This document shows positions 1-64,000 of a stretch of DNA of 64,000 nucleotides, piece after piece (the stretch's first letter is position 1; every line of letters starts with the position of its first letter). The notes under the pieces are model-generated. The model saw only the letters and a program-made list of their open reading frames with translations. It was not told where the DNA came from and did not search any database. Source of the stretch: Candidatus Gottesmanbacteria bacterium GW2011_GWA2_43_14 (GTDB lineage Bacteria > Patescibacteriota > Microgenomatia > 2-02-FULL-39-11); contig LCFP01000001.1 in assembly GCA_000999095.1 (NCBI GenBank), positions 205,680 through 269,679 of the forward strand. Direction: 5' to 3'. The position numbers and the translations under genes were made by a program.

Positions 1-766
1 TTTCATGCGGATTTCCCAGGTTTACAATCTGGCCAATGGTATCGGCGCTTTCGGAAACTGCTAAAATCCCCGCAACCATATCGGAAACATAACAAAAAGA
101 ACGCGTTTGTTCACCCTCACCGTAAATGGTTACCGGCTGTCCGGAAAGTGCCTGGCTGATAAAGTTTGAAATCACCCTGCCGTCGGAAGCCTGCATCCTC
201 GGCCCGTAAGTATTAAAAATTCTGATAATCCTGGTCTTCAGGCGGTACTGGCGATAAAATTCCATGGTTATAGCCTCGGCAAACCTTTTCCCTTCATCAT
301 AACAGGCCCTGATTCCGGTCGGATTTACATGTCCGAAATAGGTTTCCTTCTGAGGGTGTTCTTTGGGATCGCCGTATACTTCCGAGGTTGAAGCCAGTAG
401 AAAATGGCTGTTGTATTTACGGGCGGCTTTTAATAACAAATAAGTTCCCAGTGAATTAACCAGCAGGGTTTCAATCGGATACTTGAGGTACTTCGGAGGA
501 CTGGCTGGCGAAGCCAGATGATATATATAATCGACTCTGTCCCCTAATTCCAATTCAGTATCTTTACTGACATCTGCTTTGAGAAAACGGAAAGAAGGAT
601 GGTTCTCCAGATGCCTGATATTATCCCGGCTCCCTGTGATCAGGTTATCAATGCAGATTACCTGATGACCTTTTTCCAGCAGGCGGTCAACAAGATGTGA
701 ACCGATGAAACCGGCCCCACCTGTAACAATACTGGTCGTTTGCTTTGCCACAAAACCATCTTTCAC
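1..766 (-). CDS. UDP-glucuronate decarboxylase (UDP-xylose synthase, UXS), N-terminal about 255 aa. The C-terminus runs off the window start.
   Basis: The minus-strand translation starts VKDGFVAKQTTSIVTGGAGFIGSHLVDRLLEKGHQVICIDN and includes YHLASPASP, SEVYGDP, YDEGKRFAE, IFNTYGPRM and SDGRVISNF, which are typical UXS/RmlB-type SDR motifs. The start is a GTG at 764-766. It is absent from the ORF track because it is partial. Confidence 0.8.
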   Translation of the reverse strand, partial: MKDGFVAKQTTSIVTGGAGFIGSHLVDRLLEKGHQVICIDNLITGSRDNIRHLENHPSFRFLKADVSKDTELELGDRVDYIYHLASPASPPKYLKYPIETLLVNSLGTYLLLKAARKYNSHFLLASTSEVYGDPKEHPQKETYFGHVNPTGIRACYDEGKRFAEAITMEFYRQYRLKTRIIRIFNTYGPRMQASDGRVISNFISQALSGQPVTIYGEGEQTRSFCYVSDMVAGILAVSESADTIGQIVNLGNPHE

Positions 767-774
767 GGGTGATA

Positions 775-1743
775 TTAAACTTTCTCCCGCCAATAATTCA
801 GCAGGTCTTCCATGGTTTTTTCAAATGGAATCTCCGGCTTCCAACCGGTAATCTTCATGAATTTACCGGCATCACCAACCAGTACTTCAACATCTGACGG
901 CCTCATCCTGGTCTTATCCTGCTCGATTTTGATCTTAACCTTGCTCATTGACAGCAGCAGTTTGAGGACATCCCTGATTTTCCAGCTTTTACCGGTGGCG
1001 ATATTATAGACTTCCCCGCTTTGGCATTTTTGCACTGACAGATAATATGCTTTGACCATGTCCCGGACATCCGTGTAATCCCTTCTGGCATCCAGATTGC
1101 CGACCAGCACCACAGGTTCCTTTTTGCCTTTTTCAATTTCCGCTATCTGCCTGGCAAAAGTTGATTCGGCAAAAACATCACCCCGTCTGGGACCTGTATG
1201 GTTAAAGCCTCTGGTTCTGATGATCCTCATACCATAACTTTCATAATACTGGTACCCTATATAATCCATAGCCAGCTTGGAAACGGCATAAGGGGAAAGA
1301 GGCCGCAGCGGATTATTTTCGGTTATCGGGATTTCATCAGGAAGGACTTTCCCGTATTCTTCCGATGAACAGGCTATCTGGATGGCTATGTTCAAACCGG
1401 TTTTTTTAACGGCTTCAAAGAGATTGACGGAACCGATCACATTAATTTCCAAAGTATTGGTCGGGGATGACCAGGATGACTGGACGTACGACTGGGCTGC
1501 CAAATGGAAAATATAATCGGGTCTTGTTTCATCAACGACTTTATAAAGTGAATGGGCGTCCAGAAGATCCGCTTCATGAATAATGATTTTTTTTTGGATA
1601 TTTTCGATATTATCAGTCTTGCTGCGCCATCTCTGTATGCCGTGGACATTTACCCCCTCATCCAGCAGAAGTTCCGCCAGATGGCTGCCGGCGAAACCGG
1701 TAATGCCGGTAATAAGGGCGGTCTTTTTTCCTGTTTTTTTCAT
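775..1743 (-). CDS. NAD-dependent epimerase/dehydratase, GDP-mannose 4,6-dehydratase / GDP-4-keto-6-deoxymannose reductase (Gmd/Rmd)-like
   Basis: TGxxGxxG Rossmann motif (ITGITGFAGSHLAELLL). YAVSK catalytic YxxxK. RTRGFNHTGPRRG block typical of Gmd/Rmd enzymes. Confidence 0.7.
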   Translation of the reverse strand: MKKTGKKTALITGITGFAGSHLAELLLDEGVNVHGIQRWRSKTDNIENIQKKIIIHEADLLDAHSLYKVVDETRPDYIFHLAAQSYVQSSWSSPTNTLEINVIGSVNLFEAVKKTGLNIAIQIACSSEEYGKVLPDEIPITENNPLRPLSPYAVSKLAMDYIGYQYYESYGMRIIRTRGFNHTGPRRGDVFAESTFARQIAEIEKGKKEPVVLVGNLDARRDYTDVRDMVKAYYLSVQKCQSGEVYNIATGKSWKIRDVLKLLLSMSKVKIKIEQDKTRMRPSDVEVLVGDAGKFMKITGWKPEIPFEKTMEDLLNYWREKV

Positions 1744-1752
1744 TATTTCTCC

Positions 1753-3045
1753 TTATTCCCTACCAACACCTTTATAAACAAAACCCATAGATTTAACTTG
1801 GGCCGGGTCGTATATATTGCGACCATCGAACAGATAGGGCGTTTTCATAACTTTTTTAATTTCACGCAAATCCAGCTGTTTGAATTCATTCCATTCCGTC
1901 AGAAGGAGCACCGCGTGGGCTCCTGCGGCGGCTTCTGCCGGTGACCCGGTAAAAGTGACATCCGTGATAACCTTGGCAGCATTGTCAACGGCAACGGGAT
2001 CAAAAGCTTTGATTTTGGCCCCTTTGGCCTGCAGCAGTCTGATTATATCAATGGAAGGCGCCTCACGCATGTCATCGGTGTTGGGCTTGAATGCCAATCC
2101 CCAGACGGCCAGAGTTTTTCCCTTGACTCCGGAAAGCGTCCTGTCAACTTTTTCCACAAATCTTTTTCTAGCATCATCATTTATCAGATTTACGGCTTTT
2201 AAAAGATCGAAGTCATATTTTTTCGATTTGGCGATGGCTATCAGGGCTTTGACGTCCTTGGGGAAGCAGCTGCCGCCAAAACCGACTCCGGCATAAAGGA
2301 ACATTCTTCCCAGGCGCTTATCCAGACCGACCCCGTTTAAAACATCTTCGACGTCAGCGCCCACTGCATCGCATATAAATGACATGGCATTGGCAAAAGA
2401 AATCTTGTTGGCTAAAAGCGCATTAGAAGCATATTTGATCATTTCCGCGGATTCAATGGTTGTGTTTATTCTCTCTCCGTCTATCGGTTTATGCAGGTCC
2501 AACAGAATTGTTTTGGCTTTAATGCTGTCGAAACCAATAACAATCCTGTCAGGATTGAGTGTGTCGGAAATGGCACTGCCTTCCCTCAGGAATTCGGGAC
2601 AGGAAGCTATGTCAAAAGGCACTTTGCCGGCTACGATTTTTTTTATAACCTTGGCAACTTGCCTGTTTGTACCAACAGGCACGGTACTTTTGGTAACAAT
2701 GAGTGCATAGTTTTTCAGATTTCTGCCGATTTCTTCGCTTGATTTGAAAACCGCTGACAGGTCAGCTTCACCGTTTTGCTTGGACGGCGTCCCGACACAA
2801 ATAAAGATGACTTTCGATTCGGAAACAGCCTCCTGGTAGTTGAGGGTGAATTTCAGCCTGCCGGAAAGCGTATTTCTCTTCACCATTTCTTCCAGACCGG
2901 GTTCAAAAAAAGGCATGATGCCTTTTTTCAAATTGTCTATTTTTGATTTAGTGCGCCCGACCACCCAAACAGAGTTGCCCAAATCTGCAAAAACTGCTGC
3001 TGTCACCAAACCGACATAGCCGTGTCCGATAAATGCTATCTTCAT
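1753..3045 (-). CDS. ugd: UDP-glucose 6-dehydrogenase
   Basis: MKIAFIGHGYVGLV N-terminal Rossmann motif. GGSCFPKDV catalytic-Cys motif. 430 aa. Confidence 0.9.
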   Translation of the reverse strand: MKIAFIGHGYVGLVTAAVFADLGNSVWVVGRTKSKIDNLKKGIMPFFEPGLEEMVKRNTLSGRLKFTLNYQEAVSESKVIFICVGTPSKQNGEADLSAVFKSSEEIGRNLKNYALIVTKSTVPVGTNRQVAKVIKKIVAGKVPFDIASCPEFLREGSAISDTLNPDRIVIGFDSIKAKTILLDLHKPIDGERINTTIESAEMIKYASNALLANKISFANAMSFICDAVGADVEDVLNGVGLDKRLGRMFLYAGVGFGGSCFPKDVKALIAIAKSKKYDFDLLKAVNLINDDARKRFVEKVDRTLSGVKGKTLAVWGLAFKPNTDDMREAPSIDIIRLLQAKGAKIKAFDPVAVDNAAKVITDVTFTGSPAEAAAGAHAVLLLTEWNEFKQLDLREIKKVMKTPYLFDGRNIYDPAQVKSMGFVYKGVGRE

Positions 3046-3108
3046 ATAAATAAATTATCATTCCTAAGACAAACAACTATCAGGGAATGAAAAAATAAAA
3101 CTTAAAAA

Positions 3109-3981
3109 TTATGAATCCTGTTGTTTAACGGTTTTAAGCCCTTGTGCAAAATCACTCATAGTAATCCCTAATTTACTTATTTTATCATTTTTCAGTGCCA
3201 ACTTAAACGGACGAAAAGCCCTGTCTTTAAAGTAAGTTGCCCGGTCAATCGGAATTATTTCGCACTTAATATTATAAGTGGCGGCAATCGTCCTGACGGC
3301 ATCTATTGTGGTCAAACTGCTGCCGCCTGTCAAATGATAAATACCGGGCAAATTCCTGCCCAGAAATACTTTGAGGCCGGTTGCTATATCATCAACCAAA
3401 GTGGGAGTAAAAATATGGTCAGTCAGGGCATGGATTTTTCCTTCTTTCTTGAACTGGTCAATTATGCGGTGTACAAAATCTTTTTTCGGTTCAAATAAAT
3501 TCCTGTAAGGATAACTTATGCGTATCACACTAAAATCGACATTCGATTCCGCTAAATGTTCTTCTCCCAGATGCTTGGTGTAACCGTACCAGCTTACTGG
3601 ATTCGGCAAATCATCTTCATGATATTCGTCACTGGTTCCGTCAAATACGAAATCGGTGGACACATAAATTACCCGTTTGCCGTATTTCCTGGCACAGGCT
3701 ATGATATTATCTGTACCGACGACGTTTATTCGCCAGGCTCCGCCGTCATCACCTAAAATCTTATCGTCTTCGCAGGCATCAACGTCAGTTTTTGCAGCCA
3801 TGTGCAGGATAACCTCAGAATCGGACTCCCGAACGGCTTTGTCGACTGCCTCAAAATCAGTGATATCAATACCGGTTGTCAGACTGACATCCCTAAACTC
3901 ATACTCTGAGGATAATATTTCGCTGATTCTGGTACCGACCAGTCCGGATAAACCTGTTGCTAATATCGGTATTTTTGTCAT
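3109..3981 (-). CDS. rmlD: dTDP-4-dehydrorhamnose reductase
   Basis: 290-aa SDR with TGxxGxxG (ATGLSGLVGTRI) and YGYTK motif. Its 4-bp overlap with the next gene (stop/start at 3978-3981) indicates operon coupling with rmlB. Confidence 0.85.
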   Translation of the reverse strand: MTKIPILATGLSGLVGTRISEILSSEYEFRDVSLTTGIDITDFEAVDKAVRESDSEVILHMAAKTDVDACEDDKILGDDGGAWRINVVGTDNIIACARKYGKRVIYVSTDFVFDGTSDEYHEDDLPNPVSWYGYTKHLGEEHLAESNVDFSVIRISYPYRNLFEPKKDFVHRIIDQFKKEGKIHALTDHIFTPTLVDDIATGLKVFLGRNLPGIYHLTGGSSLTTIDAVRTIAATYNIKCEIIPIDRATYFKDRAFRPFKLALKNDKISKLGITMSDFAQGLKTVKQQDS

Positions 3982-4988
3982 TGTTGATACTGTTTCCGGT
4001 AATATTCCCGGAATTGACGGCCTTTAAGTTTTTTCCACCAGCTTTTATGCTCCAGATACCAGTCTACCGTTTCCCTGAGCCGTTTATCAAAATCAGCTTT
4101 CGGTTGCCAGCCTAATTCATTTTTAATCCTGCTCCAGTCGAGGGCATACTTCAGATCATGGCCGACACGGTCTTTCACGAATTCAAGCTGTTTTTCATCC
4201 TTATCCATCAGCTTCAGAATTTTCTTTACTACCTCCAAATTGGAGATATCCGAAGTCAATCCGCCGACACAATATACTCTACCGGGCTGTCCTTTTTTTA
4301 AAACCAGATCAATAGCCCGGCAATGATCGTCCACATAAAGCCAGTCACGGACGTTTCTGCCGTCGCCGTAGACAGGCACTTTTAATCCTTCCAGCAGGTT
4401 GGTAATGGTCAAAGGTATTAATTTTTCAGGATGTTGATACGGACCGTAATTGTTGGAACAGTTGGTGATGGTTACCGGCAAACCGTATGTTTCATAATAG
4501 GCCAGCACCAGGTGGTCTGAGGCGGCCTTGCTGGCAGCATATGGGCTGCGGGGACGGTAGCGGGTATCTTCATTGAATTTCTTACGCCCGGCCAGACTCA
4601 AAGTACCGTACACTTCATCAGTCGAAATATGATGAAAATGCCCAACCTTATTCTTGACTGCCTGCTCAAGTAAAACCTGTGTACCCAAAACATTTGTCCT
4701 TAAAAAGACTTGCGGGTCGGCAATCGAACGGTCAACATGCGTTTCAGCGGCAAAATGCACAACCATCTCCGCATCTTTCATGGCTTCCGACACAAGTTCC
4801 CTGTTGTTAATATCCCCTTGAATAAACCGGTAGCGGGAACTGCCCTCAAAATCAGCCAGGCTGTCCGGATTGCCGGCATAAGTCAGGACGTCATAATTCA
4901 CGATTTTGTCCTGTGAGTATTTTTCCAGCCAGTACCTGATGAAATTGGTGCCGATAAATCCGGCTCCTCCGGTTACCAGTATATTCAT
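3978..4988 (-). CDS. rmlB: dTDP-glucose 4,6-dehydratase
   Basis: MNILVTGGAGFIGTNFIRY. HFHHISTDEVYG. YAASKAASDHLV. NCSNNYGPYQHPEKLIP. Confidence 0.9.
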   Translation of the reverse strand: MNILVTGGAGFIGTNFIRYWLEKYSQDKIVNYDVLTYAGNPDSLADFEGSSRYRFIQGDINNRELVSEAMKDAEMVVHFAAETHVDRSIADPQVFLRTNVLGTQVLLEQAVKNKVGHFHHISTDEVYGTLSLAGRKKFNEDTRYRPRSPYAASKAASDHLVLAYYETYGLPVTITNCSNNYGPYQHPEKLIPLTITNLLEGLKVPVYGDGRNVRDWLYVDDHCRAIDLVLKKGQPGRVYCVGGLTSDISNLEVVKKILKLMDKDEKQLEFVKDRVGHDLKYALDWSRIKNELGWQPKADFDKRLRETVDWYLEHKSWWKKLKGRQFREYYRKQYQQ

Positions 4989-4994
4989 TCTAGA

Positions 4995-5486
4995 TTATTT
5001 TATTTCTGGTCCTTTCAGCCAATCATAGCCGATTTTCGGATCATCATGAGGCAACCGTCCTTCTTCCTGCGGATTATAGACGCCCGAGGTAACATAAAAA
5101 ATTTCAGCTTCGCCACCGAGTACTTTCAGTCCGTGCGCCACACCGGCCGGAATTTTTAGAACTATATTTCCGGAATGTTCTCCCATAAAAAATTCATTCA
5201 GCAATCCTTCCGTCGGAGAATTTTCCCTTAAGTCAAATAGGGCTGTCTTGACGTCGCCGCGGCTTATATACCACCAGTCAATTTGGGTTTTATGGATATG
5301 CCAGGCCTTGATCACACCGGAATACATTAAAGCATGGGAAACCTGGCCGAATCCTTCACTGAAAAAATGGTCAGTTACACGGATCAGCTCTTCAAAATAT
5401 CCCCTTTCATCCTTGTGCCGCACCGGCTCTTTTATTTGCACACCGTCAATAAGCTTTTCCTTATTAACTGATAAATTTGTTTTCAT
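4995..5486 (-). CDS. rmlC: dTDP-4-dehydrorhamnose 3,5-epimerase
   Basis: Cupin-fold RmlC motifs (DERGYFEEL, VIKAWHIH, LFDLRENSPTEG). I moved the start to the internal ATG (MKTNLS), which forms an ATGA overlap with rmlA. The ORF-track start at 5576 is probably too long. Confidence 0.8.
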   Translation of the reverse strand: MKTNLSVNKEKLIDGVQIKEPVRHKDERGYFEELIRVTDHFFSEGFGQVSHALMYSGVIKAWHIHKTQIDWWYISRGDVKTALFDLRENSPTEGLLNEFFMGEHSGNIVLKIPAGVAHGLKVLGGEAEIFYVTSGVYNPQEEGRLPHDDPKIGYDWLKGPEIK

Positions 5487-6217
5487 ATACCTCCTTTGTT
5501 TGCCCAATAGACATTTGCCCGGTAAAGGGTTTCGAAAGTACCCGCATCTGACCAAAACCCTTTCAGTTCGACCCATTGCAGCATTTTTTTCCTGATATAA
5601 ATGTTATTAACATCGGTAATTTCAATCTCCCCGCGGGCTGATGGCCGGCAGCTCCGGATATGATCAAATACTTTTTTGTCATAAATATATAGGCCGGTTG
5701 CCGCAAATTCGCTTTTGGGAATTTTCGGTTTTTCCTCAATGGCATTTATTTTATCCGGGTGCTCTTTATCGAAAACAGCGACCCCGAAACGGCGGATTTG
5801 CTCCTTATTATTTATTTTCTTCAGAAATACAGTCGCTCCCTCACGGAAAGCGGCAACTTGTGAAGAAATATCGGCATCGGTCGTATTGTCCCCGAGGATG
5901 ACCGTTAAGGAATCATTGTCGGCAAAATCCTCGCCGATCAGCAGTGCGTCAGCTATGCCTCCGTTCGGTTTTTCCTGGTAGGCGTACTCAAGGTGCCGTA
6001 CTCCCAATTCTTTGCCGTTTTTCAAAACCCGGATAAAATGGCCTGCATGCGGGCCGCTTGTCACAATCAAAATCTCATCTATACCCGCAGAAACCAGAGT
6101 CCTGATGGGGTAAAAAATCATCGGGCTGTTATAAACCGGCAGCAGATGTTTATTGGTGGCATGGGTCAGGGGATAGAGTCTTGTGCCTAATCCGCCTGCC
6201 AAAATAATACCTTTCAT
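5483..6217 (-). CDS. rmlA: glucose-1-phosphate thymidylyltransferase (short form)
   Basis: MKGIILAGGLGTRLYPLTHATNKHLLPVYNSPMIFYPI is the canonical RmlA N-terminus. Confidence 0.85.
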   Translation of the reverse strand: MKGIILAGGLGTRLYPLTHATNKHLLPVYNSPMIFYPIRTLVSAGIDEILIVTSGPHAGHFIRVLKNGKELGVRHLEYAYQEKPNGGIADALLIGEDFADNDSLTVILGDNTTDADISSQVAAFREGATVFLKKINNKEQIRRFGVAVFDKEHPDKINAIEEKPKIPKSEFAATGLYIYDKKVFDHIRSCRPSARGEIEITDVNNIYIRKKMLQWVELKGFWSDAGTFETLYRANVYWANKGGI

Positions 6218-6226
6218 AGTTAAGTA

Positions 6227-6499
6227 TCAGCGGAGAAATGCTCCCCGTAGTATTGTGACGGCCAAAAATGCAATGAGAATGTATTCTATCACAACTTTCA
6301 GGTGTAAATCACCTTTTAGGTAATGGTACAGAATGCCCCAAACCACATAGAGTGCGGAGATCGCGACTGTCAGGGAAAATTGCCTGTCGGGATAACCGCG
6401 GTTGGCAAAAAAAAGAACCAAGCCAGTCGCAAGGATCAAAATCAGCAGAAAATTATGAAATATGTAATGATGTTTTCTCATTTTAGAGAATGGCGCCAA
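6227..6499 (-). CDS. small membrane protein of unknown function (3 predicted TM helices)
   Basis: 90-aa ORF with hydrophobic helices. No recognisable domain. Confidence 0.4.
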   Translation of the reverse strand: MAPFSKMRKHHYIFHNFLLILILATGLVLFFANRGYPDRQFSLTVAISALYVVWGILYHYLKGDLHLKVVIEYILIAFLAVTILRGAFLR

Positions 6500-7349
6500 G
6501 ACCGGTGGCGCTCATGGCTCCCAACAGCGTCAGGAAAAATAAAATATGGGCCAGGCTGTGACCCGTAAGCCTGATTGTTTTATGCTTCCAAATAAACACG
6601 CTGTCCAGCATTAAAAGCACCAGCATAAATTCAGCCAAAACCAATGACAGCAGTCTGGGCAGGCTGGTTGCCGCCGGCAAAGGTCTGATTTGAGCTTGGG
6701 CTACTGCCGGTACCGGCTGCAACACAGGTTCAATTCTCATACTGCTTTCAGTGAGGTCGCTGACTGGCAGTGTTCTGTCCCTGGAACCGAATTCCTGAAC
6801 GACTAAAGTTGTTTCCTCTCCGTTCAGACGGCCGTTGACTACAGCCAAACCGATTTCAGTATACTCCCTTTTCAGGATGTTTACCCGGTGGGTAGGTGAA
6901 TTCATCCAGGCCATGACTACTTCTTCCGAGGTATCAAAACTTTTAGCCAGATTCTCACCGGCATAAATATACTGGTAGCCGTTCCTGACAATAAATTCCC
7001 AGGGAGTCGTACCTGTCGGCGAAATATGAGCCCAATAATTTTTATCGAACATGTCCCCGGCTTTTTCCGCGGCGGCACCGGATAATTCCATCGAATAAGA
7101 AAGTACCGGCATGCCTTCTTTTTGCCGTTCCCAGTTTACCAGCTGAAATACCCTTTCAATATTGATATCGGTCGCGAATCCCAGGATATTCGGATTGGTT
7201 TTCCTGACTTGTATGTAAACAGTCTGGATCAGCAAAAGAAACAGAACATAAATGAGGATACTGGGGTGATGCAGTGTTTTCGCCCGGTAATTATTGGTAT
7301 GGTGGGGAAGAAAAAAATGGGCAATAAAATGCCCCAGTTTTAATAACAT
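6483..7349 (-). CDS. CAP/SCP (PR-1-like, YkwD-type) domain protein with N- and C-terminal TM segments
   Basis: NYWAHISPTG, GENLAKSF and AWMNSPTHRVNIL...YTEIGLAVV match CAP-domain signature blocks. Confidence 0.7.
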   Translation of the reverse strand: MLLKLGHFIAHFFLPHHTNNYRAKTLHHPSILIYVLFLLLIQTVYIQVRKTNPNILGFATDINIERVFQLVNWERQKEGMPVLSYSMELSGAAAEKAGDMFDKNYWAHISPTGTTPWEFIVRNGYQYIYAGENLAKSFDTSEEVVMAWMNSPTHRVNILKREYTEIGLAVVNGRLNGEETTLVVQEFGSRDRTLPVSDLTESSMRIEPVLQPVPAVAQAQIRPLPAATSLPRLLSLVLAEFMLVLLMLDSVFIWKHKTIRLTGHSLAHILFFLTLLGAMSATGLGAIL

Positions 7350-7373
7350 TAATATTCATTTTAATTACTCGTG

Positions 7374-7778
7374 TCAGAGTTCACAAGTATAGACTGTCTC
7401 ACCCAGGCACTTGTCTTTACCGTTCCGGCCGTATACCTTGTCAAAACCGTCCCCGCCGGAAATAAAGTCATTGCCGTTCCCGCCGTCAAGCACGTCATCG
7501 CCATCATCACCGTAAAGCATATCATTGCCGTTCGAGCCTTCCAGCTTATCTTTGCCTTCTCCGCCCGACAAAATGTCATTGCCGTTCGATCCCTTGAGGG
7601 TATCAGCGCCTGAGCCTCCGTAAATCCGGTCATGGCCGTTCGATCCTTCCAAAACATCATTGCCTTCTTCCCCATACAAAAAATCGTCGCCGTTGCTGTT
7701 ATTGATCCTGTCATTACCCGAACCGCCGATGACGCAATCACTGCCGTTTCCACTGTCAATCCGGTCATTGCCTTCCAA
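7374..7778 (-). CDS. RTX-type (hemolysin-type calcium-binding) nonapeptide-repeat protein. Short, TTG start, possibly a fragment.
   Basis: About 13 tandem GGxGxDxLx-type repeats (GSGNDRINN, GEEGNDVLE, GSNGNDILS and so on). There is no ATG: the ORF starts at a TTG and an in-frame stop lies 16 codons upstream. Confidence 0.55.
   Translation of the reverse strand: MEGNDRIDSGNGSDCVIGGSGNDRINNSNGDDFLYGEEGNDVLEGSNGHDRIYGGSGADTLKGSNGNDILSGGEGKDKLEGSNGNDMLYGDDGDDVLDGGNGNDFISGGDGFDKVYGRNGKDKCLGETVYTCEL
7390..7770 (-). repeat. tandem 27-bp (nonapeptide) repeat tract encoding RTX-type GGxGxD repeats
   Basis: Recurrent gccgttc / ccgtt...gcc periodicity visible in the DNA. The alternate-frame ORF 7361..7768 is an artefact of it. 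Confidence 0.6.
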
Positions 7779-7940
7779 ACCGTAAATTGGAAGAATTAGA
7801 CTGAAGGAGTAATCAATTTCTGTAATTCAGTATTTGTTTCTTCATTACTCACATCTTCAAATTGCTGTAGTTTATACATATAAATATACTGTGAAGTAAC
7901 AGTGTATTTAATTAATAAGCATTTTTTTATCTTTAGAGAA

Positions 7941-8270
7941 TTAAACCAGAGGCTTTTGTGTTCGCTTCCTAACCAATTCACTTATGGCTTTTGCAACTCC
8001 GAAACAATATTTCTCAATAATTAGATTAGGAATATGAATAGTATGGAAATTATCTATTTCAGAGTAGTGTGATCTACCGAAATCCCTTGCGATTTGATCA
8101 GGATCTAAAAAATGGTGCATTCCATCCACTTCAATATAAATTTGTGCGTCAAGAATAGCTATGTCGACATGTTTATGTCCGTCTGAGTATTCATATTCAG
8201 CATTAACGCCCAATCTTTTAAGTTCGTTAAAGAGTTTTTCTGCCTGCGGTGTACTATGTAGATGATTCAT
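7941..8270 (-). CDS. DUF559-like (Vsr/restriction-endonuclease-fold) protein
   Basis: EKLFNELKRLGVNAEYEY...HVDIAILDAQIYIEVDGMHHF...ARDFGRS resembles the DUF559 core (L..L...G..F..Q..IG.Y.VDF.....IELDG..H......D..RD). Confidence 0.45.
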   Translation of the reverse strand: MNHLHSTPQAEKLFNELKRLGVNAEYEYSDGHKHVDIAILDAQIYIEVDGMHHFLDPDQIARDFGRSHYSEIDNFHTIHIPNLIIEKYCFGVAKAISELVRKRTQKPLV

Positions 8271-8288
8271 ATAACTATCTACGATTCT

Positions 8289-8495
8289 TCAGGAAACTGG
8301 AGACTTTTTATAATCCACTCGAATGCATACATCTCTGAAACAAAGAATCATAAGTCTGAGAATCATATTTACTTTTAACTGACTTGTAGCTGTAACTGCA
8401 TTTAAATTACAATCTTTTTTGAAATTAGCCGGTCTTAATATAAACCAATAAAAAGAAAATAGTATTAAACCGATCGTCAGTAAGAACCACATCAT
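8289..8495 (-). CDS. small hydrophobic protein, unknown function
   Basis: 68-aa ORF with one TM helix. Weak support. Confidence 0.25.
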   Translation of the reverse strand: MMWFLLTIGLILFSFYWFILRPANFKKDCNLNAVTATSQLKVNMILRLMILCFRDVCIRVDYKKSPVS

Positions 8496-8516
8496 AATTT
8501 GATTATAATACGAATC

Positions 8517-9032
8517 ATGAAACTATTCTTTAAAATCTTGCATAAAAGATTCTGGACAAGAAATATAATTTTAGTCTGTACACTCTTGGTTTTAACTTCA
8601 ATTCTTATGTATTTGAATCAACCTAAACAATATAGTTTTCTTCCGAAATTTAAAGGCATGGTTTCTGACACGGATAAAACTATTCAAATTTTCGGTCTGA
8701 GGTATTCTTCATACCTGTCCGGCAATTCATCCCCGGCAGAATTTAAAGAGGCTCTTATTAACTTTCAGGATGATTTGATTAGCCTTAATGAAGGATTGGA
8801 GAATTTAAAGCCTAATAAGGAACACCAGGAGCTATACAAACAATACCTGACTGGAATCAGTCTGGTAAAAGGTGTGGTCAAATACAACCTTGAAAACCTG
8901 ACTGATGAAATCCTTGATGCTGATTTAGTGGAGGAAGAACAGGTAAAAATGGAAACAGGATTAAATTTAATTCAACTTACTAAGGAAAAACTAGGGATAG
9001 AATCAACTTCTCAGCCAGAAAGCTTAATTTAA
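8517..9032 (+). CDS. membrane-anchored hypothetical protein
   Basis: N-terminal TM helix (NIILVCTLLVLTSILMYL) followed by a hydrophilic domain. The start is probably the internal MKLFF. Confidence 0.4.
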   Translation: MKLFFKILHKRFWTRNIILVCTLLVLTSILMYLNQPKQYSFLPKFKGMVSDTDKTIQIFGLRYSSYLSGNSSPAEFKEALINFQDDLISLNEGLENLKPNKEHQELYKQYLTGISLVKGVVKYNLENLTDEILDADLVEEEQVKMETGLNLIQLTKEKLGIESTSQPESLI

Positions 9033-9043
9033 GTATTCATGAG

Positions 9044-9697
9044 GTGGTAATATTTAATTATATGGAAATCTTTAAGTCTATACTTAGTTTTATATCTGCT
9101 ATGTTTATTGGAGTCTTCGGATTTATCAATCCTGTCATTAAAATAGCTCCCACACCAACTTTACCACTTTCAATTGGTAATACTTCTGTATCACCTTTAA
9201 TACCTACCACCAATGAGTTTAACTCTAAACCTGTTGATCGTGGAGATGTAATTGGAATAATGGGGAATACAGGAAACGCTTCTAGACCAAAACTACATTT
9301 TGCGGTTTACAATTTAAATGAATCAGATTTGAACAAGTTTAACGCTGATGTCGGACATTTAAACCCTTTTAATTTTCTTCGAAATAAGAAATTATTTTTT
9401 GATTCTGATTCCTGTCACGATGTGAGTAAAAAAATTGAAAAATCAGTCGGAACTGGAAATTGGGATTGGCCAATGTCTAATCCAATAATTTCACAATGTT
9501 ATGGAAATACTCAATTGTCATTAAATAATCCTGATGAAATTAATAATGGAATTGATATGTATGATGATGTCGATACGCTTGTGCGGGCGGTTGAAAACGG
9601 AAATAAATATGTTTATCGTGGCGGAGCTTCTGAAGGAAATGGGGTATTAATTTTTCACTCTGACGGTAAAATGAGTCTTTATTGGCACCTTCAATAA
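9044..9697 (+). CDS. circularly permuted, degenerate M23/LytM-domain protein (signal-anchored). Paralog of the EnvC-like protein at 26640.
   Basis: GDVIGIMGNTGNASRPKLHFAVY precedes GNWDWPMSNP...INNGIDMYDD...SLYWHLQ-stop. The HxH motif is reduced to KLHF and the HxxxD motif to NNGID, so two metal ligands are lost. Confidence 0.6.
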   Translation: MVIFNYMEIFKSILSFISAMFIGVFGFINPVIKIAPTPTLPLSIGNTSVSPLIPTTNEFNSKPVDRGDVIGIMGNTGNASRPKLHFAVYNLNESDLNKFNADVGHLNPFNFLRNKKLFFDSDSCHDVSKKIEKSVGTGNWDWPMSNPIISQCYGNTQLSLNNPDEINNGIDMYDDVDTLVRAVENGNKYVYRGGASEGNGVLIFHSDGKMSLYWHLQ

Positions 9698-9826
9698 TTA
9701 ATAACAACATAATCTTGATTTAAGAAATAAATATTTCATATAAAATTACCTTTACAATCGGACAACACAATATGATCAAATTAATAAATTTAGTAATAGA
9801 TTATTTACTGGAGTACAATACGGATT

Positions 9827-10432
9827 ATGTATAGCCTATATAAAATATGTACTATTTTATTAACTGCCTCTTTGGCAGTTTTTTTATACTTTTCGCCAGT
9901 TGAAGCAAAACAAGGGTGTTGTTCTAGTCATGGGGGAGTTAATTGTGATGCTGGAGCGCAATCTAATGGTCTAGTAATCTGTAATGATGGCTGGAGGGGA
10001 TCTTCTTGTTTATATTCAGAAATGGTAATGTGTGGTGGTTCATCGAGTAATTCTATAAATATTGCACCTATAAAAGATCAACCAATTCAAATATTACCTT
10101 CATCAACTCCGACTATTAAGAGAATTTATCCAACCTGGACACCAAAGCCCCAACCTACCTTAATCCCTTCTGCAACTTTAACTCCTGATTCAACAAGTAC
10201 TCCATATCCAACATATACTCCTTACCCTACTTATACACCTGTTCAGATGATCTCAGAATATCCTAAACCTTCAGGTTCTATACAGGGTGTTTCAACAGAT
10301 TCTAATACAGCTTCAGGAGATTTTTTTATCGGTTTACTGCTTGTAGGGCTGGCCTGGATTTTTAGAGGTAAAATTAAATGGATATTGAGCTCTCAAGGGA
10401 AATCTGATCAAGAATTACCTCCACAAAAATAG
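9827..10432 (+). CDS. Cys-rich secreted surface protein with Pro/Thr/Tyr linker and C-terminal TM anchor
   Basis: Signal peptide, then a CCSSHGGVNCDAG...C...C...C module. The linker contains PYPTYTPYPTYTP. The C-terminus is hydrophobic (FFIGLLLVGLAWIF). Confidence 0.55.
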   Translation: MYSLYKICTILLTASLAVFLYFSPVEAKQGCCSSHGGVNCDAGAQSNGLVICNDGWRGSSCLYSEMVMCGGSSSNSINIAPIKDQPIQILPSSTPTIKRIYPTWTPKPQPTLIPSATLTPDSTSTPYPTYTPYPTYTPVQMISEYPKPSGSIQGVSTDSNTASGDFFIGLLLVGLAWIFRGKIKWILSSQGKSDQELPPQK

Positions 10433-10655
10433 CGCCCAGTAACTTTTTAAAGTCGTGAGCGGTCTAATTGGAATCAAAAAGCATTTTCGCACATTCCTAC
10501 ATACTATTAACAAATTAATATTTTTTAAATTCGCATACTATATTTAAATATCAGTGTGATACATTTATAGCTTATTGTTACAACATATTTCACATGATAT
10601 TATTCAGGCAAATTTTTATACCTATAGTATTTTTAACATTAACAATTTCATTTAT

Positions 10656-10943
10656 ATGAAAATGAAAAAATATGCATTTATTTTCCTCTTTGTAATATTT
10701 GCTTCATTAATTAAGCCTCAAAATACTTTTGCATATGGTGGTGGTGGTCTTCCTGGATTACCTCCACCTCCTAAACTTAAACTTGTTTGTAATTATGAAG
10801 CTAGAATCATTAGACTAGTTTTCAATCGGACATTCACAATTTTAATACCAAAATGTCATGTCGAAGTTATTAAAGTAAATAATGATGAATTTAAAAATAG
10901 ATGGAATGATTTCATTAAGCGTGTAAGAAATGGTAATAGTTAA
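10656..10943 (+). CDS. small secreted protein, unknown function
   Basis: Signal peptide MKMKKYAFIFLFVIFASLIKPQNTFA, then GGGGLPGLPPPP. I chose the start at the internal ATG (10656). Confidence 0.4.
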   Translation: MKMKKYAFIFLFVIFASLIKPQNTFAYGGGGLPGLPPPPKLKLVCNYEARIIRLVFNRTFTILIPKCHVEVIKVNNDEFKNRWNDFIKRVRNGNS

Positions 10944-10948
10944 TATGT

Positions 10949-12571
10949 ATGGATTTAAACTCTCAAAACGAAGAAAAATATCTATATATTCATAAAACTC
11001 CCACTTGGAAAGTCCGTATACTATATTTTTTTGGGATTATCTCTTGGTTATTTGTAATTTATAGCTATGCTGGTTTGATAGGCATTGATCCTTTCTTTAC
11101 TTGGTATTTTTTACCAATTCTTACCGTTCTATCTTTATATTATCTAATAAGTTGGAGTATTAATGCTTTTTATAAACAATTTAATTTATATAATCATCAG
11201 AGATTAATAAAAACCTATTGGGCATATCATCGAGAGCCATTAGTTGATATATTTCTTCCAATATGTGGTGAAGATATTGAAGTATTAAGGAATACTTGGT
11301 GGCATGTTTTTAATATTTCTTATAAAAACAAAAAAATATATGTACTTGATGATTCTTCGGAAGAGTGTGAAGAGCATCAACAATTAGCAAATTTATTTGG
11401 CTTTAATTATTTTAGTCGTCCCAATAAGGGAGAAAATAAAAAAGCAGGAAATTTAAAATATGCTTATGAACGAACTAATGGAGAATTTATTGCTATATTT
11501 GATGCTGATTTTGCTCCACATAAAGATTTTCTAATTGAAGCTTTACCTTATACAAATAATTATAATGTGGGAATAGTACAGACTCCACAATATTTTGAAA
11601 CGAACGAGAAATTATACAAATCTTCATCACTTGCCTATGCGGCTGCATATCAAGAAGAATTCTTTTATCGTATAATTCAAGTTGCAAGAAACAGATTTGA
11701 TGCTCCTATATGTTGTGGTTCAAATTCAATATTTAGACGAAGAGCACTTATGACAATAGGGGGATTTCGGCAAGTAACAGCAAGTGAAGATTCTCGGACT
11801 GGATTCGCACTACTTTGTAAGGGTTGGATTATCCGTTATATTCCTGTTATTTTAGCCACGGGTATGTGTCCAACTAATGTATATGCTTATTACCATCAGC
11901 AGCACCGTTGGTGTAGAGGACGTTCAGAACTCACTCTTTCTAGGGAATTTATATTTGCTCCTATATCGTTTATCAAAAAACTATGTTATACAAGTGGTTT
12001 TCTTATGTTTTTAATTAGACCATTAAAATTATTTATTTCGTTTCATCTATTTTGGATTTTATTTATATATAATGATACCATTTCTTTAAGTAATTCCTTC
12101 ATATTTTATCTATATTTACTATTTGTTTTTATTCTTGACCCCCTGTTTCATATAGCAAAATTTAAGAAAGAAAACTTTTTAGTAGCTATGATTAAGATTT
12201 ATTCAAGTACCCATGCGATTATTTCGGTTTTAATGAGAAAAACAGTAAGTTGGATACCAACGAATGCTAAACATAAGAAAGTTTCTCACGCTTTTATTCA
12301 AACAACAAATCTTGTTGGTCTTTATTTATTCTTGTATGTAACACTGATATTATTAGCCATTAGGACGGGTGATTTACACTTATTGAATTATGACTATTTT
12401 TCTATTCAGTTTTGGATATTCTGGAATATTTTACTTACAATTGTTTTATTTGTACAATTTTTAAATGTAATTAAAAGTATGAAATATAGTAAGAATGATA
12501 ATAGTTTTTCAAATCAATATAAACGAATTAATCTACTTCCAAAGTTAGATTTAGATATTGCCTCCTATTAA
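10949..12571 (+). CDS. family-2 processive beta-glycosyltransferase, cellulose-synthase (BcsA/CESA)-like catalytic membrane protein
   Basis: The D, DxD, ED, QxxRW quartet is present: VLDDSS, IFDADF, TASEDSRTGF, QQHRWCRG. TM helices flank the catalytic domain. Confidence 0.8.
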   Translation: MDLNSQNEEKYLYIHKTPTWKVRILYFFGIISWLFVIYSYAGLIGIDPFFTWYFLPILTVLSLYYLISWSINAFYKQFNLYNHQRLIKTYWAYHREPLVDIFLPICGEDIEVLRNTWWHVFNISYKNKKIYVLDDSSEECEEHQQLANLFGFNYFSRPNKGENKKAGNLKYAYERTNGEFIAIFDADFAPHKDFLIEALPYTNNYNVGIVQTPQYFETNEKLYKSSSLAYAAAYQEEFFYRIIQVARNRFDAPICCGSNSIFRRRALMTIGGFRQVTASEDSRTGFALLCKGWIIRYIPVILATGMCPTNVYAYYHQQHRWCRGRSELTLSREFIFAPISFIKKLCYTSGFLMFLIRPLKLFISFHLFWILFIYNDTISLSNSFIFYLYLLFVFILDPLFHIAKFKKENFLVAMIKIYSSTHAIISVLMRKTVSWIPTNAKHKKVSHAFIQTTNLVGLYLFLYVTLILLAIRTGDLHLLNYDYFSIQFWIFWNILLTIVLFVQFLNVIKSMKYSKNDNSFSNQYKRINLLPKLDLDIASY

Positions 12572-12618
12572 TTTTGTACACATTTAAATAATAGGTATTT
12601 TCAGTATAATATCTACAA

Positions 12619-12993
12619 CAATACAAGCAAATATTTCTCGTATTAGCTTCAATTCTTCAGCAAAATCAATATAGAGCTCCAACTCAAACATTCAAACCTC
12701 AACCAACAAAACATATTCCTCCCTCAACAAGAATTCCTCCCATCGAAGAACCACTTCCCACTTATACACCTTTCCCAACTTATACCCCATATCCATCATA
12801 TACACCTGAACCAACTTCTCAACTTAAAACAATATCCCCAAAACCAACCGGTGAAATAAAAGGGGTCTCTACTAATGCTTCTACATATTTTGAAAGGGAA
12901 ATGTCGGGTTGTGTTCAAACCATCCTTACAGTTATGGTGGAACATGACATTTTCAAACACCTCCTTCATATAAAGATAACTACGAACTCGTAA
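12619..12993 (+). pseudogene. remnant (C-terminal-like fragment) of a surface protein paralogous to 9827..10432. No start codon.
   Basis: The in-frame translation PLPTYTPFPTYTPYPSYTPEPTSQLKTISPKPTGEIKGVSTNAS parallels TPYPTYTPYPTYTPVQMISEYPKPSGSIQGVSTDSN of the intact gene. It lacks a start codon and the TM anchor. Confidence 0.4.
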
Positions 12994-13169
12994 TTTTCTT
13001 TGTTCTCCTACTACTGTATCTATAGATTTTTGCATTATTGCTCGTTTTACTGGAAATTTCTTACCTTCTTCGTAAGGTTAATCCATATTTACTTATACTC
13101 AATTTTAAAATAATACACGTATTATCATTAGACGTTAGAAATGACTTTGTTTTTGGTATAATCCGGATA

Positions 13170-13493
13170 ATGAGGAATAATCTTCGGCAGTTACGACTAG
13201 AATATCACATGCTTCAGGATCACTTAGGGAAAAAAGTAGATCTCACAAGACAATCAATTATATCTATAGAAAAAGGAAAGACTGCTCCTTCACTTAAGAC
13301 CGCCTTTAAAATAGCCCAATTTTTTAATAGAAAAGTTGAGGATATCTTTTTAATAGATAAGGGTATTAAGTCCAGAGGAACGAAGCAAAAAAAAACCACT
13401 TATACAGTAACTATAACTAGTGATTCTCCAATTGAGATAGTAAAAGTCTCACGAAACAGTGGCCATAATAAACACCCATATAAGAATCGGTAG
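13170..13493 (+). CDS. XRE-family helix-turn-helix transcriptional regulator
   Basis: LRQLRLEYHMLQDHLGKKVDLTRQSIISIEKGKTAPSLKTAFKIAQFF is a classic HTH_XRE. I chose the internal ATG as the start. Confidence 0.65.
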   Translation: MRNNLRQLRLEYHMLQDHLGKKVDLTRQSIISIEKGKTAPSLKTAFKIAQFFNRKVEDIFLIDKGIKSRGTKQKKTTYTVTITSDSPIEIVKVSRNSGHNKHPYKNR

Positions 13494-13586
13494 GTGTCTT
13501 TAAAAAGTAAAAAGGCTGAACTCAAATAATGTTATATTAACCTCGGGAACTAGTGATAATCATTAGTTATTGCAGTGAATTCAGAA

Positions 13587-13952
13587 TTACGTTATTTCCC
13601 CATTTGAATCCTCTTTTAAAGTAATCCATAATATTGCCATTCCAGCATCCGGGTCGTTTGTAATATCATTTTGTGTTTTAATATAAATTTCCTTTAATTT
13701 TTCAGCTACCTTAGGTTTATCAATATATTTGAATTGTCCAATATATTGCTTTCCTTTATGGGCGTTTATACTCCCATTACACCAGATGCTATTGAATCCA
13801 CAAGGCGGCCGTTGAGATTCTTCAAATGATTTATCTTTATATACGACTAAATTGATCATGTATTCATACGTAGTATGTTTCATATTGATATCTAATTTTT
13901 CCTCTATTTTTGTAATTCTTCCTTTACTGGTCATGTATTTTCTCCTCAACAA
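13587..13952 (-). CDS. hypothetical protein
   Basis: 121-aa ORF, no recognisable motif. Confidence 0.3.
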   Translation of the reverse strand: MLRRKYMTSKGRITKIEEKLDINMKHTTYEYMINLVVYKDKSFEESQRPPCGFNSIWCNGSINAHKGKQYIGQFKYIDKPKVAEKLKEIYIKTQNDITNDPDAGMAILWITLKEDSNGEIT

Positions 13953-14063
13953 TTTTTTCTATCTTTTCCAATCTATCTTCAATTTCAGATTTTTCATGAG
14001 CGTCAGGAAAGCAACGAATTAGGAAACCAATCGAAATGTAACGAATAGTCTCTTTTACTTTTT

Positions 14064-14759
14064 TTACGGGGAATTTTTGACGGCGGTCACAATCAGGCGC
14101 TTGCTGTCGGCATAGCCTGAACAGGTATAGAGGGTAAGAATGGAACTGTCAGTCGGCCCGATAACTTCCGTTTGGCTGGGTAAAACTTCCTTTATTTCCG
14201 CAACGGTGTAGGAATACCAGGCGTCAGCTGTCAGAACCAGGACGCTTTCTCCGGTCTTAATCTCTTTTAAAGGCAGAAACAATCCCTGCCTGGCATGAGC
14301 GAAAATAACCGTGTTGCCGGTCTCATCAGGATAAGCTGATCCTAAACCGAAACCGGCACTGTCGGGGAAAACTTCCCAGAAGCCGCTGACAATCTTTGCC
14401 TCTTTGACCGGCAGATTGATATTCAGTGAAGGAATGACAATCCTGTTCGGACTCTGCTGCGCTTTGGCAGTGGCTTTCTTCTCCTCCAAAAATTTCTCAT
14501 CTATCTTGACCGGCTCGCTGGCAAAGGATACGGATATCAGTTCGCCGCTTTTTTCATCAAGGATAGGGGCTGTCTTTTTCAGCGACTGCTGGTTTAAGTA
14601 AATGGAGGCCAGTACAAAAAATAAGCCTGATGCTAAAAGCACCAGTCTTATCTTTTTTGTCCTGTCAGCAAGGATCGACTTTAACGTCGGTTTCTTTTGC
14701 CTATAAGGTTGTTTGCGACGTCGGTGTTTAGTTTTGACTTGGCGTACAGCAGCAGGCAT
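14064..14759 (-). CDS. sortase (class A-like cysteine transpeptidase), membrane-anchored
   Basis: N-terminal TM helix. Catalytic His in NTVIFAHAR, TLYTCSG (TLxTC Cys motif), Arg in RLIVTAV. Confidence 0.75.
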   Translation of the reverse strand: MPAAVRQVKTKHRRRKQPYRQKKPTLKSILADRTKKIRLVLLASGLFFVLASIYLNQQSLKKTAPILDEKSGELISVSFASEPVKIDEKFLEEKKATAKAQQSPNRIVIPSLNINLPVKEAKIVSGFWEVFPDSAGFGLGSAYPDETGNTVIFAHARQGLFLPLKEIKTGESVLVLTADAWYSYTVAEIKEVLPSQTEVIGPTDSSILTLYTCSGYADSKRLIVTAVKNSP

Positions 14760-15235
14760 AAGATTCCTCCCAAAAGCATTATATCAGATGCCCCCACTTC
14801 TTCTCCGGCCGTTTCCGACAATCCGGAAACCGCGGGTCCTTCCGATAGACCGCCTATGCCTCCGCCTTCTCCGTTTCCTCCGCCCCCGCTTACATCACTG
14901 TTATCTACATCAGGTGTCCAGCCGCAGTAAGGTCCCGAGTATGATTTACCGGCTGCGCACGGATCATCCTCATCATTGCCGCCATTTCCTCCATTGTCAG
15001 AAGGTGTAACTTCCGGTCCTCCGACGGGCGGAGAAGTCGGTGAGACTTTACTGGTTGGTGAAGGATTATATTGAGGTGGTAAAGTAGGCAAAAACCTGTC
15101 TTCGTTAGGTTGTGTCGGCCTGGTTGTCGGCCTCTCCCACCAATCCGCGTTAACCGAACGGTTGAGAATAAAACCGAAGCTTAAAATCAGGATTATAATT
15201 AAGATTTTTTTGCCCATACTTTCACCTCCTTTCAA
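14681..15235 (-). CDS. small secreted Pro/Gly-rich protein with C-terminal sorting-signal-like tail (LSETAG + hydrophobic + KSK...KRNRR)
   Basis: Signal peptide, then a P/S/T-rich then G-rich region. The C-terminus has motif-hydrophobic-basic architecture. Strong RBS AAGGAGGTGAAAGT upstream of the ATG. The 3' end overlaps the sortase start. Confidence 0.5.
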   Translation of the reverse strand: MKGGESMGKKILIIILILSFGFILNRSVNADWWERPTTRPTQPNEDRFLPTLPPQYNPSPTSKVSPTSPPVGGPEVTPSDNGGNGGNDEDDPCAAGKSYSGPYCGWTPDVDNSDVSGGGGNGEGGGIGGLSEGPAVSGLSETAGEEVGASDIMLLGGILCLLLYAKSKLNTDVANNLIGKRNRR

Positions 15236-17580
15236 AGAATTACTTCTAAAATATTGTTAAGATAAACCGTCAAATCGATATTGACTTTTTTCCTTCTTCT
15301 CCAGTAAAGCATAAACAAAGCCAGCGGCAGGACGGCCAGCCAGCTGCTGGTGACCCTGAGTGAAACGCCTCCCAAAAGGATACCCGGGAATGTTGCCTGG
15401 GTGGCTTTGGCGAAATTATTTGACAGGAAAAGGCCTCTTCTTAAAACTCTTGCCTCTGAATCCGCAGTCGTACCTGTCGGAGAAGGAGTTGCCGTCACAT
15501 AATTTCTCAATACATATGTCCTGTACCTCTGGTAATTGACATTATTGACAGCCGCAACATACTCCTCAGGGTAATAGCTCTCGCCGCCGGATGAGGCAGG
15601 ATATTCATAATAATAACCCTGGTTTTGGACATAGGGTGTATAGTCAAAGTCTGTCGTCTGGTCTACTGTAATGTCCAAATCCGGTAAAGGCTGGATGGTC
15701 GGCAAAGGAGACAAAGTCGGCAGGGCATCGGGGACTCCTCCCTGGTTATAGCCGTTATTCGTTTGTTCTGTACTGTCGCCATATCCGGTTGGAATGACAT
15801 TGCCCAGGAAATCACCGATAACATTCACCAAAAGGACGACGATTTTTTTGGCTGTGACATTGGTATTGGCCAGATTGACCAAATTCAGGGCAGTGTCGGC
15901 ATCTCCGGTTGAAATGACACCGGCGCCGGTATTGTATGTAGCCTGATTGTTGCCGGTATCGGCACTGGCCGTAATATTATTGGTGATGTCTGCGTTATTG
16001 TTATTCTCAACTGTAGTCGACTCATTGGTCGATATAGTAGAAACATCAGTCGAATAAGGTCCTGTAACATCATTTCCGGCATAAACAGAGAAGCTTTGTT
16101 CTCCGGCTCCGGCTGTTTCCGTGGCGACAGACAGTCCGTTGGAAGCGGAACCGACTCCCGGCAGTTGTCCGAGGATATGCCCAACCCATCGTCCTGCTTC
16201 ATTGACAATGACCATCCAAACCGTATCTTCAACGCTGGTAACATTCTGATTGGCCACCGTCGAATTAGCAACAGCAGCATCGGCATTGCCTGATACCACC
16301 ATGCCGCCTCCGGTATTGACCGAAGCGGTATTGTTGCCGGTATTGGCGGAAACATCCAAACTGCTTACGATGTCGGCATTGTTTATATTGGTGAACTCGG
16401 CCGTAGTATTGGAGGTATAGGAAGAATAATTGTCAGACATCGGCCCGGTGGCCTCATTGCCGACATAAACTGTTTCTCCCTGGATACTTCCTCCACTGCC
16501 GCCGTTTTCTTGAGGCAGGATAATGTCGCCTAAAAGGGTACCGAAAATATTGACGACACCGAAAAGCCATTGGGCTACATTCAGATTGGTGTTGACCATA
16601 TTGATAATGTTGCCCACAGCTGTTGCATCCCCTGTTTCAATCAGTCCGTTGCCGGTATTGAAGGAGGCTGTATTATTGCCGGTCAAGGCAGCTAAATTTA
16701 TGTCATTTTCAATGGTGGCGTCATTGCCGTTGTTTTCCTTTACCGTAAATGAAGATTGTGAATCAGCAATATTTGAAGACATGGGGCCTGTAACCGAATT
16801 TTGGGAAACGGTCTGCGAAGCATTGACAAATGAATTTAATAGATCACCGTCTGCAAAATTTAAAACAAGATCACCAAAATATGTTCCATAGATATCCATC
16901 ACGGAAAAACCGCCGACTCCGGAAATATTGCTGTTTAATTTATTCAAAAGATTAAGAGTTGAAGTGGTATCGCCTGTGAAAACCTGTCCGTCCAAAGTAT
17001 TTAAGTTGGCGTAATTGAAGCCGGATGAGGTAATAGTGTCAATTTTATTCTGCATTTCAGCCAGATTCTGATTCATAACTTCTAACTTCTTATCTATTAT
17101 TTCCTGGCCGTAATTATTAGAATAAGCACCTGTATTGGTATTTAACGGATCATTGTAACTGCCTGCCTGATAATCGGTACTGCCTAAACTACTGCCTGTG
17201 CCGTCATTGCCTGACTGACTGCCTGATGGCGACTCGGTTCCGGTAGGAGTCACAGTCGCTGCGGAAGCTGAAGGATCACCGGTCGGCAAAGGCTCATATG
17301 TCGGCTGGGGTGATGGATACACTCCGCCGGAGGAAGGACCTGAAGGTGCGCTGGGAGCGGTCGGAGCGCTGGGTCCGGTATAGGTTGAAGGCCCGGAAGG
17401 AGCAGACGGGGCTGTCGGAGCGCTGGGACCGCTCGGAGCCGAACCAGGGCCTTCTGGAGCAGACGGAGCGGACGGCGCAGACGGACCCGCCTGTGCTGAC
17501 ACCACAAACGGGGAAAAAATATTCCCCATTAAAACTGCCGTAACTAATATTAAACTGATCCTTTTTTTAAATTTTTCCAC
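15232..17580 (-). CDS. large cell-surface protein: signal peptide, PSAP-type low-complexity region, three copies of an N/T/G-rich repeat of about 100 aa, C-terminal TM anchor with RRRKK tail
   Basis: GPSAPSAPSAPEGPGSAPSGPSAPTAPSAPSGPS. Repeats containing TGP[MY]S.N...NNADI...A.TGNN.A..NTG.G.I.TGDA. C-terminal VLPLALFMLYWRRRKK. Confidence 0.7.
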   Translation of the reverse strand: MEKFKKRISLILVTAVLMGNIFSPFVVSAQAGPSAPSAPSAPEGPGSAPSGPSAPTAPSAPSGPSTYTGPSAPTAPSAPSGPSSGGVYPSPQPTYEPLPTGDPSASAATVTPTGTESPSGSQSGNDGTGSSLGSTDYQAGSYNDPLNTNTGAYSNNYGQEIIDKKLEVMNQNLAEMQNKIDTITSSGFNYANLNTLDGQVFTGDTTSTLNLLNKLNSNISGVGGFSVMDIYGTYFGDLVLNFADGDLLNSFVNASQTVSQNSVTGPMSSNIADSQSSFTVKENNGNDATIENDINLAALTGNNTASFNTGNGLIETGDATAVGNIINMVNTNLNVAQWLFGVVNIFGTLLGDIILPQENGGSGGSIQGETVYVGNEATGPMSDNYSSYTSNTTAEFTNINNADIVSSLDVSANTGNNTASVNTGGGMVVSGNADAAVANSTVANQNVTSVEDTVWMVIVNEAGRWVGHILGQLPGVGSASNGLSVATETAGAGEQSFSVYAGNDVTGPYSTDVSTISTNESTTVENNNNADITNNITASADTGNNQATYNTGAGVISTGDADTALNLVNLANTNVTAKKIVVLLVNVIGDFLGNVIPTGYGDSTEQTNNGYNQGGVPDALPTLSPLPTIQPLPDLDITVDQTTDFDYTPYVQNQGYYYEYPASSGGESYYPEEYVAAVNNVNYQRYRTYVLRNYVTATPSPTGTTADSEARVLRRGLFLSNNFAKATQATFPGILLGGVSLRVTSSWLAVLPLALFMLYWRRRKKVNIDLTVYLNNILEVIL
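17270..17480 (-). repeat. imperfect tandem 9/18-bp repeats encoding (P/G)SAPS(A/G)P collagen-like low-complexity region
   Basis: gctgggagcggtcggagcgctgggtccggt...gctgtcggagcgctgggaccgctcggagcc. Possible site for length variation. Confidence 0.5.
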
Positions 17581-17675
17581 TCTGTATTTCTATAATTTTT
17601 AAATCTTCCTTGCTGGTGGAGATCCGTATCTTCTAGGATCGAATCTCCACCAGTTGAAAGGAAGTCCTCATGTTA

Positions 17676-18923
17676 TTAAGGAAGAATCTCAGTCAAGGTA
17701 TCATTCATGTGAACCAAGACCTGTTGCAACAGCTCGGCAAATCCTGCCTCAACGCTGCCACCACCAGTATTGGTGTTGGACAAGTTGTATCCGGTATCTG
17801 AGTATGAATCAACGTTGTTGAGCACGCCTAGATTATCCGGGTTGCACTCGCCTTCGTGATCTTCACTTAAATTGTCGGAACCACCATCCCTACCAAACCA
17901 CCTTGACCATAAAGGTTTATCTATTCTGTCTGCATTGTGAGATTCACACTTGTTGTTCCAATTATCAACTGTAACTTCGCGTGTATTCTCGATCCAAACA
18001 GAGGGATCTTTACCTGATCCATCCGGTCCGGTAACAGAATTACTTCCGTAATTGTTGAAACCGCCCAAGGCCATAGCGATTCTGGTAGTGTTGATGTTGC
18101 CTTCAGTATTTACACCAACTCCGGCTGCGGCATCTCCGGTGAATATATCTCCGCCCAAAGTATTAGTTTTGGCTTCGTTATAACCGGTATTGGCACCTGC
18201 ATCGACGTAATTCTTTACTTGCAAATCATTAACATTGGTCACATTTGCCAAGAATCTGTTATAGATTGCAACGTCATTGTTTGAGAATGGACCTGTGGTC
18301 AAGTTCTCGGCAACATTGGTTCCGGTACCTCCGGCTGATCCTCGGATGTCATTGTAGTTGTCATTAACATGTGTGTTAACGAGCAAACCTAACCAGGCAT
18401 CTCCGGTATCAACTGAAGCGGGTCCGGTATTTGTGTTAGCTTTGTTGTATCCAGTATTGGAATCCGCATCGACATTATTCTTTACGGTTGCAGTATTGCT
18501 GTTGTAAAGATTGATCCGCTGTTCATTCTCAATCCAAGCCGAATTATTGGAATAAGGCCCGGTGATGGAATTTTCACCGCGGTTACTGGCGGCTCCAAGA
18601 GCTGAAGTGATATTGGTGGTATTGATGTTGGCAACAGATGAAACGGTTGTATTATTGGTTGCATCTCCTGTTTTGATCGTACCGCCCAATGTATTCAGGC
18701 TGGCTTCGTTGTATCCGGTATTGCTGTTGGATGTTACGTAGTTTTTGATTTGAGCATCATTAACATTGTTAACGGTGATCACATCGGTGTTTTTAATGGT
18801 ACAAGTGTTATTGGAAAAAGGTCCGGTTGTACTATTTACACACTCATTGGTTGCGGCAATAGCCGGAACGAAAGCTGCTGCCAATAAGGCAGCGCTACCA
18901 ACTAAAGTTGCTATTTTTTTCAT
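17676..18923 (-). CDS. secreted protein with four copies of the same N/T/G-rich repeat family
   Basis: Signal peptide MKKIATLVGSAALLAAAFVPAIAA. Repeats: TGP[FY]SNN...VxNYV...SNTGYNEA.TNT.GG.I.TGDA recur four times. Strong RBS GGAGGTGAAAAT. Confidence 0.7.
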   Translation of the reverse strand: MKKIATLVGSAALLAAAFVPAIAATNECVNSTTGPFSNNTCTIKNTDVITVNNVNDAQIKNYVTSNSNTGYNEASLNTLGGTIKTGDATNNTTVSSVANINTTNITSALGAASNRGENSITGPYSNNSAWIENEQRINLYNSNTATVKNNVDADSNTGYNKANTNTGPASVDTGDAWLGLLVNTHVNDNYNDIRGSAGGTGTNVAENLTTGPFSNNDVAIYNRFLANVTNVNDLQVKNYVDAGANTGYNEAKTNTLGGDIFTGDAAAGVGVNTEGNINTTRIAMALGGFNNYGSNSVTGPDGSGKDPSVWIENTREVTVDNWNNKCESHNADRIDKPLWSRWFGRDGGSDNLSEDHEGECNPDNLGVLNNVDSYSDTGYNLSNTNTGGGSVEAGFAELLQQVLVHMNDTLTEILP

Positions 18924-19021
18924 TTTATATTTTCACCTCCTTCCGTTGTATAGTCATAGATAGCCAGGTTCTGCCTAGAACAGCCCGGTTTTCTATTTTT
19001 ATAAAGCCAATATTCAATCCA

Positions 19022-19063
19022 ATAAAAAAGAGGTAATCCCCGATTTAAATCGTGGATTACCTC
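19022..19063 (-). terminator. rho-independent terminator of the 19117..19380 gene
   Basis: GAGGTAATCC / GGATTACCTC 10-bp stem with CGATTTAAATCG-containing loop, followed on the minus strand by TTTTTTATT. Confidence 0.6.
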
Positions 19064-19116
19064 CGTTTGCGGTCGGTATCTTTAATCCCGACTAAGTCGG
19101 GACTAGATATTAAATT

Positions 19117-19380
19117 TTACAGATCCTTGATGCTGTGACTTGTTTTCTTGATATTTCTTTCAGTTATTTGCGTGACCTTGAAATCCTGCACGTAAATCTC
19201 CACGGACCCCCATCCGCGTACATTTTTTATGGCGTTTTTAAGTTCGTCCAGTAAATTTTTACCGATTTTCTTTGTTGAATAGTCGACCATTTTTTTCAGT
19301 TTGCTGTCAGAGCAGATAGCGTTTCTTCGGGGCAAGTTTTGGGGCAGCCAAAGATCGGGGCAGATCAGGTCAAACTCCAA
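19117..19380 (-). CDS. small protein, DUF2292 (YezD)-like
   Basis: GWGSVEIYVQDFKVTQITERN resembles the GSV.I.I.DG.V.QIE motif of YezD-family proteins. Followed by a rho-independent terminator. Confidence 0.35.
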   Translation of the reverse strand: MEFDLICPDLWLPQNLPRRNAICSDSKLKKMVDYSTKKIGKNLLDELKNAIKNVRGWGSVEIYVQDFKVTQITERNIKKTSHSIKDL

Positions 19381-19409
19381 AGCATCATATATAAACTCAT
19401 TTATTTATG

Positions 19410-20018
19410 TCAAGAGGGAAAAGTTATATCGACCTCTTCCTTTTTCCCGTCGATTACCCCAACCAGCAGCTTAAATTTCTTCTCTGTTTGTGAAATAACA
19501 AAGCCGATCCGGTCAACCCTGGTGGAAATGGCAGCTACCGGCACCAGGTTATTATGAAGGTCAGGCGCGTATTTTGTCTCCGCATTATCGCCGATTGTCA
19601 GTCGGACCAAATCTCCGGGCAATATATTCAGGGGAGTGGTCGAATCATTGGTCAAATCGAGATTAACGATCAGAAACAGTTTGTCATTTCTGGCCGTGAA
19701 AGTTTTATCCTGAACCATAACCTGGTTTGTTTTTTCCACTCTGCTTATCTTAAATTTTATTTTGTCGCTGACTTCCTTGCCCTGGTTGTTGATTCCGGGA
19801 AACTCAAAACTGCGGGCAACATCGACGGTCTGAGTGGCTGCTTTGGCCGATGAGGCGGATTTTTTCAGGGAAAAGAAATTAAAAAAGCCGATAACGGCCA
19901 GGGTCAGGGCAATTGCAATAAACAGTTTTTTCTTCTTTTGAATTTTTTCCGTTAGTTTTTTCTTCCAGCCGTTTTTAAACATATTCATGTTCATAAATAT
20001 ATAGATTAAAAAAACCAA
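19410..20018 (-). CDS. membrane-anchored hypothetical protein (single N-terminal TM, beta-rich ectodomain)
   Basis: KKKKLFIAIALTLAVIGFFNFF TM segment. No recognised catalytic motif. Confidence 0.45.
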   Translation of the reverse strand: MVFLIYIFMNMNMFKNGWKKKLTEKIQKKKKLFIAIALTLAVIGFFNFFSLKKSASSAKAATQTVDVARSFEFPGINNQGKEVSDKIKFKISRVEKTNQVMVQDKTFTARNDKLFLIVNLDLTNDSTTPLNILPGDLVRLTIGDNAETKYAPDLHNNLVPVAAISTRVDRIGFVISQTEKKFKLLVGVIDGKKEEVDITFPS

Positions 20019-20115
20019 AGCTTTTCAGGGCTTTGGGCAGTGTGATCAATATACATTCTGGCAAATTATTTGTCAAGAATCTTTTTGATGTGACGCTGTT
20101 TCCCGATTTTTATCC

Positions 20116-20148
20116 ACAAAAAAGAACCCCGACTTAATCGGGGTTCTT
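20116..20148 (-). terminator. rho-independent terminator of the 20180..20779 gene
   Basis: GAACCCCGA / TCGGGGTTC stem, loop CTTAA, then a T6 run on the minus strand. Confidence 0.6.
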
Positions 20149-20179
20149 TCGTAACATCCAACAGTAATACCGGTAAAAA

Positions 20180-20779
20180 TTAAGGTCCTACTGTAATGCT
20201 TGATGTATTGGCAACAGTCGTTACTATTGTCGTTGAGCTGGCGTTGCCGGTAGAAATTCCACCATCAACTTTAGTATTGTAACTGGTTACATTTTCACCT
20301 GAATTAGCACTCGATGAAATATTATTAACGACTCTGGCATCCTGTCTATTGTTAACTCTTATTTCCTGAGTATCAACTACAACTGCAATATTTTTAGATT
20401 TATAACCAGTCTGGTCAATTTTGACTGTCGTATCTTCATCACAACCACAACCGTTAACTTCTATAGTTGAATCATTTACCTGAGTCAAAACATCAGTAGT
20501 AGAAGTTGCATCACCAGTCCCGACATCGCCTAATACTTTTGTATTATATTCAACTTTATTTTTGCCCGAATTCACATTTGACGTCACGTTATTAGTGACA
20601 GTGGCGTTCTGCGGGTTACTGACTGTTGTTCTTCTTAATTTGACGATGGCACCTATATTCCAGGATTCGGCACCGGTATCAATAATCCTAACAGTATTGG
20701 CAGCAAATGACGGAGAAGCGCTTGCCAAAAATATGGCGGTACCGAAAGCTGCACTGATTATTTTTTTCATATACTTCAC
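20180..20779 (-). CDS. secreted protein with two copies of the N/T/G-rich repeat (shortest family member)
   Basis: Signal peptide. ATVTNNVTSNVNSGKNKVEYNTKVLGDVGTGDATSTT and ARVVNNISSSANSGENVTSYNTKVDGGISTGNASSTT. RBS GGAGGTGAAGTAT before the ATG. Terminator hairpin downstream. Confidence 0.65.
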   Translation of the reverse strand: MKYMKKIISAAFGTAIFLASASPSFAANTVRIIDTGAESWNIGAIVKLRRTTVSNPQNATVTNNVTSNVNSGKNKVEYNTKVLGDVGTGDATSTTDVLTQVNDSTIEVNGCGCDEDTTVKIDQTGYKSKNIAVVVDTQEIRVNNRQDARVVNNISSSANSGENVTSYNTKVDGGISTGNASSTTIVTTVANTSSITVGP

Positions 20780-21067
20780 CTCCTTCCGGGCAGATAAGTT
20801 ATCCCGATTAAATCGGGATTATGCATTTCTAAGCCTCATTTCATTTCAGCAAGAACTGCATAAAAAAACACCCGTCGGTCTTCCCGCTTTGGGGAAAACA
20901 AACGAGCGCATAATAACGGCAGTTGGCAGTTGGCAGTTCATCAGATAACAAAAAAAGCAATCCAAAAAATGGATTGCTTCCGAGTGCGGTCAGCAAATAT
21001 CTGTTATATCTACGTTAGATTAACTGCCGGCCTTTTGTCAAGTCCCTTGTGCTTATATTGCGCCGCT

Positions 21068-21076
21068 GGTATACTC
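21068..21076 (+). promoter_or_regulatory. candidate extended -10 element TGGTATACT upstream of the 21095 membrane-protein gene
   Basis: Same 9-mer as upstream of prfB. No obvious SD between it and the ATG. Confidence 0.25.
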
Positions 21077-21094
21077 TCTGGGATAATTAGAGCC

Positions 21095-22525
21095 ATGCAG
21101 CAACTTAAATCAATTGCCGAAGTTTTTCTTAAAAACTGCCTGCCGTACCTGGTTGTCTTTCTGATGGCCCTGTACCCGTCAAGCGATACGGACCTGGGCT
21201 GGCATCTGAAGTACGGCGAATACCTGGTGCAAAACGGACGGATATTAAGGGAAAATATCCACTCCCTGGAAATGACTGACTATCAATGGATCAACAGTTC
21301 CTGGGCCATAGACGGAATTACCTACCTTATATATAACAGCTGGGGCTTTCTTGGCCTGACCCTGGCAGGAGCCGTGACCGTTACCCTGATCCTTTTTTTT
21401 GTCGGCAAAGCCGCCGGCATGACTTTCTGGGAGAAAGCGGTCTTTTTCCCACTGCTGACGGTTATTGAAGAACCCCTCTTCCAGGTATCATTCCGCGGAC
21501 AGCTCTTAAGCCTTTTGTTTGTCTCCATGCTTATTTATCTGCTAAGCCGCTACAACAGGATAAAAGACAGGCGGATTCTATGGGTAATTCCTCTTTTCAT
21601 CCTCTGGTCCAATCTGCACGGCAGCTTTCTTCTTGGTATCGGTATTATTTTCATATACAGCCTGGTCGCATTAATTAAGTATAAGCGACCGGATAAAACC
21701 TTATCCCTCGTCGGACTGGCAGCTGCGGCGTCCTCTTTGATCAATCCCTTCGGCTGGCAAATCTATGCGGAAACCTGGAAACATTTCGGCAACCCGTTTC
21801 AGAAATATATCATCGAATGGGTGCCGTTCCCGGTTTTTTCAGAGGTCTGGTGGACGCTGGTTTTTTGGGGCCTGTTTTTAATCGCCAATGTCTGGTATCT
21901 CCATCGCAAGAAAAAACTTTCTTCCTCCTGGGAAATTCTTATTATCTCTGCCGTTTTGTTTCTGCTATCCAGTTGGATGAAGCGCTATGCCTGGACAATG
22001 TACCTTGTATCTGCCCCTTTGGCCGTTCATCTGGTCAAAAGCATCAAGCCGACCGACCGGGTTCTGAAAATACTTTTGCCGTCCCTTATCCTCTTCTTTT
22101 TCTATCTCTCAGCTATCTTCAGCCTGCCGTCCAAACGACTGACGGCCATGAATTGGCAAAGATATTGCAGCGAGTATCTGTTTTGCTCTGACGAATCGGC
22201 CGAATATCTGCTAGGTCTAAATTCCCGGGAAAAACGGCTGACATTCTATAATTGGGGAGGCTGGCTGATCTGGAATTATCCGGACCTCAAGCCATCCATT
22301 GACGGCCGGATGCATTTATGGCGTGATGAAAACAATTACAGCGCCTTCGGGAAATACTTTTTTCTGGAACAGAATGTCACCGATATCGACAAATCCGAAT
22401 ACGACCTGGTTTTTATAACGGTCAATAAGCCGCTTTACCTGAGACTTGCCGCACTGGCTGAAAGCGGCAAATGGCAAATGCTCTATAAAGACGAGAGAGC
22501 GGGGATTTTTGTTAGAAATAAGTAA
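21095..22525 (+). CDS. large polytopic membrane protein, GT-C-like (putative glycosyltransferase/polymerase), unknown specificity
   Basis: At least 10 predicted TM helices. Conserved-looking N-terminal SSDTDLGWHLKYGEY. I chose the start at MQQLKS (21095) rather than the upstream ORF-track start. Confidence 0.5.
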   Translation: MQQLKSIAEVFLKNCLPYLVVFLMALYPSSDTDLGWHLKYGEYLVQNGRILRENIHSLEMTDYQWINSSWAIDGITYLIYNSWGFLGLTLAGAVTVTLILFFVGKAAGMTFWEKAVFFPLLTVIEEPLFQVSFRGQLLSLLFVSMLIYLLSRYNRIKDRRILWVIPLFILWSNLHGSFLLGIGIIFIYSLVALIKYKRPDKTLSLVGLAAAASSLINPFGWQIYAETWKHFGNPFQKYIIEWVPFPVFSEVWWTLVFWGLFLIANVWYLHRKKKLSSSWEILIISAVLFLLSSWMKRYAWTMYLVSAPLAVHLVKSIKPTDRVLKILLPSLILFFFYLSAIFSLPSKRLTAMNWQRYCSEYLFCSDESAEYLLGLNSREKRLTFYNWGGWLIWNYPDLKPSIDGRMHLWRDENNYSAFGKYFFLEQNVTDIDKSEYDLVFITVNKPLYLRLAALAESGKWQMLYKDERAGIFVRNK

Positions 22526-22553
22526 GGAATAGTCCTTATAAATCGGTGCGTTG

Positions 22554-23930
22554 TCACTGACAGTACTGCGGGCGGAAACGGCACCACCAGGGCGTCGGAG
22601 TCGGATTTGCTGTAACAGGTGTCGGAGTAGGGGTAAAGGAAGGAAGAGGCGTCGGGGAAGGAGTAGATGTAGAAGAAGGAATAAGAGTCGGAGCGGGGGT
22701 AAAGGTGGGAGTCGGTATTTCAGTCGGAGTGCTACTTGGCAGGTAAGCTGTAACTTCCTTCAAACTGTTTAAGGCATTAATTCTACCGTAAGTCCAATAA
22801 TTGCCTGTTTGGGCAATTTTATCCGCGTTCTGATAAATATTATCAACAATCTCTGTATGGGTTAAATTTCCGGCTGACTTAAGCAAAGCGGCTAGTCCTG
22901 AAACAAAGGGCGTAGCCATGGATGTTCCTGAAAGATAAGCGTAGTTATATATTTTTAGCTTATTTGTATGGTTGGGAGCCGTTGAGTATATTGAAACGCC
23001 CGGTGCCGCAATATCTACCCAATGACCGTAATTGGAAAATGGGGCTTTTTGATCGTTACTGTCTGTGGCGGCCACGGCCACGGCATTTGAGTAATAAGCC
23101 GGATATGAGGGAGAGCTGGAATTGGAGTTGCCGGCGGCGGCCACAACAACAACTCCTTTATTCCAGGCATAATTGACGGCATCCTCTAAAATCTGTGATG
23201 AAGATACGCCGCCGAGACTTAAATTGATGACTGAAGCGTCGTTATCGGCAGCCCAGATAAGGCAGTTGGCAATCCAGGAATAATAGCCGGAGCCGTTATC
23301 GCCCAATCCTTTGGCATTTATCAGTCTGACGTTATAACCTGTTCCGGCAACTCCTTTACTATTATTGGTCGCCGCCGCAGCGATACCGGCCACATGCGTA
23401 CCGTGTCCGTACCGGTCATCAACTGTCGAACTATTACTGCAGTTTCTGTTTTTAGCAATTTTGCCGATCAAATCAGTATGGTTCTGATCTATACCGGTAT
23501 CAAGTACGGCCAGCAAAACATCCGGAGTTCCATGGCTGTAATTCCAGGCTGATTCGCCCGGATCGCTTGCCCTGATTTTGGACAAGCCCCACTGTTTGGA
23601 GGTATAGGGATCATTGGTTGTTTCTAATGCAAAAGCCAGGTTATCTTTTTCGGCATAAAGTACTAAATTATGTTTATTTAAAACATCCAGTAATTTGTTA
23701 AAAAGAGGCTGAGGAACCTCAAAAACTTCAGCGTTTAAATTATCAATTTTTTCAGGCAAAAGAGTACCGATCATCCGACGGATTTTAAATTTATCAGTAT
23801 TACCCGCCTGAGGTGTAAAACGGACTATTAAGCGTTCTTTTTGGGGATTATTTTGCGCAAAAGCTGTTGATGGTAAAAAAAACAGGACTATTAATGAAAC
23901 TATGGCAAATAAAGACTTGAGCAGGGCCAC
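22554..23930 (-). CDS. secreted subtilisin-like serine protease (S8) with N-terminal propeptide-like domain and C-terminal Pro/Thr-rich tail
   Basis: Catalytic D/H/S blocks: VLDTGID, HGTHVAGIAAA, GTSMATPFVSGLAALL. Signal peptide MALLKSLFAIVSLIVLFFLPSTAFA. Confidence 0.85.
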   Translation of the reverse strand: MALLKSLFAIVSLIVLFFLPSTAFAQNNPQKERLIVRFTPQAGNTDKFKIRRMIGTLLPEKIDNLNAEVFEVPQPLFNKLLDVLNKHNLVLYAEKDNLAFALETTNDPYTSKQWGLSKIRASDPGESAWNYSHGTPDVLLAVLDTGIDQNHTDLIGKIAKNRNCSNSSTVDDRYGHGTHVAGIAAAATNNSKGVAGTGYNVRLINAKGLGDNGSGYYSWIANCLIWAADNDASVINLSLGGVSSSQILEDAVNYAWNKGVVVVAAAGNSNSSSPSYPAYYSNAVAVAATDSNDQKAPFSNYGHWVDIAAPGVSIYSTAPNHTNKLKIYNYAYLSGTSMATPFVSGLAALLKSAGNLTHTEIVDNIYQNADKIAQTGNYWTYGRINALNSLKEVTAYLPSSTPTEIPTPTFTPAPTLIPSSTSTPSPTPLPSFTPTPTPVTANPTPTPWWCRFRPQYCQ

Positions 23931-23969
23931 TCTTTTAATATCATAACCCTTCTATCAATTAAAATATAT

Positions 23970-24278
23970 TCATTCATAGTCGGGAAGTACAATCTTATTT
24001 TTTTGACCGTTGACCGGAATTTTCAAAAACCAACCCAGGGTATTGGCTACCGTTGCCCCTACTTTCAAACCGGTATAGGAACCCGGCCCCCGGAAAAATT
24101 CTATGCCTTTAAGATCACTGATTTTTACCCCTGCTTCCCCCAGCAAGTCTTCAATAACACCCAGAAGCGCCTGTGAAGAAAAACCCCTTTCAGCCGTTTT
24201 CTCACGGACCTGTCCTTCGGCGGACTTAAGGCTGACTTTAACTTCATCGCGTTTGGCCGTATCAAGATATAAGATCAT
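23970..24278 (-). CDS. tsaB: tRNA t6A biosynthesis protein TsaB (YeaZ)-like, minimal 102-aa form
   Basis: MILYLDTA...FRGPGSYTGLKVGATVANTLGW matches the TsaB N-terminal ASKHA-fold motif (GPGSFTG-R-G). Confidence 0.65.
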   Translation of the reverse strand: MILYLDTAKRDEVKVSLKSAEGQVREKTAERGFSSQALLGVIEDLLGEAGVKISDLKGIEFFRGPGSYTGLKVGATVANTLGWFLKIPVNGQKNKIVLPDYE

Positions 24279-24858
24279 AATCTGAAATTTTAAGGCTGCC
24301 CTGTCTGAAAATTTTCCATGGAGAAACCGTGCAGTCTATAACCGTTGAGGCCATTCCTTCCCTGCACTGCCCTGGAATAACCAAATCAACCAGACTTGCC
24401 AGTTCCGGATCCAAGTCCTCCTGCCGGAATGGAGCAGGCTCCCCATGAAAATTGGCAGAAGGCCCCAATACCGGTACTCCGCTTCTTTTTATCAGTTCCA
24501 GAATAATTTTATTGTCAGGCATCCTCAGGCCGATTGTCCCGCCGACTCCCAGAACCGGGGGAGTGGCTTTATCCGTTTGTGCATAGTAAATGACGGTTAA
24601 AGCGCCCGGCCAGTATTTTTTCAGTAAATGTCGCACATTATTTGGAAGAGGGGAGCGGAAATAATTTTCAGCCATCCCGGGGCTTGAAACCAGGACGGGA
24701 ACAGCTTTATCCTGCGGTCTCTTCCTGACCCTGTACAATTTCTCAATTGCTTCCTGCCGGTCAATCCGACAGCCGATGCCGAATACCGTATCAGTCGGGA
24801 AAATAATCAGGCCTCCTTCCCTAAGGCGATTAACCGCATTATCAATTGTCGGGTCCAC
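24262..24858 (-). CDS. tsaC: L-threonylcarbamoyladenylate synthase (TsaC/YrdC/Sua5 family)
   Basis: GGLIIFPTDTVFGIGC...VRKRPQDKAVPVL is the YrdC signature. Confidence 0.85.
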   Translation of the reverse strand: MDPTIDNAVNRLREGGLIIFPTDTVFGIGCRIDRQEAIEKLYRVRKRPQDKAVPVLVSSPGMAENYFRSPLPNNVRHLLKKYWPGALTVIYYAQTDKATPPVLGVGGTIGLRMPDNKIILELIKRSGVPVLGPSANFHGEPAPFRQEDLDPELASLVDLVIPGQCREGMASTVIDCTVSPWKIFRQGSLKISDYDLIS

Positions 24859-25276
24859 TTATGGTTATCTCCCTTTCGTTACTTTCTTTAATGATAAAAG
24901 ATACTTCCAGACATTTCCGGGGTTTGTACCCGCCCAGTTTTTCCGCCCATTCAATAAATACCAGCGTATCTGGCTGATGCAAAAAATCTGCCAGTCCCAA
25001 AGCTTCAATTGACGGCTTATCTTCAAGCCTGTATAAATCGGCGTGCAGGAGATTTTTTACCGGCGGTTTGTTAAACCGGTAATGTCGCACAATAATGAAA
25101 GTAGGGGAGAGAACACGGGTTTTCGGTTTGAAATAATTGACAACCCCGGAGATAAAAGTAGTTTTGCCCGATCCCAGATTGCCGTAGAGACAAACCACTT
25201 CCCCGCCTTTAAGTCTTTTGGCAAATCCCCTGCCCAACTTATGTGTTTCTTCCTGGCTCTTACTGGTATATTTCAT
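24842..25276 (-). CDS. tsaE: tRNA t6A biosynthesis ATPase TsaE (YjeE)
   Basis: LYGNLGSGKTTFISGV P-loop, SPTFIIVRHY. I chose the start at the internal MKYTSK. Confidence 0.8.
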   Translation of the reverse strand: MKYTSKSQEETHKLGRGFAKRLKGGEVVCLYGNLGSGKTTFISGVVNYFKPKTRVLSPTFIIVRHYRFNKPPVKNLLHADLYRLEDKPSIEALGLADFLHQPDTLVFIEWAEKLGGYKPRKCLEVSFIIKESNEREITISGPDN

Positions 25277-25291
25277 ATATATTGAGTTAAT

Positions 25292-25789
25292 ATGGTATTT
25301 TATACCATGAATATACGGCCGGCCACTACTGATGACCTGGAAGGCATTGTCGCCCTGACTGAGGATCTGCTGGAAAACCACCTTGAATACGATCTGGAGT
25401 ATTTCGAATTGGCCGAGAGCCACAGACTCTATCTGGAAGATTGGGTTAAATACCACCTGGGTTCAACCAGTCAATTCATATTTGTCTCCGAAATAACTGC
25501 ATCCGGTAAAAAACCGGTTCTGACAGGTTATATTTCCGGCTATATTAAGCCTCTTTTCCCCTGGTTTAAGATAAAACAGGTCGGGCACCTTTCGTTTCTG
25601 GCTGTTGATAAACGATGGAGGAGGAAAGGAGTCGGAAATCTGTTGGAAGAAAAAGCCTCACTCTGGTTTAAGGAAAAAGACATAAAATATATTGAGGTTT
25701 ATACCAATGAAAAGAATTTCCCCGGACTGTCAGCCTGGACTTCATACGGCTACAAACCCTTTAACCGCTTCCTGCGCAAAAGCCTGTAG
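25292..25789 (+). CDS. GNAT-family N-acetyltransferase
   Basis: LAVDKRWRRKGVGNLLEE is the acetyl-CoA-binding motif (R/Q-x-x-G-x-G/A). Confidence 0.7.
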   Translation: MVFYTMNIRPATTDDLEGIVALTEDLLENHLEYDLEYFELAESHRLYLEDWVKYHLGSTSQFIFVSEITASGKKPVLTGYISGYIKPLFPWFKIKQVGHLSFLAVDKRWRRKGVGNLLEEKASLWFKEKDIKYIEVYTNEKNFPGLSAWTSYGYKPFNRFLRKSL

Positions 25790-26508
25790 CTTAGTGCGGC
25801 TGCCAGAAAAAATGACAGGATAGCAGGCAATAGAAACAAAAAAAGTGTCGGCTTGACCGGCTCTGATGAAATTCCCGCTACACTGGCTTCAGAAAATGAA
25901 GTAACCGCGTTTGCCGATCCCGTTGCTGTGGCTGTAACAATCTTAGTCGGCGTAATTTTGACTTTTACAGTAATTGTCGGGGACGGCATACTTAAAGTAG
26001 ACAAAGGTTTACCGGTATTGGTTGCTGCCGGTTTTTCGGTGGCGGCAGTTTTAGTCTTGCCTGGTACCGCAGTCGCCATAGGAGCGGTAGTCGGAGTCTT
26101 CGTTGGCAGGGCAACAACTACTTTCAGGGGAGATTGCCCGTCATCGGCTGAACTGCCGGATTCCGTATACCTGATGATTTTAAAAAGATATTCACCCGAT
26201 TCGCGGCAATCGGAGTCTTCAGGATCAATCCTGGCTTTAATTTCCGTTTTGGCTGAGCCGGAAGCGATGGTTACCGGTAACAATTGCTTCCAGCCGTCAG
26301 CTGAAGAATAGGGACCCTTAAACCAGGATTGTCCGTTCCAGGTATAGCCGCAATATTTGGCAGTGCCTTCCTTAAAAAAAGCTCCCCTTAAATAATAAAG
26401 AGTCCCGTCACTGCTGTTTATCTGAAGTTCACAAGTTGCAGTGAATTCCTGATCGCTCCGGTTTATTTCACTTGTGTCCGGTCCGCTTAAAATGATGTCT
26501 GCCATCAA
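25750..26508 (-). CDS. hypothetical surface protein with Thr/Pro/Ala-rich linker and C-terminal TM anchor + basic tail
   Basis: C-terminus FSEASVAGISSEPVKPTLFLFLLPAILSFFLAAALSYRLLRRKRLKGL. The N-terminal boundary is uncertain. Confidence 0.4.
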   Translation of the reverse strand: MMADIILSGPDTSEINRSDQEFTATCELQINSSDGTLYYLRGAFFKEGTAKYCGYTWNGQSWFKGPYSSADGWKQLLPVTIASGSAKTEIKARIDPEDSDCRESGEYLFKIIRYTESGSSADDGQSPLKVVVALPTKTPTTAPMATAVPGKTKTAATEKPAATNTGKPLSTLSMPSPTITVKVKITPTKIVTATATGSANAVTSFSEASVAGISSEPVKPTLFLFLLPAILSFFLAAALSYRLLRRKRLKGL

Positions 26509-26639
26509 CCCTAAGCATACTTCTCTTTACTAATTCGCGTAAAGAATAAAAGGCTTCATCCTAAATTTTTCGTGCTCGCGTCCCCATCCGGGATATCTGC
26601 GCGCGAAAAATTTGAGTTGAAGCCTAAAAAAGTTAGTCT

Positions 26640-27866
26640 CTATTGCAAGTGCCAGTAGAGGGTCATTTTGCCGTTTTCATGGAAGATAAAAACACCGTTG
26701 CCTGCCGATTGTCCGCCGCGGTATACGTATTTATTGCCGCCTTCAACAGACTTGATTAAAGTGTTTTTGTCGTCATACATATCGACTCCGTTGTGGATGC
26801 CGGACTGGTAACGCCAGGACCAGGGAGTATGGCCGTAACACTGGGAAATTGACGGACTATCCATCGGCCAGTCCCAGGACCCGGAGCCGATCGACTTTGA
26901 GGTTCTCTGGTCGGGCGAGACGTCGTCGCAGGCGGTTGCCTCGAAGCCCAACTCCCTGGATTTCAACAGGTTAAACGGATTCTCATAACCGCTGTTGAAA
27001 TTGAACTTATTCAAATCAGCTTCGTTCAGGTTGTATACAGCAAAATGCAGATGGGCACCGGTAGAAAACCCTGTGTTCCCCATGATGCCGATGACATCGC
27101 CTTTATTGATTTTGGTTGGTACCCCGGCCTGGGACAGAAGTGATGCAGCGCGCTGGATGCCTTCGGCTTCCCTCCTGGCCGCATCAAGTTCCTGGCGGTA
27201 GCGGGACTCGCTGCTTCTGGTAGTCTCCAAAAACAGCTCTTTTTCTTTTTTCTGCACCGCCAGGGTATTTTGTTCTTTTTCCAGCTGTTTTTTTGCCTGG
27301 TCAAGCTCCACTTTTTTATCTTCACGCTGCTGTTTCTGGTCTTTAAAATTTTCCTTGCTGTTCTGGAGCTGAAACAGCAGTTTTCTGTCATGCGCCTGGA
27401 CTTTCTGCATGTATTTGAAGCGGTTGACGAAATCGGAAAAACCGTTGGAAGAAAGAACCATAGTCAGATAGGATTTTTCCCCCAGCCTGTAGGTAGCGGC
27501 AATCCGGTCCAAAAGGACCTGGGAAATTTTTGTCAAAGAAGATTCCAGGCTGTCGATTTTTTCGGAAATCGTATCAATATCTTTTTCAATTTGCGCAATC
27601 TTACCCCTGGTAGCATCAATTTTCGCCGTAGTCAGCTGAATTGAAGTCGTCAGGTAAACAATTTGAGCTGCCATGTTCTGCCTTTGGGCGGAACAGACAT
27701 TGACGATGTCAGTATAACAGCTGACGCGTTCATTGGCCTCTGATTTATCTTTGCAGGGATCGTCGTTCGGACAGACAGACAATCCGTACACGCTCAAAGG
27801 AGTTAAAACCAGGTATATAAATACGACCGATAAGATCCTGAAAAGTTGAGTGGTTATTCTGGACAT
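26640..27866 (-). CDS. EnvC-like cell-division murein hydrolase / activator: signal-anchor, about 200-aa coiled coil, circularly permuted M23 (LytM) domain with intact metal ligands
   Basis: Heptad-rich KIAQIEKDIDTISEKIDSLESSLTK...QELDAARREAEGIQRA. Then KGDVIGIMGNTGFSTGAHLHFAVY (canonical C-terminal M23 block with HxH). Then WDWPM...QCYGH...HNGVDMYDD...GKMTLYWHLQ-stop (canonical N-terminal block with HxxxD and the YxHL histidine). It lies immediately downstream of ftsX. Confidence 0.75.
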   Translation of the reverse strand: MSRITTQLFRILSVVFIYLVLTPLSVYGLSVCPNDDPCKDKSEANERVSCYTDIVNVCSAQRQNMAAQIVYLTTSIQLTTAKIDATRGKIAQIEKDIDTISEKIDSLESSLTKISQVLLDRIAATYRLGEKSYLTMVLSSNGFSDFVNRFKYMQKVQAHDRKLLFQLQNSKENFKDQKQQREDKKVELDQAKKQLEKEQNTLAVQKKEKELFLETTRSSESRYRQELDAARREAEGIQRAASLLSQAGVPTKINKGDVIGIMGNTGFSTGAHLHFAVYNLNEADLNKFNFNSGYENPFNLLKSRELGFEATACDDVSPDQRTSKSIGSGSWDWPMDSPSISQCYGHTPWSWRYQSGIHNGVDMYDDKNTLIKSVEGGNKYVYRGGQSAGNGVFIFHENGKMTLYWHLQ

Positions 27867-27873
27867 CTTTAGG

Positions 27874-28782
27874 TTAATCGTTAAGATACCTGCTTGATGC
27901 AAACAGGCTGCCGACAAAACCTATACCCAATCCGCAAGCAACAAGCAGCAGATAGAGAAGCAGGAACAAAGTCAGGTTTAAAGGCCAGATCAACAAAGTG
28001 AAACTGCCGGCAGATACAAGTTTTAAACTGCCGACACCTTTGAGAAATGAATCGGCATAAGGCTCAAGATAAAGCATCAGGAAAAAACTGATGACAAAAG
28101 CCATGGTGGCGCCTGCCAAACCGTAAAGTAGACCTTCTTTGATAAAAGGTTTTTTTATATACCAGTTGGTAGCACCGACCAGTCTGAGAATTTCGATTTC
28201 TTCCTTTTTATTGGCAATTTTCATGCTGACGGAAGTCAGCAGTATGAAAAAAGTCGACAGGATGAGAAAAAATACAAAAATAAAACCTACTTTACGGACG
28301 GTAGATGCCCAAACAATTAAGGTATCCACTACTTCCTTCTGAAAGACGACGTCCTCCACTCCTGGTTCCGAACGCACTGACTGGTATATCTCATCCAAAT
28401 ACTTTGGAGAAGTGGCTGAAACATCCAGTGAAGCAGGCAGGATGTCGGCTGTCACCATTTCCAAAAGCAAAGGGTCATCCTTGTTCTGCTCACGGTAAAT
28501 AGCCAGTGCTTCTTCCTTGGAAACGTACTTCGTGGAAAGGACTTTATCCGTGCTTTTAAGCTTTTCCGCAAATTTATCTATCGATGCCTTATCCTTGTCG
28601 TTGGAGAAAAAAACGGTTAATTGGGGCTTGGATTCGAAATAACCGACCAAAGCACTTGACGATGCAACCAGGAGCAGGAACAAACCCAACACAAACAGGG
28701 TGATGAACATCATAAACAACGAAGCCACAGTCTGATACGGCGTCCTTCTTAATCTCTGCCAAACCGAAATGGTCGAATACAT
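27874..28782 (-). CDS. ftsX: cell division permease-like protein FtsX
   Basis: Four TM segments, large extracellular loop after TM1. IEILRLVGATNWYIKKPFIKEG conserved FtsX block. Directly downstream of ftsE. Confidence 0.8.
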   Translation of the reverse strand: MYSTISVWQRLRRTPYQTVASLFMMFITLFVLGLFLLLVASSSALVGYFESKPQLTVFFSNDKDKASIDKFAEKLKSTDKVLSTKYVSKEEALAIYREQNKDDPLLLEMVTADILPASLDVSATSPKYLDEIYQSVRSEPGVEDVVFQKEVVDTLIVWASTVRKVGFIFVFFLILSTFFILLTSVSMKIANKKEEIEILRLVGATNWYIKKPFIKEGLLYGLAGATMAFVISFFLMLYLEPYADSFLKGVGSLKLVSAGSFTLLIWPLNLTLFLLLYLLLVACGLGIGFVGSLFASSRYLND

Positions 28783-28784
28783 AC

Positions 28785-29459
28785 TTATGAATACTTGCTT
28801 TTTTTCTGGTCCCTGATTATTTTGCCTTTGCTTATTTCGATCACTCTTTTTTTCATGCTGTTGACTATATCAACGTTATGGGATGCCATTATGACCGTTT
28901 TGCCCTGTTTGTTTATCTCAGTGATTATTTTAAGTATATCCCAGGATGTTTTCGGGTCCAGGTTGCCCGTCGGTTCATCAGCCAGGAGGATTTCCGTTTC
29001 GCCGGCGACTGCCCGGCCGATGGCTACTCTCTGCTGTTCACCCAGGGATAATTGTTTGGGGAAAAAATTGGCCTTTTCGGTCAAAAGTACTATATTCAGC
29101 ACTTCCCTGATTCTCTTGTCGATGTCGGCGGACTGCCTGTCCAAAATTTCCAGGGAAACGGCAACATTTTCTGCCACAGTACGGTCATTTAATAATTTAA
29201 AATCCTGGAAAACGAAACCGACTTTACGTCTGAGAAAGGGTACTCTTGATTTGGGTAACTTATTTACTTCCAGGTCGCTGACAAAGACAGAGCCTGATGA
29301 AGGCAGTAATTCCCGGTCAATCAGGCGGAGAATTGTGGTTTTGCCTGCTCCCGAGGAACCGACCAGGAAAACAAACTCCCCCTTGTCGATTTTGAAATTG
29401 ATATCCTCGACAGCAGTAGATTTACCGTATCTTTTGCTGACATTATCAAATAGGATCAT
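28785..29459 (-). CDS. ftsE: cell division ATP-binding protein FtsE
   Basis: Walker A GSSGAGKTT, ABC signature LSLGEQQRVAIGRA, Walker B ILLADEPTGNLD. 224 aa. Confidence 0.9.
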   Translation of the reverse strand: MILFDNVSKRYGKSTAVEDINFKIDKGEFVFLVGSSGAGKTTILRLIDRELLPSSGSVFVSDLEVNKLPKSRVPFLRRKVGFVFQDFKLLNDRTVAENVAVSLEILDRQSADIDKRIREVLNIVLLTEKANFFPKQLSLGEQQRVAIGRAVAGETEILLADEPTGNLDPKTSWDILKIITEINKQGKTVIMASHNVDIVNSMKKRVIEISKGKIIRDQKKSKYS

Positions 29460-29920
29460 CTGACAACTTCTACCTTACCGACGTCCATCAGCCAGCCGGC
29501 GGTTTGAGCGGCAAACGTCTCTCCCCAAACTTTTACCTGTTTACCTTCGAATTTCGAAAGATCCAAAACTGAAGATGTTAAAGCTACAGTCTGACTTTCC
29601 CCGCCCGGACGCTTCAACTGGTGGGTGCCCTCCCCGTCAACGCCTCCGGCGGAAAGTGTTCCTTCGGCACTGTCTTTAAATGTTTTACTGTCGGCCGAAC
29701 CGGCTATCTCAGTCTGGTCCGATCCGTCACCAAACAATCCTTCTCCTGTAGAGATTTTATTTGAGGATAGGCCGGACAAAAAGTAACCGCTGAGAACACC
29801 GGACATGACGAGGACAACTCCGAATGCAATGATTTTGTAAAAGGTTTTATTTGAATCCATTTGGTGCACCAGGGGGCGCCCGGAGTAATCTTTTACCGAT
29901 ATATTGTTTGAATCTGACAT
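29456..29920 (-). CDS. membrane-anchored hypothetical protein
   Basis: Single TM (FYKIIAFGVVLVMSGVLSGYFL) plus a Gly/Ser-rich ectodomain. ATGA-type overlap with ftsE. Confidence 0.4.
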   Translation of the reverse strand: MSDSNNISVKDYSGRPLVHQMDSNKTFYKIIAFGVVLVMSGVLSGYFLSGLSSNKISTGEGLFGDGSDQTEIAGSADSKTFKDSAEGTLSAGGVDGEGTHQLKRPGGESQTVALTSSVLDLSKFEGKQVKVWGETFAAQTAGWLMDVGKVEVVR

Positions 29921-29928
29921 AATCCTAA

Positions 29929-30945
29929 CTATACGACAGTTGAGAATTTTTTCAAGTAAGCAGTCAAAAATGGCTCGATATGACCATCTAAAACGCTTTT
30001 ACTGTCGGACGTCTCGTGCCCGGTACGCAAATCCTTTACCATGTGGTAAGGATGCAAAACATATGAGCGGATTTGATTGCCCCAGGAGGCCAGTTTAAAT
30101 TTTCCTTTAAGGTCGGACAGGTGCTTCACCTTTTCCTGTTCCATCAATTGCCAAAGCTTACCCCGCAAAAGTTTCAGGGCTGTTTCCCGGTTCTGGCCCT
30201 GGTAACGCTGTTCCTGGCATTCAACAATGATTCCGGTCGGTTTATGTTTCAGTCTGACAGCAGTTGACACCTTGTTGACGTTTTGGCCGCCTTTGCCTCC
30301 TGAACGGAAAAAGTCCCATTCCAAATCATCTTCCTTAATCTCAACTTCCTGGTTATTCTCAATTACCGGGATTACCTCAACCAGGGCAAATGAAGTCTGC
30401 CTCAGTTTATCGGCATTAAAAGGCGACTGACGTACCAGACGGTGGGCTCCCGACTCTCCTTTCAGATATCCGTAGGCTAAAAATTCGGGCACGGTAATGG
30501 TCACGCTTTTGATGCCGGCTTCGTCGCCTCCGACCTCGTCTACCAGTTCAAAATGCCAGCCTTTGGATTCAATATACCTCAGATACATACGCATCAGCAT
30601 TTCAGCCCAGTCCATGGCTTCTGTTCCTCCCTGGCCGGCATGGATAGACAGGATGGCTCCCTCGGTATCATGGGGTCCGGAGAAAAACAGGTCGAACTCC
30701 AGCTTCTCCATTTTATCGCGGGCCGATTGAGAATCGCCGGATGCAATCAGCTGGGCAATTTCTTCGACAGACTTGATCTGTTTGGTTAAAACAGCCAGTT
30801 CTTTCATCACTGCCGTTGATTTTTCACGGTCAGACCAAAAAGCGGGATCAGCGGAAGACGTCTCGATTTCAGCCACCCTCCGTTTTTTTTCTTCTATTTT
30901 GAGTTTGCCGGAAAGCTCCGACAGGCGTGTTTCTTCAGCGGTCAT
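29929..30945 (-). CDS. prfB: peptide chain release factor 2
   Basis: SPF motif ([17 protein letters not shown]), GGQ ([14 protein letters not shown]), RF2-type domain order. The start is probably MTAEETRL (30945) rather than the ORF-track start at 30996. There is no in-frame UGA or CTT-TGA-C shifty site, so no programmed +1 frameshift. Confidence 0.8.
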
Positions 30946-30955
30946 GGAAGTAATT

Positions 30956-30964
30956 AGTATACCA
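30956..30964 (-). promoter_or_regulatory. candidate extended -10 element TGGTATACT upstream of prfB (would give a near-leaderless mRNA)
   Basis: TGnTATACT sits 10 nt upstream of the MTAEE ATG. An identical TGGTATACT is found 18 nt upstream of the 21095 start (21068..21076, plus strand). Confidence 0.25.
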
Positions 30965-30974
30965 TAAAATGAGG

Positions 30975-32267
30975 CTAGAAAAGATAACTGACCCAATCGG
31001 CCAATTGGCCATCTGTCACAGCCTCCATTTTAGTTTCGATCCTCCCCCATTCTTCACTGTTGCGGCCCGGAGGCATAGGTAAATATATCAATTCATTCCC
31101 AGCCAGTTTTTCCCAGGCATAATCGCGGCGGGCTTTTTTATATTTTTTGCCCTGATATTTGTAGACGGCAAATTCATTCTCAATTTTAAGATTGTTTATT
31201 AAATCGCGATTCCGCAGACTCAATTGGGTGCCCATAATTGCTTCATCACCCGGGGGCGGTAATGGTAAATCAAGACCGGAAAATTCGGCAAAATGGTAAG
31301 CCAAAAGCGGAATACGGCCTACAGCTCTTTCCAGATAACTGTAAAAGGAAGACGAAGCCGTCAAACGGGGATTGATTTCCGACAAACTCACTTTGCCTGA
31401 ATTTTTTTCTACAAAAAAATCCAATCCGAAAAATCCCCGGAAACCCAACTTACTGATTATTTTAGCTGTTGTTTCTGAAATTTCTTTAATTGCTTTAATT
31501 TGTTCCTCCGTAAGCTGTGATGCCGGCCATTGCCGGCCGCAGGTGGCAGCAGGGTTGGACGACAACAGGGCAAAACCATTTATCTGTATCGCCGGCGGCC
31601 CAATCAATAACCGGCCTCGGTAAAGGCAACAGTTGTTTAAAAAAGTTAAGGCATCAATTTTCCTGGTAATTCTGACTTTGGTTTCGGGAAAACGGTTTTT
31701 AAGCTTATTGAATTGCGCCCCTGTGTCAATAAAAAAAGTATTTTTGCCTGCCCATCCGAAGGCGAATTGAACCGTCAAAGGCAATCCGAACTTAGCTTCC
31801 AAGCGGGCGAAATTAAACTCCGACAGGCTGCCTGTTTCGGAATCCAGCAAATATTGCTCAAACCCGGCCAAAAGGACCGGCAGGTTAAGTTTGCTTTCCA
31901 ATTCCCTGTTTAATTCCGCTACGGTTCCGATTATCCCGTAGCCTTTTTTCCGGATTATCATTTCGGTTTTTAATGAAGGCTTAAAAAAAGCAATCTGCGG
32001 CTTATTGCCGCCTTTTTCAGCCAGGTAACGGGCAACCTGCGGATGGTCCAAGAGCCGGCCGGAATTATTCGGAAGTATCGCTTCCCCAGTCTCCTCCCCA
32101 AGGCAAAAAATCCGGACTCCTTTTTTTCTCAAAACCGGAATTAGCTCATCACGGAAGCTGACAATCAAATGATACTGCGGCAGCAGGTCTTCCAGACCCA
32201 AACCTCTTTTGATATCGGGCGTGACAAAAAAAATCGGCTTGTTAAATTTTTGCTGCCATTTATCCAT
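30975..32267 (-). CDS. ATP-grasp superfamily ligase, unknown substrate
   Basis: The C-terminal half carries ATP-grasp blocks: [36 protein letters not shown] (E-x-N-x-R). The N-terminal 200 aa match no domain I recognise. Confidence 0.55.
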
Positions 32268-33129
32268 AATGCTTTCCGGTTAAAATTACCACAGTTCTGC
32301 CCAGACGGAACCCTGAGACCTGTGCTTTCTTTACGGCTGCATAAGCGGCAGCTCCCTCAAAAGATGTCTCAAAACCCAGCCTGTCCAGTTCAGTTTTGGC
32401 TTCTTCCATCTGTAGGTTTTGAATTACCCAGCCGCTTCCTGACGAATCGCGGATGATATGAAGGAGTTCTTTTTCCCTGGGCAGACTGCGTGCCACAATA
32501 CCTTCGGCCAGACTTTCCGTTTCCGGTGTAAAGTCGTGGTCAAAATGAGCCGCCAAAGGATTTATCCTGGAAGTCTGCACTGCATGGAAACGGGGCAACC
32601 GGCCGCTTTTTTTGAAGCCGTCATAAATACCTTTCATGGCCGTACCGCTCGAGACGGGCAGAAAAATATCATCGGGAATTCCCGCACTTTCAGTCAGCTC
32701 AAAACTGACAGTTTCGAATCCAACGGGTGCTTCGGTATCGGTAGACTGCCGCAGGTTATGGGCTTTATCCCAGAGTGCGGTTTGAAAGGCGGAACTTACA
32801 GGCCGTGGGGTGATAACAACTTCAGCCTGTTTTTTTAGGATATCAAGCTTGGTTATGTTTATTTTGGGTGAAACAAAAACCGTCAGGTCAATTCCGGCCA
32901 ATCTGCAGTAAGCTGCAGCTGAGATACCGGCATTACCCGAGCTTGAAATGACCGCTTTTTTTATTTTTCTTTCAAAAAGTCTGGAAATCTGGAAACATAA
33001 ACCCCGGTCTTTTATTGAACCGGTAGGATTTTCGTATTCGCATTTGAAAAACAAACCGTTTTTCTCCGCAAGCGGAGTATCACCTTCATTAAGGCTTAAC
33101 CTGTACTCTTCAGGCACACGGGGCAGCAT
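32260..33129 (-). CDS. PLP-dependent enzyme, fold type II (threonine synthase / cysteine synthase / TrpB family)
   Basis: NPTGSIKDRG (PLP-lysine motif) and ISSSGNAG (glycine-rich phosphate-binding motif). 8-bp overlap with the ATP-grasp gene suggests an operon. Confidence 0.7.
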   Translation of the reverse strand: MLPRVPEEYRLSLNEGDTPLAEKNGLFFKCEYENPTGSIKDRGLCFQISRLFERKIKKAVISSSGNAGISAAAYCRLAGIDLTVFVSPKINITKLDILKKQAEVVITPRPVSSAFQTALWDKAHNLRQSTDTEAPVGFETVSFELTESAGIPDDIFLPVSSGTAMKGIYDGFKKSGRLPRFHAVQTSRINPLAAHFDHDFTPETESLAEGIVARSLPREKELLHIIRDSSGSGWVIQNLQMEEAKTELDRLGFETSFEGAAAYAAVKKAQVSGFRLGRTVVILTGKHYG

Positions 33130-33199
33130 CGCGGCATATTTCCAAAGTCCTGAATCAACTTGTTTACCCTTTGTATCTATGGTTTAATTATATCTTTAG

Positions 33200-33376
33200 A
33201 TGGGTCCTTCTCAAAATCAGATTGCCAAATTTGTCTGTCCGGAATGCAATAATCCCCTTGTAAAAGACAGGGAGATAAAAATCGGAATACTTCTGGAATG
33301 TCCCTCCTGCGGAACTGAAATCGAAGTTGTCTCGGTCAATCCCCTGAAACTCGCCCCCCTGGAAGAAGAGAAGTAA
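33200..33376 (+). CDS. LysW-like zinc-ribbon amino-group carrier protein homolog (58 aa). Unannotated because it is below the 60-aa cutoff.
   Basis: MGPSQNQIAKFVCPECNNPLVKDREIKIGILLECPSCGTEIEVVSVNPLKLAPLEEEK. Two CPxCG knuckles about 20 residues apart, then EIEVVS.NPL.L.P and an acidic tail. This is the LysW/ArgW architecture as I recall it, but the terminal EDWGE is replaced by EEEK. Confidence 0.55.
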   Translation: MGPSQNQIAKFVCPECNNPLVKDREIKIGILLECPSCGTEIEVVSVNPLKLAPLEEEK

Positions 33377-34624
33377 CGATTTTCCTCAGTGATATTTTCC
33401 CTTTGACGAACAGGCTGTAGAAATTGGCAGCAGCCGGTGAAACAAGCAAAGTTCCGTCGGGCGGTAAAGATTTTAAACCGCAAACGACTGCCTTCTCCAG
33501 ATTTTCAGCACGGGTTATGTCATCAGGAGCATTTCCTGCCATTTCGCTCGGAAGAAGAATAATTTTTATCCCTGATTTGTGCTTTTAATGTCATCGATAA
33601 TTTTTACACCGTTTACGGAACCTATTTCTTCTACCCTGGCGGTTAAGCCTTGAGACTTGACGATAGCTTTAAAGATGGTGTTGTCGGTTATACCGTAAAT
33701 TTTTGCTGTGGTCGATGCAGCCAATACATTTTCAGGATAATGGACACTTTTTATATTCAATATTTGGTCATAAATTTTACGGATACTTTCCGTATTCATA
33801 TTTCTATCTTTTAGGCTGTAATAAAACCTTTTTGACATTAAACCTTCTGTTTGACGCCTTAATTCATCATTGTCATAATTGATGACACTATTGCCTTCTT
33901 TTCCCTGCCGGCGGACCAGGGTTAATTTCAATTTCAGGTAAGACTCCCAGTCCAGCTCATCCAGATGGTTGGGGAAAAGATTGGTGACCACAACTGTTGC
34001 CGGCGGACGGCTAAAACCGTCTGCCAGCTGGCGGTGTGACACTTCCAAAACCAGAAAATCATCGGGTTTCATCCGCTTCAACTTGTCCACCGGCTGAACC
34101 TTCCAGGTTTCATTCCCGGCAAAAAATGAATTTCTGCCGCTTTCCCTGAAAATTTCAGTCAATAAAGAGGCGGTTGAACCCTTGCCCACTGTTCCTGTGA
34201 CCGCCACAACCTGGGCCTTCGCGAAATCCAGATATATCCTGGTCAGCGAATAAAACGGGATTTTTCCCTTTAAATCAAAAAGCGGCCGGTTTTGGCTATA
34301 TAACTTCCAGGATTGGGAGACAAAAATTATATCGGCCTTTTCAATGTCTTTTAGATAGTCCCTGCCGTCATAAAAGCGTACTTTGCCCAAATTTTGACTG
34401 AAGCGGCGGAAGAGTTTCTGCCGTATGTCCGTATCGATACCCTTATGCCAGATTTTAAAGTTTTTTTCCAGTTTATCATCTGAAATAAAATCATGAGCGG
34501 TAATATTCTTTGCTCCAAAATCGCTTAAGAGGTTTAAAATGCCGGAGCCTTCACTGCCGGTCACGCCCACTATATGGATATTTGATTTTCCGATTCTTTT
34601 GAGAAAGTCACCGAGTTTTTCCAT
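33336..34624 (-). CDS. murD: Mur-ligase family protein, MurD-like, interrupted by an apparent 1-nt frameshift in a GGG/AAAAA tract near 33545-33570 (two ORFs: 33566..34624 and 33336..33542)
   Basis: N-terminal Rossmann motif IHIVGVTGSEGSG. VTGTVGKGST (Mur ligase P-loop). IDDIKSTNQG (MurD NDSKATN) then a stop. The shifted frame continues GIKIILLPSEMAGNAPDDI...DGTLLVSPAAANFYSLF, which corresponds to the MurD C-terminal D.VLLSPACASFDQF block. The fused length of about 429 aa is typical for MurD. Confidence 0.6.
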
Positions 34625-34634
34625 TTTGTATTAA

Positions 34635-35339
34635 TCAATTTAAAATCTTGAGCCGGAATACCCCGTCTCCCCTTACGGGCTTAAAATATTTATTCAAATT
34701 GCCTCCTGCCCTGGCTTTTTCCAGCCATCTTTGTTCGGAAAGATCTTTTCCGGGCTTTATGATCTTAATTTCTCCGTAATGGACACCCTGTATTTCAGTC
34801 AGTTGCGAAGAAGCGTGAGCATATACAATATTGTCAGCGTTTACCTCCGATATTAAAGCAACATGACGCCCGCCGTTCAACCGCAGATTGTCGCCGAAAC
34901 GGATATCCTCAATCCGTTCTATCTTAAGGCAGGCAGATCCTGAGGTCAGTTTGTCCGCATTGGTCCTGTTGATCCCTCCGGGGAAAATCTCCTCCATCTT
35001 GGGATCTGCAGTATTGCCGTATTTATTTGCTATCAATAAATTCCAAACTCTGTAAACAAAACCGGAACAATCGATCCCCAGGCGGTTTTGTTTAGCCAGG
35101 CGCCTGACTTTATCGGCATTAGAGGCTATTATCCGGCTGTTTTCTGTTTGAGACAGCAATTTTAATAATTCTTTTCTGATAGCAGAGGCTTCCCCTTTTC
35201 CGTTTAAAAATCCTCTGACGGTTACAAATCCTCCGGTAATTTTATTGGACCAGTAAGGGCAATTGTGTCTGACACCAAAAAGATCCATTGAGGCGTACTC
35301 TTCTATGAATTTACGCGCCATCTGTCTTATTTTATCCAT
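34635..35339 (-). CDS. NlpC/P60-superfamily (papain-like) protein, no signal peptide
   Basis: GIDCSGFVYRVW (catalytic Cys context) and GRHVALISE (His). The assignment is tentative. Confidence 0.4.
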   Translation of the reverse strand: MDKIRQMARKFIEEYASMDLFGVRHNCPYWSNKITGGFVTVRGFLNGKGEASAIRKELLKLLSQTENSRIIASNADKVRRLAKQNRLGIDCSGFVYRVWNLLIANKYGNTADPKMEEIFPGGINRTNADKLTSGSACLKIERIEDIRFGDNLRLNGGRHVALISEVNADNIVYAHASSQLTEIQGVHYGEIKIIKPGKDLSEQRWLEKARAGGNLNKYFKPVRGDGVFRLKILN

Positions 35340-35340
35340 A

Positions 35341-35970
35341 TTATAAAAACGCCAGTGAAAAAAAACCGACGGAAAAACCCAGAAAAATTCCACCGGTTAC
35401 ATCGGAAAACCAGTGCTCACCCAAATAGATCCTAGTGTAGAACATGGCTGTAAATATAACAAAAATTGCCAGGTAAGCCGCTAATTTTGAGCTTTTTTTT
35501 CCGCAGAAAAGCCGCAATAGGATAACGGTTAAAAAGGCAGTCCTGGCCATATGACCTGACGGAAAAGAATAATTGGTCTGGATAATATAACTGGAAGGCA
35601 AGTGCAAATTCAGAATATTTTTGAAAAAAAACAAGGGGGGTTTCGGATGGTAGATAAGAAGTTTGCCCAGCAGTTCCAGCGGATACATCAGCATATAGAT
35701 AAAAATGCCCAGAAAAAGATGTTTCCTTCGGAAAACAAGGTACATAAAAACGGACAAAAGCAAAAAGAGGGTCACTTCGCTTGATGCCAAAAGGGTCAGT
35801 AAGGCAAAAGGTAAATCCAGTTTTTCCGGTGTTAATTTCTGCAGCATTACCATGGACCGGTAGTCAAAATTACGGAAAAGGTCACGGTGCACTATCAGAC
35901 TGAGAAAAACAAAGGATAGGAAAAACAACAGGGAGGCGGTAAGGTAATATATCCTTTTCGGATTACTCAC
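35341..35970 (-). CDS. PAP2-family lipid phosphatase (membrane)
   Basis: PSGHMARTAF and RIYLGEHWFSDV match PAP2 motifs 2 and 3 (PSGH; SR.....H...D). Six TM helices. Confidence 0.7.
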   Translation of the reverse strand: MSNPKRIYYLTASLLFFLSFVFLSLIVHRDLFRNFDYRSMVMLQKLTPEKLDLPFALLTLLASSEVTLFLLLSVFMYLVFRRKHLFLGIFIYMLMYPLELLGKLLIYHPKPPLFFFKNILNLHLPSSYIIQTNYSFPSGHMARTAFLTVILLRLFCGKKSSKLAAYLAIFVIFTAMFYTRIYLGEHWFSDVTGGIFLGFSVGFFSLAFL

Positions 35971-36550
35971 TTTCTTCGTCCTCCCATTTATACAAATTGT
36001 CCCTGATTTTCACGGTCAGGAAACAGCCTGTCTTGAGATAATGCTTTCTCTTGAAATTCCAGGTAAATTCCTTATTCCGGCTGTAGGCATTAAATATCAT
36101 GATGGGATCCCCGTGGGAAACCACCAGAATCTTCTCCCCGGGATACTTTTTTGCTATCCTTTTCACAAACCGCTGCATACGCGCTGCTATTACAGATATC
36201 GACTCCTGCCCCTTTTTTATATTCTCTTCCGCATAAAGCACAGTTTGGATTTTCTCATGGTAATAAGTCAACGGAATGTTCTCGAAAATAGTATCAACTT
36301 CGACCAGAAGACCGGATATCCGCGGTTTTACTCCCACTGTCCCGGCTATTATGGCGCCTGTCTGGCGTGTTCTTAACAAAGGACTTGTAAAGATGCGGTC
36401 TATGTCTTTCTTTTTTAGTTTACTGGCAGCGAGCATTGCCTCCCGGCGGCCTTTTTCAGACAATCCGAAACGCGGCTGCCGGCCGTAGAGAACCCTCTTG
36501 GGATTATGGACTTCGCCATGGCGCATGAATATTAATGTTGTTGTTTTCAT
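35963..36550 (-). CDS. histidine phosphatase (phosphoglycerate-mutase-like) family protein
   Basis: N-terminal LIFMRHGEV (RHG catalytic motif) and downstream SHGDPI. Confidence 0.75.
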   Translation of the reverse strand: MKTTTLIFMRHGEVHNPKRVLYGRQPRFGLSEKGRREAMLAASKLKKKDIDRIFTSPLLRTRQTGAIIAGTVGVKPRISGLLVEVDTIFENIPLTYYHEKIQTVLYAEENIKKGQESISVIAARMQRFVKRIAKKYPGEKILVVSHGDPIMIFNAYSRNKEFTWNFKRKHYLKTGCFLTVKIRDNLYKWEDEESE

Positions 36551-37746
36551 CTTATAAGTTGTCGGTAGACTTTAACTATTTTTTCAGCCTGCTTATCCCA
36601 GCAGTATTTATGACTTTCAGTATAGGCATTTTTTCCCAGTGATTCCATTTTTTGCGGGTTGTGCAAAAGTTCCCATATTTTTTTTGCCAGGTCCTGCGCA
36701 TCCTGGCTTTTGAAAAATATTCCGGTATCTCCATCCTCAATTAAATGTTTTAAACCACCGCTTCCTGAAGCGATAATCGCTGCGCCGCCCGACATGGCTT
36801 CCAATACAACCAGCCCGAATGACTCATAGACCGAAGGCAAAACGACCAAATCCGCAGCCGAATAATACCCCGGCAATCTATTATGGGCTTTACTGCCGAG
36901 AAATTTGATACAACAGCTTAAATTTCTTCCGGCAATATTCCGAACAATTTTTTTGACTTCAGGATTTTGCCAAAATAAACGGCTTTTAATATCACCACCG
37001 ATCAAAAGAACCTGAACCGTCTTCTCAAATTCCGGGTGCTTGTCTGTTAAATTGCCGACAGCATCTATCAATAAATTTATACCCTTAACCGGATCTATCC
37101 TGCCTACGAATAAAATAATTTTTTTAGTTTTGGGCAAATTCAACTTTTCCCTGCTCTTATTTTTGTCCAGCGGCCGGAACAGGTGATGATCGACTCCGGG
37201 TGACACCACATGCACTTTTCCCGGTTTTGTCTGATAATACCTTACTAACTCATCTTTCTCAAGTTCAGTTGAGGCTATTAAAGCCGATGCTTTTGCGGCT
37301 ATGTTTTTTTCCGCTTTAATCCGAAATGAATCGTCAATCCCGGCATACTTTTTTTTCATTTCCCCTAAAGTATGAAAAGTCATGGCCATTGGCTTGTCTG
37401 ACGCTGACTCCAAAAAGCTCAAACCGGAGAAAAAATAATGGGCGTGAAAAATATCATATTCCCATGAATTTTCCTTTATGAATTTGAGCAGGTTTTTACC
37501 GAACTGCCGGCTCTTTATATAATCATTTCCATACCCGCTGTCCAAATGTATCAAACGCACATTATGAACCAACTGATTTATCCGTTTTTCATGGCTTTGA
37601 TGTGTTTTAGTGAATATATCCACCCGGTGTCCCAACTTTCCCAGTTCCCGGGCTAAATTAAGAGTATAAACATTCATCCCGCCGGAAGACAAAACGCCCA
37701 AGCGGGACCGCGGACATGACCAATAGGAAATAAAGGCTATTTGCAC
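36547..37746 (-). CDS. GT4-family glycosyltransferase, MshA-like
   Basis: ISYWSCP...GGMNVYTLNLARELGKLGHRVDIFTK matches the N-terminal MshA-like signature. C-terminal E-x7-E region (LVVLEAMSGGAAIIAS). Confidence 0.8.
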   Translation of the reverse strand: MQIAFISYWSCPRSRLGVLSSGGMNVYTLNLARELGKLGHRVDIFTKTHQSHEKRINQLVHNVRLIHLDSGYGNDYIKSRQFGKNLLKFIKENSWEYDIFHAHYFFSGLSFLESASDKPMAMTFHTLGEMKKKYAGIDDSFRIKAEKNIAAKASALIASTELEKDELVRYYQTKPGKVHVVSPGVDHHLFRPLDKNKSREKLNLPKTKKIILFVGRIDPVKGINLLIDAVGNLTDKHPEFEKTVQVLLIGGDIKSRLFWQNPEVKKIVRNIAGRNLSCCIKFLGSKAHNRLPGYYSAADLVVLPSVYESFGLVVLEAMSGGAAIIASGSGGLKHLIEDGDTGIFFKSQDAQDLAKKIWELLHNPQKMESLGKNAYTESHKYCWDKQAEKIVKVYRQLIR

Positions 37747-37796
37747 GTCATTCTTAAAACTTATATGATCTGATAGTATCAGAATCGGCTCAACTT

Positions 37797-38504
37797 ATGA
37801 AACAGCTGAGTATAAAATTAAGCATTATTCTCCCCACATATAACGAAGCAGGAAATATTATTCCCCTGATTGAGAGCATCCGTAGTAATCTCCCCGGTAA
37901 ATCCTATGAAATAATCATTTCTGATGATGACAGTCCGGACGGTACGGGAAATCTGGCTGTTAAAACATACCATAACGAAAGAAACATTAAAGTTATCATC
38001 AGAAAGAAAGACAAAGGCTTGGCCTATGCCATTGCCGATGGTATTTCCAAAAGCCGCGGGGAATGGATAGCTGTTATGGACACCGATTTCAACCATGATC
38101 CCCAACTGTTGCCCCTGATGCTTTCTTTAACGGGCAAATATGACCTGGTTATCGGTTCCAGATATGTCAAAGGCGGCGGCATGGCTGATCCCCTACGGAA
38201 CCTTTTTAGTCTTTGGTATAACCGCCTTGTCCGTTTTGTTTTGCGGTTGCCTACAAATGACAACCTCTGCGGTTATTTTATGATCAGGCGGCGTATTCTG
38301 AAAGGATTGCCAAAGGATAAAATATTTTCCGGTTACGGCGATTATTTTATCAGGTTGCTGTTTTATTTGAAAAAGCAAAAAATAAGAATTATCGAAATTC
38401 CGGCTTTTTATCGGGAAAGGTTCAGCGGAAAAAGCAAATCCAGATTCCTGCCGATGCTTATAAATTATACACGAACCGTGGTCAGCCTGATGATAAACCG
38501 ATGA
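37797..38504 (+). CDS. GT2 polyprenyl-phosphate sugar synthase (dolichyl-phosphate mannose synthase / Ppm1-like)
   Basis: SIILPTYNEAGNI, ISDDDSPDGT, AVMDTDFNHDP (DxD). 235 aa without TM helices, i.e. DPM1-like. ATGA overlap with the downstream GT-C gene. Confidence 0.8.
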   Translation: MKQLSIKLSIILPTYNEAGNIIPLIESIRSNLPGKSYEIIISDDDSPDGTGNLAVKTYHNERNIKVIIRKKDKGLAYAIADGISKSRGEWIAVMDTDFNHDPQLLPLMLSLTGKYDLVIGSRYVKGGGMADPLRNLFSLWYNRLVRFVLRLPTNDNLCGYFMIRRRILKGLPKDKIFSGYGDYFIRLLFYLKKQKIRIIEIPAFYRERFSGKSKSRFLPMLINYTRTVVSLMINR

Positions 38505-40015
38505 CGAAAACTCAATCCCTTCTGGTTGCTGCCGCTTTTTTTATATATTTGCTGGCAAATGTATTTTTATTAAAAGATTACGGTGTAACCTGGGATTTTT
38601 CCTATCATTATAATGCCGGTTTATTCCATCTGGACAGGACAACTGAAACAGGTTTTAAAATTGGCCCGTCTCCCCCGTTGTCGGATATCCTGCCGGTTTT
38701 AAGCAAAATATTATTTTCCGACCGTCTACGTTGGTTGCCCTGGAACAGCGCTTATAATCTTTATTCTGTTGTACTGGGCAGTACCGGCATTCTGGTTTTA
38801 TTTTTCTTTGCCTCGTCTCTTTTTAATTGGCAAACCGGATTATTTTCCGCGATAATCCTGGCATTACTGCCCAGGTATTTCGGACACCTCCATAACAATA
38901 TGAAAGATATACCGCAGGCAGTTTTCTTTACCCTCTCGCTATACTGTTTCTGGGCTTTGGTCAATAAACCATCTTTTAAAAAACTGATATTTTCCGTGCT
39001 GGCATTTGCACTGGCTTTTAACAGTAAAGTAAATGCGGTTTTTATTCCTTTTATTGCAATTGCCTGGCTGCTGATCCGGATCTTCACCGGGAAAATCCGT
39101 TTAAAGAAGTTAAATTCTTACGTTCATCTTTATTTTTTTCTGGCTCCGCTATTTGCCTTTTTCCTCTGGTCAATTTTTTGGCCGGATCCCCTTGCGCGCC
39201 TGGCTGAAGCGACTCATTCCTACACTACTTCAACTACCAACATGCCGCTTCTCTATTTCGGATCAACCGTTTATTCGGGCAACAACGTCCCCTGGCATTA
39301 CCCATTAGGAATATTTCTGGCTACCACGCCTATTTTAATTATCCTTACCGCGCTTATCGGACTTATGCTGGTCGTAAGGATTATTTTTAAGAGCAAAGCA
39401 GCTCTGTTTACGGTTCTCTGGTTTTTTCTGCCGCTTTCCAGATATCTCAAACCGGGGATGGCTGTCATCGATGACGTCAGGCACTTCATGGAAGTGCTTT
39501 ATCCGCTGTCTTTGCTTGCGGGAATAGGAACACTGACGATCTTTAATCGCCTGCCGTTATTTTATAAACGGGCTGCTTATACTGTATTTTTCATCTATTT
39601 GTTAATTCCGGTAGTCACTTTCCATCCCCATCAAACCAGCTATTTCAGTGAAGCCGTAGGAGGAATTAACAGAGCACAGAATAAATTTGATATTGAATTC
39701 TGGGCTAACGCTTATAAACAGGCACTTCCCTGGCTGAATCAACATGCCCCCTTAAACAGTAAAATTACGGTTGCTATGGCTCCTGACATCGCCCGCCTTT
39801 ATTTGAGGCAGGACCTGAAAGACCGGTTAGGAACTGTCAATCTAGGCATCAGGGATGATTCAGTCTATACCACCTCTGATTACACCGTTATTTTAAACAG
39901 GCAATCCTTCTATAACTGGTATGCCGTAAACTCTTATATGTCGTCCCGGCAGCCGGTTTTTTCCCTGACTGTTCATAATGTTCCGCTCGTCCGGATATAC
40001 CAAAATAAGAAATAG
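38501..40015 (+). CDS. GT-C fold glycosyltransferase, PMT/ArnT (GT39/GT83)-like
   Basis: N-terminal loop motif DYGVTWDFSYHYNAGL, YFGHLHNNMKDIPQAVFF and about 11 TM helices. Translationally coupled to the DPM-synthase-like GT2. Confidence 0.65.
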   Translation: MTKTQSLLVAAAFFIYLLANVFLLKDYGVTWDFSYHYNAGLFHLDRTTETGFKIGPSPPLSDILPVLSKILFSDRLRWLPWNSAYNLYSVVLGSTGILVLFFFASSLFNWQTGLFSAIILALLPRYFGHLHNNMKDIPQAVFFTLSLYCFWALVNKPSFKKLIFSVLAFALAFNSKVNAVFIPFIAIAWLLIRIFTGKIRLKKLNSYVHLYFFLAPLFAFFLWSIFWPDPLARLAEATHSYTTSTTNMPLLYFGSTVYSGNNVPWHYPLGIFLATTPILIILTALIGLMLVVRIIFKSKAALFTVLWFFLPLSRYLKPGMAVIDDVRHFMEVLYPLSLLAGIGTLTIFNRLPLFYKRAAYTVFFIYLLIPVVTFHPHQTSYFSEAVGGINRAQNKFDIEFWANAYKQALPWLNQHAPLNSKITVAMAPDIARLYLRQDLKDRLGTVNLGIRDDSVYTTSDYTVILNRQSFYNWYAVNSYMSSRQPVFSLTVHNVPLVRIYQNKK

Positions 40016-40022
40016 CATCTTT

Positions 40023-41555
40023 TTATTTGGCAAACACCCAGACTAAAGGTACTGCATATCTGGTAACACTGAAAAGTACTTTTTCTTTTTGGATTTTCTC
40101 ATTCTTGAAACTTTCAACGTTGTAAAATGGAAAAAATGAACGGCGGTTGAGAAGGACCGTATAATCGCTGTCGTTAATAGATCTTTTATTCAGATTTTCC
40201 AGAAGGTCCTCTCTCAGATATGTCGCCGCCGTACTTTGAGCCATGACAACATGGATAAATGATCCGCGGGGGGCAATTCCATTCAGCCAGAGAACCGCTT
40301 CCTTTTGGGGAGTACCCCAGAAATCGATGTCGTACTTATCCTGTGCCCCGGAAATTCCAGCGGTTAAAAAATTAAAATAACTGGCCTGGTATGGATGAAA
40401 AACTATTAATATCAAAACAGAATAAAAAGCGGCCGATAAAAACAGAATTGTGACCGGATATTTCTGCCTGATTTTTTTTGTCATGATTCTGTAAACCGCT
40501 GCACCGCCGATTGCTGCAAATGAACCCAGCGGAAAAAGAACTTCCATAAAATGCCTGACACCGTCGATGGCCGCAGCAGTAGGACTGAGGTATCTTATTA
40601 AAGGCACAAAAAACCAGAATATAAAAAGCGAGAATTCACGCTTTCCTTTTAATATATTTCTGGTACAGACAAAAACTCCGATTAAAGACAGGATGATAAT
40701 GGGAGGAGGTGTTGATATCAATAAATACCAGTAAGGGTAATAAATCGGGATGTTGAATCCGGATTGGTAAAAGTTGCCGTTAAGAAGAACGGACATGCCC
40801 AAAGTATTACCGGAGTAAAATGATGGCATCTGCAACAGTTTTGCCAACGGATCCTGCCAAAAAGGCCACCACAACAAAAGCGTTGCCGGAACAACCAATA
40901 GGAAATATTTGAAGATGTGCCGATTGTTTTTATTACCGAACGTCAAATAATAAAGGAAACACACCACAGGTACAAAAACGGAGTTTATTTTGAAATTAAA
41001 AGCAATGGCAGCAGCAACCAAAGCCAGGGCAAGCGATAGCCGACTGGAATTCCGAGTAAATCGGTAAAAGAGGTACACTGCCAGGGCAAACATGACTGCG
41101 TTAGGAATATCCTTCATATTATTGTGCAGATAGGCAAAATATGGCGGCATAAGTCCCAAACTTATGGTACCTATTACAGCTTCCAGAAAGCCGAATATTT
41201 CTAACAGAAAAAAATAGAGAATCAAAAGGCCCAAACTGCCGAAGAAAACCATCGGCAGATTATAGGAAACATCCATTGGTAGTAGATTCCAGTTATTATA
41301 AAAAATTGTCTGGGAGAGTGCCGGAATAATTTGAGTAAAAGGTCCGAACGGGTCATTTACTGTCAGTCTGGGATCGGGATCGGAAAAAGGGATTTTCGTA
41401 TTCTCGGCAGGCAATGGCAGACCCAAATGGTAGAGGCCGGCATAATAGTGGTTATGATAATCCCAGGACAATCCGTAGTCAGGCAGTATGATCAGATTGA
41501 TTAGAAGGTAAAAAAGAAAGATTATAAGGCCGGTTAATTTATGGCTTAATTTCAT
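40023..41555 (-). CDS. GT-C fold glycosyltransferase, paralog of 38501..40015
   Basis: Same motifs: DYGLSWDYHNHYYAGLYHL, YFAYLHNNMKDIPNAVMF. Confidence 0.65.
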   Translation of the reverse strand: MKLSHKLTGLIIFLFYLLINLIILPDYGLSWDYHNHYYAGLYHLGLPLPAENTKIPFSDPDPRLTVNDPFGPFTQIIPALSQTIFYNNWNLLPMDVSYNLPMVFFGSLGLLILYFFLLEIFGFLEAVIGTISLGLMPPYFAYLHNNMKDIPNAVMFALAVYLFYRFTRNSSRLSLALALVAAAIAFNFKINSVFVPVVCFLYYLTFGNKNNRHIFKYFLLVVPATLLLWWPFWQDPLAKLLQMPSFYSGNTLGMSVLLNGNFYQSGFNIPIYYPYWYLLISTPPPIIILSLIGVFVCTRNILKGKREFSLFIFWFFVPLIRYLSPTAAAIDGVRHFMEVLFPLGSFAAIGGAAVYRIMTKKIRQKYPVTILFLSAAFYSVLILIVFHPYQASYFNFLTAGISGAQDKYDIDFWGTPQKEAVLWLNGIAPRGSFIHVVMAQSTAATYLREDLLENLNKRSINDSDYTVLLNRRSFFPFYNVESFKNEKIQKEKVLFSVTRYAVPLVWVFAK

Positions 41556-43650
41556 GCTTAATATTCATTACAACAACCAGAACTATAAATGATATTAATG
41601 AAATGACACCAGCATATAAATAAATTATTGGGTGATAAATATACTCAATTTGATGGAATCCAGCGGGTAAAAATATTGTTCTGAATGCAAGATTTGACCT
41701 TATGACACGCGTAGTTTTACCGTCAATTTTTGCCGACCAGCCCGGATAGTAAACTTCACTGGAGGAAAGCCAGACAGGACAGTCAAAATCAGACGTTAAT
41801 CTAATCCTGTTCGGGAGGTATTCCAGGAGATTGACTTTTCCGGTAGTAGAACAGTCACCGGCAGTTTTATCGCCTCCTGCTGATCCTTCGAGAACAACAG
41901 ACGAAATCAGGTCTGCTTCCCGGTCTGAAATAAGCCGGGCAGCCTTGTCATCATTATCAGTCCAAATGATCTGGCTAACCGGAAAAAATCTGGGGAGGGA
42001 GTTCGAATTGCCGTATATGGCGTAATCCGCCGAAGAATTCACCAGACTGAAATTATTTTTCTTAATTTGTGTACTTTCCAGTAGGATCCTCTTGACGCCA
42101 AGAAAATTCATCATGGCCGGATCAGCGGAAAGAGGAGGAATTTCCACGTTATACCAGAGAATGGAACTGCCCGGATTTTTATTGGCGCTATCTGCAAAAC
42201 GGTGGTAATTTTTCAGGATGACCGGATCGTATCCCGAGGTACTGTAAATTTTATGCATCATGGGAGCGTTCATGTCGATTTTTTGCAGAAGCGGTGAGAC
42301 TACCCTGAAACCGGGCATAAACCGGCCAGTTTTTTCACCGGTCTTAATGTCAGTCAAAAGCTTTGTATCGGCAGCCGGCAAATTGGTCAGAAAAACAAAT
42401 GGACGGCTGAATAAAATCAGCTCCCCTATCATCAAAAAACCTATAATCAATTTAAAATTAGTGTATTTTATTTTGGATAAAACAATGCCGGTCAAAACCG
42501 GTACGAATACTACCGGGATAATCAGATTCTGGATGGGAATGCGGATAAAACGGTAGAAAGGCAAAAACGTATAGAGAAAATAATGAAGGTTAAAAGGCGC
42601 GTTCGGCCCTAGGGCTATCCACAGAAAAAAAAGGGAAATGCCGGTAAACAGCCAAAAATGAGGGTGCACGGCCTTTCCCTTTTTATTGCCCAATTTCCGC
42701 CACAAAAATACAGCTGAAAAAAACCCAACTGAAATTAAAGGCAGACTGCCTGTAAAATGATCAAAAGGATTAACTTTAGGCCCCCCGCCTAAATTGAAAG
42801 TAATCCTGTCCAGACTTGTCCGGTTAAAAGGAGTGAAGAAAAGATCCAACGAGGAAATGGACAGGGAGCCCCAGGAAGCCAAATCATAAGGAAAACCGCC
42901 TGCCCTGATAGACTGCCCGGTTAGCTGCCAGGTCGGCAGCCACTGGACAGCCGTCAAAGCCAAAGCAGTCAGGTATACACCCGCCGTAATTAAAAAGGGG
43001 CGTAGGGATTTTTGTGTATACGCAAAATAAGCCGCGAAAAACCCTGCCGTCACAGCGCTGAAAACCAAATAGGCGTTGTAACCGGCCAGAATTAGAAGAG
43101 ACAATACCGTTACAGCCGTTATAAATCTTTTTTTTGTGAATCCTTTTTCCAAAAGGGAAATAAGTGCCAGAAAAATCCAGGGAAGCCAGATGCTGGTTGT
43201 CAGCAAATCGATGTGCCCGGCATAAATTCTGGCGCTATAATAACCGCTGAAAGCAAAGACAGCTGCCGCAACGGCTGAGGAAATGGGATCTGCATAGCGT
43301 CCGGCCAAACGGTACATGCCGGCAAAGGCGATCAAAAGATGGATGGCGATTACCAGTGAGAAAGAAATATTCAGCGGAAACAACAGATAAATGAAAGTAG
43401 CCGGATAAAAAAAAGCGGTAGAGGGATGTGCCAGGAAGGGCGTTCCGGAAAATAGATAGGGGTTCCAAAAAGGGACAAAACCTGAAAGCAATGAGTCTTT
43501 TAAAAAGCCTTTCCAGTAATAAAATTGGGACAAAAGGTCTCCGCCATAGATTATCTTTCCGCTTCCGGGAATGAGCGTTTTACCGAAAAAAATGACCGCC
43601 AGTAATGCGAACAACATTAGAGGAAAAATAAACCCGCTGGTCTTTTTCAT
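41539..43650 (-). CDS. YfhO-family-like polytopic membrane protein (GT-C-type glycosyltransferase)
   Basis: GGDLLSQFYYWKGFL...FVPFWNPYLFSGTPFLA N-terminal motif. About 13 TM helices plus a large C-terminal extracytoplasmic domain. Confidence 0.55.
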   Translation of the reverse strand: MKKTSGFIFPLMLFALLAVIFFGKTLIPGSGKIIYGGDLLSQFYYWKGFLKDSLLSGFVPFWNPYLFSGTPFLAHPSTAFFYPATFIYLLFPLNISFSLVIAIHLLIAFAGMYRLAGRYADPISSAVAAAVFAFSGYYSARIYAGHIDLLTTSIWLPWIFLALISLLEKGFTKKRFITAVTVLSLLILAGYNAYLVFSAVTAGFFAAYFAYTQKSLRPFLITAGVYLTALALTAVQWLPTWQLTGQSIRAGGFPYDLASWGSLSISSLDLFFTPFNRTSLDRITFNLGGGPKVNPFDHFTGSLPLISVGFFSAVFLWRKLGNKKGKAVHPHFWLFTGISLFFLWIALGPNAPFNLHYFLYTFLPFYRFIRIPIQNLIIPVVFVPVLTGIVLSKIKYTNFKLIIGFLMIGELILFSRPFVFLTNLPAADTKLLTDIKTGEKTGRFMPGFRVVSPLLQKIDMNAPMMHKIYSTSGYDPVILKNYHRFADSANKNPGSSILWYNVEIPPLSADPAMMNFLGVKRILLESTQIKKNNFSLVNSSADYAIYGNSNSLPRFFPVSQIIWTDNDDKAARLISDREADLISSVVLEGSAGGDKTAGDCSTTGKVNLLEYLPNRIRLTSDFDCPVWLSSSEVYYPGWSAKIDGKTTRVIRSNLAFRTIFLPAGFHQIEYIYHPIIYLYAGVISLISFIVLVVVMNIKHEIKP

Positions 43651-45014
43651 TGACGGTTCAATTCATTAATGATATTTTCCGCTTCGGTATGCAGCTCTTT
43701 ATCGGCCTGGACGAATTTTTCCTCATCCGCGGACAACCACTGGTTTTGGGAGAGTCGGCTGTAAATTTTCCCGGCGTTGGAAAGGCGCTGTGCCAAAAGA
43801 TCGAGTAGCCTTTCCAGTTTTTCCCGGTTTACATTTTCCGCGGTCCTCAAATTTTCCCAGGAAGGAATGATTGATGTCAGGTTTTCCACCAGTTTTTTCC
43901 AGCTGGCTACATCATCCGGATCGTATTCGGGATCCTGGTAACCTCCCAGATGGATGACGATTACCTGCGTCGGACAACCATTTATTTCATCGATTACCGC
44001 TGCCGCACCGATATCCTGGTATTCGGTTGAGTATAAAATTTCAGAAGAATCGGGAAATTCCCGGAAATTTTCCATCAGCTCTTCACTCTCATAAAATCCG
44101 CGGGTAAAGAGCTCTCCGAAGATGATATTCTTATAGTCTGATTCGCGGATGGAACGGGAAAGGTCAACCCCGCTTCTGGTTGCTTCCGTTGAAAAATCAT
44201 CAGTTTTTAATATGCTTAAACCGCGGATCCTGGCAGAATGCACCAGCTTCCCGTCATTTGCCAGAGCTTTTAATTTCTTCGATTGCCGGACCTCATTTAA
44301 GGCTTCCACAAAATCAGACTCATTCAAAGTCGGTGAGTGGGCATACTCTCCGTCGGCTGATATGTCACGCCAGTTGTTCCGGTATTTATCCTGTTCTGAA
44401 AGCGGCAGGACATGATGGACATCATTTATCGCCACAAAACCCAGATCATGCCGCGAATCCAGGCTGGCCTTGCGGTTGTCGCCCATGACGAAAATATAAT
44501 TTGCCGGAACTTTGACGGTATTACAATCGGACAGAAAAGCACCCCCGTAAGTGCTGCGCGGTTTGGCTGTATACGGTTCCTCCGCTTTCTCTCCGGACAG
44601 ATAGACATAACCGTCCCGAAGCTCAATTTCGTCACCCGGCAAAGCGACAATCCTTTTGACGAAGCCTGTCGCCTCCCGGTATTTATCCCTGGTGATTTTA
44701 CGGGTCATTTCGTTTTCAAATTCTACGATGTCGCCGCGGCCGAGTTTGTAGCTAAAAAAACTCTGTCCGAAGATCTTTAAACCGGCCGGATATTTTTTCA
44801 TTCTCGGTGTCGCTACGGTTTGCCGGGATGCATCCTCATCCGATACTCCCGTGCTTTTGGGAAAAGTCGGATACATGGAGCCTGTTCCGGAAATGGCAAT
44901 TTCCTCCGACAACATTCCCAAATTAAAAGCGGCAGTCCTGAGTTGCGACGGCAAACCCAAACCCGCTATTACAGCAACTGCTGTCAGAATAATTAAGAGG
45001 GCAAACTTCCTCAT
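43647..45014 (-). CDS. lepB: signal peptidase I with about 250-aa C-terminal extension
   Basis: SGSMYPTF (box B Ser), GDIVEF, VKRIVALPGDEIELRDGYVYLSG (box D, Lys), GDNRKASLDSR (box E). The extension after residue ~200 has no match. Confidence 0.85.
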   Translation of the reverse strand: MRKFALLIILTAVAVIAGLGLPSQLRTAAFNLGMLSEEIAISGTGSMYPTFPKSTGVSDEDASRQTVATPRMKKYPAGLKIFGQSFFSYKLGRGDIVEFENEMTRKITRDKYREATGFVKRIVALPGDEIELRDGYVYLSGEKAEEPYTAKPRSTYGGAFLSDCNTVKVPANYIFVMGDNRKASLDSRHDLGFVAINDVHHVLPLSEQDKYRNNWRDISADGEYAHSPTLNESDFVEALNEVRQSKKLKALANDGKLVHSARIRGLSILKTDDFSTEATRSGVDLSRSIRESDYKNIIFGELFTRGFYESEELMENFREFPDSSEILYSTEYQDIGAAAVIDEINGCPTQVIVIHLGGYQDPEYDPDDVASWKKLVENLTSIIPSWENLRTAENVNREKLERLLDLLAQRLSNAGKIYSRLSQNQWLSADEEKFVQADKELHTEAENIINELNRQ

Positions 45015-45040
45015 TTATTAAGATGAGTATAGTTCAATTA

Positions 45041-48000
45041 TTACCGTTTGTGTACAGATGATTCTCTGCGGTTTTTCAGATAATATAAAAGAAAAATAAG
45101 CGGCAATACCAACCAAAGATACATTCCTACCTTTTCCAAGTTTTGCGGCCTGTATAAAATTTCAAGTTTTCCGCCGTCAAAATCCCTGCCGTCTATTTCC
45201 CAGCCGTTCTCCCAATTATTGACTTTAAGATGCCGGCCGACTTCCTTTTTACCGTTTTGATCTCTAGCATACAACTTCCAACCATCATCAAAGCTTTGGG
45301 CAAGAATTAAGGTGAATGTATCGTCCGGAATTTCATTAAATTCAATTAAATACTTATCCGGGTGCGGATGGACAACAGTTATATCATTAAGTGGAATTGT
45401 CGTACGCTTTTGCCCTGGTTTGACCAGTTTTAATTCTGAAAGAAAATTATATGGTATGGGATTTACTGTAATTCTGCCGATATCATTTGCCGTCTCCTGT
45501 CTCCCTATGGAAATATTTCTGATATTGAAAAGATATCCTAAAGCATAATTTTCCATCGGAGGAATTATCAGATAGGAAACATCAAAATCCGAAGGAATCA
45601 GCTTATCCTTACGAGGTAGCATTACCTCCAAATCGGATCTTTTGGAATTATTATTAATAATCCCGAAATATAGACTCTTGCCGCTGATATTTCTGCTTTC
45701 GACCCGGACTAAATAACCCAATTGATGCGAGAGCCTGTCGGTTTCATAATTCAGACAATAAATTCCGTCCCGGCTGGTCATTCTTAAAAACGGCTTATCG
45801 AACTCAATTATTCTTTCATATATATTCAGCTCTGGGTCCGGTTTTTCGCAGGTAAAAGGATTGACCGATGAAATCGAATCGGTTAAATAACTGTCAAAAC
45901 TGTAATAGCCTTTTATTTTCGGTATTTTTACTTCCAAAATTCCCCGCTCAAAATCAGGCAATACAATTCCATTATTGAAATCCTTGTCTCCGACAGAGGC
46001 TAATATTTGACTGTCCAGGTAAATATCAGAATTTTTTGCGGTTGTTTTTGACAGATCACGGCTGTCAATTTCCAGAAAGTCCGATGCATCCGTTGGAGGT
46101 ATCCTCAGCTCCTGGTTTCTGAATTCGCCCGGTATGACAGATGTGAAAATATAATCCTCTTCAGTCTCCGTAATGGTAAATTCATGACGGACGTTGGATG
46201 TATCGGAAAATAGTGACCTGAAAGGATAATGAATCCTGTCAGCATCAATCCTTTTTCCGTCATCACTTTTATAATCACCCGATTCCAGATAAGCCATATC
46301 AAGATTGCCTGAAATATAATCCGGCGATACCCCCGGCAAAATGTCCGTCAAACGGATGTTTTCTTCAGTTGTCTCAACCCGGTATAAGGATATGCGGCCG
46401 AAAGTCCTGTCCTTCCTGATTATTGCCGATGAGGAAATAAGAGTCTGCAGGCGGTCTCTATATAATTCACGTGAATTGGAAAAACTGATGACATTGCCAT
46501 CAAATAATACCCATTTGATCTTGTATTTTTGCAAAGTTTGTTCAAATAAGTATAGATTTCTCGAATATATGGCATAAGAAATCTCATGAAAATAATTCTC
46601 ATCTTCCCTGCTCCAGACATCGAACGCCCTGTCCATCACAGGCTGCTCTAATCCGTACCAGATAAAACCGGACCCTGAGTAATTGAAACGGTAAAAGGTC
46701 CATCCCCAAAAAGTATATTGCGGGAAATTGGCAATTCTGTCAGTAGAGGGCACTTTTTTGAAATAATTAAAAAGATCAAAATATTCGCGGGGAATCTCAG
46801 CCCGTACTTTGTAATAAAAAAGCCTTCCCGAAAATACCGGCAGGCAATAAAAAACCGGCAGGAAAATCAGGAGGATCATCAATAAATTTATTTTGCGGAA
46901 GGGCAGTACTTTTTCAGACAGCCACAGACTTCCTATGCCGTAAAAAACAGCCAGTCCTGTTATATGCAGGATGGATAATTTAGTAAAAGGAAATCTGAAT
47001 ACCTGGGAAAAAAGCGGAATTTTGTTAAAGATGCCTGCCAGATAACTGAAAAAAGGGGCATCATTTGCCAGAATGGAAAAGCTGAAGACGACAAGAGGCA
47101 AAAGCAGTCGGCTTTTGCCTTTCTTCTCGCTATAGGCATAATAACAACCAATTATAGCCAAAAGGGGGAATATAAAACCTACCGTCTGCAATCGCGGATC
47201 TTTAAGATAATCTAACCAGTCCTGCAACTGGTACTCAAGTCCGCCGGAAGTATTTATTTCGGTATTGTCGAACCAAAATCCTCTCAGAAGCAGGACGTTT
47301 TCCAAATCGCCGAACTTCTTATTTCTGAGAAACATATCCTCTGTCGACATGCGGTTTATTTTGGCTTGTGTATTGACTTCGATTTTCCTGACAATGAAAT
47401 AAATATTAGGCAAAAGCCAAAAAGCGTTGACAATAAAAACCGTCAGAAATAAAACGATGATTCTGCGCAAATATTTCCGGTTAAAAAACTGGACGGCCAG
47501 TAATGACAGAGACAGACAATAAACCAGAAAAAATGTTCCTATGTAGCTTTGGGGAACCGCCAGAAAATTTATCAGGGCTACTCCCAAAAAATTCTTGAAG
47601 CCACCCTGCCGGAAAAAGCGGACAGTTGAATATAATAACCACGGTAAAAAAGCATAGTGGACTGAATAAGGTTCAAACGGTACATTAAACATTTGGACTG
47701 TGGCCAGATTGAACAAATAGTACAAAGCTCCTGCCAGTGCTCCCCATTTCCTCATGACATGACGGGACGGTATCAGGTAAAAAAGAAAATGATAAAGTCC
47801 CAAAGGACCTACGAAAAGCATCAGAAAATGGAAAAAATAACGGATAAACTGCACCGGAATAAAGGGGGAAATCAGGTAAAGAAAAATCTGTCTTATCAGA
47901 TCCGCGGCATGCCCCATCCCGCCCAGGAGACCCAATCCCTGGTATTCCTGCCAGACGGCAAATAATGAACGCTTCAGGTTTATGTCAAAACCGAACTCAG

Positions 48001-48130
48001 GATGCAGGTTATCCCAGCCTGAAAGAACCGTCCCCGGCCTGTAATTGGTCCAGGCTACCGCCACGGCCAAGGCCAGTATTATCATTTGAGGTTTTTTGAA
48101 GAAATTCAATAATCTGTTCAACATGTGCAA
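45041..48130 (-). CDS. very large (1029 aa) polytopic membrane protein with large C-terminal extracytoplasmic domain, GT-C-like (AftD/Emb-like architecture)
   Basis: N-terminal SGWDNLHPEF...WQEYQGLGLLGG. At least 12 TM helices in the first 560 aa, then a 450-aa soluble domain and a final TM. The assignment rests on architecture only. Confidence 0.5.
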   Translation of the reverse strand: MHMLNRLLNFFKKPQMIILALAVAVAWTNYRPGTVLSGWDNLHPEFGFDINLKRSLFAVWQEYQGLGLLGGMGHAADLIRQIFLYLISPFIPVQFIRYFFHFLMLFVGPLGLYHFLFYLIPSRHVMRKWGALAGALYYLFNLATVQMFNVPFEPYSVHYAFLPWLLYSTVRFFRQGGFKNFLGVALINFLAVPQSYIGTFFLVYCLSLSLLAVQFFNRKYLRRIIVLFLTVFIVNAFWLLPNIYFIVRKIEVNTQAKINRMSTEDMFLRNKKFGDLENVLLLRGFWFDNTEINTSGGLEYQLQDWLDYLKDPRLQTVGFIFPLLAIIGCYYAYSEKKGKSRLLLPLVVFSFSILANDAPFFSYLAGIFNKIPLFSQVFRFPFTKLSILHITGLAVFYGIGSLWLSEKVLPFRKINLLMILLIFLPVFYCLPVFSGRLFYYKVRAEIPREYFDLFNYFKKVPSTDRIANFPQYTFWGWTFYRFNYSGSGFIWYGLEQPVMDRAFDVWSREDENYFHEISYAIYSRNLYLFEQTLQKYKIKWVLFDGNVISFSNSRELYRDRLQTLISSSAIIRKDRTFGRISLYRVETTEENIRLTDILPGVSPDYISGNLDMAYLESGDYKSDDGKRIDADRIHYPFRSLFSDTSNVRHEFTITETEEDYIFTSVIPGEFRNQELRIPPTDASDFLEIDSRDLSKTTAKNSDIYLDSQILASVGDKDFNNGIVLPDFERGILEVKIPKIKGYYSFDSYLTDSISSVNPFTCEKPDPELNIYERIIEFDKPFLRMTSRDGIYCLNYETDRLSHQLGYLVRVESRNISGKSLYFGIINNNSKRSDLEVMLPRKDKLIPSDFDVSYLIIPPMENYALGYLFNIRNISIGRQETANDIGRITVNPIPYNFLSELKLVKPGQKRTTIPLNDITVVHPHPDKYLIEFNEIPDDTFTLILAQSFDDGWKLYARDQNGKKEVGRHLKVNNWENGWEIDGRDFDGGKLEILYRPQNLEKVGMYLWLVLPLIFLLYYLKNRRESSVHKR

Positions 48131-48135
48131 TACCG

Positions 48136-50193
48136 TCAGTTTACCCGGAAAATTTCATAATCACTCGACAAATAAACCCGCTCTATCGGCTTTTTTACTT
48201 CATGCGAATTCTCATCAGCTTCAAATGAATAATAGAAATTTATATAGATGGTATCATCAAACTTCATATCAGAGGAAAGAATCAGTTCTTCACCTGCATT
48301 GACTTGTAAAACCATAGGGGCTTCAAAAACAGTATTAATCCCCTCATTGACAGAATTCCATTTCAAACCGTAAAGTGAATTATTTACTTTAATGTTAGCA
48401 TCCGTAAAAATGCCGGGAGCAATATGAATCCCATCCAGTATGAATTCTCCATCCTTATGAAAATAAAACCCGGTTTTCAAAGATGGGTATTTTATTAATT
48501 TTATGGAAGAAGAAACAACACCGTGAGTATCAGTTTTAAGAACAATTACTTCAGGATTTAGGTTATACCACCAATATCTTACATTACTGCATTCATCATA
48601 ATAAAATTTCTCGTATTGGCGGTTTTTATGGATAATAATGCTTCTGATATCAAAATTTCTTAAAAGAGCCAACGTGTCATTAAAATTTTTATCGACATAG
48701 AGCAATTTATCTTTATGCACTTTTTCTGAATCACAAATATACCTTTGGGTATATTCCTGTTCAAAAAAGGACAACGTGCTCTTATTTTCAGCAGTGTCAT
48801 GAAAATAGCCGTCAACAATTTTTTTATGCGTCATGTACGGTAAAACACTCCGGAAGGCATTAGTTGCCGATAATGGAATATTTAAAATTGCTTTTTCGGG
48901 TAGCTGAGCGGCGACTTTACTCTCCATAAACGGCAATGCAAATGTCCGGTGAACAGTAAAAGTCAGTCTTTCCAATAACATTAAAAGTATTAACGGATAA
49001 ATAAATTTTTTGAGTTTGAAAAAAGGAATCACCGACATAAATACCAGTATCAAAATGGAAAAAATAACAATACTTCTTCCGCCTTCAGGCCAATAAGGTA
49101 ATGGAATCATACCTAAGGTGGCTATCAGATAGACTGCCAATGACAATAAAATAAATATCTTTCTGCGGTTTATTTTTTCCTTGAAATAAAATATTATGAA
49201 GATTATCCAGCCTACCAGTCCAGGACTGATTACCTTCTCTATTGAGGCAGAAGAAAAATTCAATTTCGAATATAGAAGATTAATATACTGATTTGGAATT
49301 AGAATGTCAGACAACTGCGGGAGACAGCATTGAACATACCTTCCATAATTAAAGGGGTAAACAAAACTGCCAAAGATTATACCCTTGGCAAATCCGCCAA
49401 AGAAATATAAAGCGATTATTGCATTAAGTAACAGGACAAAATAAAACACTTCCGGTTTATTTCTTACTTTAACTTTTGCCATCTGAAGATAATATATTAT
49501 GACGGCCAGGCTGTCTTTCGGATATAAAAGCAAATATCCGGTCAGAAGAAACAGGAAAAACCAAAATACTATGATTAAATATTGCAATGATCCGAAAGCG
49601 ATTAATAAAATACCGAAGATGATGTTGAAATAAGCGATAAATCCTGCTTTACCTTTATTTCTGAAAAAATCATAAAATGCTTTTGCCAAAAAAGGGAAAC
49701 CGCCAATAAAGGCCAAATTAGGATGTGAGTTGATTCTGGCGATCACATAAGGTGAGAAACCGTAAAAAATACCGGCGAAAAGTCCGAATAATCCAGATTC
49801 TGAAATCGTACTGAAAAATGAATAAGTTATATAAAAATTCAGGAAAAGGATTAAAATTATCACGAGGTTATATGCTAAAGGGAGCGGCAGGATAAATGAA
49901 AGTAAGGCACCGCTAAAGGTTGATAAGACGCCATCATAACCGTGGCTTAACTCGAATCCGTTCGGATAACGTAAAATATCGGTTTTTTCCAGGGCATATT
50001 TTCCTGATCTAAGATTTTCTCCAACCAGGTACATAAAATTAAAAAATTCATACTTATCTCCATGATCACCGAGCAATTCTTTATACGGGTTGATTGAATA
50101 AATCCTGGAGAAAATAAAAGCCAGTATTAACCCGATAATAATGATCTTATATTTGTTCATTTTTAAAAATATATTCATAATACCTACGGCCAA
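48136..50193 (-). CDS. polytopic membrane protein, GT-C-like, paralog A of an unnamed family
   Basis: Shares LGDHGDKYEFFNFMYLVGENL...RYPNGFELSHGYDGVL...LAYNLV...YGFSPYVIARINSHPNLAFIGGFP with 51400..53406. Confidence 0.5.
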   Translation of the reverse strand: MAVGIMNIFLKMNKYKIIIIGLILAFIFSRIYSINPYKELLGDHGDKYEFFNFMYLVGENLRSGKYALEKTDILRYPNGFELSHGYDGVLSTFSGALLSFILPLPLAYNLVIILILFLNFYITYSFFSTISESGLFGLFAGIFYGFSPYVIARINSHPNLAFIGGFPFLAKAFYDFFRNKGKAGFIAYFNIIFGILLIAFGSLQYLIIVFWFFLFLLTGYLLLYPKDSLAVIIYYLQMAKVKVRNKPEVFYFVLLLNAIIALYFFGGFAKGIIFGSFVYPFNYGRYVQCCLPQLSDILIPNQYINLLYSKLNFSSASIEKVISPGLVGWIIFIIFYFKEKINRRKIFILLSLAVYLIATLGMIPLPYWPEGGRSIVIFSILILVFMSVIPFFKLKKFIYPLILLMLLERLTFTVHRTFALPFMESKVAAQLPEKAILNIPLSATNAFRSVLPYMTHKKIVDGYFHDTAENKSTLSFFEQEYTQRYICDSEKVHKDKLLYVDKNFNDTLALLRNFDIRSIIIHKNRQYEKFYYDECSNVRYWWYNLNPEVIVLKTDTHGVVSSSIKLIKYPSLKTGFYFHKDGEFILDGIHIAPGIFTDANIKVNNSLYGLKWNSVNEGINTVFEAPMVLQVNAGEELILSSDMKFDDTIYINFYYSFEADENSHEVKKPIERVYLSSDYEIFRVN

Positions 50194-51400
50194 TTTTGCC
50201 GAAGTCCCTTTTTTCTCTCATTAAATTGCTGAAGACTTTTAACTTATCCATAATTTTCAAATCCGGATTTTTTAATTTTTTTTCCCATGAGTAATCACTT
50301 AAGGGGAAAAACATATCTTCCGAAGTTAAACGGGCTTTCTCCATTGCTTTTTGAAAATCAGCCGTATTCATATAGCCGGAAATTGCTTCGGATAAAATGA
50401 CCGGTTTACCGTAAGTGAAAGCCATGGCTAACGGACCAGAGGATGACATAAAAGTCCTGTATGGAAAAACAACCAGATCAGCGGCCTGATAATACAGAGA
50501 AATTTTTTCTTCACCTACAAAACCGGTAACCACTATTCTTCCTTTTGATGAAAGGGCTAATTCATCAATTTTTTTTACATATTCCATATAGTATGGTTTG
50601 TCCCGGTGATTCGGATTTGTTCCACCGGCAATGATTAATTTTACGTCAGAATTCACGATTTTTTCCGCTATCCAATCAACTCCCTTATACCAGGCAATAA
50701 AGCCGAAATACAACAGGACCGTCTCTTTTTTAATACCTAATTTTTCCCTGGCTGATTGATAACTTAAAGCCGGTTTAATCGCTTCAACACCGTGTGGAAT
50801 AACGGTTATTTTCTCCTGTAATTTAATATCGAATAATTTCCTAAAGTCATCCTCGAAAACAATCGTTCTGTAGGACGATTTGACAGACAAGTTAAAAAAC
50901 ATCCTGATAAGAATGTTGAAAAATTTAGATGAAAAACTATTTTGAGTGATGCCTATATGACCGGATAATTCATTAATATCAACAATTATCTGATGAGGAA
51001 TAAAATATACCTGTTTACCGAGCATAGAAAGCACTCTCAGAAACATTGGAAATAAAAGCAGATATATTGGTCCGCCAAACATGGAAACTTCAAATTCTAC
51101 CAGAATTTTACCGGCATCACTTTTCAGGCAGGCGGCAATTATCGAAAGATAGGACAGCAGACTGCTTCTTTTCCAGATCCTTTTGACTTCGAGACCGTTT
51201 TCATAGTATTCAGATTCCGACCCTTTCCCCAATTTTTCGGCTAAAACGGTTAATTTCAACCCGCTGCCAGATGATTTTGCCGCTTTAAGAATATTCAGCA
51301 GAGTATTTTTGGTATATGAGGCAATACCGACAGTGCCGGCTCCGTGCACTGAGCCTTTTTCGGGATAACTTGAAACAACCAATAGTTTATTTTCCATCAT
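50147..51400 (-). CDS. GT4-family (GT-B) glycosyltransferase
   Basis: C-terminal VTGFVGEEKISLYYQAADLVVFPY...GPLAMAFTYGKPVILS matches the retaining GT4 nucleotide-binding region. Confidence 0.65.
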   Translation of the reverse strand: MMENKLLVVSSYPEKGSVHGAGTVGIASYTKNTLLNILKAAKSSGSGLKLTVLAEKLGKGSESEYYENGLEVKRIWKRSSLLSYLSIIAACLKSDAGKILVEFEVSMFGGPIYLLLFPMFLRVLSMLGKQVYFIPHQIIVDINELSGHIGITQNSFSSKFFNILIRMFFNLSVKSSYRTIVFEDDFRKLFDIKLQEKITVIPHGVEAIKPALSYQSAREKLGIKKETVLLYFGFIAWYKGVDWIAEKIVNSDVKLIIAGGTNPNHRDKPYYMEYVKKIDELALSSKGRIVVTGFVGEEKISLYYQAADLVVFPYRTFMSSSGPLAMAFTYGKPVILSEAISGYMNTADFQKAMEKARLTSEDMFFPLSDYSWEKKLKNPDLKIMDKLKVFSNLMREKRDFGKIGRRYYEYIFKNEQI

Positions 51401-53406
51401 CAGTTTAAATCGTATACTTCATGTTCATTACTGGTAAAAACTTTTCTGAAAGCCGGTTTTGTGAAAACAGATCCTGTTTTTTCAAATTTGTAAAATATTG
51501 TTAAATAAACTGTATCAGCTAATTTCCCGTCAGAAGATATGATTATTTTGTCTCCGGAATGTACTTCGATTAATACAGGATCGGCAAAATTGCTTTCCAG
51601 ACCGCTTGATCCAACAATCCAATCCGGTTTTATTAGATTATTCATCGGTAAATAGACAGTTGTATTTGTTAAATTCGGCGGATCCAATAAAATACCCGTT
51701 AGTTCAAAAATCCCCCGGTAAGGAAAATAAATTTCGAACTCAAAAATATCGCGGTATGATAATTCATAATTATTTATACCGATATCTTCCGTTGTTTTAT
51801 CAATTATTAAGGTTTCAGGCATCCTGCGATACCACCAACTCCTCATTGATCTGCATTCTTCAAAGTAAAACTGTTCATTATTTAATTTCTTGAATAAAAC
51901 TAAAGTGTATATACCATTAGTTTTCAAAAAATTAAGAAACTCCTCCTGATAGTTATTATTGATGCTATTTTCAGTATAAGAGTATTCCTGCCCGCATTCC
52001 AGATTCTGAAGCATCGTATTTTTAATGAAAGATTTACTTTTATCTCCATCGGCCGTGTAATGGAAATAACCATCGATGATTTTCTTATTGAAAAAGTATG
52101 GTAAAGTGCTTTTGTAGCTGTCCGTCTCGTTAATTGGCATATTTAAAACCGCTTCTCCGTCTAAAGCCCTGACCACCGAGGAAACCTGGGTGTCTATCAC
52201 AGAAGAAGAATATATCCTGAAGAAAAACCTTTCCAGTATTATCACCAACAGTACCACATATAACAGTTTCCGTTTTAGATTCAATAAATAATAACCGCTG
52301 AATATTGAAGCAATCAGCGAAAAAATCACGACCAGCCTGCCAGGTTCCGGAATAAATGGCAACGGCAACAAATTCAGAACAAATAAAATATAAAGTGCCA
52401 AAATTATTATCAGCCAATAAACTCCCCTTCTGATAAAAAAGAAGGCAGCCAAGCTGAAAATCAGCCATTCAAATATGCCGATCGAAATTGCTTTTTCAAT
52501 GGAATCTGGCGATGGATTCAATTTTTGCCAGATAGTACCTGAGTATTGGTTTGGCACAAAAATATCCGTCCAAGAAGGCGAACAACATTCGTAAATTTCC
52601 GAAGATTTGGCTGAAGTATGCGTAAATACGTCACTCAGGTGGGTAAAATATCCTTGATAAAAATAGGCTGCCAGTAATATCAGCACCGCCAGGCTAACAG
52701 AAATTTTGAACTTATCTTGCTTCAAATAACCGAGAAATTGGCGACAATATGAAATCGCTATTCTAGAATTAAAAATCACAAAAAATATCACCGCCAGTGT
52801 TATTATCTCAATAAGTATTAATCCGTATTGCAGTGAACCGAAAACGACTGTTATGAGTCCTACGGTCACCAAAAGATAATCCAGTTGGGTCCTCGGCTTA
52901 TTTTCCTTTACTCTGGAAAATAAACTTATCAGGCTGTATCCTAATAAGGGAAACCCACCGGTAAAAGCAAGGTTTAAATGGCTGTTGATTCTGGCTAAAA
53001 CAAAGGGAGAATAAGCATAAAAAACCGTCGCTATGACTGAAACTAATTTATTCCTGTATAGCTTATAAAAAAACAGGTAGGAAAAACCCGCATTGGCAAT
53101 AAGAAGAACGAGTACAGTCAGATTATAGGCCAGGACATGCGGAATAACTAAACCTAATAAGGCTCCTGTCATAACCGGAAGGACGCCGTCAAAACCGTAT
53201 GATAGGTCGAATCCCACCGGGTAACGGAATATATCAGTCGGGGAAAATGGCGCCTTGAGGCTTTTGAGATTTTCAGATACCAGATACTGAAAACCGAAAT
53301 ACTGGTAATTGTCACCGCCGTCGCCGATTAACCTGCTTGAAGGATTTATATAAAGTATCCCTGATAAAAAGAGACTTAAAATTAGAGCAACAGCAGCAAT
53401 TTTCAT
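51400..53406 (-). CDS. polytopic membrane protein, GT-C-like, paralog B (see 48136..50193)
   Basis: IGDGGDNYQYFGFQYLVSENL...RYPVGFDLSYGFDGVL...LAYNLT...YAYSPFVLARINSHLNLAFTGGFP. Confidence 0.5.
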   Translation of the reverse strand: MKIAAVALILSLFLSGILYINPSSRLIGDGGDNYQYFGFQYLVSENLKSLKAPFSPTDIFRYPVGFDLSYGFDGVLPVMTGALLGLVIPHVLAYNLTVLVLLIANAGFSYLFFYKLYRNKLVSVIATVFYAYSPFVLARINSHLNLAFTGGFPLLGYSLISLFSRVKENKPRTQLDYLLVTVGLITVVFGSLQYGLILIEIITLAVIFFVIFNSRIAISYCRQFLGYLKQDKFKISVSLAVLILLAAYFYQGYFTHLSDVFTHTSAKSSEIYECCSPSWTDIFVPNQYSGTIWQKLNPSPDSIEKAISIGIFEWLIFSLAAFFFIRRGVYWLIIILALYILFVLNLLPLPFIPEPGRLVVIFSLIASIFSGYYLLNLKRKLLYVVLLVIILERFFFRIYSSSVIDTQVSSVVRALDGEAVLNMPINETDSYKSTLPYFFNKKIIDGYFHYTADGDKSKSFIKNTMLQNLECGQEYSYTENSINNNYQEEFLNFLKTNGIYTLVLFKKLNNEQFYFEECRSMRSWWYRRMPETLIIDKTTEDIGINNYELSYRDIFEFEIYFPYRGIFELTGILLDPPNLTNTTVYLPMNNLIKPDWIVGSSGLESNFADPVLIEVHSGDKIIISSDGKLADTVYLTIFYKFEKTGSVFTKPAFRKVFTSNEHEVYDLN

Positions 53407-53436
53407 ACTTTACAGTCATACCGTTATTTTCCTAAA

Positions 53437-54324
53437 TTAAAAAAGATAAGATCTAATCGTCTTAACCGCTTTTGCCAGCATTTGGAACCACCTTAATTCC
53501 GTTCTTTTAATACCTGTCTCGTAAGACCCAAAAACATCCATTATTCTGATATAGATTAAATCCCAGAATGATTTAGGGGCGTCTTTTATAATATTAACCT
53601 TGCTCCTTCTGTCATCACTCCAGATTACCGGAATTTCTTTATATTCAAAACCCGCTATTCTGCCCAAAAACATAAGTTCCGCATCGAATCCCCAGTCTTC
53701 AATCTTAAGATTGGGAAAGAGGGCATCCTTGGCCTCTCTCGAAAAGGCTTTAAAACCGCAGGTAAAATCGCTCACCCAGGTATTCAGGATTAAATTGGAC
53801 AGTAAAGTAAAAGCCTTACCTAAGGATTCCCTGATAAACGGCTGGTGGCGCACAACTGTCGAGTGACTGTTTTTCCGGGTACCGATGATGATGGGAATTC
53901 TTTCTCTTATGGACGGCATAAATTTCCTGACCTCGCTCAGGTCAGTCGACATATCCGCATCCAAAAAAAGAGAATAGTCGGAAGTCGACTCCTTCATTCC
54001 GGCGGCAATGGCATACCCTTTTCCCCTATTCTCCTTATATGAGACAAGTTGCAGATTTACACTAACTCCAGGGATGGTGCTGGTTTTAGCTCCTCCTGGG
54101 ACGGTGGCAGGCTGAACGGAGTGAAGCCATGACTCCTCCCAGGTGGAGCTTTTAATAAACTCTTTAATCTTTTTAACAGTCCCGTCAGTCGAACCGTCAT
54201 CCACAAAGATGACCTTTTCCAGCATAAGTCCGCCCGGCAAGCTGAAACTCGCCAGTGAACTGAAAGTCTTGTCCAGTCTAGCTTCTTCGTTATAAACCGG
54301 TATGACAAGAGAAATTGTTTTCAT
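53437..54324 (-). CDS. GT2 polyprenyl-phosphate sugar synthase-like glycosyltransferase
   Basis: ISLVIPVYNEEARL, FVDDGSTDGT, LFLDADMSTD (DxD). I chose the start at MKTISLV. Confidence 0.7.
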   Translation of the reverse strand: MKTISLVIPVYNEEARLDKTFSSLASFSLPGGLMLEKVIFVDDGSTDGTVKKIKEFIKSSTWEESWLHSVQPATVPGGAKTSTIPGVSVNLQLVSYKENRGKGYAIAAGMKESTSDYSLFLDADMSTDLSEVRKFMPSIRERIPIIIGTRKNSHSTVVRHQPFIRESLGKAFTLLSNLILNTWVSDFTCGFKAFSREAKDALFPNLKIEDWGFDAELMFLGRIAGFEYKEIPVIWSDDRRSKVNIIKDAPKSFWDLIYIRIMDVFGSYETGIKRTELRWFQMLAKAVKTIRSYLF

Positions 54325-54397
54325 ATTTATAAATTCATTTGGCTTTCCGTTGCCGGTTGCGAAGCATAACCTCGCAACCAACCTCTGATTCCAAATG

Positions 54398-54685
54398 TCA
54401 CTCAGTTGCGATTTTTGTCGTATAACCCATATCTTCTATACATGTCTTATAAAAGCCGTGATTCGGCTCCATAGTTCTTGAAGTGGTCTGATTTCCGTTT
54501 TCGCCATTGCTTCGTTCCTCAAATATAAAGTTGGCTGCCTGGGAACATTCAGCCATGGCTCTTATCTGCATGAATTTATCGACACGCTGTAAAGCCATAA
54601 AAGCAGTGACTATCAAAACCAATCCCATAATGACCATTCCGACATCTTTTACATCAGTTCTCATAGAATTTTCACCACCTTTCAA
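54398..54685 (-). CDS. small membrane protein, unknown
   Basis: One TM (VGMVIMGLVLIVTAFMAL). RBS AAGGTGGTGAAAAT. Confidence 0.3.
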   Translation of the reverse strand: MKGGENSMRTDVKDVGMVIMGLVLIVTAFMALQRVDKFMQIRAMAECSQAANFIFEERSNGENGNQTTSRTMEPNHGFYKTCIEDMGYTTKIATE

Positions 54686-54864
54686 AAATACCCTTACTTC
54701 ATCTCTAGAAACAGAGCGTCAGTAAGGGCAGAATTAACCTTTAATTTTACTAAACTATCCTATAGTTGTCAATAAAATGATATGGTTAAATTGTTGCATA
54801 GTTAAATTGTTTAAAACCATTCAACCATATAGCAATTCAGCCATAATGTTGATATAATAATTGT

Positions 54865-55143
54865 ATGCGATTCCATAAATTCACAACTGTATTTACACCT
54901 GAAGAAGATGATTCTGAAGTTTATAATGTTTCAGTTCCGGCACTTCCGGAAATACATACTTTCGGATGCTCTTTTGAAGAAGCCCGGTTCATGGCTCAAG
55001 ATGCTATGGAACTGGTAATTCTTTCAAAATTGGAACAAGGCGATTCTATTCCCGTAGATAAAAAACCTGTCAAAATTAAAAAGAACGAAAAAGTCGAAGA
55101 AATGGAAATAAATTCGTTACTGTTCCCTGGCATACTAAAGTAA
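54865..55143 (+). CDS. hicB: HicB-family antitoxin (N-terminal RNase-H-like domain)
   Basis: EVYNVSVPALPEIHTFGCSFEEARFMAQDAMELVILSKLEQGDSIPV fits the HicB/UPF0150 pattern (Y.a.vPdLPGC.t.G.T.eEA...a.eA...L...G..iP). Confidence 0.6.
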   Translation: MRFHKFTTVFTPEEDDSEVYNVSVPALPEIHTFGCSFEEARFMAQDAMELVILSKLEQGDSIPVDKKPVKIKKNEKVEEMEINSLLFPGILK

Positions 55144-55232
55144 CAATTCCCAAAGGCACTCTGCAAAGCATTCTCCGCCAATCAGGTTTATCCCGCGACC
55201 AATTTCTTTCTTTTCATAAAAAGATCAAGTAA
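55062..55232 (+). pseudogene. hicA-like toxin remnant (C-terminal about 48 aa, no start codon, overlaps hicB 3' end in another frame)
   Basis: The translation ...NGNKFVTVPWHTKVTIPKGTLQSILRQSGLSRDQFL resembles the HicA C-terminus (GSHH.F.HP....VTVP.H.KDL..GTL.SILKQAGL). There is an in-frame stop at 55059-61 and no Met. Confidence 0.35.
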
Positions 55233-55301
55233 AAAATATTGCTTCATTTTCAAGGTGCAAGGTCCCATCTCTATAACTAATTATTTAGTAATAAGGATGG
55301 G

Positions 55302-55314
55302 ACTAGGACGAGAA
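55302..55314. repeat. left 13-bp inverted repeat (ACTAGGACGAGAA) bounding the GC-rich cassette
   Basis: Perfect reverse-complement match to 56704..56716. Coincides with the switch to GC-rich sequence. Confidence 0.5.
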
Positions 55315-55602
55315 CAGCGAATGCTGGAAAAAAATGTACCGGAATGCGGTACAAAGTAAAAAAGGGGAACCGGCTAACCGATTCAGTTTTTACTTTTTTT
55401 TCAGTTTCTCACTGGTAGAATTGAGTCAGTCCCTGACTCTCTACGGTAGTTCTACGCTACCTTTTTTGGATCACAGCGCCTTTGGCCACTGCATGAAATT
55501 AACCTTTTCTCACATAAGGGATGCTACTCCGAAGAGTGCCCCATAGGTGGGAAGGAGGCTTTCATGCGGTGCCTGAGGCACCTGCAATCCTCTCCCCGAA
55601 GG

Positions 55603-55645
55603 GAGAGAAGAGACCCGTCTCCATTGGGTCTCTTCTCTTTTGTTG
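55603..55645 (+). terminator. intrinsic terminator-like hairpin (GAGAGAAGAGACCC / GGGTCTCTTCTC stem) followed by TTTTGTT on the plus strand
   Basis: 12-bp perfect stem, 9-nt loop, T-rich tail. It lies in a hairpin-rich non-coding stretch 55330..55645. Confidence 0.45.
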
Positions 55646-55647
55646 GT

Positions 55648-56367
55648 CTACGGGCAAGCCCGTGGCCCAACCTCGACACCGGCGCCATCTGTGGCTGCCT
55701 GAAACCGTACCTCGAAGGAGGGGACTTCGGAAGCTCCGAAGGCTTTCTCCTTCTGGTATAGTTCACAGACATTGTGGACGGCATCGTCCGATGGGTAGCC
55801 GCCTGGTACACGCCACGTCCCGGCGTTGATTTGAGCGGTCTGGTCTACGCCCACATGAACGACTGTGATGTCCTGGACTACATCCCAGGTACAAACCCAG
55901 TCACTAGGGCAAGTAGCCTGCACCGTCGCACCAGAAACGCCTCTCCAAACGAAAGCGCAGCTTTCAGTCCCCAACCTCTGAACATCGACACCGGTGAGGT
56001 TCTTTGCCTCTTCAGTCGTTGGGCAAAGCCCGGTGGGCTGGTCGATGGACGGTTCCGATTTTGCGAGTTGATCATTCCCTTGCCCAATCTGTTCTAACCG
56101 ATCTACAATCTGATCCAATACATTCATGTATGGATCCATCGGTTCAGGGGTCGGCTCGGTTTTCGGCAACGCCTCAATAACCTGCTCAGCTATCTCATCA
56201 GGGTTGATCATTTGCTGAGTAGGAATAGCCGCAATAGCCTCATTTATCTGCTCGCCGACCTGGGTCGCTTGGGAATTCATTGCTGCTTCAAGGTCCTGAT
56301 CCGTAGCGACGCAGGCGCTCAAAACGAGGCCTAAAGCGATTAACACGACGTAAACAATTTTCTTCAC
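55648..56367 (-). CDS. lipoprotein of unknown function (GTG start), encoded in the GC-rich cassette
   Basis: MKKIVYVVLIALGLVLSAC has a lipobox LSAC. RBS AGGAGGATAAC before the GTG. Its composition is unlike the rest of the window. Confidence 0.55.
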   Translation of the reverse strand: MKKIVYVVLIALGLVLSACVATDQDLEAAMNSQATQVGEQINEAIAAIPTQQMINPDEIAEQVIEALPKTEPTPEPMDPYMNVLDQIVDRLEQIGQGNDQLAKSEPSIDQPTGLCPTTEEAKNLTGVDVQRLGTESCAFVWRGVSGATVQATCPSDWVCTWDVVQDITVVHVGVDQTAQINAGTWRVPGGYPSDDAVHNVCELYQKEKAFGASEVPSFEVRFQAATDGAGVEVGPRACP

Positions 56368-56703
56368 GTTATCCTCCTCTCACATTCCTAGGTAGGAATA
56401 CGCATTTCTGCGCTCACTATACTCATGTATAGTGACCTAGGTACCTTCTCCCTTTTGGGAGCTTATTTGATTCACTCGTCCGGTTTCATTCCTTTCCTAG
56501 AGGAATGTCCAATTGAGTAAATCAATTTGTGACGGCCTTGCCGTCAATGGCTGGTGAGTGGATAGAGAAACAGTAATTTTCTGGTCCCTCCACCGTCCGA
56601 GGAGCCAAAGTCGTTGCTTTATCACCTCGGAGGTGTAAAACAGCTTTACTGTTCCTTTACCCACTCACCATGAGAGAAGAATTAATTTGATAATTAAATT
56701 AAT

Positions 56704-56716
56704 TTCTCGTCCTAGT
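56704..56716. repeat. right 13-bp inverted repeat (TTCTCGTCCTAGT)
   Basis: Reverse complement of 55302..55314. Confidence 0.5.
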
Positions 56717-56887
56717 TGTTAAAGTGCAAATCAATCTGCAATTTAAACAGACCGCAAAATGGCTTGTTTAAATTATTCGATTGTTTCTCAAGCTTTTTGA
56801 GCTTAAGGTAAAACCCATTCGACTATCGCTCAGGGTTTAACTCTAAGTTCAATTGATGTTCTTTGATTTATTTACAAACTTATTTTT

Positions 56888-57274
56888 ATGAATTATTATC
56901 GAAATATGTTTACGAAATCTGATAAAAACTGGCTGAAAAAAAACTTTGCTACCAAAGATGATCTGAAAAACTTTGCTACCAAAGATGATCTGAAAGATTA
57001 TGCAACAAAAAAAGATCTCATCGGTCTTGCTACAAGTAAAGATATAGAAGAATTAAAAACAACATTCCTTATAAATCTTGAGAAATGGAAAAATGAGCTT
57101 TTTAACAAAATCGATCCAGTCCTGAACCGAGTCAAAACTGCCGAGGAAGAGAATGTCGTTCTCCACTCCCGGGAAGAAGGACGACAAGAAGAACGCAATG
57201 CTCTTGAAGGACGGATCAAAAATCTGGAAGCCATTCATCCTAACAATCGTCATATTCAATCCACCAAGGATTGA
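56888..57274 (+). CDS. hypothetical protein with 9-aa tandem repeats (KNFATKDDL x2, KDYATKKDL, IGLATSKDI) and a coiled-coil-like C-terminus
   Basis: ORF with internal perfect 27-bp tandem duplication. Confidence 0.45.
   Translation: MNYYRNMFTKSDKNWLKKNFATKDDLKNFATKDDLKDYATKKDLIGLATSKDIEELKTTFLINLEKWKNELFNKIDPVLNRVKTAEEENVVLHSREEGRQEERNALEGRIKNLEAIHPNNRHIQSTKD
56939..56992 (+). repeat. perfect 27-bp x 2 tandem direct repeat inside the CDS
   Basis: aaaaactttgctaccaaagatgatctg occurs twice back to back. Confidence 0.8.
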
Positions 57275-57526
57275 ACACAAAAGATATTTTTGATTTCTTC
57301 TAAATATTTAATTTTCAAAGTGCTTGGTACTCTGGTTTTACCCAGAATAAAGCACCGCTTGTACTTGGCGGTGCTTAAGTCAAGATAAAACTGTATATTT
57401 AATATTTCTACAGGCTTTCTTATATTTCATAAATATTTACCGAAAGCCCGATATTAGTCTATCGGGCAGTCATTTAAAGTAGTGAAGTATATCATGCTAT
57501 AGGCTAATTTGTCAATCTTAGTCTAC

Positions 57527-58267
57527 TTAGAAAATCAGCCACATGTATGATTTGTTGGTATCAAACGGCAAATAGGGATGTGTCACAAAAACCAGGCTTT
57601 TATCCCGGACTTTGGATACGTCAAAACCGTTCCCCTCCCAGCTCATGAAAGTATAGGATTCTTCCCCTCTTTTTTCCCAGGAAACAGGCAGACCAGTCTT
57701 TTTTCCGTATATTCTGAATGAAACATAAGCAACTGCTTTTAAAAATATCAATTTGGCTTTGGCTATCAGGGTATATGTTTTAACTTTTCCGTAGAGCCTG
57801 ATTTGGGCAATTCTTTCCTCTGAGGCTACCTTCATAACTACTTCTGCCACCGGCGAAAGTGCGTGAACATGCTGGTGGGAATCAATAAAACTGACTTTCA
57901 AACCCGCTGCCTTCAAAAACCTGATCTGGCATCTGATCTCCCTCTCCAGGTGAAAAGCATCAACAGCCCGGAGCATTAATTTCGAAACAAGCTTATTTAA
58001 AGGATAAAAATTGCCGCGGTTGTCAACCAGAGACGGGATGTACTTTTTGCCCTCGCAGGATTTGCCTTCGACTAAATTGAGATGCAAACCAACCCTGATG
58101 TGCGGCTTTTGCCTGACCAACTCAGCCAAAGTCTTTAGCCTAGGACGGGAGGTCATATTCATCAGGACGGAGACGCTTTTGATTTTTCCCAAACGCAATA
58201 AACGGATAATTTTTTTATCCGAATACATTTTATATCCGTAATCGTCACTATGGATTGTTATCATAAT
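57527..58267 (-). CDS. YdjC/ChbG-family carbohydrate deacetylase-like protein
   Basis: MITIHSDDYG (DDxG metal/catalytic motif) and GLHLNL (His motif) near the N-terminus. I chose the internal MITIHS as the start. Confidence 0.65.
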   Translation of the reverse strand: MMITIHSDDYGYKMYSDKKIIRLLRLGKIKSVSVLMNMTSRPRLKTLAELVRQKPHIRVGLHLNLVEGKSCEGKKYIPSLVDNRGNFYPLNKLVSKLMLRAVDAFHLEREIRCQIRFLKAAGLKVSFIDSHQHVHALSPVAEVVMKVASEERIAQIRLYGKVKTYTLIAKAKLIFLKAVAYVSFRIYGKKTGLPVSWEKRGEESYTFMSWEGNGFDVSKVRDKSLVFVTHPYLPFDTNKSYMWLIF

Positions 58268-58323
58268 TACCTCCACCGTCCCAGGAGAAATATATTCCCT
58301 CCACCTGGGAGGAGGAGTTAAAT

Positions 58324-59103
58324 TCACATAAATAATTGAACTAAGTATTGGACCATGGCTTTTTGGATGCGGAAAGCATAAGGCAGCTTTACCACTTCAG
58401 GTTTAAGATCAAGGCTCAGAAGCGTAAAAAATTCCCTGATAACCTCGCGCGACCTGACCAAAAATGGAAAGCGGCTGCCGCGAAGCTCCTTCAGGCTGAC
58501 CGGAATTTCCTGCCAGGGATGACCGTCAAGGGCAATCCTGATCAAAAGCTCACTGTCAAAAAAGTGGTTTTGACAGACCACCCGGTCCAAATAACGGTCA
58601 ACCATTTCCTTTTTTATGGCCTTAAGCCCGTGGGTATCGCTTATGGAAACCGGAAATCTCAGATTAATGGCTTTCTCCATCAGCCTGCTTACGATTCTCC
58701 TTTTCACCGGCCTCAAATCTTTCGAACCGTTCAGGTTTTTGGACCCGACCACAAATTCGCAGGAATCCAGTTTAATTAAAGACCTTTTGATAAAACCGAT
58801 GTCCCAAAAATCAATGTCAAACTGGAAAACAACCGGATTTTTTGCCTTCCTTAATCCTTCTTTGAAAGCAAGCCCGTATGAGGGTTGGTTAATCCTGATG
58901 ACTTTGATCCGCTTATCCTTGGAGGCGAGTTTTGAAGCTATTTCAGCAGTCCTGTCCGTGCTGCCGTTTTCCGCCAGTATCAGTTCAAAAACTGATTGCG
59001 GAAGACTTGTGTCAATACCGGAAATAATCCTCTCCACCTGAGGTTGCAGGAGTTTTTCTTCGTTGTATACCGGTATGATTATCGAATATGATTTCATGGG
59101 CAA
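58324..59103 (-). CDS. GT2 polyprenyl-phosphate sugar synthase-like glycosyltransferase
   Basis: YSIIIPVYNEEKLL, LILAENGSTDRT, VFQFDIDFWD. Confidence 0.7.
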   Translation of the reverse strand: MPMKSYSIIIPVYNEEKLLQPQVERIISGIDTSLPQSVFELILAENGSTDRTAEIASKLASKDKRIKVIRINQPSYGLAFKEGLRKAKNPVVFQFDIDFWDIGFIKRSLIKLDSCEFVVGSKNLNGSKDLRPVKRRIVSRLMEKAINLRFPVSISDTHGLKAIKKEMVDRYLDRVVCQNHFFDSELLIRIALDGHPWQEIPVSLKELRGSRFPFLVRSREVIREFFTLLSLDLKPEVVKLPYAFRIQKAMVQYLVQLFM

Positions 59104-59187
59104 GACGCGGCAGTGAGAGTTAAAGAGGATTTTCCTGGCTTGTCTATCGGGTCGTACCTCTGCCTACCCTCTCTGCCAGGGTCTGAT

Positions 59188-59937
59188 TTAATCTTTCTTG
59201 GACTTTTTCCTAAACCAGATTCCGGCTGACAGAGCAGAACCGATTGCGGTAATCATAAACGGATCCGCGCCCGTTTCGGGCACCTGCTCTACTTCCATTT
59301 CCTTCTCGATACAAAACTGGCTTTCATCTTTTTCCTGCCTGTCCCCCGTGACCGCCTCGGCGATGTTTACCGGACAAACGATGTTTTTCTCTTCGGGCAA
59401 GGTTGCCTGGTGGGAAGCCCTGGCTTTGATATGAAATTCCTCTGATTCTCCGGGTTCAAGATTTTCAACGGTAAAAGTCAGCTTCCTACTGTCCTGATCA
59501 TAGCTTCCGGGTCCTGACATAAAATCGACAAAATCAGGCAAAAGGTCAGTTACAACCACTTCACCCAGACTTTCTTCGCCGGAATTCTCGACTCTGATCC
59601 GGAAAGTGACAATCTGTAATGAACGGTACTTGGGATCCGTAGGTCCAAGGTGATCGACAAATGCGTCAGTAGCAGGATTAAGTACCATTTTGTCGATAAG
59701 CAGTTCTCCGGACTTGGAAACTATGACGCCGCCGCCGTAAACTGGTTCTCCTCCATAAACAGTCGTTCCGCCGTAAACAGGCACTCCGCCTTTAGTATCT
59801 TCGGATACTTCCTGCTCTTCCTGGGGTGTCGGGGTCGGCTCTTCTTCATCCCCGTCAGCTGAAACAGATAAAGGGTTTAAAACCACAACACAAATCAGAG
59901 CCAAAAAAAAGACTGCCCGCAAAAAATAGTTTTTCAT
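59188..59937 (-). CDS. secreted DUF11/CARDB-like domain protein with C-terminal VPETG sortase sorting signal
   Basis: Signal peptide. YGG repeats. VTFRIRVENSGEESLGEVVVTDLLPDFVDF (DUF11-like). C-terminal VPETGADPFMITAIGSALSAGIWFRKKSKKD (motif + hydrophobic + basic tail). Confidence 0.65.
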   Translation of the reverse strand: MKNYFLRAVFFLALICVVVLNPLSVSADGDEEEPTPTPQEEQEVSEDTKGGVPVYGGTTVYGGEPVYGGGVIVSKSGELLIDKMVLNPATDAFVDHLGPTDPKYRSLQIVTFRIRVENSGEESLGEVVVTDLLPDFVDFMSGPGSYDQDSRKLTFTVENLEPGESEEFHIKARASHQATLPEEKNIVCPVNIAEAVTGDRQEKDESQFCIEKEMEVEQVPETGADPFMITAIGSALSAGIWFRKKSKKD

Positions 59938-60020
59938 AATGTGAACTTAAATTGGGCAGAATTTTTAGGTTGCGGCGGATTATAACAGACTAAAAAGGGG
60001 ATGTCAACAACTATAGGGCG

Positions 60021-60857
60021 TCACAAGGCTTCGATCTCCTGATTGAGATTTTCCTGTTCCCGGTTTGTCAGTTTCAACAGGTCAAATGCCAGGCTGTTTT
60101 GCAAAAGGTCACGGCAGAGAACCAGGTGGTTATTTAAAAGCAGGTGTTTCTGCCAGCTGCTTAAAGATGACAGGACTGTTATGGGATGTAAATTGTCCTT
60201 TTCAATCAGGTCCTGCAGATTCCCTTTGTCCGGATAGCCCCAGCTGACTATTTTGATACCCATGCATTGGGCGTAAGCAATGGCATCGGTCGTACATTTG
60301 GTATTGGTCACCAGCCACACTTCTTTTAATTTGGAAGCATTGTTTTTATTGATCCAGCCTACGGTCAAATCCTGGTACCTGGCCATGACATAAAGGGCGA
60401 CCTTGACATCGGTTCTTGTCCCAATTCTGTTATGAAATTTGCATTCGATCATGATCTTCCGGTTGTCCTTTTCCGCCAGCACATCCACTTCATGGGAAAC
60501 GCACAAACCGTTCATTATGATATCTGTTTCAGCTTTAAAGCCCTGCCGGATCAAAATAGCCGCGATAAACCTTTCAAAAGGGAAACCGGTCGGACCCAGG
60601 TCCATGATGGCCTGTTTCAGAGAATAACGGCTGCCTGAATGCGGAGATGAAGACTTGCCGAGATATTCCAGGATATGTTTGTATATTTCTGCTGTCGGCA
60701 TATCCTGGTAAAGCAGTTTCCGGATATGGTCAACTGCCTCCTGGTGCATACTTTCAGGAACCCCTGCCCGACTGATAGAGAGGCGCAGTTTTTCTTCATC
60801 GAAATTTTCTTTCCGTCCGTCGGCTTTAATAATTCTCACTTCGGGCATTATTGTCAT
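60021..60857 (-). CDS. ATP-cone domain fused to Mrr-like restriction-endonuclease catalytic domain
   Basis: N-terminal VRIIKADGRKENFDEEKLRLSISRAG (ATP-cone). Central FERFIAAILIRQGFKAE...IMIECKFHN resembles the Mrr_cat core (D...(E/Q)xK). Confidence 0.55.
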   Translation of the reverse strand: MTIMPEVRIIKADGRKENFDEEKLRLSISRAGVPESMHQEAVDHIRKLLYQDMPTAEIYKHILEYLGKSSSPHSGSRYSLKQAIMDLGPTGFPFERFIAAILIRQGFKAETDIIMNGLCVSHEVDVLAEKDNRKIMIECKFHNRIGTRTDVKVALYVMARYQDLTVGWINKNNASKLKEVWLVTNTKCTTDAIAYAQCMGIKIVSWGYPDKGNLQDLIEKDNLHPITVLSSLSSWQKHLLLNNHLVLCRDLLQNSLAFDLLKLTNREQENLNQEIEAL

Positions 60858-60934
60858 TATGCCAAAAATATTACTCTATTTGAATACCTCTTGACAAAAG
60901 CAACTTAGTTGCATTACTATAAATTGAAAACATT

Positions 60935-61687
60935 TTGATGCTGTTTAATATTGTTCTTTTTACCATCCTGGGCAGCATTTTCTCCCTGATCGGAGGCCTT
61001 ATTCTTCTCACCAGGAAACAGCTTTCCGATAAAGTAATCCTGATATTGACCAGTTTCGCCGCAGGAGTACTTCTCTCGACCGCCTTTTTTGACCTCTTTC
61101 CCGAAAGTCTAGAGTCAGGTACTGAACCGACCACTGTGTTTACGGCTGCCCTGACCGGCATAATTCTTTTTTTTATTTTTGAAAGATTTTTTCTGTGGTA
61201 CCACCATCACCACGGATCGCACAAAGGCGTGCATCCCTCAACCATCCTGATCTCTGTCGGGGACGGCATCCACAATTTCATTGACGGTGTGGCTATCGCC
61301 GGAGCTTTTCTGGTCAGCTGGCCATTGGGTGTTATCACTTCAATCGCCGTGGCCGCCCATGAAATACCCCAGGAAATTGCCGATTTTTCCATCATGCTTT
61401 CGGAAAAAGTCGAACGCCGGAAAATTGTTTTTTTCAATCTGGCTTCTGCCGGTACTTCCCTTGTCGGAGCTGTCGGAACATATTTTCTGGCTGAGACTGT
61501 CACTATATATCTTCCTATCATCATCGCTTTCACTGCCGGCATGTTTACCTATATTGCCTCCTCCGACCTCATTCCCGAGTTGCACCGTTCGGGCGAAGGC
61601 AAGGAAGAAGCCTGGCAGCAACTGACCGTCTTTCTGATTGGCATCATCCTGATATTTGTCGTAAAATCGCTCCTGCATGAAGGCTGA
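60935..61687 (+). CDS. ZIP-family divalent metal transporter (ZupT-like)
   Basis: His-rich loop WYHHHHGSHKGVH. VAAHEIPQEIADFSIM (HNxPEG-like motif). 8 TM helices. Confidence 0.8.
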   Translation: MMLFNIVLFTILGSIFSLIGGLILLTRKQLSDKVILILTSFAAGVLLSTAFFDLFPESLESGTEPTTVFTAALTGIILFFIFERFFLWYHHHHGSHKGVHPSTILISVGDGIHNFIDGVAIAGAFLVSWPLGVITSIAVAAHEIPQEIADFSIMLSEKVERRKIVFFNLASAGTSLVGAVGTYFLAETVTIYLPIIIAFTAGMFTYIASSDLIPELHRSGEGKEEAWQQLTVFLIGIILIFVVKSLLHEG

Positions 61688-63071
61688 CAGTAATAAAGAC
61701 GCGAACCTTAAGGAATTAAATCAGCTTGCCACAGACAAACTCCGGCAGCTCCGGCATTTTCAGAAAGTCTTTTCCCGCTTCAGCCGGTTTTTATCACCAG
61801 GTGAAAAAAAATTAACAGCCGGAAAAATTAATCAACTGGATGAGAAATTTAGTGATTTTCTAAAATCAGGCTTCCCGGATATATATGTTTTAAGGATGCT
61901 TGTTTCTGATTTTGCTTCGCTTATGATAGCTTCCGATTGGCAATCCCCTTCTTATGATCACTCGTTGATGCCTTCAGCAGGCAGACAAACAGGCAAAATA
62001 TCAGGCACCGTCAATGACTATAAACGGGATGTCCATCTGGATGAAAAGGATTACGAAAAACAATTTATTTCCCAATATATCGATGCCCTAAATAAATTCC
62101 GGCTATCCGCTTTTCTGGTAGCCAGCGGCCAGGCAGCTTTCCAGACGGTACTGACCTATTTGCAATCTGAGGGCAAATTGAACGGCCCGGTTGTTTGCGG
62201 CCGGTCCTCATACTTTCAGTATAAACAGATACTCAAAGGCACTTTCAGGGAAGAATACTTCGAAACGGACGAAACGGACACTTACAAAACGCTCAGTCTT
62301 ATTAAAAAAATCCGGCCCAAAGCAGTTTTTCTTGATTCCCTCTGTAACAGCAGTGAAATTGCCGTGCCTGACCTGAAAAAAATCATCGAAGAAATATACC
62401 GTACGGCGCGGGATGATTTATATCTGGTTATCGACAACACCTGCCTCACTTTCTTCTGCCAGCCATACATGTGGCGCAAAAACAATAAAAAAGTACACCT
62501 GATTACCTTTGAAAGCCTGAACAAATACCACCAGTTCGGCCTGGATCGGGTAACGGCGGGAGTTGTCGTCTGTCACGCTAAAGATGCTGCCGGCATTTAT
62601 GAATACCGCAAACATGCCGGGACCAACATCTCTGATTTTTCCCTGTTTTGTTTACCTACGCCCAACCGCCGGCTTTTGGAAAAGAGGCTTTTGCGACACG
62701 TGAAGAGCGCCTTGTCTTTGACGGCTTCGCTTGTATCTGACGGCGTCAGTGTAATATATCCGGGTTTACCGCAACACCATGGTTATCCAGTTCTCAAAGA
62801 AAAGGGTTTTTTCGGCAGTTTTTTCAACCTTTCTTTTAAAAACAACAGCCCGAAAAAGTTTAAGAATATAATCCGCAAGGCCGTAATTTACGCCAAAAAG
62901 GAAAAAGTGAACCTGACGGCCGGCACCAGCTTCGGCTTCTCGACAACCAGGATTTATCTCACCTCACTCTGGACCAGACACGGCACCCCCTTTTTGAGAA
63001 TCTCCTGCGGAACTGAAAATGAGGAAGAAATCAATAAATTGAAAATTGCCTTCAAAAAATCCCTGCAATAG
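61677..63071 (+). CDS. PLP-dependent enzyme related to the Cys/Met-metabolism (cystathionine gamma-synthase/beta-lyase) family, with about 150-aa N-terminal extension
   Basis: FESLNKYHQFGLDRVTAGVV parallels the S.TKY..GHSD..AG PLP-lysine block. NLTAGTSFGFSTTRIY parallels the SLGG.ESL C-terminal block. Divergent, so function is uncertain. Confidence 0.45.
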   Translation: MKADSNKDANLKELNQLATDKLRQLRHFQKVFSRFSRFLSPGEKKLTAGKINQLDEKFSDFLKSGFPDIYVLRMLVSDFASLMIASDWQSPSYDHSLMPSAGRQTGKISGTVNDYKRDVHLDEKDYEKQFISQYIDALNKFRLSAFLVASGQAAFQTVLTYLQSEGKLNGPVVCGRSSYFQYKQILKGTFREEYFETDETDTYKTLSLIKKIRPKAVFLDSLCNSSEIAVPDLKKIIEEIYRTARDDLYLVIDNTCLTFFCQPYMWRKNNKKVHLITFESLNKYHQFGLDRVTAGVVVCHAKDAAGIYEYRKHAGTNISDFSLFCLPTPNRRLLEKRLLRHVKSALSLTASLVSDGVSVIYPGLPQHHGYPVLKEKGFFGSFFNLSFKNNSPKKFKNIIRKAVIYAKKEKVNLTAGTSFGFSTTRIYLTSLWTRHGTPFLRISCGTENEEEINKLKIAFKKSLQ

Positions 63072-63086
63072 TCTTATACTTAAGTT

Positions 63087-63986
63087 ATGCTGGGGTTTTT
63101 AAACAGGCTTTTCCCTCACAAAATCACTTTCCATACCGTAAGTTTGCCTTTGACTGATCTTCACTACATGAAGTACGGCTCGGGCGAACCTTTAATAATT
63201 TTTCCGGCCACCATCTCCCGGCTTTCCAACTGGACAAACCTGCTGCAGTTCATGGGTGATAAATATACCGCATATTTTTTTGAATTGCCGGGACACGGAT
63301 TCTCAAGCGCTTTCCGGGTCCCCTATAAAAGCGAACTGGTAGCCCGGACCTTTACCGATCTTCTTGATGCTTTGAAGCTTGATACGGCCAATGTCATGGG
63401 ATTTTCCTTCGGAGGAATCCTGACCTTAAAAACGGTTTTAGCCTTCCCGGAAAGAATCCGTTCCCTGATCCTGTATGCACCCTGTATCTCCCACAAAGCC
63501 CTCCGCTATTCACAAAGCAGACTGACTGTTCTTAAGAATTTACTGCCTTTTTTTTCCCAAGCGAAGTTCCAGCAGCTTCTTTTGACCGCTGCCCATAATC
63601 AGCATACCGTCAATAGTCTAATTTCATTTCTCCAGTTTGCCGGCCGGCTGGAAAGAACGATGGAAATAAAAGAAACCCTGCTTCACCTGCCGCCGGAAAC
63701 CCTCTCAACAGTCGTTGTCCAGATCAGTGAAATACTGACTGCGGATTTCGAGGGGGAAGACTTTTCGGCTGCCTCAAATATTCCCCTTTATTTCGCCATG
63801 TCCGTCAACGATCCTTTACTGGATTTTCATTTTACGCGGGATTTCCTGCAAAAAAAGTTTCCCAATTTCAAAGCTACCCGCTTCGACTTCCCGTTCCACC
63901 AACTGCCCAAAGAATACGACTATCCCTATCTGAAAAAAAATATGGGGGAACTGCTTCGGACTCTTAATCTGGGAATGTCAGGTTAA
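63087..63986 (+). CDS. alpha/beta-fold hydrolase
   Basis: GFSFGG nucleophile elbow (GxSxG) and typical length. Confidence 0.6.
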   Translation: MLGFLNRLFPHKITFHTVSLPLTDLHYMKYGSGEPLIIFPATISRLSNWTNLLQFMGDKYTAYFFELPGHGFSSAFRVPYKSELVARTFTDLLDALKLDTANVMGFSFGGILTLKTVLAFPERIRSLILYAPCISHKALRYSQSRLTVLKNLLPFFSQAKFQQLLLTAAHNQHTVNSLISFLQFAGRLERTMEIKETLLHLPPETLSTVVVQISEILTADFEGEDFSAASNIPLYFAMSVNDPLLDFHFTRDFLQKKFPNFKATRFDFPFHQLPKEYDYPYLKKNMGELLRTLNLGMSG

Positions 63987-64000
63987 CGGCGTTTCTTCCA

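What the first reader, a model, noticed from the sequence alone, without database searches (positions are those of the whole stretch)
7780..13600. About 6-kb strongly AT-rich island, probably horizontally acquired
Base composition drops sharply (visually about 30% GC versus 40-48% in the flanks) between the RTX fragment and the sortase locus. The segment has long AT-rich intergenic spacers and a distinct gene set. It carries a DUF559-like nuclease-fold protein, small secreted/membrane proteins, the degenerate permuted M23, a Cys-rich surface protein plus a decayed duplicate, a BcsA-like processive GT2 and an XRE regulator. None of these is a core function. A cellulose-synthase-like enzyme in this context suggests an acquired exopolysaccharide or biofilm trait. 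I saw no integrase or tRNA boundary.
Basis: seen in the sequence. Interest (0 to 1): 0.5.

Follow-up and report, generated by a model that had tools for sequence, protein, structure and literature searches.

The report
Foreign AT-rich island carrying glycan synthase
A 6.2-kb stretch of foreign, AT-rich DNA has replaced four surface-protein genes in a groundwater Gottesmanbacteria (CPR) genome; it is an ordinary acquired island, but it brings in an intact cellulose-synthase-like enzyme paired with a tiny secreted protein, a two-gene unit that also occurs in a phage.

Summary
Window 7788-14029 has 31.3% GC, against 42.8 ± 2.6% for all other 6.2-kb windows. Third-codon-position GC is 0.24 in its nine ORFs and 0.47 in the other 51 genes. 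The right edge is 14029, not 13600.

The closest relative (about 71% nucleotide identity, collinear on both sides) has a 2.7-kb cluster at this site: an M73-like gene, a 139-aa gene, an LTD-domain gene and a full-length 336-aa RTX gene. In the window only the last 133 codons of the RTX gene remain. That truncation shows the island state is the derived one. Six other related loci also lack the island. I found no integrase, tRNA, flanking repeats or phage structural genes.

The intact payload is a 540-aa BcsA-like processive GT2 without a PilZ domain and with no BcsB in the 64-kb window. Five bases upstream lies a 95-aa secreted protein whose mature end is predicted to begin Tyr-Gly-Gly-Gly-Gly. 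This pair recurs in at least eight other loci, one of them inside a phage genome. Named relatives of the GT2 are all Parcubacteria. The donor is unidentified; the best GT2 match is 67% identical.

This is an ordinary kind of event. The cassette is the interesting part.

The parts
7788..14029 (.). AT-rich island (6,242 bp, GC 0.313). It replaces 2,687 bp found at this site in the closest relative.
   Evidence: GC and GC3 profiles. blastn and global alignment with L094 place the breakpoints: L094 5693-6881 matches window 15232-14030, and L094 9569-17343 matches window 7787-75.
7374..7778 (-). 3' remnant of an RTX (calcium-binding repeat) gene. It has host-like GC (0.51) and marks the left breakpoint.
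   Evidence: Pfam HemolysinCabind, E 1.5e-44. It aligns to residues 204-336 of the relative's 336-aa RTX protein at 74% identity.
7941..8270 (-). 109-aa protein, possibly with a PD-(D/E)xK nuclease fold (weak evidence).
   Evidence: PF18741 REase_MTES_1575, E 0.0013, below the cut-off; weak PHROG hits only. GC3 0.26.
8289..8495 (-). 68-aa ORF with one N-terminal hydrophobic segment. Whether it is a real gene is uncertain.
   Evidence: ORF list; hydropathy. It was not called as a gene in the public assemblies.
8499..9032 (+). 177-aa protein with an N-terminal membrane anchor and no family match.
   Evidence: No hit in Pfam, NCBIfam, PHROGs or PADLOC. Hydrophobic segment at residues 18-42.
9044..9697 (+). 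Short secreted M23 (LytM)-like protein with a circularly permuted domain. Both zinc-ligand motifs are mutated (HLH to KLH, IHNG to INNG).
   Evidence: Pfam M23, E 1.2e-11, in two stretches. NCBIfam hits in permuted order. 61% identical to the M23 domain of the host's own PcsB-like gene at 26640-27917. Alignment with P0122-P0125 shows the lost ligands and otherwise high conservation. GC3 is 0.22, against 0.575 for the host paralogue.
9827..10432 (+). 201-aa Cys-rich surface protein: signal peptide, Cys-rich module, Pro/Thr/Tyr-rich linker and C-terminal membrane anchor.
   Evidence: Translation; hydropathy segments at 2-25 and 161-179; no family hit.
10656..10943 (+). 95-aa secreted mini-protein. 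The signal peptide ends in Ala and is followed by an invariant Tyr-Gly and a Gly-rich run (YGGGG in the window), a Pro-rich linker, a two-Cys beta-hairpin and a C-terminal helix. It ends 5 nt before the GT2 gene.
   Evidence: Homologues lie directly upstream of GT2 homologues in L004, L105, L026, L106 and L107, with variant forms in L020/L021, L023 and phage L104. The family has 26 representatives among 1.84 billion proteins, with A-Y-G invariant and two Cys nearly invariant. AF2 pLDDT 83.7; no PDB fold match.
10949..12571 (+). 540-aa BcsA-like processive family-2 glycosyltransferase (membrane-embedded synthase-translocase) with no PilZ domain. It is intact.
   Evidence: Pfam GT2 families. Best PDB sequence hits are BcsA, E about 1e-35. 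NCBIfam CelA scores 173 bits against a cut-off of 699. The DD, DxD, (S/T)ED and QxxRW motifs are invariant or nearly invariant in 30 homologues. AF2 pLDDT 90.6; Foldseek best matches are BcsA with TM 0.59-0.63, then plant CesA and Chlorella virus HAS.
12679..12885 (+). Decayed partial copy of the linker region of the Cys-rich protein (matches residues 102-161). It has no start codon, no Cys-rich module and no anchor.
   Evidence: tblastn: 52% identity over 69 aa, E 7e-10; direct-repeat family D1.
13182..13493 (+). XRE-family helix-turn-helix regulator (94-103 aa, depending on the start codon).
   Evidence: Pfam HTH_3, E 7e-12; PHROG repressor families.
13587..13952 (-). 121-aa protein of unknown function, the last gene of the island.
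   Evidence: No family hit. GC3 0.29. It lies inside the non-homologous segment.
14064..14759 (-). Sortase gene of the host, on the right flank. Homology with relatives resumes about 35 bp past its stop codon.
   Evidence: Pfam Sortase. 52-67% identical to the sortases of relatives that lie adjacent to CAP. Junction alignment.

Best explanation
Window 7788-14029 is foreign DNA from an unidentified low-GC (about 30-35%) CPR bacterium, or from a phage of one. It entered a Candidatus Gottesmanbacteria chromosome by a replacement event. The island removed an ancestral 2.7-kb cluster that lay between the sortase gene and the CAP-domain gene: an M73-like gene, a 139-aa gene, an LTD-domain gene and the 5' 60% of an RTX gene. 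No site-specific recombination machinery is visible, so the event was most likely illegitimate or flank-homology recombination (inferred).

The island is a partly decayed mosaic of cell-envelope genes. Its one clearly selected unit is a two-gene cassette. The first gene encodes a 95-aa secreted protein whose mature N-terminus is predicted to be Tyr-Gly-Gly-Gly-Gly. The second encodes a PilZ-less BcsA-like synthase. By homology, the synthase polymerises a beta-linked glycan from a UDP-sugar at the cytoplasmic face and threads it through its own membrane channel. It would do so without c-di-GMP gating. The small protein probably acts at the outer face as a partner, anchor or primer (inferred).

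Shown here: the composition anomaly, the exact breakpoints, absence from relatives, the truncated RTX gene, the BcsA-like fold and motifs, and the recurrence of the cassette, including in a phage. Inferred: the donor, the recombination mechanism, the polymer made and the role of the small protein.
For: Composition: GC is 0.313 against 0.428 ± 0.026, and GC3 is 0.24 against 0.47 with p = 2.6e-6.

Synteny: the closest relative (GCA_000998355.1, loci L094-L097, CAP protein 70% identical) is collinear at 70-72% nucleotide identity on both sides. It carries 2,687 bp of other genes where the island sits. L098 has the same four-gene arrangement. In L006 and L007 sortase abuts CAP, and L008-L010 have other content.

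Direction of the event: the window's RTX ORF corresponds to residues 204-336 of the relative's 336-aa protein.

The sequence is not an assembly artefact: three public assemblies are 100% identical across both junctions.

The GT2 is intact over 540 codons in 29% GC DNA and keeps all catalytic motifs. Its high-confidence model is BcsA-like.

The small-protein-plus-GT2 pair recurs in L004, L105, L026, L106, L107, L020/L021 and L023, and in phage contig L104/L101. That contig encodes a terminase (E 2e-28), a major head protein, a RusA resolvase and a replication initiator.

The sister GT2 (L105) and L107 lie on contigs of 35% and 31% GC. Named GT2 relatives are all Parcubacteria (Zambryskibacteria, Paceibacterota, Uhrbacteria, Kaiserbacteria, Taylorbacteria), whereas the host belongs to the Microgenomates.
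Against: No donor was found. The best GT2 matches are only 60-67% identical, and no other locus shares more than the two-gene cassette with the island. There is no integrase, transposase, tRNA or significant flanking repeat. The M23-like gene has a 61%-identical paralogue in the same genome, so not every island gene is demonstrably foreign. Only about a quarter of database proteins carry names, so the 'Parcubacteria-like' affinity of the GT2 rests on few labels and an unsupported NJ tree. The three assemblies probably sample one population, so nothing is known about polymorphism. The function of the cassette is untested.
Confidence: 0.8

Rival explanations
1. The island was delivered by a phage or is a prophage remnant. 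A temperate or transducing CPR phage carried the small-protein-plus-GT2 cassette as an accessory gene pair, and everything recognisably viral has since been deleted. This is a sub-hypothesis about the vehicle and is compatible with the main explanation.
For: A 53%-identical GT2 with a 98-aa 'signal peptide-AYGGGGGG' protein 2 nt upstream sits among phage genes on L104/L101: terminase large subunit (E 2e-28), major head protein, RusA resolvase, replication initiator and DNA methylase. The island has an XRE-type repressor. A homologue of its short M23 form (P0122) lies next to KilA-N, RadC and MazG-like genes.
Against: The island has no terminase, capsid, portal, tail or integrase gene. Its PHROG hits are limited to generic HTH and peptidase families. 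It has no DNA similarity to 50,697 phage or 72,556 plasmid records, and no att-like repeats. No island gene other than the GT2 has a significant match in the phage contig.
Confidence: 0.25
2. The block is ancestral, and the relatives lost or replaced it (differential loss rather than gain).
For: The sortase-CAP interval is variable among relatives, with three different states. CAP genes lie near GT2 homologues in three unrelated loci.
Against: The RTX gene is truncated in the window and full-length in two separate relatives, so the island-bearing state is derived. GC3 of 0.24 against 0.47 is not expected for long-resident genes. None of seven related loci has any island gene at the site.
Confidence: 0.05
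3. These are native genes that drifted to high AT content under relaxed selection (in situ decay of a dispensable locus).
For: Several signs of decay are present: a gene remnant at 12679-12885, lost catalytic residues in the M23 domain, 79% coding density and long spacers.
Against: The gene with the second-lowest GC3 on the island (GT2, 0.18; only its 95-aa partner is lower, 0.135) is a 540-codon intact ORF with all catalytic motifs conserved, so it is under selection. The composition break coincides to within a few bases with the synteny breakpoints. The relatives carry unrelated genes at this site.
Confidence: 0.04
4. The block is a metagenome assembly chimera: a low-GC fragment from another organism was wrongly joined into the scaffold.
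For: The source is a metagenome-assembled genome. Another organism in the same JGI metagenome (L020) carries a related GT2.
Against: Three assemblies made by different pipelines (ENA, Logan, JGI) are 100% identical over 14.8-21.6 kb spanning both junctions. Host sequence continues for tens of kb on both sides within single contigs of 217-291 kb.
Confidence: 0.03

Closest known systems
Integrase-less genomic (replacement) islands in hypervariable cell-envelope loci, such as O-antigen or capsule locus replacements and 'flexible genomic islands'
   Same: Atypical GC and codon usage; sharp boundaries inside a conserved syntenic frame; different gene cassettes at the same site in related genomes; cell-surface and glycan gene content; no integrase or tRNA.
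   Different: The host is an ultra-small CPR bacterium. The replaced genes encode surface proteins (M73-like, LTD, RTX) rather than another glycan cassette. One breakpoint lies inside a gene, which argues for illegitimate recombination rather than homologous exchange of alleles.
Bacterial cellulose synthase BcsA (PDB 4HG6/4P00, 9B8V)
   Same: GT2 catalytic domain with the DD, DxD, (S/T)ED and QxxRW motifs. The predicted fold is a membrane-embedded synthase with its own channel. BcsA is the best sequence and structure match.
   Different: The protein has 540 aa rather than roughly 730-890, and no C-terminal PilZ domain, so no c-di-GMP switch. No BcsB, BcsC or BcsZ is found nearby. It scores far below the equivalog cut-offs, and identity is about 20%. 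The product is unknown.
Synthase plus small accessory protein pairs: PgaC-PgaD and IcaA-IcaD (poly-beta-1,6-GlcNAc)
   Same: A processive GT2 is encoded next to a protein of about 100 aa that is conserved with it across loci. The comparison to PgaD and IcaD rests on established knowledge of those systems.
   Different: The GT2 scores only 38 bits against the PgaC_IcaA model, whose cut-off is 422. The small protein lies upstream rather than downstream. It is a secreted protein with a cleavable signal peptide rather than a two-TM membrane protein, and it has no sequence or fold similarity to anything known.
Virus-encoded processive GT2 synthases (Chlorella virus hyaluronan synthase, PDB 7SP6 and others)
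   Same: A phage genome (L104) carries a homologue of this synthase. Chlorella virus HAS is among the structural matches, with TM about 0.5.
   Different: Identity to Chlorella virus HAS is 12-14%. The viral enzyme has no small partner. In the window, the gene sits in a chromosome without viral genes.

Membership tests
Horizontally acquired genomic island | Base composition and codon usage differ from the host genome | tested here: met
   GC 0.313 against 0.428 ± 0.026; GC3 0.24 against 0.47, p = 2.6e-6; tetranucleotide distance peaks at the island.
Horizontally acquired genomic island | Absent from the syntenic site in related genomes | tested here: met
   Seven related loci lack it (L006-L010, L094-L097 counted as one, and L098). 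The closest relative is collinear on both sides and has 2.7 kb of other genes there.
Horizontally acquired genomic island | Mobility genes (integrase, transposase or relaxase) | tested here: not met
   No such Pfam, NCBIfam or PHROG hit for any island ORF.
Horizontally acquired genomic island | tRNA gene or direct repeats at the boundaries | tested here: not met
   No tRNA in the 64-kb window. No significant flanking repeats; only a 7-bp GAATTAG, which is chance-level.
Bacterial cellulose synthase BcsA | GT2 domain with the DD, DxD, TED and QxxRW motifs | tested here: met
   D134-D135, D185/D187, S279-E280-D281 and Q317-Q318-x-R320-W321 are invariant or nearly invariant in 30 homologues.
Bacterial cellulose synthase BcsA | Membrane-embedded synthase fold with a translocation channel | tested here: met
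   AF2 pLDDT 90.6. Foldseek best hits are BcsA chains, E 1e-19 to 1e-24, TM 0.59-0.63. Hydrophobic segments at residues 22-67 and 352-512.
Bacterial cellulose synthase BcsA | C-terminal PilZ domain (c-di-GMP activation) | tested here: not met
   No PilZ hit in Pfam. The protein ends after the last TM helices at residue 540.
Bacterial cellulose synthase BcsA | BcsB (and BcsZ/BcsC) encoded alongside | tested here: not met
   The precomputed Pfam annotation of nearly all called genes across the window (about 949-63,400) shows none.
Bacterial cellulose synthase BcsA | Reaches the curated equivalog score | tested here: not met
   TIGR03030 scores 173 bits against a cut-off of 699. PRK11498 scores 142 against 992.
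Bacterial cellulose synthase BcsA | Makes beta-1,4-glucan from UDP-glucose | not testable with these tools
   This needs biochemistry.
PNAG synthase PgaC/IcaA | Reaches the curated equivalog score | tested here: not met
   TIGR03937 scores 37.8 bits against a cut-off of 422.
Prophage | Hallmark genes (terminase, capsid, portal, tail or integrase) | tested here: not met
   The PHROG scan of the island ORFs gives only HTH-repressor and peptidase families. There is no DNA match to phage records.
Active M23 (LytM) metallopeptidase | Zinc ligands HxxxD and HxH | tested here: not met
   The island copy has KLH in place of HLH and INNGID in place of IHNGxD, whereas five homologues keep both motifs.

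The most novel reading that the evidence does not exclude
The 'signal peptide-YGGGG' mini-protein together with the PilZ-less BcsA-like synthase may be a previously undescribed, self-sufficient and horizontally mobile two-gene surface-glycan cassette of CPR bacteria, carried by phages at least once. In this reading the secreted mini-protein is an obligatory extracellular partner: for example, its invariant N-terminal tyrosine could serve as the acceptor or anchor of the nascent chain. Phages would use the cassette to remodel the host surface, for instance to exclude superinfecting phages. The Gottesmanbacteria island would then be a snapshot of such a cassette crossing between CPR superphyla.
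Probability: 0.25. Interest if true: 0.65.

Novelty: new member of a known kind. Interest (0 to 1): 0.4.

Why it matters
Well-resolved horizontal-transfer events in CPR bacteria are rarely documented. These organisms have small, uncultured genomes, and their cell-surface biology probably governs attachment to hosts. This case has exact breakpoints, a known ancestral state and a clear direction of change. It shows that a surface-protein cluster was swapped for a glycan-synthesis cassette. It also points to a conserved and unannotated partnership between a rare mini-protein family and a BcsA-like synthase, which a phage also carries. That partnership can be tested directly by heterologous expression. 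The island itself is an ordinary kind of feature.

Tried and rejected
- Rfam and tRNA scans of the whole window found nothing.
- The repeat search across 7000-14800 found no flanking direct or inverted repeats. It did recover the internal Cys201 duplicate.
- The promoter and terminator scan was not enriched over shuffles.
- PADLOC found no defence system, only generic HTH hits.
- DNA searches of the island against phage and plasmid collections gave no match.
- The search for a donor failed. Homologues of the M23-like protein reach no more than 62% identity, and GT2 homologues no more than 67%. tblastn of all island proteins against about 95 GT2-bearing loci found only the small protein co-occurring with the GT2.
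- I first read the M23-like gene as a truncated copy of the host pcsB-like gene. I dropped that reading because it matches a separate short secreted form, P0122.
- The Foldseek search with the small-protein model gave no significant hit.
- Literature searches for Gottesmanbacteria or Patescibacteria with cellulose synthase, phage or islands found nothing on this system.
- The GTDB genome scan did not return the window's own genome, so organism identity rests on the names attached to the identical proteins P0001 and P0126.

Full report
**Observation.** The window has a deep, sharply bounded GC trough. In 1-kb windows GC falls from 0.43-0.47 to 0.26-0.35 between about 7.8 and 14.0 kb, then returns to 0.48. 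At 200-bp resolution the drops occur at about 7780 and about 14050. The segment 7788-14029 has GC 0.313. All 182 other 6.2-kb windows have mean 0.428, sd 0.026 and minimum 0.365. The anomaly is mainly synonymous. The nine island ORFs have mean GC3 of 0.24 (range 0.135-0.33), while 51 other genes have 0.47 (sd 0.06), giving Mann-Whitney p = 2.6e-6. The tetranucleotide distance to the rest of the window peaks at the island, at 0.45 against 0.11-0.25 elsewhere. The right one is 430 bp short, because the 121-aa ORF at 13587-13952 is also AT-rich and lies inside the inserted segment.

**Source organism.** The GT2 and CAP proteins of the window are identical to proteins that NCBI names Candidatus Gottesmanbacteria bacterium GW2011_GWA2_4..., locus tag UV73_C0001G0199. 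This is a CPR bacterium of the Microgenomates group. Three public assemblies (ENA, Logan, JGI) contain the region at 100% identity over 14.8-21.6 kb, including both junctions, within contigs of up to 291 kb. An assembly chimera is therefore very unlikely.

**Comparison with relatives.** I searched species-representative genomes with the flanking CAP-domain protein, then made a protein search and looked up genomic contexts. This recovered seven distinct related loci.
- The closest relative is another Gottesmanbacteria genome, GCA_000998355.1 (loci L094-L097), whose CAP protein is 70% identical. It is collinear with the window at 70-72% nucleotide identity. L094 5693-6881 aligns with window 15232-14030, and L094 9569-17343 aligns with window 7787-75.
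- Between these blocks the relative has 2,687 bp encoding an M73-like protein, a 139-aa protein, an LTD-domain protein and a 336-aa RTX protein. The window has the 6,242-bp island instead.
- L098 (CAP 63% identical) has the same four genes.
- In L006 and L007 the sortase gene directly abuts CAP. L008 and L009 have M73-like, signal-peptidase-like and LTD genes but no sortase.
- No island protein has a homologue at this site in any of these loci.
- The 134-aa RTX ORF of the window aligns with residues 204-336 of the relative's RTX protein at 74% identity. It is therefore a 3' remnant, and the reading frame breaks exactly where the GC drops.

This sets the direction of the event: the full RTX cluster is ancestral, and the island replaced it. 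Junction alignments show homology ending about 35 bp past the sortase stop codon and resuming inside the RTX gene. There is no target-site duplication beyond a chance-level 7-mer. The window has no tRNA gene and no Rfam match. There are no significant flanking repeats, and no island ORF resembles an integrase or transposase.

**Gene content of the island.**
- 7941-8270 (-): a 109-aa protein with only a sub-threshold hit to a PD-(D/E)xK nuclease family.
- 8289-8495 (-): a doubtful 68-aa ORF.
- 8499-9032 (+): a membrane-anchored 177-aa protein with no family.
- 9044-9697 (+): an M23/LytM-like protein.
- 9827-10432 (+): a 201-aa protein with a signal peptide, a Cys-rich module, a Pro/Thr/Tyr-rich linker and a C-terminal anchor.
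- 10656-10943 (+): a 95-aa secreted protein.
- 10949-12571 (+): a 540-aa GT2.
- 12679-12885 (+): a decayed copy of the linker of the 201-aa protein, 52% identical over 69 aa, E 7e-10.
- 13182-13493 (+): an XRE-type regulator.
- 13587-13952 (-): a 121-aa protein of unknown function.

Coding density is 79%, with spacers of 129-610 bp. PHROGs and PADLOC gave no viral hallmark or defence system. The island DNA matches nothing in the phage or plasmid collections.

**The M23-like protein.** It is 61% identical to the C-terminal domain of the host's own 425-aa PcsB/EnvC-like protein (26640-27917), which follows FtsE-FtsX. Both have a circularly permuted M23 domain, with the HxH segment preceding the HxxxD segment. 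The island copy belongs to a short secreted form like P0122, which lies next to KilA-N, RadC and MazG-like genes. It has lost both zinc-ligand motifs (HLH to KLH, IHNG to INNG) while keeping the rest of the domain conserved. Its GC3 is 0.22, against 0.575 for the host paralogue. That gap argues against a recent in-genome duplication.

**The synthase.** The GT2 matches BcsA best by sequence (E about 1e-35). It scores far below the curated cut-offs for cellulose, NodC or PNAG synthases. In an alignment of 30 homologues the DD, DxD, SED and QQHRW motifs are invariant or nearly so. The AlphaFold model is confident (pLDDT 90.6). Its best PDB matches are BcsA chains (TM 0.59-0.63), followed by plant CesA and Chlorella virus hyaluronan synthase. 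There is no PilZ domain. The Pfam annotation of nearly all called genes across the window shows no BcsB, BcsC or BcsZ. It is thus a BcsA-like processive synthase-translocase in mechanism but not a member of the BcsA family in the strict sense. Its product is unknown.

**The cassette.** The 95-aa gene ends 5 nt before the GT2 gene. Homologous small genes sit in the same position in front of GT2 homologues in several loci:
- L105, which has the sister GT2 (60% identical) on a contig of 35% GC;
- L004, L026 and L106;
- L107, a contig of 31% GC.

Small genes with the same signal peptide and YGGG start but different C-termini occupy that position in L020/L021, L023 and L104. An exhaustive HMMER search found only 26 family representatives among 1.84 billion proteins. 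All are 87-109 aa long, with A-Y-G invariant, a further Gly nearly invariant and two Cys nearly invariant. No Pfam or NCBIfam model matches the family. The AlphaFold model has pLDDT 83.7. It shows a signal helix, a flexible Gly/Pro linker, a two-Cys beta-hairpin and a C-terminal helix, and it has no significant PDB match.

L104/L101 is a phage genome region. It encodes a terminase large subunit (E 2e-28), a major head protein, a RusA resolvase, a replication initiator and a DNA methylase. The cassette sits in the middle of these genes. The two-gene unit is therefore conserved, occurs in contigs of 31-54% GC, and is phage-borne at least once.

**Origin.** No donor was identified. The best GT2 matches are 60-67% identical, and the closest (L018, L105, L107) come from 31-35% GC DNA. 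All named proteins among the top 120 GT2 hits other than the window's own, apart from one generic 'bacterium' label and one on a 2-kb contig labelled Pyrinomonadaceae, are Parcubacteria. In an unsupported NJ tree the window's GT2 nests among them, and the phage copy branches at the base of its clade. This suggests, but does not prove, transfer across CPR superphyla through a low-GC intermediate. The M23-like gene has its best matches among Gottesmanbacteria-type proteins, so the island may be a mosaic assembled in the donor.

**Mechanism and rivals.** The best-supported account is a one-step replacement of native DNA by foreign low-GC DNA. It happened without site-specific recombination, and the insert has since partly decayed. 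The synthase cassette remains under selection.
- Phage delivery is a plausible vehicle but is unsupported by any viral gene in the island.
- Ancestral presence with loss in relatives is contradicted by the RTX remnant and the codon usage.
- In situ AT drift is contradicted by the intact synthase, whose GC3 (0.18) is the second lowest on the island after its 95-aa partner, and by the coincidence of the composition break with the synteny break.
- Misassembly is contradicted by three concordant assemblies.

**Verdict.** As a genomic island this is an ordinary phenomenon and a new member of a known kind. The added value is the exact reconstruction of the event in a CPR genome and the discovery of a conserved, phage-transmissible pairing of a mini-protein with a synthase whose function is open.

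Noticed in passing
window 10656-12571; loci L004, L020/L021, L023, L026, L104/L101, L105, L106, L107: A rare family of mini-proteins of about 95 aa (26 representatives among 1.84 billion proteins) is encoded immediately upstream of BcsA-like GT2 genes in many CPR-type contigs. Each has a signal peptide followed by an invariant Tyr-Gly and a Gly-rich run. One instance sits inside a phage genome region with terminase, major head, RusA and replication-initiator genes.
   Followed up: yes
window 26640-27917 (-), and 9044-9697 (+): The host's PcsB/EnvC-like protein, encoded downstream of FtsE-FtsX, has a circularly permuted M23 domain in which the HxH segment precedes the HxxxD segment. The permutation is shared by homologues P0122-P0125 and by the island copy.
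   Followed up: partly
window 48136-53406: A second, milder low-GC stretch (GC 0.33-0.37, GC3 0.34-0.38) encodes a GT1 glycosyltransferase flanked by 685-aa and 668-aa proteins without Pfam hits. It could be another acquired envelope segment.
   Followed up: no
L094-L098, L006-L009, compared with window 7349-14064: The interval between the sortase and CAP genes is a hotspot among Gottesmanbacteria relatives. It holds the four-gene M73-like/139-aa/LTD/RTX cluster (L094, L098), nothing (L006, L007), an M73-like/signal-peptidase-like/LTD set without sortase (L008, L009), or the AT-rich island (window).
   Followed up: yes
L016 3955-4323, L028 9476-10120, L034 1938-2549: A CAP-domain gene lies 0.7-2 kb downstream of the GT2 homologue in three otherwise unrelated loci. 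The arrangement echoes the nearness of CAP and GT2 in the window and may be coincidence.
   Followed up: no
window 10280-10310 and 12850-12885; L023 and L028 upstream of the GT2: The motif G-x-(I/V)-x-G-V-S-T-D/N of the Cys-rich protein and of its decayed copy resembles 'GQVLGATTDASG' and 'GQVLGVSTDSSG' in the proteins encoded directly upstream of GT2 homologues in L023 and L028. Some GT2 homologues also carry a fused PG_binding_1 domain (PF01471).
   Followed up: no
window 20180-20779 (-), 56888-57274 (+), 55648-56367 (-): Three isolated genes have atypical composition outside the island. Two have low GC3 (0.295 and 0.318). One is unusually GC-rich (GC 0.54) and is flanked by AT-rich DNA, near a HicB-like antitoxin gene.
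   Followed up: no
L020 (Ga0209211_10005321): The JGI metagenome that holds the window's own contig also holds a 54% GC organism with a 52%-identical GT2. That GT2 is preceded by a 94-aa 'AYGGG' protein with a coiled-coil-like tail, so several versions of the cassette coexist in one community.
   Followed up: partly

What the first reader, a model, noticed from the sequence alone, without database searches (positions are those of the whole stretch)
9044..9697. Degenerate paralog of the permuted M23 domain inside the AT-rich island
This protein has the same permuted block order and the same C-terminal YWHLQ. The first His of HxH is Lys (KLHF) and the His of HxxxD is Asn (NNGID), so two of the three zinc ligands are missing. 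By analogy with degenerate LytM factors (EnvC, NlpD) it may be a non-catalytic regulator or binding module. It lacks the coiled coil and has only a signal anchor. It is encoded in compositionally atypical, possibly horizontally acquired DNA.
Basis: seen in the sequence. Interest (0 to 1): 0.5.

Follow-up and report, generated by a model that had tools for sequence, protein, structure and literature searches.

The report
Inactive paralog of permuted M23 peptidase
A small membrane-anchored protein of a groundwater Gottesmanbacteria (CPR) genome is a catalytically dead copy of that lineage's unusual circularly permuted cell-wall peptidase domain. It has been kept by selection and probably works as a binding or regulatory module; this is a modest extension of the known "degenerate LytM" theme.

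Summary
The sequence observation holds. ORF 9044..9697(+) encodes a protein with a hydrophobic N-terminal anchor, a Pro/Thr/Ser linker and a domain 61% identical (E 8e-72) to the C-terminal domain of the FtsX-linked protein at 26640..27917(-). Both carry a circularly permuted M23/LytM domain: the G-x-TG…HxH half comes before the HxxxD…YxHL half.

In LytM the ligands are His210, Asp214 and His293, the second His of HxH. Here only one ligand is lost (His210→Asn). Two non-ligand catalytic residues are also lost (His291→Lys and, probably, Tyr204→Asn).

About 180 other family sequences keep all six catalytic residues. One other protein (P0155, 62% identical, also short and in AT-rich DNA) shows the same triple loss. 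The dN/dS between the two is about 0.14. Shared changes cluster in the active-site loops. So this is a conserved pseudoenzyme lineage, not decay.

It is not a recent duplicate of the resident gene. It lies in a 6.3-kb island of 31% GC (GC3 22% against 57%).

A regulatory or binding role like EnvC, NlpD or DipM is the best guess, but the partner is unknown. It lacks every known targeting domain. I rate it a new variant of a known kind, of moderate interest.

The parts
9044..9697 (+). Gene for the degenerate permuted M23/LytM protein (217 codons from GTG 9044 to the stop at 9695-9697). ATG 9062 (211 aa) is the more plausible start; ATG 9101 is the start used by public gene callers.
9041..9047 (+). 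GAGGTGG, a Shine-Dalgarno-like sequence 14 nt before ATG 9062. It overlaps GTG 9044.
   Evidence: read from the sequence; function inferred
9068..9139 (+). Hydrophobic segment IFKSILSFISAMFIGVFGFINPVI (residues 9-32 of the 217-aa ORF), read as a signal anchor or uncleaved signal peptide.
   Evidence: Kyte-Doolittle 19-residue window means up to 1.98; AF2 helix followed by a low-pLDDT region
9140..9229 (+). Pro/Thr/Ser-rich linker predicted to be disordered.
   Evidence: pLDDT 42-50 over this stretch; equivalent S/T/N- or P/T-rich linkers in P0155 and P0002
9230..9397 (+). First half of the permuted domain, equivalent to the C-terminal half of a canonical M23 domain (GDVIGIMGNTG…KLHF…NPFNFL). 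K83 (9290-9292) replaces the catalytic first His of HxH. H85 (9296-9298), the zinc-ligand equivalent of LytM His293, is kept.
9398..9460 (+). Connector that joins the canonical C-terminus to the canonical N-terminus. It contains Cys124 (9413-9415), which with Cys152 (9497-9499) is conserved across the close family and may form a disulfide (inferred).
9461..9694 (+). Second half of the permuted domain, equivalent to the N-terminal half of a canonical M23 domain (WDWP…NNGID…YWHLQ). N162 (9527-9529) is at the probable Tyr204 position. N167 (9542-9544) is at the His210 zinc-ligand position. D171 (9554-9556, Asp214 equivalent) and H215 (9686-9688, His260 equivalent) are kept.
8499..9032 (+). Upstream gene, ending 12 nt before the ORF, so probably co-transcribed. 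It encodes a 177-aa protein with an N-terminal TM helix and a predicted four-helix bundle. It has no family match.
   Evidence: no terminator-like site between the two genes
8289..8495 (-). Divergent 68-aa small membrane protein. It is weakly similar (36% over 42 aa, pairwise E 3e-6) to the 93-aa protein in the same relative position next to P0155.
7780..14050 (.). AT-rich island (about 31% GC; GC3 0.15-0.33). From left to right it carries a DUF559/MTES_1575-like fragment, small membrane proteins, this gene, a Cys-rich/PT-rich 201-aa surface protein, a cellulose-synthase-like GT2 and an HTH_3 regulator. It has no integrase, no tRNA and no flanking direct repeats.
26640..27917 (-). Resident full-length homolog: PcsB-type coiled coil plus a catalytically intact permuted M23 domain (HLHF 27045-27056, H376xxxD380 (the last five residues of YQSGIHNGVD, which spans 26781-26810), YWHLQ 26643-26657). 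It is the last gene of a prfB-ftsE-ftsX operon.

Best explanation
The gene encodes a membrane-tethered protein that faces outward. It is a catalytically inactive pseudoenzyme version of the circularly permuted M23/LytM domain that Microgenomates (Patescibacteria) normally use, fused to a coiled coil, as the FtsEX-coupled cell-wall hydrolase.

Shown: the fold scaffold is kept, with about 59 of 74 family-invariant positions retained and AF2 pLDDT above 90 over most of the domain. Three of the six catalytic positions have been replaced: one zinc ligand and two residues that act on the water or the oxyanion. The same triple loss occurs in a second, 62%-identical protein from another organism. The pair has evolved under purifying selection. 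Their shared changes sit in the two active-site loops.

Inferred: the protein does not cleave peptidoglycan. It uses the remodelled active-site groove as a docking surface, as the degenerate LytM factors EnvC, NlpD, ActS and DipM do for amidases and other autolysins.

The docking partner could be another cell-wall hydrolase, possibly its own active paralog as in Csd1-Csd2. It could also be the peptidoglycan stem peptide itself.

With only a membrane anchor and a flexible linker, it would act close to the membrane and independently of FtsEX. It arrived with, or resides in, an AT-rich cell-surface island rather than arising as a recent local duplication.

For: Catalytic state: at the positions (H291, H293, Y204, H210, D214, H260) this protein reads K-H-N-N-D-H and P0155 reads Q-H-N-N-D-H. 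Each of these positions is H, H, Y, H, D or H in 179-192 of the 194 aligned family sequences. Residue roles come from PMC4594094.

Selection: dN/dS is about 0.14 between this gene and P0155, with dS saturated. The protein is 100% identical in three independent metagenome assemblies, and neither of the two with DNA in hand (L001, L002) has a SNP inside the gene.

Focused remodelling: of 74 domain columns at least 90% conserved in 117 active long forms, 7 are changed in both degenerate proteins. All 7 lie in the TGFSTGxHLHF and GHTPWSWRYQSGIHNG segments. Three have identical replacements (G→R, Y→N, H→N).

Fold: AF2 block-mean pLDDT is about 85-98 for most of residues 55-211, with dips to 74 and 79.

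Precedent: the groove around the degenerate site is the docking site in DipM and EnvC (PMC10336132). LytM domains substituted at these positions lack zinc (PMC8416486).

Conserved local gene order next to P0155: small TM protein (-), TM-anchored protein (+), degenerate LytM (+).
Against: No partner was identified. The 64-kb window has no amidase or other obvious hydrolase apart from the 26640 protein. The island neighbours have no family matches.

The protein lacks every targeting domain of characterised dLytM factors (coiled coil, LysM, lipobox).

Two zinc ligands (Asp, His) and one catalytic His remain, and Asn can ligate zinc. Metal binding and some residual chemistry are therefore not excluded.

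Only two sequence clusters of this degenerate type exist among billions of proteins, so it is a rare accessory function at best. Bootstrap support for the W9044+P0155 clade is only 47%.
Confidence: 0.6

Rival explanations
1. It is a non-enzymatic peptidoglycan-binding or scaffold protein rather than a hydrolase activator. One version is a wall-binding tether or adhesin displayed from the membrane, in a CPR cell possibly binding the wall of a host bacterium. Another is a SpoIIQ-like protein-protein scaffold.
Against: There is no direct evidence of binding. The shared G→R, F→N/S and H→N/Y changes alter the very loops that contact substrate in M23 enzymes, which argues against simple retention of stem-peptide binding.
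Confidence: 0.2
2. It is still an enzyme. Asp171, His85 and perhaps Asn167 hold a metal, and Lys83 and His215 act on the water, giving a peptidase with altered chemistry or specificity.
For: Two of the three ligands and one of the two water-activating histidines are retained. An Asn carboxamide can coordinate zinc in latent LytM (PMC4594094).
Against: Replacing either water-activating histidine with alanine abolishes activity in LytM, lysostaphin, LasA and Ale-1, and mutagenesis confirmed a catalytic role for Tyr204 (PMC4594094). [quoted passage not shown] About 180 relatives keep all six residues strictly, so the active family does not tolerate such changes.
Confidence: 0.1
3. It is a decaying, functionless relic carried on a horizontally acquired island.
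For: It is rare. It has the longest branch in the family tree, with 8 further private changes at otherwise invariant positions. A neighbouring gene remnant at about 12650-12900 shows that the island is eroding.
Against: The 211-217-codon ORF is intact. A second lineage with the same triple loss diverged at saturated synonymous sites, yet dN/dS is about 0.14. About 80% of invariant scaffold positions are kept. The AF2 fold is confident. The protein is identical in three metagenomes.
Confidence: 0.08

Closest known systems
Degenerate LytM (dLytM) factors: EnvC, NlpD, ActS (E. coli), DipM (Caulobacter)
   Same: It has an M23/LytM fold with substituted catalytic residues. DipM shows nearly the same pattern at the aligned positions: N at the HxxxD His and QLHF in place of HLHF. 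These factors are extracytoplasmic. They are expected to use the groove around the dead site as a docking surface (PMC10336132).
   Different: The domain is circularly permuted. The Asp of HxxxD is retained. There is no coiled coil, LysM domain or lipobox, only a membrane anchor and a linker. It comes from a CPR bacterium rather than a proteobacterium. No amidase partner is known, and activation was not tested.
FtsEX-coupled coiled-coil hydrolases (PcsB, CwlO, RipC; the window's own 26640 protein)
   Same: The domain is 61% identical to the catalytic domain of the 26640 protein. That protein is the lineage's FtsX-adjacent CC_PcsB-type hydrolase.
   Different: It lacks the coiled coil that docks such proteins on FtsX. 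It is not next to ftsEX. It lacks three catalytic residues.
Csd2 of the Csd1-Csd2 pair (Helicobacter pylori) and SpoIIQ (Bacillus subtilis)
   Same: These are degenerate LytM domains that work by protein-protein contact. Csd2 pairs with its active M23 paralog Csd1 (the depositors' description of 5j1l, listed; the paralog pairing is my own knowledge), and SpoIIQ pairs with SpoIIIAH. Both are among the PDB matches. SpoIIQ is also membrane-anchored.
   Different: There is no evidence of heterodimerisation here. The topology is permuted. Sequence identity to both is low (22-27%).
Canonical active M23 peptidases (LytM, lysostaphin, zoocin A, MepM/ShyA)
   Same: The Pfam PF01551 match is above the cut-off. 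The conserved G-x-TG…H-x-H, HxxxD and YxHL blocks are recognisable.
   Different: The block order is swapped by circular permutation. Three of the six catalytic residues are replaced.

Membership tests
Peptidase family M23 / LytM domain (Pfam PF01551) | Significant profile match above the curated cut-off | tested here: met
   45.1 bits against a gathering score of 28.7, E 1.2e-11, in two stretches. PDB M23 chains are hit by phmmer.
Peptidase family M23 / LytM domain (Pfam PF01551) | Canonical linear order HxxxD … YxHL … G-x-TG … HxH | tested here: not met
   The order is G-x-TG…[K]xH … [N]xxxD … YxHL. Query 135-216 aligns to chain residues 11-87, and query 56-88 to chain residues 90-122 of DipM. 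This is a circular permutation.
Peptidase family M23 / LytM domain (Pfam PF01551) | M23 beta-sheet fold | tested here: met
Active M23 metallopeptidase | Three zinc ligands (His and Asp of HxxxD, second His of HxH) | tested here: not met
   The positions read N167, D171 and H85, so one of the three ligands is lost. Ligand identities are from PMC4594094.
Active M23 metallopeptidase | Water-activating histidines (LytM His260, His291) and catalytic Tyr204 | tested here: not met
   H215 is kept. K83 replaces the His291 equivalent. N162 is at the Tyr position, and no Tyr occurs anywhere in the loop between 'CYG' and 'NNGID'. The Tyr equivalence is by alignment, and the loop length varies across the family.
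Degenerate LytM regulatory factor (EnvC/NlpD/ActS/DipM type) | LytM domain with substituted catalytic residues, retained under selection | tested here: met
Degenerate LytM regulatory factor (EnvC/NlpD/ActS/DipM type) | Binds and activates an amidase or other autolysin through the groove | not testable with these tools
   No partner gene is in the window. No multimer modelling or biochemistry is available here.
Degenerate LytM regulatory factor (EnvC/NlpD/ActS/DipM type) | Equivalog-level sequence membership (NCBIfam EnvC, DipM, ActS models) | tested here: not met
   DipM scores 30.9 bits against a cut-off of 900. ActS scores 20.5 against 375. There is no EnvC hit for this protein.
Degenerate LytM regulatory factor (EnvC/NlpD/ActS/DipM type) | Targeting module (coiled coil for FtsX, LysM domains or lipoprotein signal) | tested here: not met
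   Only a hydrophobic anchor and a disordered linker are present. There is no CC_PcsB or LysM hit.
Permuted M23 family of Microgenomates (FtsX-adjacent coiled-coil hydrolase) | Permuted domain ending in Y-W/L-H-L-Q at the C-terminus, with the conserved Cys pair | tested here: met
Permuted M23 family of Microgenomates (FtsX-adjacent coiled-coil hydrolase) | N-terminal coiled coil and position immediately downstream of ftsX | tested here: not met
   The protein is 211-217 aa with no coiled coil. It lies 17 kb from ftsX, inside an AT-rich island. Most of the 59 genome loci encode forms of about 390-490 aa (a few shorter, 314-367 aa, one cut by masked sequence), and 52 of the 59 have ftsX detected immediately upstream.

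The most novel reading that the evidence does not exclude
The short, catalytically dead permuted LytM proteins (this one and P0155) may form a new class of CPR surface pseudoenzyme carried on exchangeable AT-rich cell-envelope islands. Displayed on a flexible tether, such a protein could bind foreign peptidoglycan (host-cell attachment in an episymbiotic lifestyle). Alternatively it could control the cell's single FtsEX-coupled hydrolase by heterodimerising with its active paralog. Either would be a mode of action not described for LytM factors, on a fold topology (circularly permuted M23) for which I found no published description.
Probability: 0.12. Interest if true: 0.75.

Novelty: new variant of a known kind. 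Interest (0 to 1): 0.42.

Why it matters
Degenerate LytM domains are the best-understood switch for turning on cell-wall hydrolases, but almost all knowledge comes from Proteobacteria and a few Firmicutes. This case shows the same route, from active M23 to a conserved dead copy, taken independently. It happened in a candidate-phyla-radiation lineage, on a circularly permuted version of the fold, with a minimal architecture of anchor, linker and domain.

If a partner could be found, it would give an entry point into how ultra-small CPR cells, which have very few autolysins, regulate wall cleavage or attach to other cells.

The finding also flags that the permuted M23 domain itself is the standard FtsEX partner across Microgenomates. 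Public records annotate it only as a generic 'M23 peptidase'.

Tried and rejected
1. Phage or plasmid origin. There was no tblastn hit in 50,697 phage records and no blastn hit of the island in PLSDB. IMG/VR gave only partial hits to canonical M23 halves. BFVD fold search found nothing significant. PHROG hits were generic M23 only. The island has no integrase, no tRNA and no flanking direct repeats. Rejected as unsupported.

2. More degenerate members. Two motif-specific DNA patterns were scanned: NNG-x-DM[YWF]DD, and MGNTG-x5-[KQE]LHF. In JGI metagenome contigs and in IMG/VR they gave only two chance hits, L087 and L088, both in unrelated high-GC genes.

3. GTDB species genomes. All 59 loci are closer to the 26640 protein than to this one. 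No ortholog of the degenerate form turned up.

4. Recent local duplication. Rejected: the gene groups closely with the 26640 gene in only 0.5% of bootstraps.

6. afdb50 fold search. The library was not available.

7. Tools that failed. The first tree script timed out. The first alignment was too divergent for the genome scan.

8. Literature. Searches for a circularly permuted M23/LytM domain found only permuted NlpC/P60 families.

Full report
**1. What is there**

ORF 9044..9697(+) is real. Its product has three parts:
- a hydrophobic N-terminal segment (residues 9-32 of the 217-codon ORF; Kyte-Doolittle 19-residue window means up to about 2.0);
- a Pro/Thr/Ser-rich stretch that AlphaFold2 leaves disordered (pLDDT 42-50);
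- a compact domain from about residue 55 to the C-terminus, modelled with block-mean pLDDT of 85-98 for most blocks and dips to 74 and 79.

The start codon is uncertain.
- GTG 9044 gives the longest ORF.
- ATG 9062 is preceded by GAGGTGG at 9041-9047.
- Public gene callers used ATG 9101, which truncates the hydrophobic segment.

The upstream gene ends 12 nt before the ORF with no terminator-like site between them, so the two are probably co-transcribed.

**2. Paralogy and permutation**

The domain is 61% identical over 157 residues (E 8e-72) to the C-terminal domain of the 425-aa protein at 26640..27917(-). That protein has a PcsB-type coiled coil (PF24568) and closes a prfB-ftsE-ftsX operon.

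Both proteins pass the Pfam M23 cut-off, but in two pieces. In phmmer against PDB chains the two halves match in swapped order:
- residues 135-216 of this protein align to the N-terminal part of the M23 domains of DipM and zoocin A (HxxxD…YxHL);
- residues 56-118 align to the C-terminal part (G-x-TG…HxH).

This is a clean circular permutation. The new N-terminus lies right after the canonical YxHL strand, and the new C-terminus is …YWHLQ.

I found no paper describing a permuted M23/LytM domain in the searchable corpus. The only 'circularly permuted' wall hydrolases that came up are NlpC/P60 families.

**3.

The LytM transition-state-analogue structure paper (PMC4594094) assigns these roles:
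- the zinc ligands are His210, Asp214 and His293;
- His260 and His291 activate the water;
- Tyr204 is catalytic.

His291 is the first His of HxH and His293 the second. In an HMM-guided alignment of 194 family sequences, the six positions are H, H, Y, H, D, H in 179-192 sequences each.

| Protein | H291 | H293 | Y204 | H210 | D214 | H260 |
|---|---|---|---|---|---|---|
| This protein | K | H | N | N | D | H |
| P0155 | Q | H | N | N | D | H |

So one of the three zinc ligands is lost, not two. Two non-ligand catalytic residues are lost as well.

The Tyr equivalence rests on alignment, and the loop length varies in the family. However, no Tyr exists anywhere in the corresponding loop of this protein.

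**4. Is it decay or a maintained state?**

- **A second degenerate member.** An exhaustive HMMER pass over 1.84 billion cluster representatives found 598 hits. About 60 of the best 150 have the permuted order. Word-indexed searches of 5.8 billion clusters added more than 120 long forms from Gottesmanbacteria, but only three short clusters. These are this protein (P0001, found in three assemblies, of which the two with DNA in hand are 99.8-99.96% identical to the window), P0155 and P0002.
- **P0155 resembles this protein in architecture and setting.** It is 211 aa (TM anchor, S/T/N linker, domain) and lies on a contig of 31% GC. It carries the same triple loss and the same G→R change two residues before the lost His.
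- **The local gene order is similar.** It runs small TM protein (-), TM-anchored protein (+), degenerate LytM (+). The small proteins are weakly similar: 36% over 42 aa.
- **Purifying selection.** The Nei-Gojobori dN/dS between the two is about 0.14, with dS saturated.
- **Changes are focused on the active site.** Of 74 domain columns at least 90% conserved in 117 active long forms, 7 are changed in both degenerate proteins. All 7 lie in the two active-site segments (TGFSTGxHLHF and GHTPWSWRYQSGIHNG). Three of the seven fall on the six a-priori catalytic positions; my hand hypergeometric estimate from the counts is p about 0.01.
- **The scaffold is largely kept.** P0155 keeps about 66 of the 74 columns and this protein about 59.

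Together this indicates a single remodelling of the active site followed by retention. It is a pseudoenzyme lineage, not a pseudogene.

**5. Where it came from**

A neighbour-joining tree places this protein with P0155 (47% bootstrap) and P0002 (52%). They sit inside the clade of Gottesmanbacteria long forms. This protein has the longest branch. It groups closely with the resident 26640 protein in only 0.5% of replicates.

In one genome per GTDB species, 59 loci encode the permuted domain.
- Most are forms of about 390-490 aa. A few are shorter (314-367 aa), and one is cut by masked sequence.
- In 52 of the 59 loci, ftsX was detected immediately upstream.
- All are closer to the 26640 protein than to this one.
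- The HxxxD and YxHL motifs were found intact in nearly all; my simple HxH pattern missed about a dozen divergent loci.

The taxa are Gottesmanbacteria (closest; 85% identity to the 26640 domain), Levyi-, Davies-, Collier-, Shapiro- and Amesbacteria, and WWE3.

The gene lies in a 6.3-kb island of about 31% GC. Island genes have GC3 of 0.15-0.33, against 0.41-0.575 for flanking genes. The island sits between RTX/CAP genes and sortase/surface-protein genes. It has no integrase, tRNA, flanking repeats, or phage or plasmid matches.

The most economical reading is transfer with a cell-envelope island from an AT-richer relative. The mechanism of transfer is unknown.

**6. How it probably works**

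- **Shown:** an outward-facing, tethered LytM-type domain with a disabled catalytic centre, kept under selection.
- **Inferred:** by analogy with EnvC and DipM, the groove around the dead site serves as a docking surface. In those proteins that groove binds the regulatory helix of amidases or other autolysins (PMC10336132). LytM domains with such substitutions lack zinc (PMC8416486).

Candidate partners are an autolysin, the active paralog (as in Csd1-Csd2), or peptidoglycan itself. Nothing in the window identifies the partner. There is no amidase among the window's longer ORFs that were scanned (about 50), and the co-transcribed 177-aa protein is an uninformative TM plus four-helix bundle.

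Because the coiled coil is missing, the protein cannot be controlled by FtsEX in the way the long form presumably is.

**7. Verdict**

It is a new variant of a known kind: a dLytM-type pseudoenzyme on a permuted scaffold with a minimal architecture, in a CPR lineage. Interest is moderate. The more surprising feature, the permuted M23 fold as the universal FtsEX partner in Microgenomates, belongs to the 26640 gene rather than to this finding.

Noticed in passing
window 26640-29459 (-), and loci L007-L065: A coiled coil (CC_PcsB) fused to a catalytically intact, circularly permuted M23 domain follows ftsE-ftsX here. The same arrangement holds in nearly all of the 59 Patescibacteria/Microgenomates genome loci fetched. 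I found no publication describing a permuted M23/LytM domain.
   Followed up: partly
P0002 (L003 1563-2327; L004) and P0156 (L006): Other short, coiled-coil-less forms keep HxH and HxxxD but end in YWQLQ, so the LytM His260 equivalent is Gln. This is a different, single-residue route to probable inactivation. P0002 sits between RadC/MazG-like and KilA-N genes.
   Followed up: partly
window 12650-12900 (+ strand, frame of 12562): An open stretch without a start codon repeats the YTPYPTYTP…GVST… C-terminal half of the 201-aa protein encoded at 9827-10432. It looks like a gene remnant, which suggests rearrangement or erosion inside the island.
   Followed up: partly
window 9827-10432 (+): A 201-aa protein with a signal peptide, a GCCSSHGGVNC Cys-rich motif, 18-nt-period YPTYTP repeats and a C-terminal TM segment. 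It has no Pfam, NCBIfam or PHROG match. A sortase gene lies at 14064-14759.
   Followed up: no
window 9413-9415 and 9497-9499 (Cys124, Cys152), and homologs: The close family conserves a Cys pair (SCDD… and SQC[YF]G) that flanks the connector created by the permutation. It may form a disulfide that staples the new connection.
   Followed up: no
window 48000-54400: A second low-GC stretch (GC 0.34-0.37, GC3 0.34-0.38) encodes large proteins without Pfam hits plus GT1 and GT2 enzymes. It may be another variable surface-glycan region.
   Followed up: no
loci L011-L013, L017, L018, L024, L026 and others: Many TPA MAG records titled 'uncultured Gammaproteobacteria' carry the Patescibacteria-type ftsX plus permuted M23 locus, with 60-82% identity to Gottesmanbacteria proteins. 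Their titles are probably taxonomic mislabels.
   Followed up: no
window 10949-12571 (+): The island's 540-aa GT2 resembles processive cellulose/chitin-type synthases (TIGR03030 CelA 173 bits, far below the cut-off of 699). Its GC3 is only 0.18.
   Followed up: no

What the first reader, a model, noticed from the sequence alone, without database searches (positions are those of the whole stretch)
14064..20779. Sortase locus with three paralogous secreted proteins built from an unrecognised ~95-aa N/T/G-rich repeat (2, 3 and 4 copies): candidate surface-fibre/adhesin system
Three genes share a long repeat with the pattern TGP[FYM]S.N...(I/V).N.V....N...A.[ST]NTGYN.A.TNT.GG.I.TGDA (17676..18923 with 4 copies, 15232..17580 with 3 copies, 20180..20779 with 2 copies). 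I cannot assign it to any named family. The Asn/Thr/Gly periodicity suggests a beta-solenoid or beta-helix. The largest member also has a collagen-like PSAPSAP tract and a C-terminal TM + RRRKK anchor. Between it and the sortase gene lies a small Pro/Gly-rich protein ending in LSETAG + hydrophobic + basic tail. That looks like a sorting signal and resembles the pilin-plus-dedicated-sortase arrangement. All four structural genes carry the same unusually strong RBS (AAGGAGGTGAAnnnATG), which suggests high expression. The locus therefore looks like an abundant sortase-associated surface structure (pilus/fibre or S-layer-like coat) made from an undescribed repeat fold.
Basis: partly seen in the sequence, partly recalled or inferred. 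Interest (0 to 1): 0.7.

Follow-up and report, generated by a model that had tools for sequence, protein, structure and literature searches.

The report
Anchored beta-solenoid surface protein cassette
An ultra-small groundwater bacterium (Candidatus Gottesmanbacteria) carries a conserved operon of secreted and cell-anchored proteins built from an unnamed 88-residue repeat, next to a sortase; it is a good candidate for the still unidentified surface coat or attachment fibre of these bacteria.

Summary
Three minus-strand genes share a roughly 88-aa Asn/Thr/Gly-rich repeat. The largest has four copies, not three. The identical strong ribosome-binding site precedes three of the four structural genes, not all four.

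The cassette is conserved in nine independent loci:
- a DUF4352-like membrane protein
- a DUF2292 protein
- a free 4-repeat protein
- a membrane-anchored 4-repeat paralogue
- a sorting-signal protein
- a sortase

A free and an anchored paralogue sit side by side wherever both flanks could be read. A conserved RNA hairpin follows the free-subunit gene. Only one gene per cassette carries a sorting signal, so this is not a sortase-polymerised pilus.

Best reading: an abundant free subunit is held on the cell by anchored paralogues, the same logic as chaplins or curli. Whether it forms a fibre or a lattice is unresolved.

The parts
14064..14759 (-). Sortase: N-terminal basic tail plus TM segment, then the catalytic domain with His (FAHAR), Cys (LTLYTC) and Arg (KRLIV). 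Its 5' end overlaps the preceding gene by 79 nt.
   Evidence: Pfam Sortase E 2.4e-21. TIGR01076 scores 46.9 against a cut-off of 39.35, and no class-specific model reaches its cut-off. A sortase occupies the same position in nine independent loci.
14681..15217 (-). Small secreted Pro/Gly-rich protein. It has a signal peptide, a mature N-terminus DWWERP, a conserved CxxGKSYxGPYCGW loop, and a sorting signal (LSETAG, then TM, then a basic tail). It is the likely sortase substrate.
   Evidence: Homologues in six Gottesmanbacteria species keep L-S-x-T-[AGS] plus TM plus basic residues. In L004 and L008 the same operon slot holds a 3-repeat protein ending LPITG or LPVTG.
15232..17580 (-). 782-aa membrane-anchored paralogue. 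Order of parts: signal peptide; disordered Pro/Ser/Ala-rich N-terminal tract; four long-type repeats (DNA 16897-17154, 16546-16812, 16201-16470, 15817-16086), three of which are followed by a W..VN.FG..G..P extension; a disordered Tyr/Pro-rich stalk; a conserved juxtamembrane motif; a TM helix (about 15292-15351); RRRKK; and a short tail. GTG start, no Shine-Dalgarno site.
17605..17664 (-). Intercistronic RNA hairpin between the stop of the free-subunit gene and the start of the anchored-paralogue gene. It is probably an attenuating terminator or a transcript-stabilising element.
   Evidence: dG -34.9 kcal/mol, z -6.3. An equivalent hairpin is present in seven other cassette loci. The consensus stem has 18 pairs, 8 of them with compensatory double changes.
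17676..18923 (-). 415-aa free (unanchored) secreted protein with four contiguous repeats (DNA 18585-18848, 18318-18584, 18054-18317, 17679-18053). Two conserved Cys pairs: C28/C41 and C326/C360. Inferred to be the major subunit.
18933..18942 (-). Extended Shine-Dalgarno site AAGGAGGTGA. Identical copies lie at 15222-15231 and 20776-20785.
   Evidence: Three occurrences in 64 kb against 0.05 expected, all in front of structural genes.
19024..19064 (-). Terminator-like hairpin with a T-run, downstream of the DUF2292 gene and upstream of the free-subunit gene.
   Evidence: Read directly from the sequence.
19085..19103 (.). Palindrome TCCCGA-N4/5-TCGGGA. Further copies lie at 20126-20144 and 20801-20819. 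All three are intergenic and upstream of cassette genes.
   Evidence: Seven strand-wise matches against 0.28 expected. Found at the same relative positions in L001 and L012.
19117..19290 (-). DUF2292 (YezD-like) small protein, conserved immediately upstream of the free-subunit gene.
   Evidence: Pfam PF10055, E 3.9e-5, above its cut-off. Present in all cassette loci at 55-88% identity.
19410..20018 (-). N-terminally membrane-anchored DUF4352-like protein, syntenic with the cassette.
   Evidence: Pfam PF11611, E 1.2e-4, just below its cut-off. Homologues sit at the same position in nine loci.
20180..20770 (-). Secreted 2-repeat paralogue (repeats at DNA 20432-20698 and 20183-20431), with no anchor.
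   Evidence: Two-repeat paralogues of about 200 aa also occur in L001, L008, L011, L012, L013 and L015.
20930..22525 (+). 531-aa polytopic membrane protein of unknown family, syntenic with the cassette. Its role is unknown, and its membership of the system is inferred from synteny only.
   Evidence: No Pfam, NCBIfam or PDB match. Syntenic homologues in five further species.

Best explanation
The locus encodes a cell-envelope surface assembly typical of Microgenomates (Candidate Phyla Radiation). It is built from paralogous beta-solenoid proteins that share an 88-residue repeat.

Proposed mechanism:
1. All the structural proteins are exported by Sec.
2. The 415-aa free protein is made in the largest amount. 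It has a strong ribosome-binding site, and a conserved hairpin after its stop codon lowers or separates expression of the downstream genes.
3. The 782-aa paralogue is fixed in the membrane by its C-terminal helix. A disordered stalk of about 130 residues lifts its four repeat modules through the wall.
4. The sortase cleaves the LSxT[A/G] signal of the small protein and links it to peptidoglycan. In other lineages the substrate is a 3-repeat LPxTG paralogue.
5. The free subunit is retained on the cell by non-covalent repeat-to-repeat association with the anchored paralogues. This is the logic of long and short chaplins, CsgB/CsgA and TapA/TasA.

Shown: the gene anatomy, the repeat family, the solenoid-like models, the synteny, the sorting signals and the hairpin.

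Inferred: relative abundance, the association between paralogues, and surface location. Whether the product is a fibre or a two-dimensional coat is not resolved.
For: - **Repeat family.** The repeat is real and specific to these three ORFs in the window.
- **Models.** They are all-beta, and the best matches are beta-helices, beta-rolls, adhesins, an S-layer protein and curli.
- **Export.** Signal peptides are visible on all four structural proteins.
- **Free plus anchored pairs.** A free paralogue lies next to an anchored one in 12 of 12 independent loci where both could be read. These are the window, L001, L004, L006, L008, L009, L012, L013, L015, L016, L017 and L018.
- **Two size classes.** Of 376 family proteins, 229 lack a C-terminal anchor (median 412 aa) and 147 have a C-terminal TM segment (median about 770 aa).
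- **Sortase linkage.** A sortase lies directly downstream in nine independent loci, with a sorting-signal protein between it and the anchored paralogue in eight of them.
- **Direct link to the repeat.** In L004 and L008 that sorting-signal protein itself carries three repeats.
- **Expression signals.** The 10-mer Shine-Dalgarno site is unique to three structural genes. The hairpin after the free-subunit gene is conserved, with compensatory changes.
- **Co-domains in relatives.** DUF11, dockerin and DUF7507, all typical of cell-surface proteins.
Against: - There is no expression, proteomic or imaging data, so abundance and surface location are inferred.
- No interaction between paralogues was tested.
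- The free protein has conserved Cys pairs near both ends. These could be caps that prevent end-to-end stacking.
- In the model of the 782-aa protein the repeats are separate modules joined by low-confidence linkers. That suits a beads-on-a-string adhesin as well as it suits a template.
- In Parcubacteria-type loci no sortase lies within 10 kb, so the sortase is not obligatory for the family.
- The sortase probably serves other substrates too.
Confidence: 0.45

Rival explanations
1. The repeat proteins are independent monomeric adhesins or host-binding proteins. They duplicated locally, each acts alone, and no higher-order structure forms. The sortase sits here only because it is co-transcribed with one of its several substrates.
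For: - In the large paralogue the repeats are modelled as separate modules on flexible linkers.
- Relatives carry dockerin or DUF11 modules, as expected of modular adhesins.
- A second, unrelated sortase substrate lies elsewhere in the window.
- CPR bacteria are thought to live attached to hosts (PMC11665869).
Against: - A free, unanchored paralogue of constant size (about 400 aa) always lies next to an anchored one. An adhesin that is not attached to the cell needs a partner to act.
- The gene order is conserved across lineages. A conserved hairpin separates the first gene from the rest, which suggests fixed stoichiometry.
Confidence: 0.25
2. The 415-aa protein is the S-layer protein of these cells and forms a two-dimensional lattice. 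The membrane-anchored paralogue and the wall-linked small protein serve as its stalk and anchor.
For: - From my own knowledge, ultra-small groundwater CPR cells show an S-layer by cryo-EM (Luef et al. 2015, Nat Commun).
- S-layer proteins are reported to be prevalent in Patescibacteria, and beta-helix S-layer proteins are a major bacterial class (bioRxiv 10.1101/2024.05.28.596244).
- The strong ribosome-binding site and the hairpin after the gene fit a very abundant product.
Against: - There is no SLH or other known S-layer anchoring domain.
- At 415 aa and rod-like, the protein is small for a lattice former.
- Similarity to RsaA is generic beta-helix similarity.
Confidence: 0.15
3. This is a sortase-assembled pilus. 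Repeat proteins are covalently polymerised by a pilus-specific sortase, and the small protein is the pilin or the base.
For: A sortase gene is tightly coupled to a sorting-signal protein and lies next to secreted paralogues.
Against: - Only one gene per cassette has a sorting signal. The 415-aa, 782-aa and 2-repeat proteins have none.
- The class C sortase model scores 46.9 bits against a cut-off of 160.
- The small protein is mostly disordered Pro/Gly-rich sequence with no pilin-type Ig domains and no Pfam hit.
Confidence: 0.03

Closest known systems
Streptomyces chaplins (long ChpA-C with an LAxTG sorting signal, short secreted ChpD-H, class E sortases)
   Same: A paralogous family comes in secreted short or free forms and wall-anchored long forms. 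A sortase fixes the anchored members, and the free members are retained by self-association at a monoderm cell surface.
   Different: There is no sequence relation: no Pfam hit of any kind on the repeat. The repeat here is 88 aa with a predicted solenoid, not a 40-aa chaplin domain. The main anchored paralogue uses a TM helix, and the sortase substrate in this genome is a non-repeat protein. Amyloid formation is untested.
Curli (CsgA major subunit, CsgB nucleator) and Fap (FapC/FapB) functional amyloids
   Different: hhalign of the repeat profile against E. coli CsgA gives a probability of 0.1%, and there is no Curlin_rpt Pfam hit. No 19-23-residue sub-period was detected. Curli needs the outer-membrane CsgG/E/F machinery, whereas this organism is a Sec-plus-sortase monoderm.
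LPXTG-anchored beta-solenoid adhesins such as the binding region of Lactobacillus reuteri serine-rich repeat protein (PDB 5ny0, 5nxk)
   Different: SRRP is a single large protein with its own LPXTG signal and SecA2 export. Here the solenoid proteins of the locus lack LPXTG, and they occur as free-plus-anchored paralogue sets.
Caulobacter RsaA-type beta-helix S-layer proteins
   Different: RsaA is about 1,000 aa, binds Ca2+ through RTX motifs, is exported by a type I system and is anchored to LPS. None of these features is present here (no HemolysinCabind hit).
Bacillus TasA/TapA fibres
   Same: A secreted major fibre subunit together with a wall-associated accessory or anchor protein, encoded in one operon in a monoderm.
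   Different: TasA belongs to Peptidase_M73 and assembles by donor-strand exchange. There is no similarity to the repeat. A Peptidase_M73 gene is merely a neighbour in one distant locus (L015).

Membership tests
Sortase (PF04203 / TIGR01076) | Sortase domain scoring above the curated cut-off, with catalytic His, the Cys of TLxTC, and Arg | tested here: met
   Pfam 76.2 bits against 26.6. TIGR01076 46.9 bits against 39.35. FAHAR, LTLYTC and KRLIV can be read in the sequence.
Class C (pilus-specific) sortase | Score above the class C model cut-off | tested here: not met
   NF033745 scores 46.9 bits against a cut-off of 160. Classes D, E and F are also all below their cut-offs.
Cell wall sorting signal (LPXTG type) | Pentapeptide motif, then a hydrophobic segment, then a basic tail, at the extreme C-terminus | tested here: met
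   The window has a variant motif: LSETAG, then IMLLGGILCLLLYA, then KSK...KRNRR. L-S-x-T-[AGS] is conserved in six species, and canonical LPITG or LPVTG holds the same operon slot in L004 and L008. Cleavage itself cannot be tested here.
Sortase-assembled pilus | Every pilin subunit carries its own sorting signal, and the major pilin has a pilin-motif Lys | tested here: not met
   The 415-aa, 782-aa and 2-repeat proteins have no sorting signal. The small protein has no pilin-like domain.
Curlin repeat / CsgA (PF07012) | Sequence match to the curlin repeat S-x5-Q-x-G-x-x-N-x-A-x3-Q with a 19-23-residue period | tested here: not met
   No Pfam hit. hhalign probability 0.1%. No 22-residue periodicity.
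Right-handed parallel beta-helix / beta-solenoid (structural class) | Stacked parallel beta-rungs that superpose on known beta-helices | tested here: inconclusive
RTX beta-roll (PF00353) | GGxGxDxUx nonapeptide repeats that bind Ca2+ | tested here: not met
   No Pfam hit. The conserved Asp/Asn at repeat position 62 is Asp in only 47% of 1,296 units.
Collagen-like protein | Uninterrupted Gly-X-Y triplets | tested here: not met
   The tract GPSAPSAPSAPEGPGSAPSGPSAPTAPSAP has no constant Gly register, and there is no Pfam Collagen hit on the window protein.
S-layer protein | Known anchoring module (SLH, CWB2 and the like) and the ability to form a 2D lattice | tested here: not met
   No SLH or other anchoring domain in the window proteins or in 51 relatives. 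Lattice formation cannot be tested with these tools.
Chaplin (PF03777) | Chaplin domain of about 40 aa with two Cys | tested here: not met
   No Pfam hit. The resemblance is in system logic only.

The most novel reading that the evidence does not exclude
This cassette encodes the principal surface structure of Microgenomates and many other CPR bacteria, namely the S-layer or the 'pili-like' attachment fibres seen by cryo-EM. It would be assembled by templated, non-covalent stacking of a free beta-solenoid subunit onto membrane- and wall-anchored paralogues. That would make it a monoderm, sortase-linked counterpart of curli or chaplins, built from a domain family that is not yet in any database.
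Probability: 0.2. Interest if true: 0.8.

Novelty: new variant of a known kind. Interest (0 to 1): 0.55.

Why it matters
CPR (Patescibacteria) bacteria make up a large share of bacterial diversity, and most are thought to live attached to other cells. The proteins that form their cell surface are largely unknown.

This finding defines a very large repeat family (3,825 clusters at 50% identity) that no curated family covers and that has so far been found only in CPR genomes. It also defines a conserved operon with a clear design rule: a free subunit, an anchored paralogue, a sorting-signal protein and a sortase.

That yields concrete, testable candidates for the coat or attachment fibres of these organisms, for example as targets for metaproteomics, cryo-ET, antibodies or heterologous assembly. 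It also supplies material for a new domain family entry. If the assembly model holds, it would extend the 'anchored nucleator plus free subunit' principle to another deep bacterial lineage.

Tried and rejected
- **Genome-collection scans.** The search for related loci with the unit alignment and with the 53-sequence alignment failed because no stretch was conserved enough. A closer alignment returned only six loci, so no systematic genome-wide co-occurrence test could be made.
- **Word-indexed search with the 88-aa unit profile.** It gave only five short hits. The exhaustive representative search was needed to see the family.
- **AFDB Foldseek.** Not available.
- **Foldseek against the PDB.** Nothing significant.
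- **Sequence-level links.** All negative: the PDB by single sequence and by profile, PHROGs, and CsgA by hhalign.
- **A 22-residue rung with an Asn ladder at positions 8, 30, 52 and 74.** Rejected. Autocorrelation shows no peak at 22, 44 or 66, only at 88-89.
- **Rfam scan of the locus.** Nothing credible.
- **Literature searches.** Queries on CPR with sortase, S-layer, solenoid or amyloid found no description of this repeat or cassette.
- **Other readings considered and rejected.** Collagen-like, RTX/Ca-binding and sortase-polymerised pilus (see the membership tests).
Full report
**Origin and gene map**

The 415-aa protein is 100% identical to a hypothetical protein of Candidatus Gottesmanbacteria bacterium GW2011_GWA2_4x. 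The window therefore comes from a member of the Microgenomates, within the Candidate Phyla Radiation (CPR).

All genes of the finding lie on the minus strand:

| Coordinates | Product |
|---|---|
| 14064-14759 | sortase |
| 14681-15235 (likely start ATG 15217) | small Pro/Gly-rich protein |
| 15232-17580 | 782-aa protein |
| 17676-18923 | 415-aa protein |
| 19117-19290 | DUF2292 protein |
| 19410-20018 | DUF4352-like membrane protein |
| 20180-20779 (likely start ATG 20770) | 2-repeat protein |

On the far side lie a 531-aa polytopic membrane protein (20930-22525, plus strand) and a subtilase (22554-23930).

Yes. Single repeat units taken from the 415-aa protein find the other copies, and the copies in the two other proteins, at 20-76 bits. 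An HMM built from nine units hits only these three ORFs among all six-frame ORFs of the window. Autocorrelation of the 415-aa protein peaks at lag 88-89 (z 6.6-8.2).

Four corrections apply.
- The 782-aa protein has four copies (aa 143-228, 257-345, 371-460, 499-588), not three.
- The fourth copy of the 415-aa protein is interrupted by a Cys-containing insertion.
- The 10-mer AAGGAGGTGA occurs exactly three times in 64 kb (0.05 expected). It precedes the small, the 415-aa and the 2-repeat genes. The 782-aa gene has a GTG start with no such site.
- The PSAPSAP tract has no Gly-X-Y register and is not collagen-like.

**What the repeat is**

No repeat protein matches Pfam, NCBIfam or PHROGs. Neither a single sequence nor the unit profile finds any PDB chain.

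An exhaustive profile search of 1.84 billion cluster representatives found 3,825 proteins at E<=1e-3, 2,279 at <=1e-10 and 451 at <=1e-30, with 2-10 repeats each. Fifty-one diverse members were scanned against Pfam. None matched on the repeat. The co-occurring domains were DUF11 (13 of 51), DUF7507, Dockerin_1 and DUF7927, all typical of cell-surface proteins.

Every member that carries an organism name is from the CPR. The names are Gottesman-, Curtiss-, Levy-, Woyke-, Ames-, Staskawicz- and Andersenbacteria and 'Parcubacteria group'.

A consensus built from 1,296 units reads:

N..TG[PA].S.N.A...(9)...V.N.N.A.[IV].N.[VI]...A.TG.N.A..NTG.G.[IV].TG[DN]A.....V.N..N.N

**Fold**

AlphaFold2 was run on the 415-aa protein with a 53-sequence alignment. 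It gave mean pLDDT 78 and pTM 0.67, and the model is all-beta. Foldseek against the PDB found nothing significant. The top, non-significant, hits were FapC and CsgA.

The 782-aa protein was modelled at mean pLDDT 62.
- Four repeat modules have block-mean pLDDT of about 85-97.
- The linkers between them fall below 50.
- The N-terminal Pro-rich region (23-149) and the stalk (602-670) are disordered.
- The C-terminus has a transmembrane helix.

The sequence family is new, but the fold class is not. A hypothesised 22-residue rung was not supported, and the repeat profile has no detectable relation to CsgA.

**Context and linkage to the sortase**

Contigs encoding homologues show one conserved gene order:

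DUF4352-like protein, DUF2292 protein, free 4-repeat protein (about 400 aa), C-terminally anchored 4-repeat protein (about 770 aa), sorting-signal protein, sortase.

This order holds in the window, in five other Gottesmanbacteria species (L001, L006, L009, L012, L013) and in two Levybacteria-like lineages (L004, L008). In L008 the sortase is an uncalled ORF at 13158-13625. An Andersenbacteria locus (L014) has an LAVTG-ending repeat protein close to a sortase gene on the opposite strand. That makes nine independent loci with a sortase. Four more distant loci (L015-L018) have none within 10 kb.

The gene in front of the sortase is always a sortase substrate.
- In six Gottesmanbacteria species it is the small protein. 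Its tail has the consensus VLGLSxT[AGS], then SD[IV][IM].L.G.LCLL.Y, then [KR]SK.
- In L004 and L008 it is a 375-aa protein with three copies of the repeat, ending LPITG or LPVTG followed by a TM segment and RLRSGR.

This ties the repeat family directly to sortase anchoring.

**Design rule**

A non-anchored paralogue lay next to an anchored one (TM helix or LPxTG-like signal) in all 12 independent loci where both flanks could be read. The other 147 have a C-terminal TM segment (median about 770 aa), and about 20 of these have a clear [LF]Px[TSA]G motif before it.

**Expression signals**

The free-subunit gene has the extended Shine-Dalgarno site. A strong hairpin follows its stop codon immediately (dG -34.9 kcal/mol, z -6.3). 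An equivalent hairpin is present in seven other cassette loci, including ones with unrelated stem sequences. The consensus stem has 18 pairs, 8 of which show compensatory double changes.

The downstream genes are tightly packed. The Shine-Dalgarno site of the small gene directly follows the stop codon of the 782-aa gene. The sortase ORF overlaps the small gene by 79 nt, and by 52 nt in L002 and L006.

This is the arrangement expected when the first gene product is needed in excess of the following ones. That reading is an inference, not a measurement.

**Why it is not a sortase pilus**

Only one gene per cassette has a sorting signal. The sortase reaches no class-specific cut-off (class C 46.9 bits, class E 53.3 bits, both against 160). 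A second substrate, a DUF11 protein ending VPETG followed by a TM segment and RKKSKKD, lies at 59188-59937. The enzyme therefore looks like a general anchoring sortase. According to Meheust et al. 2019, sortase is near-ubiquitous in Microgenomates and patchy elsewhere in the CPR (PMC6744442). That agrees with the distribution seen here.

**Most likely mechanism (confidence about 0.45)**

An abundant free beta-solenoid subunit is retained at the surface by repeat-to-repeat association with paralogues that are fixed to the cell. One paralogue is held by a C-terminal membrane helix on a stalk of about 130 residues. The other attachment goes through a sortase-linked partner.

The closest functional analogies are the long and short chaplins of Streptomyces, CsgB/CsgA, and TapA/TasA. 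None of them is related in sequence (see the membership tests).

The rivals are independent monomeric adhesins (0.25), a true S-layer lattice (0.15) and a sortase-polymerised pilus (0.03). Nothing here measures abundance, localisation or interaction, and the geometry (fibre or sheet) is open.

**Novelty and score**

I found no description of this repeat or cassette in the searchable literature. I rate it a new variant of a known kind. It is an unnamed, CPR-wide domain family of a familiar structural class, organised in a conserved free-plus-anchored-plus-sortase cassette.

Interest is 0.55. The finding is not mechanistically surprising, but it gives concrete candidates for the unknown surface structures of a very large, poorly understood bacterial radiation.

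Noticed in passing
window 19085-19103, 20126-20144, 20801-20819; L001 3540 and 9864; L012 9836: The palindrome TCCCGA-N4/5-TCGGGA occurs three times in intergenic DNA of the locus (7 strand-wise matches against 0.28 expected). It recurs at the same relative positions in two other Gottesmanbacteria: upstream of the 2-repeat gene, and between the DUF2292 and free-subunit genes. It could be an operator or a small RNA hairpin.
   Followed up: partly
window 17605-17664 (-); L002 11208-11270; L004 9228-9290; L006 1622-1684; L008 9276-9335; L009 2330-2388; L012 11144-11200; L013 11200-11262: A strong RNA hairpin directly after the stop codon of the free 4-repeat gene is conserved across species. Its stem sequences covary (8 of 18 pairs show compensatory double changes). 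No clear U-tract follows it in the window.
   Followed up: yes
window 19117-19290 (-): The DUF2292 (YezD-like) 57-aa protein is 55-88% identical across the cassette loci. That is more conserved than the structural proteins (53-69%), and the gene always sits immediately upstream of the free-subunit gene. Its role is unknown; it may be regulatory.
   Followed up: partly
window 20930-22525 (+): This 531-aa polytopic membrane protein is syntenic with the cassette in Gottesmanbacteria and in L004. It has no Pfam, NCBIfam or PDB sequence match.
   Followed up: partly
window about 8000-14000: A low-GC block (0.30-0.33, against about 0.45 elsewhere) lies between the sortase and a CAP-family gene (6483-7349). 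It carries a GT2 glycosyltransferase (10949-12571), an M23 peptidase (9044-9697) and an HTH_3 regulator (13038-13493). In L001 a 662-aa gene occupies this position instead, so the block is probably an insertion.
   Followed up: partly
window 59188-59937 (-): A second predicted sortase substrate: a 249-aa secreted DUF11-domain protein ending VPETG, then a TM segment, then RKKSKKD.
   Followed up: partly
L008 13158-13625 (+): A sortase ORF (own HMM, E 5.5e-35) was not called as a gene on the public contig. Without it, this locus would wrongly appear to lack a sortase.
   Followed up: yes
P0138, P0141, P0145, P0153, P0173, P0220 and P0276-P0285 (family members elsewhere): A subfamily of long (about 900-1,100 aa) repeat proteins ends in type I dockerin-like modules (GDLNGDGKVDDYDFSILMANWGK). 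Others carry DUF11/CLIPPER or DUF7507 domains. This suggests alternative ways of docking the same repeat to the cell surface.
   Followed up: no
window 22554-23930 and 6483-7349; L001, L015, L016: A secreted S8 subtilase and a CAP-family protein recur near repeat-protein genes, even in distant loci that lack a sortase. They may act in processing, or they may simply be part of a shared secretome island.
   Followed up: no
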